A stretch of DNA of 56,091 bases, filler included, from Dirinaria sp. TL-2023a (taxonomy: Eukaryota), in the NCBI GenBank assembly GCA_051941275.1. It is 4 parts of 4 records of this genome, joined end to end, with 100 filler letters (N's around TTAATTAATTAA, not from the genome) between each part and the next. Parts side by side here need not be neighbours in the genome. Positions count along the whole stretch, not along the records: positions 1 to 13,961 come from JAVEBF010000635.1; 3 more parts are not named here. The stretch is one strand, 5' to 3'. The translations under genes were made by a program, and so were the position numbers. The notes under the pieces are model-generated. The model saw only the letters and a program-made list of their open reading frames with translations. It had not been told where the DNA came from and ran no database searches. This document shows, in pieces, positions 1-56,091 of this stretch (positions are counted from its first letter, which is position 1; each line of letters opens with the position of its first letter).

Positions 1-3000
1 ATTTTTGAGGGGGCCGTTCAGCCGGATTATGTAGTCGATGGTAGGCAGTAGTGCTGTCACAGCCGAGAAGGCTTCGCTCAGAAGGTGCAGTAGATGAGGC
101 TGGTTCAGAAGACTTGTATCGTCGAGTAGGGACTGGGAAGCTGCGCGCAGACTCTGCATAAATGCGTCGATCATGGCGGTCACTGATTTGATACTTGCTG
201 CGTTCGTGCCGTCGAGATAGTTGAGCAGATCGTGAAAGACTGGTCGCAAAGCTCGCAGATACGGGGAGAGAAGGATCCATCCGGCGGTCGAAGGGAGGCA
301 CGATTCTAAATAGGCTGGGATGATGGCTCTGATGAGGAAAGCGCGCAGTGTTGGCCTTTGGTCGTGCCCTAGCTCGAAGCCTCCTGACATTGCGGCGTAG
401 AGTTGACCGACGAGATATTGTTGTTGGTCTTCGGTGGCAGCACGCTCGGATACAGATTGGAGGAAGACCGCAAGCTGTTTCGGTGTTCGAGGGTCTTGCA
501 GCCTAAGACCGTAGTTCTTGAGTTGCCCTACCACATACAGAGGGTCTGTGACAGGCAGAGGGAACGCGTTGGAGTCAGTGAAGAATCTATCGATGGGGCA
601 GATGGCCGAAGTGTGCTGCTGGAGGAACTCTACCACCCGTTGCGCAAAGTCCACGTACGCACCCTGAACGTTCGACGCCGGCCCGAGTTCTTGATAGTTG
701 TGCTTCATTGCGTTCATGAGATGCTTCACTAGACCTTTGCATTCTTGTTTCAGCTCCGGCCCCGAAACGCCGTTGTCGATTGATTCTCGCATATTGGATA
801 GGACGGACGATACCAGTGAGAGGCGCCGCAGCGAAAAGTCTGATGGCGTGATATTGTACAGCCCTGTAGTTTTATCTGCCCAAAAAGGCAGGTTTCGCAA
901 TAGCGGATTGGCGCTGTCAATATTTAGCATGGCGCTGGTGACCCGATTCTGGAATTTCAACAAAGACTCTCGCTCGACCAAAGATTCGATCCATGATCGT
1001 AAAAAGTACTCGCGGTGCTCGGCGTAGGCTTCTCTGTCACTTTCAAGAAGGCGAGCAAGAAAGTATGCCGTGAACTTTCGAGTTTGCTGGGTCGACCTTA
1101 GCGAGTTCCAAGAGTCCTGACCAAATGGACCGAGGTAATCGTTCCAACTCTTAAGCCCGGAGCGGACAAATGTTGAAGCGACAGCAACCCAGGTATCGAT
1201 AATCTTGGCTAGTAAGTCGTCCTGTGGAGCTGTGTCGGCACCAAAGGCATTAGAGAGCAAGTACCTAAGAGGTTCCTCTGCAATTCCTTGGAGATGGGCT
1301 ATAGCGCCTCTTTCTTGAGATGTTTTGGAACCACTCCCATCTTCTTCAGCGAACGACCAATCTCCGTAATCTTGGCTATCATCGTTGGGGTCTTTCTGTT
1401 GGGAAAGCCTTGCATATCTCGCGAATTGTAAGGCATAGTTCAGGAGGACCTCCAAAGTTTGCTTTACTACTGTGTTCGTTTGAGGTCGGGTCGCGCTGAA
1501 GAGCTCGAATGTTGGCATTATGGCTGATGTAAGCAGTACACGCATGGCTTCATAGTCTGTGCTGGCTGATAGAGCGAGCTTGAGAGACACCAAAGCATCG
1601 CCTATTACAGCCTCCACCTGCCGCTGGTTACGGGAAATAGTGGACTCCAGCAACTCCGCATTGATGGTCAAGCCAGTGTTGTGCTCTGAGAGTCGCACTT
1701 GCTGCTCAGCTTCAGAACGAGCCAGTGCATGCTGACGCAAAAGCTGCACCATCAGGTCGTTGTGCCACTCTGCAAAAGGGGCCAAACTTGTTAGTTGCTC
1801 TTGGGTAGAGAGTTGATACTGAACAAGGTTGGACCAAGTACGGATGTTAAGGTGACAAGCTTCCCGATGTGAGTTTTCCACGTTGACAAGATTGCGTATC
1901 ACGGTGAGGCGAGGGCGGAACTCCCGAGGAGACGCCCAGTACAAAGTACTGAGCAGATCATGGTGGTTTCTCAGCGCATCTAGGTCTTCTTGAAGGATAG
2001 CTTCTTCTTTTGGATGGGACCGTCCATGATTAGGCATTAGCCGCCAAACGATGTCGCGAATCCTCTTCGCTGGGTACACACTTCGCATTCTCATTAGCCC
2101 TTTTGCGAGTATTTTCAGGAAGACATGAAATGATTTGTCTCCAAGGACGAGATCCAGGGAGGGGTTCTTTGCTAAGTCATTCAAGAAAGGTGGAGAGCCG
2201 TGGCAAGATTCATTCTTGAGATGAGATAGGTTATTCCCGGCAAAGAAATCGAACAATGTCCCAATAACGCCTTCACATTTGGCCCAATTCCAGTCGCTGA
2301 TCAGGTGAAGGCAACGCCCAAACAACGCACGGCAGTAGGAGTTGAGAGAAGGATGCCGATGGAAGGAAGCACGGGAATATACTTCAAGAACTCGACTTAT
2401 CATTTGCTTAACCGGGACCCAGTTGTCACATTGCGTTTTGAAGCGAAGTCCCGTCTCAATGACGCCTTTGGAGTTGAATTCAAGGAAAGGCAGCAAGATG
2501 AATAGAGCCTGCCAGCGCTTTTCCAAGTAATGGACATCATTGCATTCGCCAGCTCCAGTAAAATAGATTTCATTGACGATTTCCCAAAATGGTTGGAGGG
2601 ACTTTTGGCTATTGCCGAGCAGGTGGTAGCAAATCACCAGAGCCTGAATCGGTACATGTTCATTGCGGATGCTATACGCGGAGCCTTGAACGGGTCGGAG
2701 AGCATCAGAACATTGAAAGAATGCAGATAATCGATCCCGTAATACCAGTGCAAGCACGTATCGCGCCGTTTTGGTCTTCAGCGCGGATATTTCGAGTAGC
2801 GTTCTATGAGGTACCAGTTCATGTTCAGCGATTCGGCTTAGCTGGTAGGTCAAAACTAAATTGAGAATGCCGATTTGTATTTTCATGTCGACGCTTTCAT
2901 TCTTGTGCGCTGAGGATTCATTAGCGGCAGCCGCATCTAGATCATTCAATTCTTCGAGGACAAGTGTAAGAAGACTGGTGCATCGTTCGGTGCAACTGAT

Positions 3001-6000
3001 TCTGTCTACCGGGTCAATGAAGCTGAGGTGGTTGGTGAAATAATCACTAAGGCGCTTTTGCAGTCCGAGCACGCTCTCCGATGCAACTGTGATAGCGGAT
3101 TCCGAGCTAAAAAGTACCTTGATGCTCTTCGCGACAGCACCAAGGACGATCTCGAGCTCGGTGGAAACTTCTTCATTCCATTGACCCCATTTAAATATCC
3201 TGGACAATGACACGAATTCCAAGAATCCTTTTGATCTGTCCATATCTTCGGCACAAAAGGGTTGAATGCTGCAGTTGAAATCTCCGCTACCGATGAACGT
3301 ATTATGGTCGAAATAGGTGTCCTTTGGAAATGGCTTAACGTCGAATGTTACTGGATACTGGTAACTAAAGCGTTCAAACCCCATTAGGCTACCCTGCGGC
3401 CCAAGGGAGGCTTCGTCCAGTTCAGCACCAACATTATCGGAATTTTCTGGTATAAGGGCCCCGCTGGGTTGCCGATAGGTGGGTGAATTGATATCCAAGT
3501 GTTTTGGAGGTCGCTTTCGAATTTTACGCGATCTTGTATGCGCGTTGGCCTCGGTAGCACCTCTACTGGGAGGATTGCCCCTAAGATGAGCGTCCGTTTG
3601 TCTCGCAAAGGAGTGAGATTGATCGCCATCTGTAGGCGAAGGGGCATAGTCTGGTTCTTGATATACGTCACTTAAGCGGTTGATTCGGAGCAGACCGCGG
3701 CGGAACACTACATCAGGGCGGTCCTCATCTAATTCGCCTGACGTAGTCTCTAACATGGCCTGTCTTGGTTCATGATCCCTCTTTAGAGCTGAAGAGATTT
3801 TGCTTCTCTTAGAGGGTACATCAAGCTTGCCAAGAGGGTTCGCAAACCGAAATTTACGGACTTTGCGATTTTCAGTCGTCGGCCTGAGGCGCTTCAATGC
3901 TTGATCGAGAGTACTTTGGTTGTTGCGTTTCTTTGTCTGAGAGATGGTGGACGGACCATTGCCTGTTTGACCTTTCCGCCTCGATGGCTGCTCTTTGCCA
4001 GGCTGATTCTCAAGTAGCAAAGTCTCATTGCCAGATCGCGGCACCAAAGGTTTCCTTTGCCAGTGCCGATCAGTGCCCTTGAATGGTGCGATGGACCCTT
4101 CTCGCCATTCCCGTAGACATCTGTTGGCATCAATAGTGTCTGAGTTGGTTGCTAGTCTCAAGGTTTTGCCAGTTGGGCTATGTCTTCCTTGGTCGGCTCG
4201 CATACTTGCAGTACGAGAAGCAACTTTCAAGAACTGAGGCAATATGGGAGCACCTGGTGCATCAAGCTTAACTGCATCTAATATGCTTAGTTTGGGAGGA
4301 CGGAACTTCGGGGTTTTCTTGATAGCTTTATCGAACCGATCAGTGATCCTTGGCTGATGATAATGACTGCTTCTGGAACCATGATGTGCGTGAGGGGCAC
4401 CAGACCGTGGTTTCGCAACTCTGCAATCTTTGGCTGGCTTTTGAGATCTTTTCTTATTTCCTACAGCCCGGTTCTTTGACTGAAGCATGGCATCTATGCG
4501 ATCGTCCTCCTCAGCCTCGCCGTCACGCGCATGGGTATCACGGCCCACCTCTCTCACACCGATATCCTTAGTTAGTCCGCTGAAGTCTAATGCGTGAAGG
4601 CTCTCAGATTCTGTGAGATGTTCCTCCGAGCCACTCGAGTCGTCGGAAAGTATGATAGGGCCCTCGCTGGGATAGCAAGGACTTCTGATTCGCGAACGCG
4701 AAACAACCTTAGCTACGCCGCGATGGCTATTAGCTCTGGTTGGAGACTTATCGCGAATGTTCGCACGCGTCGACTGGCCTTCTTTCAATTGCGATTTGAG
4801 ATCTAGTTTCAACCAAGATGCAGGTAAAACGCCTCGGATTTTCTTTTGAACTCTTTGCAAGTCTTCAGGGGCCTCCTCTTGTGGACTTGGACTACCGAAG
4901 TCGGAATGAGCATCAAAATCTATGGTAACGTCACCGTCATTGCCAGAATCACTAGATATTTCGTTTTGCAAAGCTGCCGTCATTGGACGTCGCCTGGGTT
5001 CTGAAGAAGTCAAGGGAGTAGGCAATCCAGCTGCTACTGGTTTTCCCGGTATTTTGAATCCTTTTCCAGGCGAGGGCGAAACTGGCGATAGTGGCGAGCT
5101 GGCTGACGGTGTTGGCGAAGCAGGTACGTCGAAACTGGGATTATGGTTTCCAACCCTCCCTGACGCTCTGGCATCGTTTTGAAGGCCTGATTCTCGGCCA
5201 TCTATAAGCGTTTTAGTTTTCTTAGAGTAACTATGCACAGTCTTGCGCCGTTTATTTCCAGCACGATCATAGCCTACTGGACGTGAGCGCAAAAGGGCAG
5301 CTAAGTCGGGTAGCTCATCAGCCCCGTCTTCTTCGTTTTGATGAAAGTCAGGAGAAGGTGATCTGAAAGCTTGCGTGAAAGAAGATGACGATGACGATAC
5401 AATATCCGGGGTGCGCGGCCGGTAAAGACTTGCTGCAGCCTGGCTGTCGTCTTGGCTATGCACGTACGGTGCTTGAGACTCTTCTTGAATGTCTGTTACA
5501 TAACCATCTTGGGCCTGAGCTATATGGATTGGCTTAAGGCCTCGAGCTTTCATTGTTTGATTATACTTCTCTTGTTCTAGCACAAAAGGATGCATTTGTA
5601 TCAAATTTCGTCGCCTGAATGACCGACCCTCGCGAGGTACTGTAGGAGACCCAGCGCCCGCCCGTAATTTTGCATCAACATCAAAATTGTCAGTGTTGGA
5701 GTGATTCAGATCATGGGGCAGTGGTAGATCGTGTGCACTCGGTATAGAAAGATTTGGTGGAATTAGAGCTGCAGCGTTCGAAGCAGCGTCTGAAAGAACG
5801 TTTGATGTCGGTGATGCCTGAGGCTCTAGGTGTATGCTCTCAGCAGGACTCGACGATATGCTGGTCAAAGGGGAACTCAGGAGATCTGGCTGTAGTATGG
5901 ACTGAGTTCGTGTTTGATCTTCATTAGGAACCGTATCTAAGACTGAACCCTGGGATGTTGCAGATAAAGGTGCCGCTGGCGGAATTCCGTAGTGATCTTG

Positions 6001-6348
6001 CCCTAGCTCATCTATATCTGTCTCCGGGCTCGATGCTAACTGCACAACCCCAGGCCCTCCTTGGGATTTGGATAATCTTGTAATGCTCTTGCGCAATGGC
6101 GTCCGGCCTTCTTCATCCTCATCGTCGTTTCGTTCTGAGACTCTAGGTCCCTTGGCATGTCGCTCCTCCCATTCAGCGACCTCCAGCACAGACTCATGGC
6201 TGACATCTGGACCTTGCAAGCTACCTGTATTTGGGTTGTTGGTTGGCTGTAAGGTATGAAGGTTGCTGCTTTGAGTACGCCCAAGGCCTTGACTTTCTTC
6301 TTCATCATCAGAGTCTGGGACGTAGCCTCGAGTCCGCCATTCTGCCAT
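1..6348 (-). CDS. MMS22: Mus7/MMS22 family DNA-repair protein, 3' end runs off the window (>=2116 codons)
   Basis: Manual translation from ATG 6348 gives MAEWRTRGYVPDSDDEEE, the typical family N-terminus. Internal motifs RSFRRRNLIQMHPFVLE, DLDALRNHHDLLSTLYWASP and SHREACHLNIRTWSNL. The frame at position 1 matches the start frame, consistent with one long exon. Absent from the ORF track because no stop lies in the window. Confidence 0.88.
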   Translation of the reverse strand, partial: MAEWRTRGYVPDSDDEEESQGLGRTQSSNLHTLQPTNNPNTGSLQGPDVSHESVLEVAEWEERHAKGPRVSERNDDEDEEGRTPLRKSITRLSKSQGGPGVVQLASSPETDIDELGQDHYGIPPAAPLSATSQGSVLDTVPNEDQTRTQSILQPDLLSSPLTSISSSPAESIHLEPQASPTSNVLSDAASNAAALIPPNLSIPSAHDLPLPHDLNHSNTDNFDVDAKLRAGAGSPTVPREGRSFRRRNLIQMHPFVLEQEKYNQTMKARGLKPIHIAQAQDGYVTDIQEESQAPYVHSQDDSQAAASLYRPRTPDIVSSSSSSFTQAFRSPSPDFHQNEEDGADELPDLAALLRSRPVGYDRAGNKRRKTVHSYSKKTKTLIDGRESGLQNDARASGRVGNHNPSFDVPASPTPSASSPLSPVSPSPGKGFKIPGKPVAAGLPTPLTSSEPRRRPMTAALQNEISSDSGNDGDVTIDFDAHSDFGSPSPQEEAPEDLQRVQKKIRGVLPASWLKLDLKSQLKEGQSTRANIRDKSPTRANSHRGVAKVVSRSRIRSPCYPSEGPIILSDDSSGSEEHLTESESLHALDFSGLTKDIGVREVGRDTHARDGEAEEDDRIDAMLQSKNRAVGNKKRSQKPAKDCRVAKPRSGAPHAHHGSRSSHYHQPRITDRFDKAIKKTPKFRPPKLSILDAVKLDAPGAPILPQFLKVASRTASMRADQGRHSPTGKTLRLATNSDTIDANRCLREWREGSIAPFKGTDRHWQRKPLVPRSGNETLLLENQPGKEQPSRRKGQTGNGPSTISQTKKRNNQSTLDQALKRLRPTTENRKVRKFRFANPLGKLDVPSKRSKISSALKRDHEPRQAMLETTSGELDEDRPDVVFRRGLLRINRLSDVYQEPDYAPSPTDGDQSHSFARQTDAHLRGNPPSRGATEANAHTRSRKIRKRPPKHLDINSPTYRQPSGALIPENSDNVGAELDEASLGPQGSLMGFERFSYQYPVTFDVKPFPKDTYFDHNTFIGSGDFNCSIQPFCAEDMDRSKGFLEFVSLSRIFKWGQWNEEVSTELEIVLGAVAKSIKVLFSSESAITVASESVLGLQKRLSDYFTNHLSFIDPVDRISCTERCTSLLTLVLEELNDLDAAAANESSAHKNESVDMKIQIGILNLVLTYQLSRIAEHELVPHRTLLEISALKTKTARYVLALVLRDRLSAFFQCSDALRPVQGSAYSIRNEHVPIQALVICYHLLGNSQKSLQPFWEIVNEIYFTGAGECNDVHYLEKRWQALFILLPFLEFNSKGVIETGLRFKTQCDNWVPVKQMISRVLEVYSRASFHRHPSLNSYCRALFGRCLHLISDWNWAKCEGVIGTLFDFFAGNNLSHLKNESCHGSPPFLNDLAKNPSLDLVLGDKSFHVFLKILAKGLMRMRSVYPAKRIRDIVWRLMPNHGRSHPKEEAILQEDLDALRNHHDLLSTLYWASPREFRPRLTVIRNLVNVENSHREACHLNIRTWSNLVQYQLSTQEQLTSLAPFAEWHNDLMVQLLRQHALARSEAEQQVRLSEHNTGLTINAELLESTISRNQRQVEAVIGDALVSLKLALSASTDYEAMRVLLTSAIMPTFELFSATRPQTNTVVKQTLEVLLNYALQFARYARLSQQKDPNDDSQDYGDWSFAEEDGSGSKTSQERGAIAHLQGIAEEPLRYLLSNAFGADTAPQDDLLAKIIDTWVAVASTFVRSGLKSWNDYLGPFGQDSWNSLRSTQQTRKFTAYFLARLLESDREAYAEHREYFLRSWIESLVERESLLKFQNRVTSAMLNIDSANPLLRNLPFWADKTTGLYNITPSDFSLRRLSLVSSVLSNMRESIDNGVSGPELKQECKGLVKHLMNAMKHNYQELGPASNVQGAYVDFAQRVVEFLQQHTSAICPIDRFFTDSNAFPLPVTDPLYVVGQLKNYGLRLQDPRTPKQLAVFLQSVSERAATEDQQQYLVGQLYAAMSGGFELGHDQRPTLRAFLIRAIIPAYLESCLPSTAGWILLSPYLRALRPVFHDLLNYLDGTNAASIKSVTAMIDAFMQSLRAASQSLLDDTSLLNQPHLLHLLSEAFSAVTALLPTIDYIIRLNGPLKN

Positions 6349-6422
6349 GGGTCGATGCACTGCATACCGAATGGAGCGATCGCATATGACTTTTGAAGTG
6401 GCACTCAGGCTCGGCTAGTGAG

Positions 6423-6442
6423 ACGCGACTTGCTTGACGCGT
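6423..6442. promoter_or_regulatory. Paired MCB-like elements (ACGCGA, ACGCGT) upstream of MMS22
   Basis: ACGCGA at 6423-6428 and ACGCGT at 6437-6442, 75-95 bp upstream of the ATG of a replication/repair gene; matches the MBF-binding MCB consensus. Confidence 0.5.
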
Positions 6443-7207
6443 TTGATGTTCTATTCTTAAGGGTGGTCCTCAATATTAAGCACAGGACTTTTCCTATTAT
6501 AGCGTGAGGAGTACAGTACATATGTACCTTATCTTCCATAAGATCTTACTACTCAAAGCAAATGGGACAAAAATAATACTCGGAGCACGGCATCATAAAG
6601 ATTACATTGAGCAGCGGCAGTAGGAAGTCTCTCCCAATTCTGGCAACAAGTTTGGGCTTCCTGAGAACCAATCTGCCATGGATGATGGATCACGCCTTCA
6701 CTCTCCATTTTCAGGAGTAGGCCAACGCAAGTAATAGAGGTCTCTGTCAGATTTATGGTGAATTCCAGTTTTGCTTCTTTCCCCTGATCCACCGGAACCC
6801 TTGATAGACCAATTTTTCCCGCCGCAGCAGCTTCTTATATACGCTAAATAAATTGGGTAGATCACAGTAACCATAAATTAGCAAAAATTTTTATTGTTTC
6901 GTGAACTTACGGTCTGAAACATTTTTAACGGAAACCCAGCTATTGCCGTATCAAACATATCTCCTCTCTACCAAATAGTCTCATTGCTCTCACCCCATAT
7001 CGTACATCTTTCTCGTGTATGAGGTAAAAGACCGATAGACATACGCTCATGCGAATCTCACGCTCGTGTGGCGAGCGCTTCGGCTGCGTATGGCTTTGCA
7101 ACAGAATTCCAATCGTGGAGAAGCCGCAAACCCTGATACGTCTCTCACGAGAGACCTTGCTTTTTCTACATTCTTCCAACGCTCTCTGGATTTGGTCTGC
7201 TCCTCCC

Positions 7208-7554
7208 TCAAGCTCTGTACCACTAGACATCTCGTTTAAGAACCACCGACTCTGACTCATCGTCTTCGGTAATCTAGAATTCTTCCCCTGGATCCAGCCA
7301 CTCAACTTCTAGTCCTTCTGCTCCAAAAGGTCCCTGAGTTTTGAAGGTGGGGATCTTGCCTTTAGCGATGTGTATTGCCTTTTCTAGGTGACCGTCAAGC
7401 ACCGCTCGCATGATTTCGAGATCGAAAGCCGGGATGTTTTGTTCCTACGCGATTTGGCAAAGCTAGACCATCCAAAAACCCCGCCACGAGACACCAGGAC
7501 CGTAATTACCCCCGTCTCTTTGCTGACGTAGCGTTTGACTTCGTTGGCGGCCAT
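7208..7554 (-). pseudogene. Disrupted ~115-codon gene resembling a phage/virus-type hypothetical protein family
   Basis: Conceptual translation MAANEVKRYVSKETGVITVLVSRGGVFGWSSFAKSR/[frameshift]EQNIPAFDLEIMRAVLDGHLEKAIHIAKGKIPTFKTQGPFGAEGLEVEWLDPGEEF*ITEDDESESVVLKRDV*WYRA*. One frameshift near 7445 and in-frame TAGs at 7274-7276 and 7223-7225. Confidence 0.6.
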
Positions 7555-8313
7555 TGTTAAAAAATAAAAGAAAAAAAACCAATGGAATGAACACGAAATT
7601 CTGGTATCGGCTCCGGGTTTACTTTGGTGACCAGTAATATTAAGGATGATAGATGCCTGGGACTTTGTTCCTTAAGCCGAGTGTGTGCTGATGGCGCCAA
7701 ACAGTGCGGATAAAAGGGGATTTACAGATTTTAATGATGGTCATTTGTGTCGGTACGATGTGATGATCAAAAAGTATGCTGCGACTGCTGTAACATGAGT
7801 CATTAGCTTGAAATTGAGAGCTAATCGACGCCATAACCTCTAGGAGTCCACGTGCAGTCATAACACTCAGCACATGGCCAAAGATTTCAGCAAATAGCTG
7901 GAAGTCTCATTTAAACAACAAAACTTGAAAGCCGAGGACAACAGTAACTAGAAGCAGGTCACCGAATTGCGGCTGCGTTGCGACTCTTTGAAGCTTCAGA
8001 ACATTCCGTGGATATGGTCAAGGATCACCAAGCACTCATACCACGTTTAAATATACTTAGAATTCTTCTGTTGCATGTAAGCATCGGAGAATCCAGGCGA
8101 CGCGTATAGAAGACTGCGACAGGGAAGTGGCCTATACATGGTTAGGTTACAAAATCGCATATCTGGTTGCAAGGTATTCGAAGCCCTAGTCGTAAACAAA
8201 ATGCCATGCTCCAGACGACTTAGACAGAAGTTGTATGACCTTAACCATGATGCATCTAGCTCTACCAGAGCCCGTTGTAAAGGAATGGTACATCTCACTC
8301 AACTGTAAGCATT

Positions 8314-9573
8314 TCAAGACATAGCTAGGCTTTGTTCAAGATCATCCCATCTACCCTTTCTCAAGGGGTCTAAATTCTTTATCCGAAGTAACCAAACCCC
8401 GAGCTGATCTTTCGATATCGGCCACTCCTGACTCAGAGTTCTGTGCAAGATGCTTAGCTCGATCAACGACTTGTAGATCCATTTGCAGTCTTCGTCGAAT
8501 TCCAGCATATCTGTGAGATTTTCGATCTCTCTTAATACATACGCTAGTCTCTGGCCCGTGGTCAGGTTAGGAGCCATGCTCTCAGTAGCGTAAGATGGAT
8601 CGAAAGTGCACATGAGGTACTGGTGATAGAACCATAGGGACTGGTCACTTGGATCAGCAAGCGCGCGTTGGATGAGCTCCAGTTCTGACAGGCAGATTAG
8701 CAAGGTGGTGTAGCTGCTTATTTTCTCTCTCTCTTTGACTTACCGCCGTCCAAGAATCTCAAGCGGGCTGCATCGTCAGCCTTACGTTCGTCCAGCAATC
8801 TTACGATTATCTTGCTCCGGTTGTGCCAGGCCGAAAAATTAGAAAGATTCGACCCAATCATCTTTGTTGTGTACGCAAATTCCTCCTCAATCTGACTACT
8901 CCATTTCATTTCAGATGACAGCCTCTGACTCTCCAAAGCTTCAACTACTACTCTACGGTAGCCCCAACCATGAAAATTCCTGCTGTCGAGGCTGAGCATT
9001 TTGCTTGCGAGTGCCAAATCCCGTTGCCAATACGCTCGAGCATCAGATGCTGGGAGAAGTCGTGTCGCTTCGCCCAGAGCCCATAACCGATAGTTCCATA
9101 TCCAATAGCATTTAGGAAATTTCCGAAGCAGTGGAAGTAGGAAATCAAGGTCATGAGAAATCAGGTCGCCAATAGATTGACCATTACGACTCTTTTCTTC
9201 ACCTGGAGATACATCCCGATCCCTCGCAATTGATTGGGAGAATAAATGCCGCATGATCAGACGCCGGTGGTTCCACATTGTGTAATACTCAGGGTTGATC
9301 TGGAGAAGCCTCGAAATCTGCTGCAAGAGATCGACATCGAATTTTGATCTCTCAATCTACGACCCGTCAACAACGGTACCTGTGCTCCGGATGCACCACT
9401 CACGCCTTGATCAACTTGATCGACAAGGAGTTTGTACTCTTCAATCTTTTGTAATTCTTTTCGACGGGCCTGATCCGATGATGGTTTTGCTCCCGCATAC
9501 CGTGGCACTCCATGCTTTCTTCAACGTGAGCATGCAGATTGATTATCGAGCAACGATTACTTACGCTTGACAT
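8314..9573 (-). CDS. BET4: Rab geranylgeranyltransferase (GGTase II) alpha subunit, 4 exons
   Basis: Exons 9573-9565, 9514-9404, 9356-8744, 8684-8314 give MSSHGVPR..., NPEYYTMWNHRR, FPKCYWIWNYR, DSRNFHGWGYRR, SNFSAWHNR, DPSDQSLWFYHQYL, LDPLRKGRW (prenyltransferase alpha repeats). All introns GT-AG. Confidence 0.93.
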
Positions 9574-9950
9574 GTCTTACCTCCCTGAATCCGAAGACGC
9601 TGCTATTGTGGACAAGTTACAGCCTGGTAGCCAAGCAACAGCTTCAAAGTGGACGGTTTGCGAACCGGCAAGTCGGGCCGCGTAGAGTCTTGGCGCTCTT
9701 TCTGTCCTTGAGATGATGCTGCTCCTTCTTCCAATCCTATCGTCAGGAGTCACATACTCCATTCTCTCTACTCTCCTTCATTTCCTTTTGTTCCTAAGTA
9801 TCTCACTTCCGTGCGCAAGACGCGCTTTGTTTTTGCTTATCAGCTCTTGATTGCATTCCATTACTATCCCAAAAGCAGATTTGTTTTAGTCCTTCGCTTA
9901 GGTTATGTACATCTCGTCTAGTCTCTCATCTCACTCCTTCGGCCGGTGCA

Positions 9951-12820
9951 ATGGAACATACCGTCTCAAAGTCCATAGAGAGTCACTCATCACCCGGCCT
10001 TCCTATTTCTAGACATCGCCAAATTTCAGCGAGCGCCTCAGCTGTATGCTTTGACAAACGGCCAGCTATTAAACGAGAAGCGAGGCGTAACCGGACGGCT
10101 TCGAATCAAGCACTATCCATCGATGCCGGTTTACCGTCCCCACCTACTTCTGACTGCGAAGAGTCCGGAGGTTTAGAAGATGAAAGTATCGCTGCAGTTC
10201 GTAAGGCTTTGAAAGGCTTTCATTGCTCACGTCATACGTCTCTCGCAAGTCACCTGGGGTCTCCCCCTCAATCTGATTCTGATGAAGCATGCGGTCCCTC
10301 CATAAAGAAGGAAAATAGCTTGCATGTAGATAGGAGACGACCTCGACGGCCTCTAAAGTCCACTTTTCAAGACGGCCCATCCGATGCCAAGCGGCCTGCG
10401 CCGCCCATAGGCTCGACAGATGATGAAAGTGACTCGCCGCCCGAAGTCACTCCTTTTCCTCTTCAGCCTTCACCAATTACAACAAGAGATGATCTTGGAC
10501 TTTCGAGGCCCGAAAAGAAGAGGATCAAGCGCAGATGCATCTCCACCGGCACACATTATCATCGTCCCACCAGCACTCCTGACAGGTTCATAGCGCATCG
10601 GGCCGCGTCACAAGATGCTTCGCATAGCTTCCATGTCACTAAAAAAGCAAATGAGCTCTCGCAGAGCGAAAGACTATTCCGTCACAATCTAACAGCTCCC
10701 GACCCTTTTGGCTCACCCATGCCTGCAAATAATGGGAGAAGACGTATAGCAAGCAGCCCGATTAGAAATGCAAGTCGATTCTCTTCACGCGCTATAAGCG
10801 GCACAAATTTGCTCAGTCTTGCAAGTAATGCTTTAAGTACGCAGACGCGACAAATCAGTACTGGAGCCGTGTGGAATGTAGGGGGCTCATCGACAACCGT
10901 GCCTTCAACGCCAATCAGTGGTATCGATAGCGGTCGCGGCGGGATGATTGGTAGTGGTACGAATGCGCCAATGTATACGTCTCGCTTCTTCGAGAAAGAG
11001 AGCCCTGATCAAGATAGAGGCAGGCTGGAAAGCAGACTCGCTGCTGCGCTTGAGATAGACCAGGCCTCCAGAGTGCTCAGCCACTCCCAGTCACCAGCAA
11101 GAAGCAAAGCAGCTACAGATGCCGCTGGGCTTAGTTCTAGATCTTCAGACTCGCAGCAAAGGACTGTTTGGAGAGATGGACAGTGGGTCCTCCCGGTTTC
11201 CTCATCACGTAAGCATCAAGGACAATTCTCTATACTGTACTGTTTTATAGCTATTCATAGCCCTTTTATAATCTCTGCGAAAGCCTAAGTTATAGTGCCA
11301 CACGATGCTAATGTCATCCAGCGAGCCGTAGGCCTCCGGCAGAAGAGGTCAGGGCTGTCCCTGCTACACCGTTCAGATAAGTCCAGCAAGTTCCCCAACT
11401 TGATGCTTTCTGAGTTTATGGCACAGTTCTAGATGCTCCGCAATTACGCGATGATTACTATTGCTCTGTTTTGGCGTACAGTGAGACTTCGCGAACTCTT
11501 GCGGTAGGCCTTGGCAACAGAGTCTATCTCTGGTCTGAAGGCTCAGGTGTGCAGTATCCACTACTATGCGAAGTGGACCGGCGCAATACGTACGTGACTT
11601 CCTTATCATTTTCATCTACGGCAGGCGGCCACAGCATACTTGCAATAGGACGCAACGATGGAAATCTCGCGTTATTGAGTCTGCATGAGCAAGGCATCAA
11701 ATATGAGACTGTGGTGCCGAATGCCGTCGCCTGCCTTGCGTTCAAGCCGGTGACCACTCGGCGGTCGTCCCTACGTTTTGGTATGCCGGTTGAGACCGAA
11801 GAGCTCCTGCTAGGAGACGAGCTTGGCTACGTATATTACTACTCTATTGAATGGATGACAGATCATCAAGTGGCTGTGCATGGATGGACGGGGGCAACCA
11901 CGCTGGTAGCAAAGATCAACGTCCACAGTCAACAGATTTGTGGTCTGGCATGGTCACCAGATGGGGAGTACTTTGCGACCGGAGCTAATGACAACGCATG
12001 CTGTCTGTTCAGAGTCAAAGATATCTTCAAAGACGCGGGTCCTGGGTGTGGGCCGGCATCACCTCCAAACAAAGCACTACAGACAGTGATGGCGAACCTT
12101 GGTCTTGTTAACGAGATACATCCTCAGTCGCCAAATCATCAAATTGGATTCAAAGGCTCAAAGTCCTCGTCAGTTAAAGAAGATTCGCACCCATCTGGAG
12201 GACAATCCGCATTCACGGCAACCCAGGGCAATGTGCTCGAGATTCTCGACGGATGTCAAAAGCACAAATGGTTACACAGTGCTGCCATCAAGGCCATTGC
12301 GTTCTGCCCTTGGCAGCGCGGCTTGATAGCCACCGGCGGAGGCTCCAATGATCGAGCGATCCACTTCTACCACACATTCTCGGGAGCATGTCTGGCAACA
12401 ATCGATGTCCAAGCGCAAGTCACGTCTTTGATATGGTCAACCAGCCGGCGAGAAATCGCAGCTACGTTCGGCTACGCGCAACCAGATCACCCTTATCGGA
12501 TTGCTGTCTTTTCGTGGCCCGAGTGCCGCCAGGTCGTCGCCATTCCTTGGGCCAATGAAATGCGCGCTTTGCTGGCTATCGCTTATCCCGGGGGGCCGAA
12601 TGAGACTAGTCGGCAAGCAGGAGAAGGCGAGGCGTGGTGGTCGCGCACTGCGGAAGAGGGATGCATCGTTGTGGCGTCATCGGATGAATCGGTCAAGTTC
12701 CACGAGGTCTGGATTGGGGCTAAGAAATCGACGGGAGGAAGACTGGGGCTGCTCGGCGGTAGTGATATTCTTGAGGGCTTGGAGGGTATTGATAAGGAGG
12801 GCACTGAGATTATTCGCTAA
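9951..12820 (+). CDS. AMA1: Cdc20/Fizzy-family WD40 APC/C activator, Ama1-like (meiosis-type), 3 exons
   Basis: Exons 9951-11208, 11322-11376, 11425-12820. C-box-like DRFIAHR, PFRVLDAPQLRDDYYCSVLAYS, HSQQICGLAWSPDG, HSAAIKAIAFCPWQRGLIATGGGSNDR, QVTSLIWS and a C-terminal IR tail (EIIR*). The long S/P-rich N-terminus suggests the Ama1-like subfamily rather than Cdc20/Cdh1. Confidence 0.85.
11377..11424 (+). other. Putative non-canonical AT-AC intron (48 nt, U2-like) in the Ama1-like gene
   Basis: ATAAGTCC...TTTCTGAGTTTATGGCAC. Removal joins TTC AG|A GTT CTA GAT GCT CCG = FRVLDAP in frame. I found no GT-AG pair in this interval that restores both frame and motif. Confidence 0.75.
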
Positions 12821-13961
12821 GTATATATTACCTTACTTTGATGCTCTTCACGAAAGATGCTACCGGTACCTCTAATGCACTGCTCCGCTGCCAGGTGTGA
12901 AGTTCTGAGGTCTGCCAGACTATCTCTATCGTTGGAGTCTTGGCTTATTGACGATAGCCGGGACTTAATCATCGTCAACCTTTTGTACTCTATACATCAT
13001 CCCTACCAAGCTACGTGCCCAAATCACGACGCACATTCACAGACCTTCCTTCTACTTTAACATATTGGGAATTTCTCGAACCTCCGACTTCGATTAGCTT
13101 TCTGTCGCCCCCCAAAATCGACTCCTCATATGATCTCCATTCCATTTCTTCACTTTGACACCCGATCTTGCTTCGAGATGGGCGAACCTCCTAGTCATTT
13201 ACATGCATGCGGAAATTTTGCCGGATTGGAGATCATTTTGAGCGGCGTTTCTTCTTTGTTATATGAAAATGGAAGTAGGTGACCATGTCCTATTTTGCCT
13301 CTACATGGCTTAGGGATCCTTTCTTTTCTGACAGAAAACTGAGTCTTAGGCTAGACTGGGTTTGAGACTCATTTGAAGGGGAAAGAAAAAGGAAAAAAGG
13401 AGTGGGAACGCGGAGCTGTATCTTAAGTGGTGTTTTGGTTTCGTATCTTCTGATTGAGGTTCAATTCATGTCTGGGGCTCGCGCTCTAGGCTACTTATAA
13501 TATCTCTACAGTATCCCAGTCTTCTATATATCATCATCGAACCCAATATCTCTTTATTCATGTACTTTTTGATTTTAGATTGGATTTTATCGGGCTTGAA
13601 TTAGTCTATTGTAATCAGAGGACGCGAAAAAATAATTAATTGGCTTCGCTGCTCTTAGTATATGTAGATCTTATCTTGATGCTGATGGGTTTTGTGGTCT
13701 GGATACCTTTGCCTAATATCGTATATATACTTATGTCACTATGCGAGCTTGATGTAGTCCATGCTGAGCTGCTCTACCAGCTGACGCTGTTCTTCTCTGA
13801 CTCTGTTGGTCAACGTTTAAATCTATCCTTATCTATCCCTGTACCCCATTACCTCGCAAAACCCCTTGATTTCACTAATCCCACCATAGAAGCACCATTT
13901 CCAGTTCGATATATCCCGTGCAAGCGGCCACGGACCAGGGACAAAAGATGGGTTTTGCGGT

Positions 13962-14061
13962 NNNNNNNNNNNNNNNNNNNNNNNNNNNNNNNNNNNNNNN
14001 NNNNNTTAATTAATTAANNNNNNNNNNNNNNNNNNNNNNNNNNNNNNNNNNNNNNNNNNNN
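13962..14061. other. Artificial contig-joining linker (N44-TTAATTAATTAA-N44)
   Basis: Exactly 100 nt with a central six-frame stop cassette; identical to the other two linkers. Confidence 0.97.
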
Positions 14062-14335
14062 ATTATTTGCTCTCTCTCCACTCTGATTCTTTCCGAAGAC
14101 TATACAAAAGATTAGAAAAACTAAGATATATTTGGAACGGCTAAATGCATATACACCGGAATTGGGTCTTCCAGTCTGCACGGGGCTGAAGCCCCAAGAA
14201 CCCTGCCAACCAGCCAGCCAGCCGGAAACAACGCCACCTATGCCATGCTATGCCCCCCGCTCCTATGGAACCCTACCATTTTTTTTATACAAAAACACGC
14301 GCCTGGCTAAATGTTCTCCCCCGGCCGCCCCTCAT

Positions 14336-15663
14336 TTACAGTCTCCCGCCACGGGCCCTGAATCTCTCGCCCGTGCTGGGAATCGGTTTCTCCAGCCTCA
14401 AAGCCCAGAGGAGGAGATCCTCGAGGGGCAGGAGGGCGAGGAAGATGGAATTGCAGAGGTATGCGAACAAGGCGACGACGGTGGCCATGAGGGCATCCAT
14501 CCAATAGTGGTTCGCGGTCGCGACGATGGTCACGAGGATCATGCCCGGGTAGCCCAGGCCGACGCAGATGTAGAAGAGCTTCCAGGGCCAGGATTTGCGG
14601 ACCTCGCCCTTTTCGAGCGTGCGCCGGAAGATGCCGGCGTGGTAGATCATGGTGCAGCCGATGACGAAGGCGTACCCGAAATGCATCGATGGCATCGCGG
14701 CCAGGGAATTGACGTAGTCGCCGGACATGAAGATCGAGGTGGCGTTGTCGTGCCGCACCGAGTCCAGGAAGCCGTATTCGGGCGGGAGCAGGCGCGGCGG
14801 CATGCACGGGTAGAGAGTGAAGGTTAGGAATGCGAAGAGGTTTGTGAGGGTGAGGGTCCGGCGGATCGTGGCGAAGGTAGGATGGGAGGGCGCGATGTAG
14901 TAGTACCACGCTATGAAGCCCACGGTTCCTGGAATATGGATAAGAGCATAGGCACGGTTGAGGATGGTCAACGCAGTTTGATGATCGCTCATGAACCACA
15001 TCTGCACGTCGTGTTCTCGCCACGGGAACAAAAGTTTGAGGGGCCCGTATTGCTCGAATTCGAGGACTTGCAGACCATGGTCTTCGGCCACTTGCCATAT
15101 CTCTTCAGAAAATATCTTTTGAGAGATGACTTTCGTCATGCGGTAGAAGAGGTAGGTGATGATCCAATAGAACATCTCGATTAAGAATGGGAACTTTTGC
15201 AGGATGCGGCTGTGAAAGTGGTTGGCGAATCGTGAGGTGTTGGGGGTATACAGAGCGAGGCCACAGAATCTCCGTCGCTTGGGAAGTTGTTTTGAGGATG
15301 CTGTTGGTTCTTGTGCGTCGTCATTATTGTCCGGGTCATACCACAATAGGTCTTCGGCCGAGCTCGCCGGATCATCGTCGTCGAGTAGGGAATCATAGTG
15401 GCCTTTTCGCTTGCCAAAGATTGGGTAATTTTTCCGCCTTGTCATCACCATAGCCCACACGAGGATGCTGAGAACAATCTTCGCTCATTAGCATAAAAAT
15501 TGACCCAGGGCATTGGTTGTCATACTAAAGGCTCTCCCCATGGCGGCAGCTGGTACATGGGCTTGCTATTCCATTCCGGCGGCGTCTCGCTGATTGTAAG
15601 ATTTGGATTCGCCGCCGTCACATTCGTAACGTCTAGGCGCCGCACAAGTTGATCGAAGGCCAT
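14336..15663 (-). CDS. PAP2_3-family integral membrane protein (inositolphosphotransferase/AUR1-IPT1-like), 2 exons
   Basis: Exons 15663-15526 and 15478-14336 (47-nt GTATGA...GCTAAT...AAG intron). Several hydrophobic helices and the motifs YPCMPPRLLP, NSLAAMPSMHFGY and ATANHYWMDA. Confidence 0.85.
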
Positions 15664-16302
15664 GTTCCTTTCTTGAGCCACGGCGTGTTGGGACAGTCCT
15701 TTGGACGAACTTTCACCGGGTGCGCATCTGAGTTTTTGGACTCGCGAATCGTATAGCTACTGGAACTAGGGACGAGAAATGGTCAACATCTGTTTAACAT
15801 CAGAAATTCATTCTGGTGAGTTTATTTGGGGATAATTTCGAAGATTGGCGAGCTATACGTACCTATATCGTGATTTCGGTTGGGAATCGGATCCGAGACG
15901 GTATGGACAGTTATTGGTGTTGAGGCTATGCCGATCTCACATTGAGGAAAAAGGAGACCCCAGATCTGTCGGCTGTACTGCAAACCGGGTCAGATGTCTA
16001 GAGGAGAAGGCGGAATGCGATCGAGGAGAAAGAAAATACCAAGAGGAGAAAGTTAAAAAGGTGTCGTCACCAGTACGAACATAAAGTAAGTCTTACCTTT
16101 CTGTAGCTGAGATCAGGAGTCAAAGTCGGGGTCGGAGTCGGAGCGAAGGTACTCCTATAGTCCTACTCCTACCCTTTCCTACCGCCCTTTTCCTCACTCT
16201 AGTCCTTAGTCCTTACTCAGCCCTCCCTTGGCTCTTGGCGGAGATTAATTTATTATTCTTGGCCGTTGCGCAGCGGCTCAAGCCACGTGTGGCGCCACCA
16301 AC

Positions 16303-16330
16303 CGTTAAACCTGCTCGTTAAACCTGCTCG
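16303..16330 (+). repeat. 13-bp tandem duplication (CGTTAAACCTGCT x2)
   Basis: Directly visible in the intergenic region. Confidence 0.8.
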
Positions 16331-17100
16331 GCCCGATGTTGCCGATTCTTTGCTTTTCTCACGCGATCAAACTACATGTGTGTATTTGACCTCATCAAAA
16401 GCACCAAATCCTTATCGTCGGCACCACAATTCGTCCATTGGTGGCCTGATCATCAATAAGGTGCTGAGACAGATTGGACGCCGTCTTTTTTCGCTAACGG
16501 TACCTTCGTAATCCAAGGCGTACGGTTAGATAGACACTGCGCACAGATCAATCCGGATAGTCGGGTGGAGGCCTTCCAATCCATTACGAGAATACGCTCT
16601 GGGAAGACGCTGTTGATGAACCAGCAGTCATGGAGGAAGGCCACGGATTAAATAATACGTCATAGCCTGTTGTAGGTTCCTTTTTTTTTTTTTTTTGTCT
16701 TTCCTTTTTGGGATGGATGTTGAGCTGGTGCAGCCTTCATATTCTCCGGCAACATCCTGGATTCAATAGATTCTATACTAGTCTCCTTCCTCTGTGCAGT
16801 CCAAGAATATTCCTGGCAAGCAGCGTGATCATACAATTCTCATCTGGAAAATTTACTCAGCAGTCAATTAATTCTGCTTGCTTAGATATGTACATTGGAT
16901 CTTGCTACCAACTGTAAACCGTCGGTATTTTACTTTCATGCTCTCCCGGTCCTAGGCCCTTCACCTGGGATATCTACCTTACGACCTCCCGAATCTCCGC
17001 GCTCCGTGCAGATAGCGCCAATCTATGCTAGATGAATTGCAGCAAATCCCTAATCTCTAATGTATCGTGAGTGTTTTGCCCTCCTGGAGCCAGAAGCCGA

Positions 17101-20100
17101 TCAGCCTGAGAACCGAAACCTGGTGGCTTCTAATCTTCCGAGCCCGTCTCTCGGCGCAACATTCCTTCGACGGTATGAATTGGAAAAATCTGGAAGCTGG
17201 TTAGCGTCTTCCTCTTGGCGCTAAAGGACAATGCTCGCAAGCTACACAAACCTTGCAGCACCACTCTCACTTTTCGCATTTCTCCTGATTGAATATGCTG
17301 CCCAATGCTACTCATCAATCTGTCTGCCTCGCCTGCCTTGACTGTACCTGCGGGTAGCAAGCCTATAGTACCCTTGACCCACACTGCGGTCTCTTGCGGC
17401 ATGGTCTCGAAAAGAGCAAGTAACACCCCTGAAGCATCTGCAAAACAATCTCGAGGAAAATGGAACATCATGCCGGTCAGTACTCGTTGTACAAGACCCT
17501 CTCCTTGTGAGCTCACTAATCGTTTCACGGCTTGCTGGATCTCTGGAGGGTTTCGTGGCTGGGAGCCGCGCTCACGAGCATCGAAGGACGACGAATTGGG
17601 GTTATCGGTCCCATAGCTGAGGAAGTCGCGGAGGAAATGTAAGGTAGCTGTGAGAGGGGCATATTGCTGTAAGGTTAGGGTACTGATGGCGGCCGAGATG
17701 ATTGGTTCGCATATGGATGCTGCGAGCAGTTGCTGGTGGTAGTAAATTAGGGCATCAACTAGTAGTCGGAAGAAGTCTTCGATTACTGTACAGCTCATTA
17801 GTTGCTGGGGATTAGCGTTCGTAGAACCCAACGTACCATCGGGTAAATCGCTAGCTGGTAGATTGTTCATGATGCGGAGGAATGCAATGGCTTGGGTCTC
17901 GAAGAAGCTGTAAATGGCTTGTGAAGTGGCTGGATCCACGTATTCAGCGCCGACTGCAAACTCTCGGAGGACTGAATCTGTGGCCCAGAGAAAACAACCT
18001 TGTTTTGTGGTCTGAAAGCCGGTAGCTAGCTGCCGCGCAAGGGTCGATAGCAGAGGTAGGATTGCTGTCCGATATGACAACACCATGTTCCGCCAGCACC
18101 GGCACACAGTCTCAAGGATGGCTACCGAGTCGGTGAAGTTTTCTGCAAGGGCCGACATGATCGGAAGGATTTCCTGGCAGTACTTCACTGCTGGATTTTC
18201 CTCCCCAGGTGATACATAAGGCTGGATGTTCTGTACAAATGTTGTCACCAAACCCAGTGTGTCTAAAGATTGAGCATTAGCCATTTTCCAAAGAATTAAG
18301 ACAGAAAGAGCCATGTACCTGCAACTGCTAGGCGGCTCTTATTATCGCGGTCCTGCTGGGTTTTTGCTTCACTCGCAAGGGCCATAACTCTCTTGATGAT
18401 ATGATCGCAGAAAAGCTTGAATAATGGATATATTTTATTAAGGGGCTGCACGGAGATAACGCATGCTACGCCCTCGGTGACTTCCTCTTGGCTAGCCGTC
18501 GGGAGTTTGTCGATGACGGATACGTAGAAGCCGTGAAGTTGTTCGACGTGGTCTTGCAGAAGTTTCTTACAATCGGCTCCAAAAAATCTGAACGCAAGCG
18601 CGGCCGCCCTCACAACTTCCTTGGAGCTATGGTTGAATCCAGCAATAACAAAATTCAACTGGGGTTGCAGGAATTCTGGATGTTGAGCAGTCCAATCCGT
18701 ATACCGTCCGACAGCCATAATCGCTTGAAATCGAAGTTTCTCATGGTTGGGTATTTGTACGATAAGCGGTATCACTTGTCGGAGAACGACGTCTTCCTCT
18801 GGAGATACGTTTCGCCCCATGGCTCGCAAGCTAAATAAGGGCGCTTCCAGTTCTTGCCAATGAGGTACCTTGTCGTCAGTGGCCTGCGGACCCCATTGCG
18901 AAACCCACTGTCTTATCAGGTTGAAGACCTTCCCCAAGCACTCCGTAACTGTAATCATATCGCAGCAGTCTTTTAAAACATCGCCCATCTGATGCCGGAA
19001 TTCACGAAACTTCTCTTCCTGCTCCCGATCTCCATCGAATAGGTCGTTTTCATCTGGTCCTTCCGGAGTAGGAAACTCGAGATGCTTGACCATAACATCG
19101 ACAAGCTTTGCAATTACATCTGCGTAAACGTTTCGCGCTTCTTTATACTTGTCAAGGGTAACCATCTGTTTGAATTCGTACCAGAACAAGAATGTCAGTC
19201 CCACGGCTTCTCGATCTCGGTCACGTCCGCAACATTCCAATATTGCTTCGACAAGGCCACGAAACTCATTAGGCAGCCGTGCAATCATGACCGTCCATGC
19301 TTCACCGGCTTCAGCGAAAATCCTTGTGAGCCCTTTAAATTGATCAGAATCCCCCGTTTCCGCAGCTTCGGCAAGTTTCGGTCGTAAAGCCAAAATTCTC
19401 GGGTATATTAGCTGGATGATTTCGATAGACTCATCAACCTCCCTGGTATCTTTGAAAATCGTACACATGCAGTCAACTGCTGCGTCAAAAGATGAATCGT
19501 TTGAAAGGGCGTTGACAATGGTGTCGAAGAGTGGTGAATTAACCACATCAGCTGCTGGAATTTCTCGGAGCCATGAAGAGACACATTCGAGTAGCTGGGG
19601 GTTCGAGGCTGCGCTGGCTGCTTTACGCTCAGTCTGTGCCATGCCAAGGTTCTTGTAACTTACATGACGACCGAGAATATTGTGTCAGCAGAAGTAATAC
19701 CTGAGCGGAATTGTGCTCTAGCAGCTCGGTCGCTCGATCTGATAATTCATCTTCCTAGAGTTGGAAAGTCTCTTAGCTGACGATCATGATGCCTAAGGAT
19801 TCAGCCTGACGATACGAAGGCCATGCTTGACGTACCGACAAGTTTATTTTTCTTCCCTCAGTAACCTCCTCGGGGAGAACTTTTAGAAACTCAAGTACAC
19901 AATCACCAGCTTGGTTTCCCAGGGTTGACCCCACGACCTGCAGCACATCCTTCCATTCCGTCATTTGTATCGCCAAACTTGCCAGGCAAACGCACAATTG
20001 AGTTCTTATCGGGCGAGGACCATCTCGGAACGCTCCAAGGAGAGCGAGCAACGAATCTCTTAGGCCGTACAATGATGGTCGAGGAAGTTGGTCAAGATCG

Positions 20101-20443
20101 TAGGTGATCTGGGATTATGAGTATGTCGACAAGCGGTCGAGATAGGTCTTGTGAGTGGAATGCGTACTTTGCCCTTCAATGTTGTGGCGGCAAAGAGCTT
20201 GGCCTCAGATGTCGCATCCGATGTAGACAGCATTGAGTGCGTGACTGTCCATGCTTCTGCCTGTATCGAGTGAGCAGTCAAATCTCTGAACCGGGGGTAA
20301 TGTCCCAATCGCCCTTTACGTACTGATTTCTGGAACTTTTCAAGGTAATCATGCGCTTGGGACTTTTGAGAGCGGTCGGCGTTGCTCTGCAAGCTTGACA
20401 AAGCTACTAGAACGTCCGAAGACGTTTTTTGCTCACTGGACAT
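17101..20443 (-). CDS. MTR10: Importin-beta family transportin-SR / Mtr10, 8 exons
   Basis: Exons 20443-20324, 20260-20168, 20108-19836, 19754-19664, 19620-18319, 18262-17837, 17785-17252, 17189-17101. AHDYLEKFQKS, KLFAATTLKGK, GPRPIRTQLCVCLASLAIQM, FREFRHQMGDVLKDCC, WQELEAPLFSLRAMG and C-terminal DFSNSYRRRNVAPRDGLGRLEATRFRFSG. Confidence 0.92.
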
Positions 20444-20490
20444 CACGCTGCTCCAGAATTCCACAGCTATAAGGAATGTGCGCTGAGCTT

Positions 20491-20516
20491 AGAGTGGGGA
20501 AGCAGAGTGGGGAAGC
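20491..20516 (+). repeat. 13-bp tandem duplication (AGAGTGGGGAAGC x2) in the MTR10/SME1 divergent promoter
   Basis: Directly visible. Confidence 0.8.
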
Positions 20517-20927
20517 GAGCTGTTGCTAGCAGTTCCAACATGGATGATGCACCTTCCACGTAGAAGGGAGTGTAGCTAAGTCCTCCAGGGCGCAGACTTG
20601 ATCCTTTCACAGGACCCTAGAATCATAATCGGGGGTTCGAAAAGCATCGAAAATGATTTACAGATTGAACGTCATTTGTCACAATAATCGGAAGCGAGGT
20701 CGATAAAATGTATGAGCAAACACTAGCATCGGTAAAATTTTCGGGCCGAGTCTCAAGTACAACCACGAACTTCGAGCTCTCCATACAAACTAACGTTTCT
20801 ACAGTATTCACAGATTGGCCCACATCACAGCGTGTAGAACCATTTGCCATCGAGGTACCAGACGGCGCCCGAAGGAATCGCGCGCGCTCTGAAGCAGACA
20901 GCAGGTTATCATTGAACAAGTCGTACC

Positions 20928-21329
20928 ATGACAGGGCGAGGTGGAGGAGGTGGCAGGGGAAAGGTCCTTCTACCGCCGATAAATTTTATTTTCAAACTCT
21001 TACAACAACATTCGACCGTCTCAATCTGGCTATACGAGCAATTAGCGATTCGGATAGAGGGCAAAATTAGGGTAAGCTTTTCTCTTTCTCGGGAGTCAGC
21101 CACGGATGCCTAGCTAACCAGAGTATTGACAGGGTTTCGATGAATTTATGAATCTGGTCATTGACGATGCTGTTGAGGTCAAGCAAGCCTCGAAGACAGA
21201 AGAGGAACAGCGAAGGGAATTAGGTAGAAGCTCTGGTATTTGGATACACTGAGTGATAGTGCTGATGCGTAAGCAGGTCAAATCTTGCTGAAAGGAGACA
21301 ACGTGTCTCTTATACAGTCGCTCCAATGA
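20928..21329 (+). CDS. SME1: Small nuclear ribonucleoprotein SmE, 3 exons
   Basis: Exons 20928-21071, 21133-21223, 21277-21329 give ...[49 protein letters not shown]...LGQILLKGDNVSLIQ (Sm1/Sm2 motifs). Confidence 0.96.
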
Positions 21330-21461
21330 CCAAGGAGTAACTTCTATTCAATGGATAATCCCAGCTATCCAGGCTGTATTTGTAGCATGGAGTATCGGAA
21401 AGACCGTAAAAAAGTATCCGGTTTTGTTTGGCTTGGCAAGGGATTACCACGGCCATCATTC

Positions 21462-22299
21462 TCAGCGAATGACTCTACCATTACCTACAATCAAAGCGTC
21501 TACTCGCCAATCCGTATCGCTCATGGGAACAGACTGTTCTTCAGGCAGGACTTGCTCCTCGAGCGCTAAGCCCACTGAATACATAAGTTGTCAGAAATCC
21601 AAACGCTTGCTGCACAGAGGCTGGAGAACCGTACCTAAGAAAGGCATTTCACTTTTCTGTCCGGCCGATGCAACAAGATCCTCATAACGCTGCAAGAAGA
21701 AATCGTAAAAGCCCTTCCCATGTCCCAGCCGCCCGCGGTTAGTGTCAAAAGCCACTCCTGGCATTATGATGAGATCTAGGTTTTCAGTGGCATATGTGGA
21801 TGGTGTTTTCTTCTCAGATTCATCCTCGCCCAGACAGTGCTTCCTCTCTGCAATTGTATCCTGGCTTGGGGTCGGTATGCCCCATGCATCCGGTCGAAGA
21901 GATTCGTAATCGGCCTTCGTGTGCAAAGAAACCATGTTCATCCGAGACCTGGGTTTTCCAGGCTCGGCGGACACTGACTTATGCAAGTAAGGGACAAATA
22001 TTTCCTTATCTTTTGAGAAAGCGTCATACACAATGCTGCTGGTGGATAGTTCTCCTTTTGGCATTGACAGATAAATACTGATGCTTCGCGCACGCTGATA
22101 TTCAGGCATGGAGGCAACCAGGTTTCCTACCATCCGCGCTGAAGGTGCAACCCCAGACTTAGCATCGCCTCCAGTGCCAGTGACGAATTGACAAACATTG
22201 ATTATCGAGTGAAGATTGCGGCATGCTCGACAGCCTGTGGCTGATAAGTCGACGAAGCTCCTTCTTGGCCACGTGAATCGTATTCATTTCATTGGTCAT
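21462..22299 (-). CDS. FAU1: 5-formyltetrahydrofolate cyclo-ligase (MTHFS), 3 exons
   Basis: Exons 22299-22197, 22138-21635, 21574-21462. AKKELRR, SISIYLSMPKGELST, DAWGIP, LDLIIMPGVAFD...RLGHGKGFYD, VGLALEEQV...DWRVD. Confidence 0.93.
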
Positions 22300-23098
22300 T
22301 GCAGGAAGTCTCTTCAAGTATATATTGCTGAGGTTGAATCCGTGGGTAGGCTAATTTATAGTTTTTTTTAAAATCTGATACTGTGGTTACGAGCTCAGAC
22401 CGTAGTCATACATACACTGTAGGAAGGACTGTACCTCGTAATCTGTACGGAGTAAAGTAGGTATCGTCATCCCAAAAAATGTACCTCAAGATAATCCGAG
22501 GTCGCGTAATTGACGTAAGCCTGAGGTCCCGAGGCGGCCCCTCTTACAAGCAAAGGTACGAACTACGAAGTGCCGATTTCCCCGGGGCTAGTGCCACCAA
22601 CATGAACGCGACCCCTCGGACGGTCCGGGGTACCTTAGGTAGATCGAGGCCCCGGGGCTCCTTCGGGTGCGGGTGTAACTCTTACCTAATGTAACCTGGA
22701 ATTCTAGATGCTCGCATGACTTAATCCTCAGCGCAAGCTTCCTCACTTGCCGTTTTGCTTTTCTTCCCTGGATTCTCCAGTGATTCCATCTTCCTGGGCA
22801 GGTGTGCGCATTCCAAGTTCGATGCACTGACGTGGAGGACATTGGCCCGTTATGCGACGTCCTTGCTTGCTTCAAGGACAAGAGAGACCATGTGGAACCA
22901 ACTATACCCAATGTCGACTATCGGCGATATTAGGAGATGTGTATGAACCTTTTGTTACGAGTTAGGGACGACCACAATCAACCAACTGTCCTGTCTCACT
23001 TATTTCCTTCAAGTAATCATCAATGTGAAACCGCGACACCAACGGGTTTCTATTCTCCTTTACCTTTGCCAGCTCGGCATACCCAAGCGTTCGCAAGT

Positions 23099-24160
23099 AT
23101 GCCTGCACCTGAGCATCAAAGCGGTGATCGTGGCTCTGCAACGCCGGACCAGTCAAGAGCGAGTAACTCCTCGCCTGTTCTTCCTCCACCGCCGGAACCT
23201 TCTGCAGATAAAGGGATTGCGCCTCGGGTAGGCACTTCAGCTGATGAAGGCATTGTGGTACCGGATGCAGACCAGCTCGATATCTTCACTTTAGCGCCTG
23301 TAGCTGCGCTGAAGATGCTTTGTGATACGGTCGAAACACTTGTGCAGACGACGGGCGATATACCTCCTACACCTCCGATTAGCGGGCAAGGGCCTCTAGA
23401 TCCTCATATGGTTCAGGCGAGGATCAAAAATGCCGCTAAACATGCTATGGACTCCCTTCGAGATGGTCCACCAACTGACTCCCAAAACGAAGCACCTCAG
23501 CCAGACGCAGTAGAGTCGAATGCTTCACCATCGGAACATCACTCGGACGTGCCTCCCCGAGCCAAAACACCTATAGGCAGCCCAGAAGCGCACCCTACAG
23601 AACCTCTTCAAGTCGTAGGCGCTAACGTGGAACCACTGGATGTCCAGCAAGGTGCCATCACACGAAAGTTCTACTCCAAGAGACCACCGCCAATTTCTCT
23701 TGAAGAATACTTATTTCGTTTGCACAAGTATTGTCCGATGTCTACTGCAGTCTACCTTGCAACATCGCTGTACATTCACCGCTTGGCCGTGGTCGAGAAG
23801 ACCCTACCCGTCACCGCCAAGAATGTTCATAGACTACTGCTAGCTGGATTAAGAGTGGCAATGAAAGCCCTCGAGGATCTTAGCTACCCTCACACACGCT
23901 TCGCCAAAGTTGGTGGAGTCACTGAGCCTGAACTTGGAAGGCTTGAGGTGAGCTTTTGCTTTGTCACAAACTTTGATATGAGGGTCACAGCCGAGATGCT
24001 CTTGAAACATGCAAAGTCTGTCAGAGATGGGCAAAGCTATTTGGAAGGGTTGGACAGCTCTCAGCCACTGCCACCTACGCAGAATATGAGACAGTTGCCT
24101 TTGCGGCAGCCCATGGCCGCTGTCAAGCCAATAGGAGTGGGAGCACATGCTGCAGCGTGA
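23099..24160 (+). CDS. Pho80/Pcl-family cyclin (Pho85 cyclin, Pcl6/7-like)
   Basis: Cyclin box RKFYSKRPPPISLEEYLFRLHKYCPMSTAVYLATSLYIHRL...NVHRLLLAGLRVAMKALED...FAKVGGV...ELGRLE. Start placed at MPAPEH (23099); the in-frame ATG at 22937 is possible. Confidence 0.88.
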   Translation: MPAPEHQSGDRGSATPDQSRASNSSPVLPPPPEPSADKGIAPRVGTSADEGIVVPDADQLDIFTLAPVAALKMLCDTVETLVQTTGDIPPTPPISGQGPLDPHMVQARIKNAAKHAMDSLRDGPPTDSQNEAPQPDAVESNASPSEHHSDVPPRAKTPIGSPEAHPTEPLQVVGANVEPLDVQQGAITRKFYSKRPPPISLEEYLFRLHKYCPMSTAVYLATSLYIHRLAVVEKTLPVTAKNVHRLLLAGLRVAMKALEDLSYPHTRFAKVGGVTEPELGRLEVSFCFVTNFDMRVTAEMLLKHAKSVRDGQSYLEGLDSSQPLPPTQNMRQLPLRQPMAAVKPIGVGAHAAA

Positions 24161-24361
24161 AAGCTGAGAGGGATTGAGTGCATTGAGCTCTATCTGGGGA
24201 AAGACTCGATGCTAGGTGATTGTGAAGTCTATATTCTGATTTTAAACTTAGCGCAAGGCGTTGGGGAACAAGTCGTGACCACCTTTTGCTATACGCATAC
24301 ATAATTTTGCACCAGGGTATTTAAAACGCTACCAATGCACGAATTTGGGAGACGCATATGC

Positions 24362-25318
24362 TCAATTAGTCGGTAACCTGCTCACTATATCCGACATTTC
24401 TTCATCGCTGTAGATGCGGAAGCCTCTTTGCCTAGTTACGCTCGCGAGCTGAACGTTGTTTGAGTCAAGCTTTTCCTCCATCACCTGTTTGAGGGTCTTC
24501 AGGACCAAGGTCTCCGCCTCCGGCAACGTGAGCGACTTGTGATACTCTTTCTGAAGGCCGTCTTGGGCACCTTCTGAACCTGAGCCGATTGCTTTCGCAT
24601 CATACCTGTAGAATGTGCCTGAGGGTTCTGCGTGGTACCTGCGAGACATGATTAGTGATTGGGCTGGCAATGCGAGATCCAGAGATACCGACAGCTGAGG
24701 TCCGTCTTCGTCGATGCCTGCAATCAGCAGGGCCACGCCAAAAGGCCTGCTCATAATGCTCTCTTCCCCTTCAGCTCCTTCTCCAAATCTGAGCGCCAAA
24801 TCACAAATCGCTTGCGTACAACTCTCTATCCTCAAAGGCTCGTTGAAATGGAAGGAATGATTTTGGCTCTCAACTCTGGCGTGCTCGATCATTGATCTAG
24901 CGTCAGCCTGGAGGCCGGACATAGCACATCCTATGTGACGGTCTATCTCGAAAATCTTCTCGACACTAGAGGCTTCCAGCAGCGACGACGTCACGCGTTT
25001 TTCCACGCCTAGAAGAACGCCATCACCTGTTGCGATCTTGATATCCCAATGTCAGCGCTTATGCAGTATGAATGTAGCTGAATCCAACATACACCTATAG
25101 CTGTTGAACCAAGTTTGATAGCTTCGAGGGAATATTCAACCTGGAACAGTCTTCCTTCTGGCGAAAATGTGCTGTAAATAAGTTTCTTAGTGAGACAGTC
25201 GATAAGTCTGGGATGCTCGGTAGACAAACTTGACTCCTCGGTCTGGGCACCATGTTAGCCATCAAGCTTCCCAGTCAGTGTAGAGCAGCCTACCATATTC
25301 CGATCTCGCGAGAAACAT
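24362..25318 (-). CDS. PUP2: 20S proteasome subunit alpha-5, 5 exons including a 13-nt microexon (25230-25242)
   Basis: [39 protein letters not shown]..., [42 protein letters not shown]. Confidence 0.97.
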
Positions 25319-25603
25319 CTTGATGCAATTTAGCAGTGGTGATGAAGACCAGATAGGAAATAGAGCGCCTCCCACGTTTGGTCAAACAAGAATTTTTGAA
25401 TTCCGTAATGGTATCTTGCAGGAGCAGAATACGCAGCCAACATATGCCTGCTCTCAACTTTGGTCTACGCAAGTCGCAAACCGAAGATGCTCCATCCACG
25501 CTAGCCAAAAATGGAACGTCACCGAACAATGGGCGCGTCTGAAATGAGAAAGCAAGGAATAAACGCCCACGCCTACCCATTCGATGTTAGGACAACTCTT
25601 TGT

Positions 25604-25609
25604 ACGCGT
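25604..25609. promoter_or_regulatory. MCB element (ACGCGT) in the 309-bp PUP2/GCP2 divergent promoter
   Basis: Exact ACGCGT just upstream of a spindle-pole-body component gene; a single hexamer, so chance occurrence is possible. Confidence 0.35.
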
Positions 25610-25627
25610 AGCTCGTAAATTGCAGCT

Positions 25628-28006
25628 ATGTCCAGCTCTGCGCATGGCCGGAATCCTTCTTACAGTGACCGCCGAACCTCAGCAACTTTAGGAACCCGAC
25701 CCCGCGTCCCTTCCTCTCGCATCGATGCCAAAGGACCGCCTGGTTCTTCGGACGACGTCCTCCCACAGGACTCAATCAGTAATGCTGGAAGCAGAAGACC
25801 TACTTCTGCTCTCTATGCGTCAAATGGAACTTCTACACATACTATCACGGAGCGCCAGAGCGAGCGACACCATGTTACTACAAAGGACAACATTCGAGTC
25901 ACAAGGAGAAGTCCTTTGAAGCCTTCGACTAGCGACAAGGAGAACGTTACTGTTCCAAAGAGCCGAGAATCGTTGGTGCCCAGTACAAATGTAGCAGAAG
26001 CGAGGCCGAAGAGGACGTTGCGTAAGCTGATGTACGACAACAGTCCAACGAGAAACTGATCTGGGTCGTCTAGCACCATGGGAACCTCAAGCAACAATTA
26101 TGCCCCACACTTCTGCTGCTCTGGCTTCTCGGGTCTCAATCCCTCCCCAGGCAACAATCCTCCCCGAGTTGATGGAACCTGAACCACTAAAACGACTGTC
26201 ACCAGACGCGCAAGAAGCGGCTCTAATAGAAGATATCTTATTCGTTCTGATGGGCTACGAAGGACAGTACATCAGATTCGACAAGGCCTACGACCCGTCA
26301 GAGGAGAAAAGCCGGCTGGCCGGTCCAGCATACAGAATTTTACCAGGGCTTGATCCGAGTTTGCGGGATCTTACGAATTCAATATTGAAGATGGCAACGT
26401 ACTACGTCGCTGTGGAGGCATTCGTTCAAGTACAAAGCAGGGACGAGTTTGGTTCGACAAATCACGCTCTATGCGCCTCAATCCGAAAGCTACTGAAGGA
26501 TTATCTTGTACTTGTTGCACAGCTGGAACACCAATATTTAAGCAACGAATCTTTCACCCTGCATGTATTTCATCTGCATACTGCTCCGACTATGCAGACC
26601 ATGTTGCAGCTCTATGTACTAGCCCAGGAGTTACTTCGAAAAAGCAATCTTTTGGATGAGGACCTCGATGATGACGTTGATGGATTCGATGATGATTACA
26701 TTTTGGAACAACTCAGGGAAGGAGGCGAGCTTGCGCCTGGGGGCATGTCCAAAAGATTTTGTAAAGGTGGGAATGTTCTTCGTTTCCTCACTGAGAGGCT
26801 TTCATGCATGGCTGGGGACCCGACCGCCAGGAGTCTACTTCAGGGCTTGCTTCGAGACGCAAGTCGGCCGTACATGACGATGTTGAACGAATGGCTTCAC
26901 CATGGTGGAATCAAGGACCCGCATGCCGAGTTTCTAATCAAAGAACAGAAGAGCATCAAACGGGAAAAGCTAGAAGACGACTATACGGACGAGTACTGGG
27001 AGAAGAGGTACACGATCCGGGACACGGAGGTGCCCCCACAGCTCGAAGGCGTGAAAGACAAAGTGCTCTTGGCTGGGAAGTATTTGAACGTGGTCAGAGA
27101 ATGTGGCGGTGTAGATATCAGTAAAGGGGTAAAAGACGTTCCCAAATCATTCGACGATCCACACTTCCTCGATAATATCAATGGGGCATACGCCCATGCA
27201 AATTCGTCGTTACTAGATCTGCTAGTCACCACCCATGCCCTGCCCGCTCGTCTGCGGTCAATCAAGCATTACTTCTTCCTCGACCGATCCGACTTCTTCA
27301 CTTACTTCCTCGATCTTAGTACTTCGGAGCTCAAGAAACCGGCGAAGTCGGTCAACGTAGGTAAACTACAATCATTACTCGATCTAGTACTTCGGCAACC
27401 GGGGACCATTGCGGCCCAGGATCCCTTTAAAGAAGACATCAAAGTCCAGATGAACGACGTAGGCCTAACCAAGTTCTTAATGGGCGTAGTCAACGTCCGG
27501 GGGATCGACCAAGACGCGCCTGACGAAAGCATGGACCATTACCAAACCCCGGCCCCCCCGCAGCAATCGACTGAAGAAGACAGCAAGATGACGGGGTTCG
27601 AAGCGCTCGAATTCAAATTCCTGGTTCCGTTCCCCCTCTCTCTCGTAATCAGCATCAAGACCGTACTGCGGTACCAGATCCTCTTCCGCTACCTGCTCTC
27701 CCTGCGCCATCTCGAAGGCCTGCTGGTCAACAGCTGGGAAGACCACCACAAAGTGCTGAGCTGGACGAACAAGAGCCCGGACCCGAAACTCGAGCGGTGG
27801 AAACGGCGCGCATGGACGCTGCGCGCTCGCATGCTCGTCTTCGTCCAGCATTTCACGTACTACTGCACGGCCGAAGTGATCGAGCCCAACTGGCAGAACC
27901 TGATGGCTCGGGTCACGGAGTGCGAGCAGGCGAGTCTGAACGGCTCGCAGAAGACAAGCCGCACCGTGGACCAATTGATGGAAGACCACGTCGATTTCCT
28001 GGATAC
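25628..28006 (+). CDS. alp4: Gamma-tubulin complex component GCP2 (Spc97/Alp4), truncated by the contig end
   Basis: Exons 25628-26021 and 26074->28006. QEAALIEDILFVLMGYEGQYI, EDDYTDEYWEKRY, KVLLAGKYLNVVRECG, LRSIKHYFFLDRSDF, VPFPLSLVIS, EVIEPNW, HVDFLD. Confidence 0.92.
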
Positions 28007-28106
28007 NNNNNNNNNNNNNNNNNNNNNNNNNNNNNNNNNNNNNNNNNNNNTTAATTAATTAANNNNNNNNNNNNNNNNNNNNNNNNNNNNNNNNNNNNNN
28101 NNNNNN
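28007..28106. other. Artificial contig-joining linker
   Basis: N44-TTAATTAATTAA-N44. Confidence 0.97.
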
Positions 28107-29169
28107 ACTTATGGCTGGGTACGGATTGGGGGGTTATGTAGTGGAGATGTATACTATTGTATGATATGGTGTGGGTGAAATGAAACGAAATCAAGGTGAA
28201 AATCTGGAGAGTTGTCTACCCTTACTAATGGTGTAGAGACATCGAAGATATTATGAAAGACGGAAACGGAGGTGGAGTTGTGGAAGATGGGTGAGATTGA
28301 TTTTCTGGATCCATGAATGAATGAGGCGTGGAATGCGAGCAGTATGCTTATGCCTTGTTGCTCGATTTTCTTATCAGCCTTCTGTTTAAGCCTTCTTGTA
28401 CTTACTGTACTGCCTAAAGAGTAAGGCAATGCGCAGCAACCGCATTATACATATAGTGCGCTGCAGCCTTTTGCTGCGCCATGACCACGTGATCGACGAA
28501 GGGAAAAAACCCAACAAAAGGAGTCGAAGGAACCCCCACAGCAGGGCCATCTCAGCCTTGAAAGACCGAATACGTCGAATGCTTCTTGAAGACATAGATG
28601 TACTCGTACGAGCGCCCAACGTTCGGTGCAGTCCAAAAAGGCGGTGCGCTATTCAGATGTCTCGAAAGCCCTTGGCGAGGAAAACAGCTCTGCAAGGCCT
28701 TGAATACCGTACTCGTACCTATGCCGGGTATGAGACTGGCAAAGCAAGCCGTTAATTGACCAAACGGCAATTTGAACAAATTCTGCGAGTTCGCGGATCA
28801 CCGATGGCTATGACTGCGGGCCGGAGCAAAATCATTGATGCCCTCTTACTAAGTCATGAGGCTTTGCTAACCTTTCGGATGGTGCAATTTACTTGTTGCA
28901 TGTCCAGCCTTGCCCGATGTTGATGTCTCCTGACCTCATAGCAAAGCAGGGTCCACCGGTCCCATGCGCCGGCTCCATCGTCAATCGATGAATGCCTCTA
29001 CTGTAGCTGTTGACAGACTGGGTTACCGCACAACGCAAAGTGTTCAGCAAGCTCATTGAAGCATGGGTGATGATCATACATCCTCGTCAGATCGAGCTTG
29101 AATACTTCACAGCACACCTGACGCCCGGCACGGTGGATCTTATCCGTCTCTACCCTCAAATCTGGATCG

Positions 29170-31611
29170 CTAAAGTACCCAGCCTTCCTCGGGCCGTTCG
29201 GGTTCTGTAGATCTCTGTCGTCGCTTGCGGAAGACGTTTCCGAGCGCCCTGAAGCTGTAGGATCTATCTCCTGGGTGGCTGATCGTAGGCTCACCTCGGC
29301 CGCCCAAGCCCAAAAGGACAGCGGGCCGCAGCAGTGCGTATAACGTGATGTACCATTCAGAAGGCTCCGGGTCCTTGTGCTTGGGCCGGAAGACTTCAAA
29401 TCTCCCACCTCGTCTCCTCCAGGCTTCGTTACTGTCAGCTTTCATAGCTTCCACCACCGTCTTCTTCTTCGAATCGTATACTGTACCACCTACTTGTACC
29501 ATACTATTGACATTAAACATCGTAAGATAGGTCATTGTTGCGACGAGGACGATGGTTATAATTAAAGATGTGGTGGAGAACTTGTCGTTGATACTCCAAA
29601 GCGACTGACAGTACTCAGCTCCCACGACTTCAGCGCCAGAGGACGCCTCACTTACTGTACAAAACGATAACGGCAGAAAGAAAATATTCACAAAAGTCAA
29701 TAGCTTGACATTCTCGCCCAGGCGTGTCGAAGCGCGACTTTCGATGACAGCGCTGGCGCTGAACAACTGAACATGAGAATCAATTAGCCGGCTCTAATGC
29801 AATATAGCCTATTGCCTGGGATCAATTGCTGACAACGTCATAACCCAGCTGTGGATAGATGTCTCTCCACACCGAGGCCATAGTCAGGGCGTGGTCTCAT
29901 TAATTCAATTCTGTGCTAAAAGGTAGGCTTCATGCCAATGAAAAGGTAAACTTACAGCATCTCTCAATGCTTTTGTGGATGCAAGCTTCTGTTTCATACT
30001 TTCACGTTGTATCTGGAGAACACGGCACTGCTTCTCAGCTTGCTTGAATTGGTCGTACTCCAGTTCTGGCAATGCACCGGCAGCTATACGAGGCAAGACG
30101 CGAGCCTCCTTGTACAGTTCCCACTGCTTAATATTGTCGCTAATACTTGTATCGAATTCGGAAAGGCAATCGATAGCCCAGAAATAACGTCTCGACCTTG
30201 AAAACGCGCCGTCATCGAAAAGAAGATTGTCATGTTCAGACGGCTGCATCAATGAGTCGCTGCCATCGAGTGTAAAGTCAAAGAACGAGCCGAAATCGTC
30301 CCATCGCTCACTTATTTTACGCAGACCTTGTGCGATGAGGTTCATCTCAGCTCCTAGTGAATGAAGCCTGCCGAAGGAGTGGCTGAGAGTTTCAACTTTT
30401 TGAGGTGTTTGTGAGTATATTGGGAAAGACAGATTATTCTCATTGAAAAAGTGGTCCGGTGCCAATACGAGGAGTGTCCAATGTCGGATCATTCCAGGAG
30501 CCGCTGGATTTATAAAAGACATGGGTATATCAGATTGAGGAGCGTTATATAACTACGGATAATCAGACACCCACAACCTACAATCAGAACTTTCAAAACT
30601 CACAGTATACGCACTTTTCCGAAAGTTCCAGCCTTCGGGATGATCGTACAGCGGGCCCTGTCTCCACAGTTCATTTACACCAACATTTGCCTTCCGTATT
30701 TCGTAGAAGGTAGTATGAAACCCTTCAAGCGGGTTCAAGTACGGATTTGTGGTAGTAGGTCTACGTCTCAGCTCGAGGTGAGCAGAGAGGTGACTCCACA
30801 GGCCTTCGCTAGCACCAGTACGGCTGAAGTAAGGGATAGGATCGTGTTCCTGATAGGATGGGTTGCGGCTTCGCGGCTTGATGCTATCACCGGTAGTCAT
30901 GCCTTGGTATAAGCTATATCGTGGTCAGGAGAATCTGGCAATCGCAATACGCATCTCGTACATAAGTCTTGACCACTGTTGATGTGATGCTTCACCTGGC
31001 GAAATCCTCAACTCGGAGCCTAGAGCTTTCTCCCCCAATCTGTAGAGCCGGGATATGTTCTTCGGGTTGTAGTCAATGATGAAGAAATCGTTCCCGGCAT
31101 GAGCTCTATGGTCAAGGTCAAACTGTCTGAGGCGGTTCAGTCTTTTCTTGATCGCATCCTTTCTGACGGAGGACATTGCAATCTTAACATCCCATGAAAA
31201 ACCAGTCCCATCGACGATGCGATTGGCCAGGTTGAGCGTTAAACGCTTGTCGTCTGGTAGCTTCCAACAATCGCCGAGGGTTTCCTCCAGCATATTCTTG
31301 AGATCGGCGTTCTGACTCGCGAATTGGCAGCCAAATCCCACATCGCTATAGGGTGTTTCCAACTTTTCGCCTGCAGGCCAGACCACGGAGTCCGCAATGG
31401 ACGGTTTAGGAGAGGCGGAGCGATCGATGGGGACGACGTCGGACAGGTTCACCTCGCTGGTTGAATCCGTGTCCCCGGCGCTGCGAGAAGGCTTGCTGAG
31501 TCTCTCGAAGGCATTGAGTCGATGCTCTTGCCCCTCGAGCTTTTCTTCAATCCTTTCCAGGACGCGCAAAATGGAAGCGAAGACATCGCTGGGTGGTCTG
31601 ACATCGGCCAT
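29170..31611 (-). CDS. Fungal hypothetical protein with a CorA/Mg-transporter-like C-terminal coiled coil and two TM helices, 5 exons
   Basis: Four ORFs join through canonical introns. HDNLLFDDGAFSRSRRYFWAIDCL, then LRDA|LFSASAVIESRASTRLGENVKLLTFVNIFFLPLSFCT|SLWSIN followed by a second hydrophobic helix. Confidence 0.8.
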
Positions 31612-32763
31612 TGCACAGTGGTCAAGAATCCATCTTGACTGATCCGGTTCGCTTCGAAGGTCTCTGCCTGATCATACGGAATATGGGCACAATAAAGTGC
31701 TGGACAGCAGGAAAGAGACGCTGGGGTCCGGTAATCATATTGTTTTGACGCAATGGCTAATCCAGCGGTCAATCCATGTAGCGCCGGCTGATCAAGTGGA
31801 TATGGAGCCATTGACGAATACGACTGCAAGCACTTCGCCCCCAAGGCTAAGGTACTGCCGACAAAGACGGATGACCCTCTTCCCCTCTCAGTGCTGACTG
31901 CTGAGGCTCAGCCTCGCACCGAAGCTTTGCTGCCTGCTCAAGCTGCCGATTGAAGGCAAGAGCGGCCCCCTGGTCGGAGCGGTACCGGGCCGTCTGTGGC
32001 TTGGCGCTCTTGGCGCCAAGCATGTCGGAACCTGAAGTGTGGGACAATACGGTGAGGAGACCCTGCGAAGGCCCGAAAGACGAAGCCGAAGCAGAGATTC
32101 TTTCATTTTTCATGATAAGTGTAGGCAGCTGAGGATATCAGCATTCTGGCGATCTCAATATCTGAGAGAAACGCAACTTGACAACAAATCTCTTCAAGGA
32201 AATCACGTGATGAATCACAGGGTCATCGGCGGTCGCTCTAACGGTCTAGCGTAATGGTATAAAAAAGTACTTGTACACACAGAATGTCATAACCTAAGCC
32301 TGTTGACCCGTGACCAATAGACTTTGGCTTCTCAGCCCTCTACGCAAACGCATAATCATAATGATCCCACTGCCAGCAAATTCCAAGGCTTCTGATATCT
32401 ATAGAACCATCTTATATCAGCTTTGAGAATCGAGACCGCCGCCAAAGCACAGACCGAGCAATCGTCGCTTTCCTGCGCTGCCTTTTAATAAGGATGAGTG
32501 CACCGTGACCAAGGCTTTGGGAACAAAGGAAACCTACGAAGGTAGGCATTGGGCACGGCCGTGTTAAATTTGATTGACGGCCCGCGTCCTGATGCACTTC
32601 GAACAATCTGTCCAGTCTCACGGACGTCCAATGGGCCACCGTGCGATTGTGTCTTGCTATTTGAGCCTTTCGACCTAGCGGCTTTTCCTTTCGTGTTAAC
32701 GCCCGGCCTACGTCCATCGGCCACGTGGTTAGCGTTCCGATTCACAGGACCCGGTGAACGAGC

Positions 32764-33972
32764 TCAATGATCGAAGGGTTTGGCTGGAAGCGGGCTATGG
32801 TCTGGAGATTGATAGTAATCGCTATTACTATGCTCAGTATGACTCATACCAGCGGATTGTTCTTTATCTGATACGTAGCTTTGGCGTGAAGACTGTGGAG
32901 TGCTCGATGTTGTCGGAGAGACCACCAAATCACCGTCCGAGAGCTCCATGGGAAAAGACTCGCTTCGCTCAGGCGCTGATGTGGGTAGTAAGGAGGAATG
33001 TATGCAAATGGATGTTTCTCCATCTGATACGAGGCTTTTGCGCAGAGATTGCGGAAATCGAGGAGAGCCCGGTGTTGTCGGAGCGACCATGGAATCACTG
33101 TCCGAGCGGCGAATGTGAAAGGGATCGCTACATTCAGGTGATGATGTGGGCGGTAAGGAGGAACATATGCAAATGGATGTTTCTCCATCTGATGCGGGAC
33201 TTTCGCGCGGAGACGGTGGAAACGACGGAGGTTTCGATGTTGTCGGAAGGACCACGGAATTACGCTCCGAAGGCTCAACGCGAAAGAAATCTCCACGCTC
33301 AAGCGGTGGTGTGGATGGTGATGTGGGTGGGAAGAAGGGATCTCGATAGATATTTGGCGCTTGCGTGATCGACAACGGTGCGAGTGGAATTTGGCACACT
33401 TGACTGTGGAGACGGGGTGACGGCGTGAGACGTTCAGAGGTACCGTTCTTGAAATAAGACAAATCTGTAGGCGCAGTCGCCGCTATGGAGGTGCCGTGTG
33501 TTGTATGTACACTATTCGTACCCAGTTGGCGGTGGTTTTGGACGTCCTGGTGATTCCGTTCGGTTCCTTCGCCAGCCGCAGTTGCTATGGCTGTCTTATA
33601 GCCCAATTTATCCACGTTCGAGCGACTAGTGTACAATGCCTCTGCAAGTGCTAGGGCAAGGCTGCTAACTTTTCTTGCGATATGGCTCAAAACAATGGGA
33701 GTTGCTCGAACAAGTCGCACAAAGGCCCAGTCGTCCATGAACATGCTATAGATGTACTGTGCAATTGCGAAGGTCCAACGAAAGTTTAAGTTCACTGGCC
33801 GTAGATCAGCACATGGGATTCTAGCCAGGCTTGTGGCAGAGAGTACCTGCACGATAGAGGAAGTTGACACCGTTGAAGGAGATGCGGTTATGGGTCGTTT
33901 GGACTTTCTACCCCGAGAAGGAGGAAACGCAGCGCAGCTTGATCGAGAATGTATATGGATGGCAGAGAACAA
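32764..33972 (-). CDS. Orphan S/P-rich protein with ~3 x 55-aa internal repeats (possible 5' exon at 34163-34198)
   Basis: 402-aa open frame that extends in frame to a CTAAT...TAG acceptor at 34075. No recognisable domain; other frames are also open across the repeat. Confidence 0.4.
   Translation of the reverse strand: MFSAIHIHSRSSCAAFPPSRGRKSKRPITASPSTVSTSSIVQVLSATSLARIPCADLRPVNLNFRWTFAIAQYIYSMFMDDWAFVRLVRATPIVLSHIARKVSSLALALAEALYTSRSNVDKLGYKTAIATAAGEGTERNHQDVQNHRQLGTNSVHTTHGTSIAATAPTDLSYFKNGTSERLTPSPRLHSQVCQIPLAPLSITQAPNIYRDPFFPPTSPSTPPLERGDFFRVEPSERNSVVLPTTSKPPSFPPSPRESPASDGETSICICSSLPPTSSPECSDPFHIRRSDSDSMVAPTTPGSPRFPQSLRKSLVSDGETSICIHSSLLPTSAPERSESFPMELSDGDLVVSPTTSSTPQSSRQSYVSDKEQSAGMSHTEHSNSDYYQSPDHSPLPAKPFDH
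32860..33335. repeat. Diverged tandem repeat, 165-bp unit, ~3 copies
   Basis: TGTTGTCGGA recurs at 32908, 33073 and 33238; GCAAATGGATGTTTCTCCATCTGAT at 33004 and 33169 (period 165). Confidence 0.9.
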
Positions 33973-34005
33973 TGCAGCCTTGATGAGTGGAATTGAAATG
34001 ATAGA

Positions 34006-34025
34006 TATGGTATGGTATGGTATGG
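34006..34025 (+). repeat. (TATGG)4 microsatellite
   Basis: Directly visible. Confidence 0.85.
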
Positions 34026-36470
34026 CAATGACTGGAAAGGGGCACGCTGTGGCTGGGTCACATTGTTGATGACCCTATGTAAACGTATTCCATAAATTAG
34101 AGAAGAGAGAAACAAAAACGCATGCTGGACATCGAGATAGAGGAACAAGGCCAGGGAGGTACGATCGAACCCAAGCCCACCAGCAGGCTTGAAGCCATTC
34201 TGGTACATGTTTAGGGAAGGCACATGTCGGACGACTGTGCTCGGCAGCAAACCATGCTCTGCTAAAGCAGACATCAGCGAGCGTTATTACCGTTTAAGAC
34301 GTCGGTCACAAAAGACTTCCCCTTAGCATTTTGATCGATGGGTATTGTCTACACACTGGCAGAAGATTCTGGGAAGGCTGGCGTGCTCAAAACATAGGGG
34401 CACCCACGCTTGCAGTACTTGCGATAACGTGGCCTCAGCGACTAGATAGCAGATAGCCTACCTTATGCTTGATGAGCCTCATATGTGACACATCAAACCA
34501 CCCTAAGTAGGCTGTGAGAAGACCGAGTCACCAAAATCCACCGCCTGTGGACGGGGTATGAAGACCGAAATCGCCTCCTGCATGGAGTAGCGGCTATTTC
34601 TTCTGTCCATTGTGCCTAATGGGATGGTCTGATAATGTTTACGACCGACCACCCCGAGGTTACACATGTCATTTACCACAATCTCGACCAGAGGGAAGCT
34701 GTTCGCTATTGAACAAATGGGGACATTGTGCCGATGTGTTCCTAATGTAATGAGATCGCAGGCTACAGACTAGGCACCACTACTGCTCAGCGCTTCGCAG
34801 ACGACGATATAGCATCCGGTTTGCACAATTTGGAATGGCGGAAGAGCGGCAAAAAGCTGGAGCCGGCACGTCCTGTGTTCGCATGGCGTCAGATACCTCT
34901 TGCTCCCGCGCTTTCGTGGGCCCACCCGCAGTAGGTATGCTCCGAGTCGATCAGCGGATGAGATGCACAGTGGATGCAGGACCGTTGGGACGAGATCAGA
35001 CTGGCTCTGACGCCTGCTATTGGCTGCGGTGGGTGCGCCTGGTCTTATGCCCTTGGCGCATACGTCTGTTGGTACTTGGGAGAGCCAACTTTTGCGAGCC
35101 ACCAAGGTAGCCATACAATCGGTGATGACAGCAGAAGACATCATGCAGCAGATGATGGGAAAGTGAGATGGATGACGGAAAATCTGGTGTACATGTCCAT
35201 TCTGAGTTGGGCGCGGCTAAGATGTGCGCTCTGGCTGAGAGACGAACCCCTCTTGCACGCACGTTCATGGGCAGCCGACTGGGATTCAAACGGGCACTTT
35301 CCTCTTTACGATGCTTCTTCCCTGACCTTCCCCTCGATGTCCCAAGAAACTCCTCAGATCTTACCTTAAGGTAAGACTCTCTTCTCGATCTAAAGCCTCG
35401 ATAAGGATTCCCCGGAATACCTGGAATCGTTGGGTCTGTGCACAAAGGTATGCAATCAACCGACAGGTATCGGGGATTTAATGATGCACATTGGGAGACC
35501 ACAGCCTTGGACGAGGATCAGCCTGTCTGACTGCAGCGCTGTACTGACAGAACATCTGGTAGGAATCAGCACTTTGACCTGCCTAATGTCAGGTACGCAG
35601 GTCGCAGCAGAAAGGCGATGAAGATGCCAATCGGAATCTGATGGACCCTTAGACAGCATTGCTAGTGGTGGATGTCTCAGAACTTGTGGAGATGTTATGC
35701 ATGGCGCAGGGAAACCGTGCAGCATGCAGATTTGATAATAGAAAGTGACCATTCAGGCACCGGAGCGCAGTGCTCCCTCTGTAACTAAAAAGAAGCTTAG
35801 TCGGAGCAGACGGAAAAAGCCTCATTCTCCGGGTGATGTTGCCGTAGATATGGAAGTCGTGCCGTCCTGACCAATGAGTTTGGGCAACGGGCCCCTTTTG
35901 CATACCAGGCAGTCGAAGATTGGGGATGCGGCAGCGCCAAACGGGTGTTCGAAAAGCAGTCATGAATCGGACATTTCCTCTCGGGACGTGGCCAGCCACC
36001 ACTGCGCCTTCACCAGAGATAAAATGTTTCCCCACACTGGGACCGTACCGAGTTGCTCCTCGAAAGTACACCTGAGTGGTGAGTGGCTCCAGCAGGCTGC
36101 AAGGTAGGCTAGACATGTCCAAAGGCCAAATGGGCAGCACTATGTGGGGGTTGTTTGTGCTCACTGTCAGTACCAGAGGGATGGGACAGCTGCATCTGCC
36201 GTTGAGCTCCAAAATTGCGAACATTCCGCAGACCTTGCTTTGTGGGGGCTGCGTTCTACCAAATATGCTAGGCGTTGGGTAGCCTGAGGGCTACAAGGCT
36301 GAATAGCGAGAAAGATATAAGACTGGCGGCTAGGGATGAGTTGCTGATCTTTACTCTGAAGACATACGACTGCGATAGTATCTCTGGAATCAGTGTGAGC
36401 TTCGCTTGCGATTCATGTGAGCATCCCAAGGGTTACCTAACCAAGCTTTGCTTGCTAATACCATTTAGCA

Positions 36471-37916
36471 ATGTCGAACTTCTCCCTTAACGCTATAAGT
36501 GGCGCAACGGCAGATCATTCAGCAATGGACGTTGACGGCGCCGGACTTGCTGCGATCTTGGATCAAGGCTGGACGGACGCAGACTTTGCCAACCCCATAT
36601 ACAGCCAGCAGGACGCTTCGATGAGCTCGGGCTTCTCTTGCGGTAGCCTTACAAGCGGAAGCTTGACGCCTCAGTCATCGACATCGGCTTCGACTTCACG
36701 CAGACACTCCCTGGTCTCTTCAGCACCAAAATCTTTGTCATTTCTCCCTCCGTCTGCAACTCAATCCAAGCGACTTACGGCCCAGAGGACACCTGTCGCT
36801 TACGACACCTTGTATCAAGGATTCGGAGCGCCGGTTGAATACCTTTGTTCGACACCAGATCCTCAATCCGTGGAGATACCCTACCCGATGGAGTTCGAAC
36901 AATCTAGCGCATCCGGGAAGTTGCAGATGGCTCTGGCTCTGGGTCAGCCCGGCAGCATGGAAGGAGGGCCGTACTCCATGTACAACCAAGATAACTTGTT
37001 CACCCCCCAGTCTGGCTTCGAAAGTGAGGAAAGTATAGCCCCGGCTATACTTCTAAGTCAGTATAGCCATTATGCACGAGATCAGCGATCACACCAGGCC
37101 CACCCAAGCTTGCCTGCGATGGGCGGAACTACTACGAAACAACATTTAGACGCACCACAAACGGTCGCACCCGCTCAGACAACATACACGGCGCCTAGAA
37201 CACCATCGCCGACCCTCGCTGAGCCATTCGTTTCGCCAATAAAACATTCGCTGGCACGTTCGCCACTTAAAGAAGGCGCAGACTTCATAGGTGCACTGGA
37301 CAATTTCGAATGCCTCGACAACGCGTTAGAGAGCCCCGGGAGCATGAATTCGTATGGGTCGGAACAGTCACGTACCTTGTCGGGAACGAAGTTCGAAGAG
37401 AACGAGGAGCAAACCACCATTTCCAACAGCGTCCCAAGCCAGACCTTTGCGGCTTCCACTGACAAGAAGCGGGCATCGAAGCATCGAATATGTCGAAGGA
37501 ACCACGTGGGGAGACGAGCTCCAGGGTATACTGTAAGAAAGGCACAAAGGCACATGCCAGGCCCAATCCGGTACGAGCCTGAGCCGCAGAACATTTGCCC
37601 TTACTGCGAAGATAGGAAGGCTTTCAAACGCCCCGAGCACTTAAATCGACACATCAAAAAGCACATGCCTGGAGAATTCGAGCCCTGTATAATAGAAGAG
37701 TGCAAGAAACAAATTTGCCGCGATCGAAAAGATAACATGTGGCAGCATATCAAAAATACACATCTATATCCTGGAGTTGGCCCGGATGGAAATGAGCCGA
37801 AGAAAGGGAAGAAGAACCTCTTCCTAACAATCGAAGAGGCAAAAAAGCGTGGTTTTGGAGATATAGACCCCCGGACGAACCCCCCCAAAGACAAATCGAT
37901 CAAGCAGGAAAGATAG
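36471..37916 (+). CDS. C2H2 zinc-finger transcription factor (two C-terminal fingers)
   Basis: 481-aa single coding exon with an S/T/P-rich N-terminus. Fingers CPYC..FKRPEHLNRHIKKH and CIIEEC..RKDNMWQHIKNTH; basic NLS-like segments. Possible 5'-UTR intron 36395-36468. Confidence 0.85.
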   Translation: MSNFSLNAISGATADHSAMDVDGAGLAAILDQGWTDADFANPIYSQQDASMSSGFSCGSLTSGSLTPQSSTSASTSRRHSLVSSAPKSLSFLPPSATQSKRLTAQRTPVAYDTLYQGFGAPVEYLCSTPDPQSVEIPYPMEFEQSSASGKLQMALALGQPGSMEGGPYSMYNQDNLFTPQSGFESEESIAPAILLSQYSHYARDQRSHQAHPSLPAMGGTTTKQHLDAPQTVAPAQTTYTAPRTPSPTLAEPFVSPIKHSLARSPLKEGADFIGALDNFECLDNALESPGSMNSYGSEQSRTLSGTKFEENEEQTTISNSVPSQTFAASTDKKRASKHRICRRNHVGRRAPGYTVRKAQRHMPGPIRYEPEPQNICPYCEDRKAFKRPEHLNRHIKKHMPGEFEPCIIEECKKQICRDRKDNMWQHIKNTHLYPGVGPDGNEPKKGKKNLFLTIEEAKKRGFGDIDPRTNPPKDKSIKQER

Positions 37917-38076
37917 GGCGGAATCAGCATATACGACGGTGACGGCGATCGATGAGCGATGAGCAAGAGAAATGCGCATGAGTTAAGCATAAGTCAGCAT
38001 TTGTGTATGTTTTTTTGATGTACCTAGCTCCTTTAGTTGCCATTCCACCCCCGCAAATGCCATCTCGGTAATCCTC

Positions 38077-39282
38077 TCAGGCCTCTTCGTCTCCATGATC
38101 GCAGCAGCAGCACGACATGATCTTCTTCTTGCACCAGACCAGGGTCCCTTGTTCCTTTTCTCCCTCCGTAGCTTCTGGCCGAGTGCTTATCGTGGCGGCC
38201 ATAGAAGAGCTGCGCGACGCCCTCCTTGGCGAGGGGTTATTGAGGGTAGGAGACGGCGTTGGTGTGCCATTTCGTTGGCCGTCGATGGTGCCTGCATCGA
38301 TATTGCTCGTTGCATCATCAGCAACAAGGGTGGACTCCATATTCTCGGAGCTACTAGCACCCGTTTCAACACCTTCAACGGACCCTTCGTTCGGAATTGG
38401 CTGGTGGGTCTGCGTGTCTACATACGAACTCGTGGTTATGGAGCTCGCAGCGCTCCCGTAGACGGAGTTCTCGCTTGAAGTCATTATCACGTTTCCGGGT
38501 CTTTGGATCTGACGAGGAACTAGTACTGCTTGCTTCTTGTACTTGAGACTTGTCAGTAACGATCAAATGCAATATGAATGCCGCTTACTCCAAGGCCACT
38601 CGTGTCTGTTGAAGTGCCAATAAATATGCGGGGCCGGTTGGTTTGATCGGAGATAGCAAGTTGACTGTCAAAGCTTGATCTGGATGATCGTAGCAAGAGT
38701 GGAGAAGGTAATCTTCCGTCGGTCACACTTGAATGTCTGCCTAAGAAGAATGGCAACCGTGGATCTTGCGATCTTGAAAATCTTGACGGTAATGATCCTA
38801 CAGGCTTCCGGATGATCTGAGAGGTTAGATTGTGTGGTGCATTGGGTATCGAGCACACTCCTACCTTGTTGTCTTTGAATGATATTGACGCTCTTTTCGG
38901 CAATATCTTGCTGAGCTCAGGAGGAGATGTAGCTTCTGGGGTCAGTGATCAATAGTTTGTGGCATATTGATAAGCGACATTGCCACTACTGACCACTTTC
39001 AAGATGTCTCACGCTCGGACTCCGGTGCAAGTCTGCTTTCTCTGTGATCTTGACATTGGGAGGAGCGTGTGCTGTTGGCTTAGGCTCGAAAGGAGGGTCT
39101 GTACCGTTGCTAGTCTTGGTAGATGAAGGAGTTGACGCTGCTTGATGTTGAATAAAGCTACTTGTTGGTTCTTGCAAAGCTAATGAATCTTGAGCAAGTG
39201 GTTGTTGGTTTTGAGTAGTAGCACACTGCTCAGCAGGTTGTTGATGCAATTCGGGTGACGAATTGTGGGTTTGGGGCTCCAT
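38077..39282 (-). CDS. Orphan low-complexity protein (~350 aa, 4 exons) ending WCKKKIMSCCCCDHGDEEA
   Basis: Exons 39282-38994, 38935-38865, 38816-38589, 38541-38077 join in frame through three GT-AG introns, each with a CTGAC/CTAAC branch site. Confidence 0.7.
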
Positions 39283-39317
39283 GATCGCTAGCGCGTCGGT
39301 TCAATGATCTTCGCTAG

Positions 39318-40010
39318 ATGGCCGCAGATTGCAAGCACCAAATTCAATCACAAGCTGCCTTTGCTTTCTCTCATCCCCCAATCATAAACTTAGTGGGATC
39401 GTATAAGAAGCAAGTGAATACCAGCCGCTTCCCAACTTGTGTAGCTGACTTCCTTTCCAGGTCATCTGCCAAGTGCAATGACAGCAGTCATCGAGTTTTG
39501 CCAGCTGTCCATGTTCGTTCCACGCTGCTTGTGGCAGGCGTCTCCAGGTTCTCCGTCGAGATAATTTCTATCGAACACTAGCGGTCTGTTGAGTTGAATC
39601 CTGTAACAGTGCTGACAACTGGATAGAGGTTGATTGCAAATACCTTGACTCAGAACAACCGGAACTGGACACAGCTGAGTTAAACTCAGGATCCGTTCTA
39701 CTTCCCGCTGGTTTGGGATCTTAATTATCCAACTTTGCTGGATGAATTCCTCATATGGGTTGTGACAGAACTGGTTGCAAAGATCTTTTCAGAAGGGCTC
39801 TCTGTCTCTATATTTCTATGAGAACTTCAATCGAGTCTTGGATATGCTCCATCTACCAAGTCATACCCTCGCGTTGCCGGTATAGCTGTCGGAGCAATTG
39901 AAGAAGCTCAAGAAGTTGACTGCTATTGAGCAGCCAGTTGCAGGCACACTTGGCGCAACCCAGTCATAAGTGGGTTCCAGGATTCGAAGATAGCAATAGT
40001 TCAGGCCGCA
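39318..40010 (+). pseudogene. Possible decayed gene (weak BTB/POZ-like impression)
   Basis: Protein-like fragments (FSHPPIINLVGS; AMTAVIEFCQLSMF; FYFPLVWDLNYPTLLDEFLIWVVTELVAKIF; LSEQLKKLKK) flanked by GCTGAC...AG acceptors but broken by stops and frameshifts. Confidence 0.3.
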
Positions 40011-41125
40011 AGAAGCAGATCCAGAAGAGGCACAGGCTCAATCCACTCAGAATCTAGCCAAAGAAGTCTTCGGGTACAAAAGATCTAGCAACAGGGGTTC
40101 TTGTCGTTTTGGAAGCGAAGGAGCTAGGTTGCAACGAGTGGCCATGAACGCCGATGGGGCGTTTAGGCTGGTTGATAATACTCAGCTTTCAACCTGTTTG
40201 CGACGGTCCCAGGTATAATCCTATCTCGGCTATGCCAAGGAATTGTTCAAGAATAATAGCAAAAGTAACACAGGAAACACCTCAATCGAGGCCAAAAGAA
40301 GCAGTTTCTGCGAATGGTATCGATAGGGAACAAGATACTCCAGGCTTCCCCCAGTTCGACGCTGCTACGTCGGCTTGGAAAGAGATAAAAGATGGGGCCA
40401 ATACGTGGTCGTCGAAAGAAAGAGGAGTCAAGGGCGGCACTGGGCTTTTGTATGAGCATTGAAGCGGAAATCAAATGAAGAAAGGAAGGACCATCCTACC
40501 TCGACAGGGGAGCAACCGCTGGCATGGCAAGCACATTCTCGTTGGAGACCTACCGAATCAGGCCCGTTTCCCAGCGTACAGCACCCAGTGTTGTTGAATG
40601 TAAGGAGCACCGAGGATTCTTTCTCAAGCGTCCAAAATGGCTGCTGTTCGGCCTACAAGGGTATATAGTTACACCGCGGATTCAACAGCCACACTCGAAA
40701 CGCGTGAGCCCGCCATATCAACACGCCTGGCGGCATGCCTCTGCCAGTGCTATTACATGGCGTAGGGAGAGCAGTGCTCCTTCTTCACTCCAGCGAGCTC
40801 CTACATTGAAGAGGAGTATCTGGGCAAGAAGGACCTAGCTGCCTCGAGGTTGTCACAAAGCATGAAGGAGCTGTCAATTGCATAGAGCTGAGGTTGTGCG
40901 GGAGACCGGGATCTACACTGCTCTTTCCCCGACGCTAGCATTTAACGAGCCTTGGCATTGGGTCTACTTTACTTCAATTGAGGACTTGGGTTTTCATTTT
41001 CAGGACTTTGACGCCCTCCCTCTACGTGCCTCATGTACGGGCCTCATGTACATATCGCTCTATGAATTCCCATATCATCTGTAGCAGCTACCTCTCCATC
41101 CGCGATCAGTCTCCTGCGATCCGCC

Positions 41126-42050
41126 ATGCCCTCCTCAACAACCGTTCCCGATCCCACCCTTCTCGACTCCGACTCCCATGACTCAGACTTCGCGGCGTCC
41201 CCGTCTGCATCGGATACCGAAGCCTCAACATCCAGCGAGGGCGAAGGCAGAGCTCGCGTAAAGCGGAAACGAACGGGTGGCGACGATGCTCTAGCGAGTG
41301 GTGACGAAGGCATCGTAGAGAGCGGAAAGCGAAAGAAGAGGCGGAAACATAAGAAGAAGGGTAAATCCAAAGAGAGCAAGACACTAGAGCAGGAAGGGGA
41401 GGATGACGAGAGCGATGAGGGGGTGGGAGCGAGGTTGAGGAGGCGTAGGGACTGGAAGGCCGAGGGGTGAGACTACCTATGCTAAGGAGGCGAGCATTGT
41501 AGCGCAACGCATACAGAGATCGGTAAGCTGGCACCTTACGGATGTATGTACTTGTTCTGATAACTCGGCGCTGACCGAGCTCCTAGGGTTGGAACGAAGC
41601 ATAAGAAGGCTAATACTGAAACAGTAGGGCATCAAAGAAAAAGACCTCTGATGTTAGCATGGCCCCCAATATCGACATCGACGCCATATGGGCACGAATG
41701 AATAGCGCACCATCTGCGAAACCTATCCCGATGCCTCCCCCAGACTCGCGTTCTCCACGCAATGAAGAAGCACAAACAGAGCAGAAAGATAACACAACCA
41801 ACGAAACAAACACGCGCCACGGATCAAGCGCAGCACTACCTCCTACCTCCCCTGCAAACGACATGATCAGCATCAAAAGAACCTACACCTTCGCCGGAAC
41901 CACCACCGTCGAAGAAAAGCTAGTCCCCAAAGACTCCGCCGAAGCCCGCGAATACCTCTCCTCCTCTCAACCATCCATCCCCCCAAAACCAGGTTCAAAA
42001 CCAAATCCCAACCCCAACGATCCAGCTCCCCGACCCAATCTCCGTCGCCC
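41126..42050 (+). CDS. SWC5: SWR1-complex subunit Swc5 (BCNT family), truncated by the contig end
   Basis: Acidic/basic N-terminus (DSDF, LASGDE), intron 41467-41624/41627, then DIDAIWARMN and MISIKRTYTFAGTTTVEEKLVPKDSAEAREY. The BCNT C-terminal domain lies beyond the linker. Confidence 0.82.
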
Positions 42051-42150
42051 NNNNNNNNNNNNNNNNNNNNNNNNNNNNNNNNNNNNNNNNNNNNTTAATT
42101 AATTAANNNNNNNNNNNNNNNNNNNNNNNNNNNNNNNNNNNNNNNNNNNN
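42051..42150. other. Artificial contig-joining linker
   Basis: N44-TTAATTAATTAA-N44. Confidence 0.97.
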
Positions 42151-42190
42151 CTGGAGGCGGTAGCAGTGCTTGTGCCCTCCGTAGCAAAAC

Positions 42191-43704
42191 ATGGCAGCCA
42201 CCGGATTTAAAGCGAAATTAGCTCACCCAATACATGCCGAGAAGCGAAACAGTCGTCTTCAGGTCAATGAAGAGCAACGAGAGAAGGAGAAGCGGTTCGT
42301 TCTGGATTACGAGAAGCATTCATCATGTGCCGAACCCGACAAAAACCATCTCGACATCAAACGTACTGTACTCGGCACCGCATCCAAGCAGTTAAGAATC
42401 CAGGATTTTGAGCTCGTCAAAACTTTAGGCACTGGTATGTGATCCCACAGGCTCTATATTGCCTGATTCAACCTCTGGAGCTAACCATCGATGTCGCCTA
42501 GGTACGTTTGCGCGTGTCTGGTTAGCACGATTCCGCGGTCAAACCTCAGAATGCCGAAGCAAGGTTTTCGCTCTCAAAATCCTCCGCAAGGTCGATAGTA
42601 TGTGCTTTCTACTCAGCAGAGAGTGTGGATCCCACTAATATGCGAATACAGTCATCCGGCTAAAGCAAATCGAGCATATTCGCAATGAACGCAACACTCT
42701 TTCTACTGTTGCAGGACATCCGTTCATTACGACAATGATTACCAGCTTTTCGGACCGAGAGTGTTTATACATGATAGTACGTCTTGACCTGCTCTGAATC
42801 CCTGCAGTGTCGCTGACTTCAACCAGCTTGACTATTGTCCTGGTGGTGAAATCTTTACCTATCTACGAAGGGCCAAGCAATTCGATCCCAAAACCGCTTT
42901 ATTTTACGCCGCAGAGATGGTGCTCATCATTGAGTTCCTTCACGATGTCAAGGGTATCGCGTATCGTGACATGAAGCCGGAGAATATCCTTCTCGACGTT
43001 GAGGGCCACGTCAAGCTGGTTGACTTTGGATTTGCCAAAAATCTGGGTAGAAGTAGGCACACATTGTTGGCAAGACTCAACACGATCGAGTTAACAGCGG
43101 TGCAGAAGAGACATATACATTGTGCGGTACACCAGAATACTTGGCCCCAGAAGTGATTAGAAACTCAGGTGGGCATTCTCGAATCTCTTTTGGGCACCAT
43201 TCGACTAACGAGTCCAACTTCAGGCCATGGTATGGCTGTGGACTGGTGGGCATTGGGAATACTTATCTTCGAATTCATAGTCGGACAGCCACCGTTCTGG
43301 GACAAGAACCCAATGAAGATTTATGAACAGTAGGCCGCTCTTTGGCAGATGGCCTTGATGATTACTAATATAGAATGACTAGGATTTGCGGCGGCAAGAT
43401 CCGCTTCCCTGAGTCTATGGACTCCGATGCTCGGGATCTCATTACTGGCCTCTGCCGCGTGAATCCTGGCCAACGATTGGGGAATCTGACGAACGGAACT
43501 GCTGATGTCAAGAATCATCCTTACTTCAAGTCAATTGACTGGCATGCAGTGTATCAACGCAAGACCAAAGGTCCCATCATCCCTGAAATCAAAAGCGCAA
43601 CAGATACCAGCTGCTTCGACGAATATGATCCGGCGCCAGAAAGCAAAAGTGTTTACACTGCTGATATGGCCTCGAAATACGACAAGGAGTTCAAGGATTT
43701 TTAA
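42191..43704 (+). CDS. pkaC2: cAMP-dependent protein kinase catalytic subunit, secondary isoform (PkaC2/PkaB type), 7 exons
   Basis: DFELVKTLGTGTFARVWL, FALKILRK, LKQIEHIRNER, YRDMKPENILLD, DFGFAK, TYTLCGTPEYLAPE, VDWWALG and AGC tail ending FKDF. Six GT-AG introns restore the frame. Confidence 0.92.
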
Positions 43705-44148
43705 TTGCTTGAGATGCCGCACACAAGGCAGAACAGGGTTTGCGCTTGCCATGGCCAGAAGAGGCTTTGGTAATGATGTACTTAGGCTGTGCATAGTGGA
43801 TACAAGGCTTGCTTCGAATACAGCGCTTAGCGCAAGGATTGCGAAACCAAGCTACCTGCGCATTCTTTCCAATGAATGTTACCATCACAGTACAATAGCT
43901 TTGCGCAAACTCTGCTTTTTCTTTCACATTGCTTAAGGTATCTAGCAGTCGCTGTCGCATTGGCCAAGGCAATCTTACATAAGATATGCCAAGGGTCAAA
44001 AGGATCATCAAACTCGATTGTTCCAAGCTAGTCCCGATCCGTTCGCCTTTGTAACCCTGGACAGCGACCCCGTCCGAGGGTCGCTCATGTTATCCAAGAA
44101 ATCACTATCCTCGTGCTGGTCGCGTACTCCTACAATTACTATCATAAG

Positions 44149-46149
44149 ATGACCGAATATGACAAGCTCACTGTGGTGAAACTTAGAGAAGAGCTTGTCA
44201 AGCGTGGACTTCCTAAAACCGGTTTGAAAGCTGCCCTAATTCAACGCCTGGCCGAGTCGGACGTCCAAGCAGAGCAAGCGTCTTCTGTCGTACCTGCAGA
44301 CCAAGAAAATGAGCAAAGAAGTGCAGAAGAACCTTTGGTAACGGTAGATCCCACAGATCATGGAGAACCACCACCAACAACAGCTGTGAGCGATCAACAT
44401 CATGTGCCTCGCGAATCCAACACTCCACTCCACGCGAAGTCGAAGGAATCAACACCACAGGACTTAGCAGCGGGCGCTGATGCTGAGACTGTGAACGATG
44501 TTGAAGCTGGAGACGAATCAAAATCTCTTGGGCCAGGAAAATGGCCAGTTGATGCGCCGTCAGAAGCCGAAGCACAATTACAATCGCAAGATGATCAAGA
44601 TTCTTCGGCCATACCAAAATCCGGCGATGTTGGAGAATCTGCTCCAATACCTACCCAAGAATCAGCGGATATTCCGCGCGAAGACGCACCAAGCACCGCG
44701 ACGCGGTTGGAAGCTGAGGCAGCGTCGCAAGACCCACCAGCGTTATCTACGCAAGACTCGGTAATTGATGGGGCGGAGCTGAGGGAGGACAGGAACAAAA
44801 GAAAACGGAGAAGCCAAAGCCCACCACCATCATCTATCGAAACAGCGCAGAAACGAGCCAAAGCCGACGATGGCAGACCGCTAGTCAAGCTTCCCGAAGA
44901 TGAAACCAGCGTTGATAGGCTCGAGCAGCCTCTTACCACTATCAAGGATGCCGCTATGGAAGATGTTCCGACAAATGTTCGTCCGGAGGGGACCGAGGAG
45001 GACAAGCAAACTAATGGCCTGCCCAAGCAGGATACGGACAAGCTTGCTGACGAGCCGTCTTCAGCAAGGACGGGTGCTGATACCGTGAAACGAAGCCCGT
45101 CACGGTTGATAACACCTGATGTTGGACCGGCGAAGCCCTTTCAGGAGGATGAGGATTTGGCACAGCCACCATCTGCAACAATGCAGAAAGCGTCCCCTAC
45201 AGACACGAGATTCAAGAACTTATTCACTGGTCCATCAAAGCAAGAAAGCTCTCCAACACGTCCATTGCCTCCAACTGATAATGAAGATCGGGTAGTGGCT
45301 CCTGCCCTCCATCCAGCTACATCCGCCCTTTATATTCGCGACTTTATGCGTCCTTTGAACCCTGGCAATCTCAAAGACTACCTCATCGCACTTGCATCAC
45401 CTCCAGATACTGATCCTGATCCCGCGATCATCACCGAATTTTTCCTCGACTCAATCCGCACACATTGCCTCGTTGGATTAACAAATACATCTGCGGCTTC
45501 GAGAGTTCGATCGGGTCTACATGACCGTGTGTGGCCAGACGAGAAGACCAGAAAACCCTTGTGGGTGGATTTTGTTCCCGAAGAGAAGCTAAAGACATGG
45601 ATCAACGTTGAATCTGATGCGGCGGGCGACCGCAGACAAGGCATGAAGAAATGGGAAGTGGTCTACGAAGAGGAGAAAGGGGGTGTAATGGCATATCTGC
45701 AGGAGGCAGGACCCAACAGTGTTGCTCCGAGGACTGTCCAACCCCGGGCCGACAGTGGAACGGCCGTGCAGGCGCCCCATGGTCCGCGGGGCAGAGCTTC
45801 TGATGGGCGAGCGGGCGGAGCGGGTCCAGCGGCAACCCCGGAGGGTGGGAAAGCATTTGGGGCACTCGACGACCTCTTTCCTTCGACAACGGCGAAACCG
45901 AAGCTGTACTATCTCCCTGTCCCGCGCGATGTGGCCAACCGAAGGCTGGATCGTCTAGCAGATGGGCGGGGTGGTGGACGTGGGGACGAGATGCGGAGGT
46001 ACACATTCGAAGAAGCCACTCTGGTGGACAAAGGGCCGGAGTATGGAGCGCGAGCCAGGGGCGGCTATGGGGGAAGATCGGGGGGCTACGGGGCACATTC
46101 TTCCAGAGGTGGAAGCTATCGCGGCGATACGTGGAGAGGCCGCCGATAA
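44149..46149 (+). CDS. SAP-domain protein, Acinus-like (SAP + RRM-like region + RSB motif)
   Basis: N-terminal SAP YDKLTVVKLREELVKRGLPKTGLKAALIQRL; HPATSALYIRDFMRPL...FFLDSIRTHCLV...LHDRVWP; RSB-like LDDLFPSTTAKPKLYYLPV; RGG-rich tail. Confidence 0.85.
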   Translation: MTEYDKLTVVKLREELVKRGLPKTGLKAALIQRLAESDVQAEQASSVVPADQENEQRSAEEPLVTVDPTDHGEPPPTTAVSDQHHVPRESNTPLHAKSKESTPQDLAAGADAETVNDVEAGDESKSLGPGKWPVDAPSEAEAQLQSQDDQDSSAIPKSGDVGESAPIPTQESADIPREDAPSTATRLEAEAASQDPPALSTQDSVIDGAELREDRNKRKRRSQSPPPSSIETAQKRAKADDGRPLVKLPEDETSVDRLEQPLTTIKDAAMEDVPTNVRPEGTEEDKQTNGLPKQDTDKLADEPSSARTGADTVKRSPSRLITPDVGPAKPFQEDEDLAQPPSATMQKASPTDTRFKNLFTGPSKQESSPTRPLPPTDNEDRVVAPALHPATSALYIRDFMRPLNPGNLKDYLIALASPPDTDPDPAIITEFFLDSIRTHCLVGLTNTSAASRVRSGLHDRVWPDEKTRKPLWVDFVPEEKLKTWINVESDAAGDRRQGMKKWEVVYEEEKGGVMAYLQEAGPNSVAPRTVQPRADSGTAVQAPHGPRGRASDGRAGGAGPAATPEGGKAFGALDDLFPSTTAKPKLYYLPVPRDVANRRLDRLADGRGGGRGDEMRRYTFEEATLVDKGPEYGARARGGYGGRSGGYGAHSSRGGSYRGDTWRGRR

Positions 46150-46925
46150 AGAGGAGCGCATCCTCAAAAAACCCTTATCGAATTCATAACCACAATAGGG
46201 TACATCCGATCAATGCAATTTCATGGGAGAATAATATAAAATTCCGATGATGTTCACATTAGATTTAATTGGCCTGTTAAGGATTTGGTTCGGATACGTG
46301 GATTGAGTTTTACTGCTGCATCATCTCACATGCTTTTTCCCATTAGCCACTTCAGGGGGAGGCTTAGGCGACTCTGGGGAAAAAAGGAGCCTCAGATGGG
46401 CTAACCCGAAAGCGGTCATGGTGTGGCGATGCTCCAGAACTTCTCTCTTTTACCCTTAGATTCCCCGTGTTCTAAGCCGGCTACTGCAGTTGAAGTTGGA
46501 TCTTGAATGTGATGCAGCTTCGATCGTGCCCAGCGACTGAATCTTTACAATCTGTATCTCCTTGGACTTCCCACGACAAGGCGATACCTGACTAAGCCAA
46601 TCTAAGCCAGGAAACATTACACGAGCCAGGCGGCAGCCCGGGATACCACGAATCGCTGCGCTGTTGGAGGCGCGGGACGTCCTCGAGATATCTGAGACCA
46701 CGTTGGGGAGGCTGTGGCCTGTCCTAATTATTGGAACGGTTTCTCGAGGACGATACCTTTGATCCTGTAAGACAATACCATTGATCGGCCATCTTGCGAT
46801 CCATAAATACCGTTGCCGCACCACGAACATTTAGAAGAGCAGCGCTCGGCGCTTAGATCATATCGATATCACTTTCGCCTTCGCTGCTTGCGGTCAAGGA
46901 GGCGTAGCCGATCATCATCAACACG

Positions 46926-48846
46926 ATGGGGTGGCCTAAGTGCAACAGCACCATGGAGCGAGAGAGCAGTATGTCATGGGCCCCTCCAAGCATCCTTCCT
47001 TTGTGCTGCAATCGCTAACCAGGCATTCCAGTTCAAGAACTTCCGATATGGAAAAAGGTACAGTTCCACCATATCGGGCTGGTCATATCTGCCATCTTTG
47101 GTCTCATCGCGATCCTGATGTCGTGGTACCTCATCTGGCGTCATGCCACGCATTACCTTAAACCATGGGAACAACGGCACATCATCCGCGTCCTGTTCCT
47201 CGTACCCATTTACGCCACTGTTTCCTTCTTGTCCTACTACTTCTACCACCGCTCCGTTTACTTCGACACCATTCGGGACTGCTACGAAGCGTTCGCGATT
47301 GCGAGCTTTTTTGCGCTGCTCTGCCATTACATTGCGCCGGACCTGCACAACCAGAAAGATTACTTCCGAGGACTAAGACCAAGGTCGTGGGTGTGGCCAT
47401 TGAGTTGGTTCCGGAAATGCTGTGGTGGAGAACGTGGGATATGGAGAACACCCAGAAGCGGTTTGACCTGGTTTAACGTGAGTGGCTATCAGAAACCCGG
47501 TAGCTCGTGGAGAGTTAAGCTGACGCTGGAGATAGATCATTTGGCTTGGAGTGTTCCAATACTGCTTTGTCCGGGTGTTTATGACGATAGTGGCAGTGAT
47601 AACGGAAGCTGTAGGGTATTACTGCTTGGAATCATTGAACCCTGCCTTTGCGCATGTTTGGGTATGTACCCCTAACCAACCAACGAAGAGACGAGTCATA
47701 GCCAGCTAATCATTTCTGTAGGTCATGGTGATCGAAGGTGTCTGCGTGACTATAGCCATGTACTGCCTCATCCAATTCTACATCCAACTAAAGAACGATC
47801 TGAGCGAGCACCAACCGCTGCTTAAAGTCGCCGCCATCAAACTCGTCATCTTCCTCTCCTTCTGGCAAACTATCATCATCTCCTTTCTCACCTCTACAGG
47901 CGCCATCAAATCCTCTCCCCACATCACCGACCCAGACATCAAAGTCGGCCTCCCTTCAATGCTGCTGTGCATCGAGATGGCTATCTTCAGTGTTTTCCAC
48001 CTCTGGGCTTTCCCATGGAGGCCCTACGATGTCAAGCGATCCGCGCTCGTGGCGTCAGAATCGGCGCCCGGTTATTTGCCCGACCCCAAGACTGCGTATC
48101 AGGGCGGTCCCTTCGGCGTCAAGGCACTGATGGACGCGTTCAACCCGTGGGATCTAGTCAAAGCCGTCGCCCGAGGGTTCCGCTGGTACGCCGTAGGGCG
48201 AAAGACGAGAGAGCAGGATATCTCGTACAAAGGCTCCGTTGACCGTGGCAGCGGCTTTGAGCCATCTCGGAGCCACGATCTGAACGGGCCTTGGCGAACA
48301 GACGGTTCGTTCGACAACCAACCTCGGCCATTCGGGGCTACCGCCAAGAGCCCAGGCCGTTATCAGCCGCTCAGCGAGGAAGAAGACGACCAGCTCCTTG
48401 CACATGCGCAATCGAATCCCCAGTCTCATCCCGCTGCTCTTGGTACTGCTACTAATGATGACACCACCTACCCACGTCCGATGATCCGCCACCCCACGCC
48501 GCCGCCCAATAGCCGCACGCCCGCTGCAGCAAACGACGCTTCGGATCTCTACTTGTCCAAACCCGATCATCTACCTACTAATCCCACTCCAGCTGCTTTT
48601 GGGCGTGACCAGCACGATGGAGCTGGCCAGGCGCCCATGTTGCGGGAAGAAGAAGATATAAGTTACCATGGGGCAGGAACCCTGCCTGCGTCCCATGAAC
48701 CTGCACCAAGCTATCTCTACCAGAGCGATCCCCCGCTACCGCATACAAGAGGTGGCGGCGGTGCCGAGTGGGATGTGTGGGGAAGCGGCGGGCAGCATCA
48801 TACAGATCACGGGACCGATAGGAGGGACTTTGCATCTGGTTATTGA
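46926..48846 (+). CDS. TMEM184/organic solute transporter alpha (DUF300) family membrane protein, 4 exons
   Basis: Exons 46926-46968, 47032-47477, 47536-47661, 47722-48846. HATHYLKPWEQRHIIRVLFLVPIY, RDCYEAFAIASFF, IAMYCLIQFY, KLVIFLSFWQ, LLCIEMAIF...AFPW. Confidence 0.9.
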
Positions 48847-50333
48847 GCCCAGCCCTTGTTGCGCCTTTCTAATATGGCCCCTGCTTGGAAGTTAGCCTGC
48901 ATGATTTTTCTTTGTACGAGTACCATCATCTGGTTTTGAGGAGCGAGGCGCTAAGGAGTTATATTGCATACCGACCGAGAATGGGTCGGCAGAAGCATGA
49001 TGAGCGGGCAGTTGTCTGATATGAAAACCTTTTTGAGATAGCTGATGGTTTTTGTTGCTCAGAAATGAGTATGAGGTACCCGTATATAGGTGAAGCAATG
49101 AGAAAGCACAAAATTCAAAGATGAAGCCTTCTCTGCTGCGTGGTTCTCACTTGATCCGAAGCAGTCATTTACCTTACGAACTACCGATAGGTAGCCACTG
49201 CCCGCACCTCAACCCATTTTGATGATATGTAAGCCCCTAGAATACCGTGCTACTCCATCATTAGCAGATATTAGCTACTACGAGCTTGAAGCTTCCCAAA
49301 ATTGTTCGACGTTGGGGAAGGGACGAGGAATGTAGTCTACGGCAGCTCATTGAGAATCACGTGATTAGGGTTTCTTTCAAAGAAGCGAAATAACTCCTAC
49401 CTCCTATTGTCGCGTTGCTCTATAAATGTTGAATTTATGACTGCGTGTTATCCGGGGTAGATTGATAGAAGCAACATACTTACTCTCGTCTTCCTTTTTC
49501 TGTGCTCTGATACGTGGAGGGTGATCTTGTTTTTCTTTCTTTTTCTCTTTGTTGGTCGATGGCAACTACGGTAAGTGTCTCTGCCTGATAGCACACTGCA
49601 AGCTGCGTATCTACCTTCACTGCATTCTCTAGCATCGTCGAGGTCCTATAGAAAGCTTCGCTTCACATAATATCGGCAGGAAATTGTGAGCTAACATGTG
49701 ACTTAAGGAAATGCTCTCCTTGAAGTTTGGCTTCCCATTAATTCGAGAGTTTTATGATAGCAAATGGTCTAGTTCTGCGCTGACGTTCATATAATCTTGC
49801 TAGCTAACGCTAGGACTCAGCCGAGAATGGCATTATCGGCTGTTCAGTTTTCGCTCTGATTCAAATAGTCACTTGAACAACACTTTCGGAGTTGTATGGA
49901 GCAAACAGCTACAAATGAAAAATCATATGTATGAGATAGCGCAGAATACGACGTGAGTTGCTCAGAAGCTACCTTCGCCTCTTCCGAAAACCTGATGAAA
50001 CGATCATGAGAGAAGAGTTGAGCTACTAGGTCTTGAGGTGGTTGAGCTTAGTGAGGCCTCTAGAAATTATTTCTTTTTGTTTAGACTTTACAGGCATACT
50101 ATCAGCGAGTCTGATATCTTTAGGGTCTCTGGTGGGTCAGCTTTCCAGCGATTCTATGAGCTGCCTATACATAGTCTCAACTGCTCTCAATTGAGGACCT
50201 GATGATAGCTTCAAGCTGGCGGGCGTCCTATGAAACTGGACGAAGAATTTCCACCGGAATCAGTCGTGCCAGTTCAGCTTCATTTAATGCAGGATACAGA
50301 GTTCAGCCATGGCAGCGAGGGCATGATCCGTAC

Positions 50334-50380
50334 TTTTTTTCTCTCTTTTTTTTCTTTTTTTTTTTTTTTTTTTTTTTTTT
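50334..50380 (+). repeat. Long poly(T)/pyrimidine tract
   Basis: Directly visible. Confidence 0.9.
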
Positions 50381-51095
50381 GAAAAGAGAACATCATAGGC
50401 AAGTACCAGCCTATTGTCAATCCTAGCAACTGGTTGTCAGACGTGCTTTACCAAGATAGACAAGTGCGCGTTTTGTCTGTTCGGAACTCCTCACTGTTCC
50501 TGAGTAGATGCTCTTGGCCTGTGCGAACGTTGGGAAGGGCAGCATGGAAATGCACGCTTACAACCTCTCGCAAGATGTACTGCAATCCTCATTGCCTGTT
50601 CAAGTCAGACAAGGTGATATAAGACTCTAGTGTCTAAAAGCCAACAAGGGAATGCGTAACGACTAGCTGAGGAGGATTGCACTGACTACAGCGCACTGCA
50701 AGGTCTGCACCGGAATGCAGGTAACTTGGTCGAGGCCTCTCTATATCTATTCATTATTGGCTGCATGGCTTTGGGTTGGGGCAAGAACTCGCGAGGAATC
50801 CAACCTGCGGTAGATACTTTTAAGCTACGAACTGGCGGCTGTGGCGCATGTAAGGCATTCCTCAAGCCTCCGAATCTGGCTTCAGCTACCCTCATTCAGC
50901 TCCCCATTTCATTATACTTTCGCATCTTAACTTCCCACGTTTATGCACGTACATGAGTCTCGGCTTACAAATTTTCTGATCTTTGCCCGCCTCCCGGTCC
51001 CTTCGCAATCGCATGGTTCCCAGCTCTCAACCATACCAGCACTCCTTTAGCCTGATCACTCTTTCCATGCGCTGGTCATTGCGCTGCGTGTTAGC

Positions 51096-53137
51096 ATGGA
51101 GACTTTCCGGCCTACCAGAGCATCGTTGTCACCTGACGACGCCATAATCTCCAGGTGCGTGTTATTGATCTCCCTTGATTTTCAGCTGGCACTGACAATG
51201 ACAACGTAGAGCTGGCCAAGTCTACGACCCGGATTTGGGTGGCTACAGACCTCAGCGCTTCTCTTTCGCCTCTACCGGAACTTCAGTGTCTTGGGATCCT
51301 TTCGATTTTAATCCTGCTTCTATAAGGTCGTCTACTTCTTCCTACGCAAGCATCGCATCAACACCATCCTTCTACTATTCGACTGCGCAAACTAGTCCAG
51401 CGTCCCTCATAGGATCTCAGAGGTCATCCTATGTGCCACCGTATTCTACACAGCAGAAGCTCAGGTCGACTGCTCCGCCTACACCGGTCTTCCAGCGTTT
51501 GCCTCCAGCAGTTTATGATTGCATCCTAGTACAGTTGAGAGCGTTTCATGAAGACTCTTCTTCATTGAGCTGTCAGACATGCCTATTGCGGGATTTGTGC
51601 GCTTTGGCTTTGGTCAGCCGCAAGTGGGATCGAGCAGTCAGACCGCGTTTGTGTGTAGAACATTACCCTCAAAGAATGTATCAAGAAGCTGACAGATCAA
51701 TTACCCAGGTACGAACGGATATATATAGCCGGTAACGACCATGCCCTGCAACTCAAGAAATTCAAGATGAAGTCCAGTGTGCGCTTAAAGCTGCTTAGGC
51801 GGACGCTGAGGGAAAGAAGGGCTCTGGCACAGCATGTGATAGAATTCAAGCCGCCGAGACTGTATCCGGACGAAGAGCTGCAAGGAAAAGAAATCATAGA
51901 TATCGTTGCTTCGATAGTAATGTCTTGTCCAAACTTGGAAAGATTAGTCGGATTCTATCCCCTGTACAATCATGAGTTCGATCGGTTAACGTATGCTTTA
52001 TCGACCCGGAGAAAGCTGAAAGAACATATATGGATTATGGGGCAGAATAGTGCGATTACGCAGAGATCTCTGAAACAGCTACCGCCCGGATTGATGGATC
52101 AGCAACAAGTCGACGATTTCCTGCAATACCACTACCAATGGACGTCTCTCACCACATTATTTTTGCATTCTCACCAGGGCGGTATCCTGGAGCGTGATGT
52201 ATTTTCCACCGTACTCCAGCAGCTCCCATCTTTACAGCATCTCAGCATTTCTAATTTTGATATTGACGACTTTGACGACATTGTATTACAAGACCTTCCG
52301 CCTCTGCAATCCCTCCGTCTCCAAGACCTTGAGGGGGTCACATACCGCGGTCTTTTGGATTTCGCGCGCTCAGCGTCGGCTCAGTCTCTTCGAAGTTTAT
52401 CTCTTATCCATTTGGACATCGCATACTTTTCCACCATCAGCACTCTCCTCCTTTACCTTCGAGATCTAAGGCGTTTCACCCTCGTCCAAGAATCACCACC
52501 TGTTATCCCTTCTGATGAACTCATTTTCCAACCCATCGTCGGCTCCCTCTCTCTGACCTATATCCACTGGGACATACTCCGATCAGGCACTGCGAACTCA
52601 AACCTCGCGTCCTCTATCCTTGCCAACGGTTTCCCTTCTCTACGCACTATCCGCGCCCCTTCTGACCACGACGGCCTGCTCCAGAGCCTCTGCCGCCCTC
52701 GAGCCAATATACTCATAGCAAGCGATAAATACAGCAAAGCGTACCGCAATGCGCACAATTCCACACACTCCGATACTCTCAGCCTCAATCTCTTCGAGGC
52801 ACGCAAAGCAGCCCAAGCACGCATTGACGAGGCTCGCAAAAGAATTGATTTCCACGTCACGGTAGAAGAAGATGGCCAGGTCATGGAGTGTTATGATTTC
52901 GAGGGATTCATGGGTACAGTCGGCAGCAAAATCTGGTACACGCTTGAGCCCGATGTGCAGGGGAGTGATGATGCCTTGATCGATATCGGGGATTTAATGA
53001 GTGGAGGGAGAGAGAGGGAAACGGGTAAGGACGGGTGTACAGGCCTGTGGAATGCGAGCCATCACGGGGGCAAGAAATGGTGGAGTCACTCGGAAAGATG
53101 GCGTTATCAGAGCATTGATCTCAGGAGGTTCTTTTGA
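51096..53137 (+). CDS. F-box-like / RNI-type leucine-rich repeat protein, 3 exons
   Basis: Exons 51096-51154, 51210-51650, 51709-53137. F-box-like FQRLPPAVYDCILVQL...RDLCALALVSRKWDRAVRPRLYERI, then LxxLxL repeats (CPNLERLVG, LPSLQHLSIS, LPPLQSLRL, FPSLRTIR). Confidence 0.8.
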
Positions 53138-53535
53138 ACCCTCGCCGAATGAAGCATCTGGAAGTTAAGGCTTCTGAAGGAATATGTATGTGATGTATCT
53201 GATTTCTTGTTGATATATGGCGCTTTTTGATGATACAAGTTTTGGCTTGACAATGTCTATACATCTTGGAACATTTGGCTTTGGAATTTAAATAGGAGGA
53301 TAATTTTACTAGCAATGTATATTGATTGATATCCCTGAACTAGGTCTTTATGATACATTTTATAGGTCCCTTGAATTAAAGCAATCTATTAGCCCTAGAT
53401 TTAGCGGTCTATGTAGCTGGAGACCTGGGGGTCACATATTGTCGTACTTTCTACGTCCTAGCTTGGATCAGCAGTGAACATTGCCCCTCAGATATCTGTG
53501 AGATTATGCTGAACGAACAAAAAGGAAATTCAGAG

Positions 53536-53607
53536 CGATACCGACGAGATTCGAACTCGCAATCTTTGCCACCGGAAAGCAACGCCTTGCCATTAGGCCA
53601 CGGTACC
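53536..53607 (-). tRNA. tRNA-Arg(CCG), intronless
   Basis: GGTACCG TG GCCT AATGGCA AGGC G TTGCT TT-CCG-GT GGCAA AGATT GCGAG TTCGAAT CTCGT CGGTATC G folds into a 72-nt cloverleaf; a T5 Pol III terminator lies downstream (53519-53523). Confidence 0.95.
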
Positions 53608-53878
53608 AACCAATCACATTCACAGCGCTATTACAAATTATAATTTATCTTTCAAAGAGAAGTGAGCGCCAAGAGATCCAGGATTACTGACGCGACAGGC
53701 AGCTCTGTACGTAAGCTCGATGATTTGAGCTTCAATCTACGCCCATATTTCGAAACTACTATCCTCTCCTCCGCCAGCCTCCTACGTCGCGCTTTACATT
53801 AACTTCGCTCATACATTGTTGACGCTTCTTCCACCAACCTGAGTTCCCCTCCAAAACCCCCCCTACACACCCGCCGCA

Positions 53879-55588
53879 ATGTCGACCTTAGAAGACTTAG
53901 ACGACATGGAGCGCGAGCGCAAGGATGAGAAGAAAGACTCCAGCGAGGACGGCGATAAAGATCCATCGAAACCTTCGGGAGACAGCGATGCCGAGATGAA
54001 AGATGCCAAAGACGAGGAAAAGGAGGAAGATATACTGGATGCCGAGGTCCTACATTCATCTACTCGGAATCTGAAAATGATGAAACGGCTGCTGGAGAAC
54101 CATTTGAGGGTCATGAAGAGCGAGCACCAGCGTTTGACGCATGAGCAAGCGGCTATGAAGGAGAAGATCAAGGATAATTTGGAGAAGATCGAGAATAATC
54201 GGTCGGTCTCCCTCCTCTCTGCTGTTGCTTTCTATGATCTGTTGCTACGTTTACCTTCATCACAACGGTTTCAGGTACAGGATACTGATGGCGGCGCTCA
54301 TAGACAATTACCATATCTAGTAGGTAACGTCGTCGAACTGTTAGACCTTGATGTCGAGAAAGAAGCCGCCGAAGAAGGGGCCAACATCGATCTGGACGCT
54401 ACACGTGTGGGCAAATCCGCGGTCATCAAGACATCTACCCGCCAAACCATCTTCCTCCCTCTCATCGGACTCGTCGATCATACCGCACTAAAACCCGGCG
54501 ATCTGATAGGTGTCAATAAAGATTCCTACCTTGTGCTCGACACTCTGCCAGCTGAGTACGATAGCAGGGTCAAGGCGATGGAGGTAGATGAGAAGCCTAC
54601 GGAGAAATATACAGATGTCGGAGGCTTGGACAAACAGATCGAGGAGCTGGTGGAGGCGGTGGTATGGCCGATGCAGCAGGCGGAGCTGTTCAAGAAGATT
54701 GGCATCAAGGCTCCCAAAGGTACGTCTCCCTGGTACACCACTTCTTTGAACATTCTACACATCTCTCACCCCAATGAATTTTCTCAGCACTCGGTCTCCT
54801 ATGTGCTATCCTAGAAGAACCTCACTAATACCTGCGCATCAGGAGCACTCATGTACGGTCCCCCCGGCACAGGCAAGACTCTGCTCGCGCGGGCCTGTGC
54901 CGCCCAGACGAACGCCACGTTCCTCAAACTCGCCGGGCCTCAACTAGTGCAAATGTTCATCGGAGACGGCGCGAAGCTCGTCCGAGATTGTTTCGCGCTG
55001 GCGAAAGAAAAAGCGCCGGCGATCATCTTCATCGACGAGCTGGACGCCGTGGGCACGAAACGGTTCGACAGCGAGAAGAGCGGCGACCGCGAAGTGCAGC
55101 GCACGATGCTGGAACTGCTCAACCAGCTCGACGGGTTCGCGAGCGATGACCGGGTCAAGGTGCTCGCTGCCACGAACCGCGTCGACGTGCTGGATCCGGC
55201 ATTGCTCCGGTCGGGGAGGTTGGACCGCAAAATCGAGTTCCCGCTGCCAAACGAGGAGGCGCGGGCGCAGATCTTGAAGATCCACAGCCGCAAGATGACG
55301 GTGGATGAAGGTGTCAACTGGCCCGAGCTGGCGCGGAGCACGGACGAGTTCGGGGGCGCCCAGTTGAAGGCTGTGTGTGTGGAGGCCGGCATGATTGCGT
55401 TGAGGAAAGGGCAGGCGCGCATCGGGCACGAGCATTATGTCGATGCGATTGCGGAGGTGCAGGCGAAGAAGAAGGTCAGATACTTACCTTCTTATTCCTA
55501 TATGCCCATTCCAGGGGGAAAAAAAAAAAAAAAAGAAAAGAAAAATACTAACCGCATCAACCAGGACACCGCGAATTTCTACGCCTAG
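53879..55588 (+). CDS. RPT5: 26S proteasome AAA-ATPase subunit Rpt5 (6A/TBP1), 4 exons
   Basis: Introns 54202-54303, 54720-54842, 55475-55564. [26 protein letters not shown], Walker A GPPGTGKT, Walker B IIFIDELD, second region of homology [16 protein letters not shown], and C-terminal HbYX tail FYA. Confidence 0.97.
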
Positions 55589-56091
55589 AATCCCGCAACC
55601 AACTCCCCAAAAAAAGACCCAAACCAGCATAAAATAAGCATTTCCAAGGCGTTCCTCCCCCCTTTTTCCCTCCAGCAGCATCAGCACCCAAAGGGAATAG
55701 ATAAATAAAATGTACCTTAATCTTAACCTCTAGACGTCTTATCAAAGTGCATATCCCATCCAATTGCACAAAAAACCCGCCTTACCATGAATTTTTCTTT
55801 TTTCTTTTTCAAAAAATCTCCAAGGTTTGGACATTGGAACTCCTATCTATTTATCTATATACAGTATGCCTCTCTCTCTCCCCCCCCCCAACAATATAAG
55901 AAAAAAAAAATCTCAGAGACTTTCTCAGATAGATAGATAAAGCTAAGCTACCTACCCTTTTCTCGTGTACGAGGTACCTTGTAGTAGACAGAGAAATAGA
56001 AATAGAAGTGTACTTAATATTCAAGGATAAATATGGAAGTCGGTATGCTAGTAGACAAGAGTGAAACAGCTTCATATCCCGACAAAAGAGG

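Follow-up and report, generated by a model that had tools for sequence, protein, structure and literature searches.

A gene resembling the meiotic APC/C activator AMA1, found in a 56,091-nucleotide stretch of DNA from Dirinaria sp. TL-2023a (hereafter the window), raises the question of whether its reading frame depends on an intron that begins with AT and ends with AC, which spliceosome would remove such an intron, and whether its ends serve to restrict the protein to sexual development. Here, we conclude with considerable confidence that positions 11377-11424 of the window are a genuine spliceosomal AT-AC intron of an AMA1/Mfr1-type gene in this lichen-forming ascomycete, removed by the major (U2-type) spliceosome.

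The gene lies on the plus strand and, as judged by sequence similarity, encodes an APC/C co-activator of the Cdc20/Fizzy family that belongs to the Ama1/Mfr1 branch, being closer to AMA1/Mfr1 than to Cdc20/Cdh1. Pfam family PF24807 matches at 209.5 bits (cut-off 200; E 8e-62), and matches that carry the database annotations ‘meiosis-specific APC/C activator protein AMA1’ or ‘meiotic fizzy-related’ reach E 1e-121 to 1e-181, far stronger than the matches to the structures of Cdc20, Slp1 and Cdh1 (E 2e-37 to 2e-22). An earlier interpretation made from the DNA alone, which we call the sequence-only reading, had named the product an Ama1-like APC/C activator, and these matches agree with it. Activators of the Cdc20 family share a C-box, DR[FY]IP.R, and a C-terminal IR tail. 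Both elements are recognizable here: exon 1 encodes a C-box-like DRFIAHR (10581-10601, amino acids 211-217), with Ala in place of Pro, and the protein ends in ...EIIR, its IR at 12812-12817 followed by the stop codon TAA (12818-12820).

Three exons make up the coding sequence. Exon 1 (9951-11208) opens with an ATG at 9951 and comprises 419 codons and one further nucleotide, with a low-complexity N-terminal half; RNA contigs span it and place its end at 11208. Next come a canonical GT-AG intron of 113 nt (11209-11321; GTAAGC...CTAAT...CAG) and a 55-nt micro-exon (11322-11376), evident in both the sequence and the RNA contigs, that encodes (P)SRRPPAEEVRAVPATPF and the first two bases of an Arg codon, and whose motif [VIL]P..PF[RK] is kept in orthologues. 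The AT-AC intron itself is 48 nt long and lies in phase 2 (11377-11424; ATAAGT...CTGAG...GGCAC). Exon 3 (11425-12820), supported by translation P0001, PF24807 and RNA contigs, supplies the last base of the Arg codon and the entire Cdc20/Fizzy WD40 propeller. The micro-exon ends ...CCG TTC AG at 11376 and exon 3 starts A GTT CTA GAT GCT CCG at 11425, and excision of 11377-11424 yields ...VPATPFR|VLDAPQLRDDYY. The RNA-based coding sequence is 902 amino acids long; the reading frame is open through exons 1 and 3, and the propeller shows high conservation.

RNA from a close relative contains the junction that the sequence-only reading had predicted. The RNA consists of contigs of three runs (X1, X2 and X4) from one sample, 95-99% alike to the window; the relative is about 96.5% identical (about 3.4% divergent), and the X1 contig differs at about 95 positions over about 2.84 kb. 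Contigs of all three runs join 11376 to 11425, skipping exactly the 48 nt that read AT..AC in the window, the joint being that of the relative, whose own intron ends are omitted from spliced RNA. They also join 11208 to 11322, skipping the 113 nt GT..AG intron, and no other joints are listed. The joint at 11376/11425 has an equivalent reading slipped by 1 nt because A11377 and A11425 are the same base. At the DNA level, a contig from run X5, 92.5% alike, spans the AT-AC intron, with one extra T after 11394. We also enumerated all GT-AG, GC-AG, GT-AC, GA-AG, AT-AG and AT-AC pairs with donors at 11340-11401 and acceptors at 11384-11445, and no open in-frame GT-AG or GC-AG join exists among them. 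The only open in-frame joins are the AT-AC pair at 11377-11424, a GT-AC pair at 11371-11424 that drops FR, and three GA-AG variants from 11376 that drop or change conserved residues. Retention of the intron keeps the frame, but introduces stops at 11378-11380 (TAA) and 11411-11413 (TGA), the first of which would truncate the protein ahead of the propeller, as had been proposed. Among the X1, X2 and X4 contigs of this one sample no unspliced form is listed; since contigs drop rare variants, its absence is no evidence for complete splicing.

The AT-AC state is old and, as orthologous loci indicate, common to several classes of Pezizomycotina. We compared 47 distinct orthologous DNA loci, counting the window as one. 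At the shared phase-2 position, 26 of them have an AT-AC intron, eight a GT-AG intron, two an AT-AG intron and one an AT-AA intron, and ten have no intron. The AT-AC loci fall in Lecanoromycete, Dothideomycete, Arthoniomycete-like and Leotiomycete-like clades, and all nine intron-bearing Lecanoromycete-clade DNA clusters have this form. GT-AG introns are found at Sordariomycete-like loci (7/7) and at one Leotiomycete-like locus; the AT-AG and AT-AA introns are Leotiomycete-like and sit in genes under strong purifying selection. Conservation of AT-AC at this phase-2 position, which the sequence-only reading had proposed to look for, is thus found, while its attribution of the intron to ‘this lineage’ proves too narrow.

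Within the AT-AC class both ends are invariant and the interiors are unconserved, the best common 5-mer occurring in 4/26 introns. Every donor fits ATRNGT (ATATGT in 12, ATAAGT in five, ATACGT in four, ATGAGT in three and ATAGGT in two), and 25 of the 26 introns have a YTRAN branch motif 11-12 nt from the 3' end, mostly CTGAC, CTGAT, CTAAC or CTAAT. The GT-AG orthologous introns share this architecture, with lengths of 47-62 nt and a branch motif at 10-11 nt in 6/8. A heuristic regex census of micro-exons found a plausible upstream acceptor, defining an exon of 48-55 nt, at 17 of 37 distinct intron-bearing loci. In 23 of 45 close protein matches that extend upstream of VLDAP, the preceding residue is Thr (ACN), the one expected where ...AC|A is read. 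Intron presence changes at least four times on the tree, with at least four lineages having lost the intron, while the 5' intron base changes only twice; with two independent contrasts, the association of A/C versus G/G ends has no statistical power. Moreover, purifying selection on the genes with AT-AG and AT-AA orthologues means that a rule by which A must pair with C is not the whole story. The persistence of AT-AC is most simply explained if each end changes safely only together with the other, and long conservation of AT-AC pairs is described as general (PMC7072748). No special regulatory function has to be invoked for it.

Two rival explanations dispense with the major spliceosome. One holds that sequencing errors lie at both intron ends, or that the gene is a pseudogene never productively spliced. 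The bases A11377 and C11424 are those of the assembled sequence, and the intron site is bypassed in the gene's public model; yet two errors would be needed, one precisely at each terminal base of the intron, and A...C also stands at 25 other distinct loci in independent assemblies. A dead gene, in turn, is hard to reconcile with a full-length spliced mRNA in the close relative and with the open exons and conserved propeller described above, and we consider artefact and pseudogene alike extremely improbable. The other explanation is a U12-type AT-AC intron, removed by the minor spliceosome. It would account for the AT-AC ends and for the short, fixed distance of 11-12 nt from branch to 3' end, and the fact that relatives accept AC, AG or AA as the 3' end is reminiscent of U12-type 3' sites. 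Where the U12 5' site would read /ATATCCTT, however, the window reads ATAAGTCC, and an ATATCC donor occurs in 0/26 distinct AT-AC orthologous introns. The U12 branch consensus is TCCTTRAY, located near the 3' end, and a regex search of the window intron found neither this motif nor ATATCC. The GT-AG orthologues, furthermore, share the geometry of the AT-AC introns. U12 splicing, comprising U12 snRNAs and U12 introns, is reported to be lacking in Pezizomycotina (PMC2846911). We give a U12-type assignment a very small probability. An Rfam search of the 56-kb window returned one tRNA only and is uninformative on the snRNAs of the genome.

The motifs of the window intron instead point to the major spliceosome. 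Its 5' site (ATAAGT, 11377-11382) fits the fungal GTRNGT except at position 1, and matches the consensus /ATAAGT quoted for U2-type AT-AC introns (PMC5029451). A branch-like CTGAG at 11410-11414 lies at the position of the orthologues' YTRAN branch, with an off-consensus final G, and its putative branch nucleotide, A11413, is 11 nt ahead of the last base of the intron, which ends in CAC (11422-11424). Two further claims of the sequence-only reading stand: the donor is U2-type and not the U12 ATATCC, in the window as in all 26 AT-AC introns, and CTGAG probably serves ordinary introns too, since two canonical-looking GTAAGT...CTGAG...YAG candidates occur elsewhere in the window, one of them within an MTR10-like gene. 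From these motifs and the literature on the clade, we infer that the AT-AC intron depends on the major (U2) spliceosome. We separately considered A-to-I editing of the first intron base to create GT, and rejected it: the product would be GT-AC, and the preceding base is G or A, not U, the preferred base before an A-to-I editing site.

We propose that the 5' site functions as an ordinary fungal GTRNGT in which G1 has become A, used with a CTRAY-like branch 11-12 nt from the 3' end, and that, when the exons are ligated, the first and last intron bases would pair as A·C where G·G is the norm. A first/last A-C interaction can replace G-G (PMC11585973). Splicing joins the 55-nt micro-exon to the propeller exon, rebuilding the conserved PFR|VLDAP motif and giving the 902-residue protein, whereas ribosomes on unspliced mRNA would meet the TAA directly after the Arg codon.

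Might this intron also act as a gate on Ama1? Its AT-AC ends could make splicing slow or dependent on a sexual-stage factor, so that vegetative transcripts would remain unspliced and stop at the TAA, and full-length Ama1 would appear only in ascus development. Such a gate would achieve by a third means what yeast achieves by splicing AMA1 under the control of Mer1 and Fusarium by editing a stop codon in AMA1. In its favour, post-transcriptional locks have targeted AMA1 repeatedly: in yeast it is one of four transcripts that depend on Mer1 (PMC11585973), and FgAMA1 requires restorative A-to-I editing of a stop that arose six independent times among Sordariomycete orthologues (PMC10776026). Several classes have preserved the non-canonical ends, retention would cause a stop or frameshift in 24/26 AT-AC introns, the Sordariomycete-like loci, in the class with the editing system, are GT-AG instead (7/7), and five orthologue clusters have in-frame TAG at Trp positions. 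Several observations speak against such a gate. The sole RNA sample, of unspecified developmental make-up, shows the spliced form only, as contigs. The intron has been lost in 10 of the 47 distinct loci, with at least four changes of presence, and, among the gene models listed, every one from Eurotiomycetes, Sordariomycetes and Teloschistaceae has the motif uninterrupted; these outright losses and contiguous motifs imply that the intron is dispensable. The Mer1 enhancer AYACCCTY has no match in either intron nor anywhere in 9800-12900, and no conserved internal motif unites the 26 AT-AC introns, whose commonest 5-mer is found in four. Two AT-AC introns (L044 and L076) would read through in frame without a stop, and long conservation, being general for AT-AC introns (PMC7072748), is expected from coupling of the ends alone. 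The parallels with yeast and FgAMA1 are real but circumstantial, and we consider stage-dependent splicing of this intron unlikely.

Slightly more doubtful still is the broader proposal that selection, and not frozen accident, accounts for the AT-AC ends, which would make splicing slow or factor-dependent and so keep Ama1 silent except during ascus development, AMA1 being a reproduction-versus-growth trade-off gene locked post-transcriptionally in at least three ways. If it were true, Lecanoromycetes, Dothideomycetes, Arthoniomycetes and some Leotiomycetes would rely on the AT-AC intron as their lock, Sordariomycetes, in which this intron turned into GT-AG, on UAG-to-UGG editing, and budding yeast on Mer1-dependent splicing. 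The in-frame TAG at Trp in Dothideomycete-like orthologues would in that case hint at restorative editing of AMA1 beyond Sordariomycetes.

The major-spliceosome AT-AC intron has direct consequences for annotation. The public model of the window gene (P0408, 881 amino acids) skips the 55-nt micro-exon and lacks the conserved PFRVLD stretch, and PF[RK] before VLDAP is missing in 37 of the 109 long models examined, including most Pleosporales models among those listed, some of which bear the name AMA1. Studies of APC/C activators, meiosis genes and orthology in these fungi use wrong proteins. The intron is real, ancient and U2-type, and U2-type AT-AC introns are already known as a kind. We found no earlier report of an AT-AC intron in AMA1 in literature on AT-AC with AMA1, Pezizomycotina, Botrytis or ascomycete RNA-seq, a scope that covered main texts. 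Additional file 12 of PMC3577648 (Fusarium non-canonical sites) and the PSC tables of PMC10776026 could bear on AMA1. One yeast review covers AT-AC introns and AMA1, each separately. At this locus a U2-type AT-AC intron occurs naturally and has persisted for long in fungi that reportedly have no minor spliceosome. Related species carry canonical GT-AG or, rarely, AT-AG or AT-AA in its place, always in genes that purifying selection maintains, which makes the locus a ready comparative series for the interaction of first and last nucleotides at exon ligation. Since meiotic splicing gates the yeast orthologue and sexual-stage editing the Fusarium one, a general post-transcriptional lock on AMA1 is testable in tractable Dothideomycetes or Leotiomycetes. 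Judged by protein signature, Pleosporales and Botrytis-type Leotiomycetes are among the tractable fungi with the AT-AC form.

Comparison with known systems places the intron among several partial counterparts. U12-type AT-AC introns have the same terminal dinucleotides and a short branch-to-3' distance, but the window intron is without their donor and branch consensus. FgAMA1 (PSC33) of Sordariomycetes is an orthologous gene in which a premature stop blocks translation unless it is removed at the RNA level (PMC10776026); its mechanism is editing of UAG to UGG and not splicing, and the exons of the window gene are free of in-frame stops. In S. cerevisiae, the Mer1-dependent AMA1/SPO70 belongs to the same family, requires intron removal for the full-length protein and likewise has a weak or non-consensus 5' site (PMC11585973). 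Unlike the yeast intron, with its non-consensus 5' site and enhancer AYACCCUY, the window gene is without the enhancer and deviates at the invariant first and last bases. The few dozen metazoan U2-type (‘type II’) AT-AC introns, of the form /ATAAGT...AC/, resemble the window intron in their ends, their donor and their lack of U12 motifs; the window intron, in contrast, is fungal, 48 nt long, from a clade reported to be without the minor spliceosome, and retained at a single orthologous position in several classes of fungi. Finally, the engineered actin a1/c303 intron and a minor AT-AC isoform of RPL30 in S. cerevisiae show that a yeast-type major spliceosome can ligate exons across A...C (PMC11585973, PMC5029451). 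The first of these is artificial and the second accounts for 1-2% of RPL30 mRNAs, whereas in the window the AT-AC junction is the only productive one of a conserved protein-coding gene.

The gene carrying the unusual intron reads as a single plus-strand unit at 9951-12820 with three exons: exon 1 (9951-11208), a 55-nt micro-exon (11322-11376) ending ...GTC CCT GCT ACA CCG TTC AG, and exon 3 (11425-12820), which starts A GTT CTA GAT GCT CCG and ends ...ATT ATT CGC TAA. Intron 1 (11209-11321, 113 nt) is a canonical GT-AG intron; the next, at 11377-11424 (48 nt), runs ATAAGT...TTTCTGAGTTTATGGCAC. In translation, excising 11377-11424 yields ...AVPATPFR/VLDAPQLRDDYY... within a 902-aa protein that has no internal stop, while retaining it keeps the frame and brings in TAA at 11378-11380, then TGA at 11411-11413. 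The sequence-only reading had the intron correct to the base, and its claims that AT...AC excision restores the PFR/VLDAP motif and that retention would truncate the protein both hold.

The identity of the gene as Ama1/Mfr1-type is well supported by similarity, as that reading also proposed, and a meiotic role is putative. Exon 3 scores 209.5 bits against the Cdc20/Fizzy WD40 domain (Pfam PF24807, cut-off 200). Among solved structures, chains of Cdc20, Slp1 and Cdh1 give E values of 2e-37 to 2e-22, and far closer matches (E about 1e-121 to 1e-181) carry the source names 'meiosis-specific APC/C activator protein AMA1' or 'meiotic fizzy-related protein', including proteins of Nannizzia gypsea, Podospora, several Pleosporales and many JGI entries. 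A C-box-like DRFIAHR (aa 211-217) is encoded in exon 1, and IR closes the protein. Elsewhere in the window, Pfam matches mark Mus7/MMS22 (1-6414, minus), prenyltransferase alpha repeats (8718-9356, minus), PAP2 (14336-15484, minus), a transportin-3/importin-13 (MTR10-like) gene (17130-19684, minus), a cyclin (22934-24160, plus), a gamma-tubulin complex component (26031-28058, plus) and a proteasomal AAA ATPase (53843-55588, plus); the sole Rfam match is a tRNA (53536-53607, minus). Three pairs of 44-N runs (13962-14005/14018-14061, 28007-28050/28063-28106 and 42051-42094/42107-42150) lie about 14,045 bases apart, a regular spacing that looks like masking or joins and not biology.

Could another junction serve the gene? 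We enumerated every GT-AG, GC-AG, GT-AC, GA-AG, AT-AG and AT-AC pair with a donor in 11340-11401 and an acceptor in 11384-11445, and no GT-AG or GC-AG pair in these ranges gives an open join in the propeller frame, in line with the earlier view that the nearby GT donors are unusable. What remains open and in frame is AT-AC 11377-11424, GT-AC 11371-11424, which costs Phe-Arg, and three GA-AG joins from 11376, all of which lose or alter conserved residues, the cost that had been predicted for a GA-AG variant.

RNA from a close relative settles the junction. Part of the gene is present in five public runs, all labelled lichen metagenome; one is DNA, and the other four are RNA from one sample. We compared contigs from three of the RNA runs (X1, 3011 nt; X2, 2827 nt; X4, 374 nt) and from the DNA run (X5) with 9900-12900 of the window. 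Each RNA contig omits exactly 11209-11321 (GT..AG) and exactly 11377-11424 (AT..AC, 48), and no other joints are listed for them over this region; the 48-nt joint can slip by one base because A11377 equals A11425. The RNA contigs match the window at 95-99%, X1 showing about 95 differences, and therefore come from a close relative, not the window's own strain. They prove the predicted 11376/11425 junction in that relative, in three runs of a single sample. The DNA contig (92.5% alike) is unspliced across the region and has one extra T after 11394; the length of the intron need not be divisible by three.

By every feature of its sequence that could be tested, the intron is U2-type. Its donor, ATAAGT, departs from the U2-type consensus only in having A instead of G at position 1, and a motif search of the window intron found neither an ATATCC donor, as the sequence-only reading had noted, nor TCCTTRAY, the U12-type branch consensus. 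CTGAG at 11410-11414 occupies the place of CTGAC, CTGAT, CTAAC or CTAAT in orthologues. The suggestion that CTGAG also acts as a branch elsewhere in the window is consistent with two candidate minus-strand GTAAGT...CTGAG...CAG introns with open-frame flanks, one of 46 nt (19618-19663) inside the transportin/MTR10-like gene and one of 51 nt (29605-29655). Known U2-type AT-AC introns are credited with a 'very strong /ATAAGT consensus', and U12-type introns with /ATATCCTT (PMC5029451); Pezizomycotina are counted among groups without U12 splicing (PMC2846911). In the accepted mechanism (PMC11585973), the two terminal bases of an intron contact each other during exon ligation, where A-C can substitute for G-G; in the window intron an A...C pair would take this place.

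The intron is ancient and well conserved, and belongs to the known rare class of U2-type AT-AC introns. An alignment of 18 orthologues, used to scan metagenome contigs, gave 80 loci. In each we followed the DNA back from the VLDAP Val codon to find the codons for [VIL]P..PF; four had too little upstream DNA. With the window these form 50 clusters at 97% protein identity, three of them too short to read. Among the remaining 47, the same phase-2 site carries an AT-AC intron in 26, GT-AG in eight, AT-AG in two, AT-AA in one and no intron in ten. All 26 AT-AC introns have ATRNGT donors; they end in CAC (19), TAC (6) or AAC (1) and span 46-53 nt (a multiple of three in eight), and 25 have a YTRAN motif with its A 11-12 nt from the 3' end. 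They share no interior sequence, the best 5-mer occurring in 4/26. The orthologous GT-AG introns have the same build. At intron-free loci (L008, L013-L015, L027/L028, L049, L061-L064, L069, L073/L074, L078, L080) PFR or PFK and VLDAP are contiguous in genomic DNA, a reading also seen in Teloschistaceae and Eurotiomycete proteins.

We placed these states on a quick, unrooted maximum-likelihood tree built from propeller sequences, 62 in all (43 from locus clusters, 19 from named anchors), leaving out L071, L072, L077 and L078, which have fewer than 300 residues before a stop. AT-AC occurs in a Lecanoromycete clade (9 clusters, the window among them), a Dothideomycete clade (11, of which nine adjoin Lindgomyces), an Arthoniomycete-like clade adjoining Chrysothrix (2 clusters) and a clade (2 clusters) called Leotiomycete because L038 is 94% identical to a Stipitochalara protein. 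GT-AG occurs in 6/6 Sordariomycete-like clusters in the tree, in L077 (Hypoxylon-like by BLAST) and in one Leotiomycete-like cluster. Loci without the intron are Capnodiales-like and some other Dothideomycete-like ones and a sister group of the Lecanoromycete clade, joined by Teloschistaceae on protein evidence. The first intron base changes twice, the last three times and presence at least four times, with gain and loss undirected; coupling of A/C versus G/G ends has two contrasts only, too few for statistics.

The Leotiomycete-like clade holds the exceptions. Directly upstream of the match start, L038 (1182-1229) and L040 (255-302) have AT-AG introns and L039/L041 (2453-2499) AT-AA; L029 and L037 are AT-AC, and L033/L034, whose donor is poor (GTAAAA or GTAAAC), are GT-AG. 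These genes have an intact 427-aa propeller and a C-box wherever upstream DNA is covered, with pairwise dN/dS of 0.015-0.034 (strong purifying selection; dS >1.3, near saturation), which suggests that A1 tolerates a last base other than C. These fungi may ligate across A...G and A...A, unless some other process is at work there. The model of the Stipitochalara protein also skips the micro-exon. Separately, five orthologue clusters have an in-frame TAG at Trp positions of relatives with same-frame homology continuing: L077 and L078 at codon 149 after the match start (VEWPEA-stop-EV), L031/L032 (codon 347) and L076 (codon 334) at invariant Trp375 of the window exon-3 protein, and L073/L074 (codon 369) at or next to Trp403/404. 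L032, L076 and L073 fall in the Dothideomycete part of the tree. Restorative UAG-to-UGG editing is established in Sordariomycetes (PMC10776026); these TAGs look like such editing sites outside that class, or like decaying genes.

The AT-AC intron causes widespread misannotation of AMA1 orthologues. Forty-five of the 120 closest matches listed to exon 3 reach upstream of VLDAP: 23 are bare ORF calls reading ...T/VLDAP (ACN, the intron AC plus an exon base), 17 have contiguous PFR/VLDAP and five are gene models passing straight from exon 1 to [ILV]LDAP, signatures that agree with the DNA-level intron states. One ORF call (P0075) reads the whole intron in frame as PFR-Y...T-VLDAP, fitting an intron with an A-TAY start and AC end. 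The public 881-aa model of the window gene (P0408, source name Dirinaria MAG) is identical to window exon 1 (419 residues) and the last 461 residues, and joins ...PVSSS to H-APQLRDDYY; the model therefore omits the micro-exon plus 8 nt at the start of exon 3, and PSRRPPAEEVRAVPATPFRVLD is missing, a His standing in for 22 residues. Among the 109 long models in the 120 listed, 68 have contiguous PF[RK]/VLDAP, among them every Eurotiomycete, Sordariomycete and Teloschistaceae model listed, a few from Pleosporales and a Logan protein of 901 aa, possibly a transcript; 37 have other sequence before VLDAP and no PF[RK], including most listed Pleosporales models (several of which bear the name AMA1), Pseudogymnoascus, Heterodermia, Pseudocyphellaria, Psora and Bacidia; four lack the motif. 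Targeted searches of main article texts turned up no account of an AT-AC intron in AMA1 or in its orthologues from fungi; some public models have the right protein, and the junction is therefore implicit in a few annotations.

An attractive extension of the confirmed intron is that it acts as a developmental splicing gate on Ama1, in which stage dependence is so far a proposal and which we consider improbable. A retained intron would truncate the window protein, a point in favour of a gate. Against it, the only RNA sample, contigs of a relative, has the spliced form, and two AT-AC introns would be read in frame without a stop if retained. Neither a Mer1-type enhancer in the window gene nor another shared internal motif among the 26 AT-AC introns was found. 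The absence of the intron from ten clusters, its changes of presence counted as repeated loss, also argues against a gate. A further point against it is that AT-AC pairs in general show unusually high conservation (PMC7072748), as coupled constraint on both ends predicts. Also in favour of a gate, four yeast transcripts depend on Mer1 for meiotic splicing, AMA1 among them (PMC11585973), and the Sordariomycetes, the class with the editing system, carry the canonical form of the same intron. Fusarium FgAMA1 is described as a pseudogene that sexual-stage A-to-I editing restores, the stop having arisen six times independently among Sordariomycete AMA1 orthologues, and the authors themselves draw the parallel with the yeast AMA1 intron (PMC10776026).
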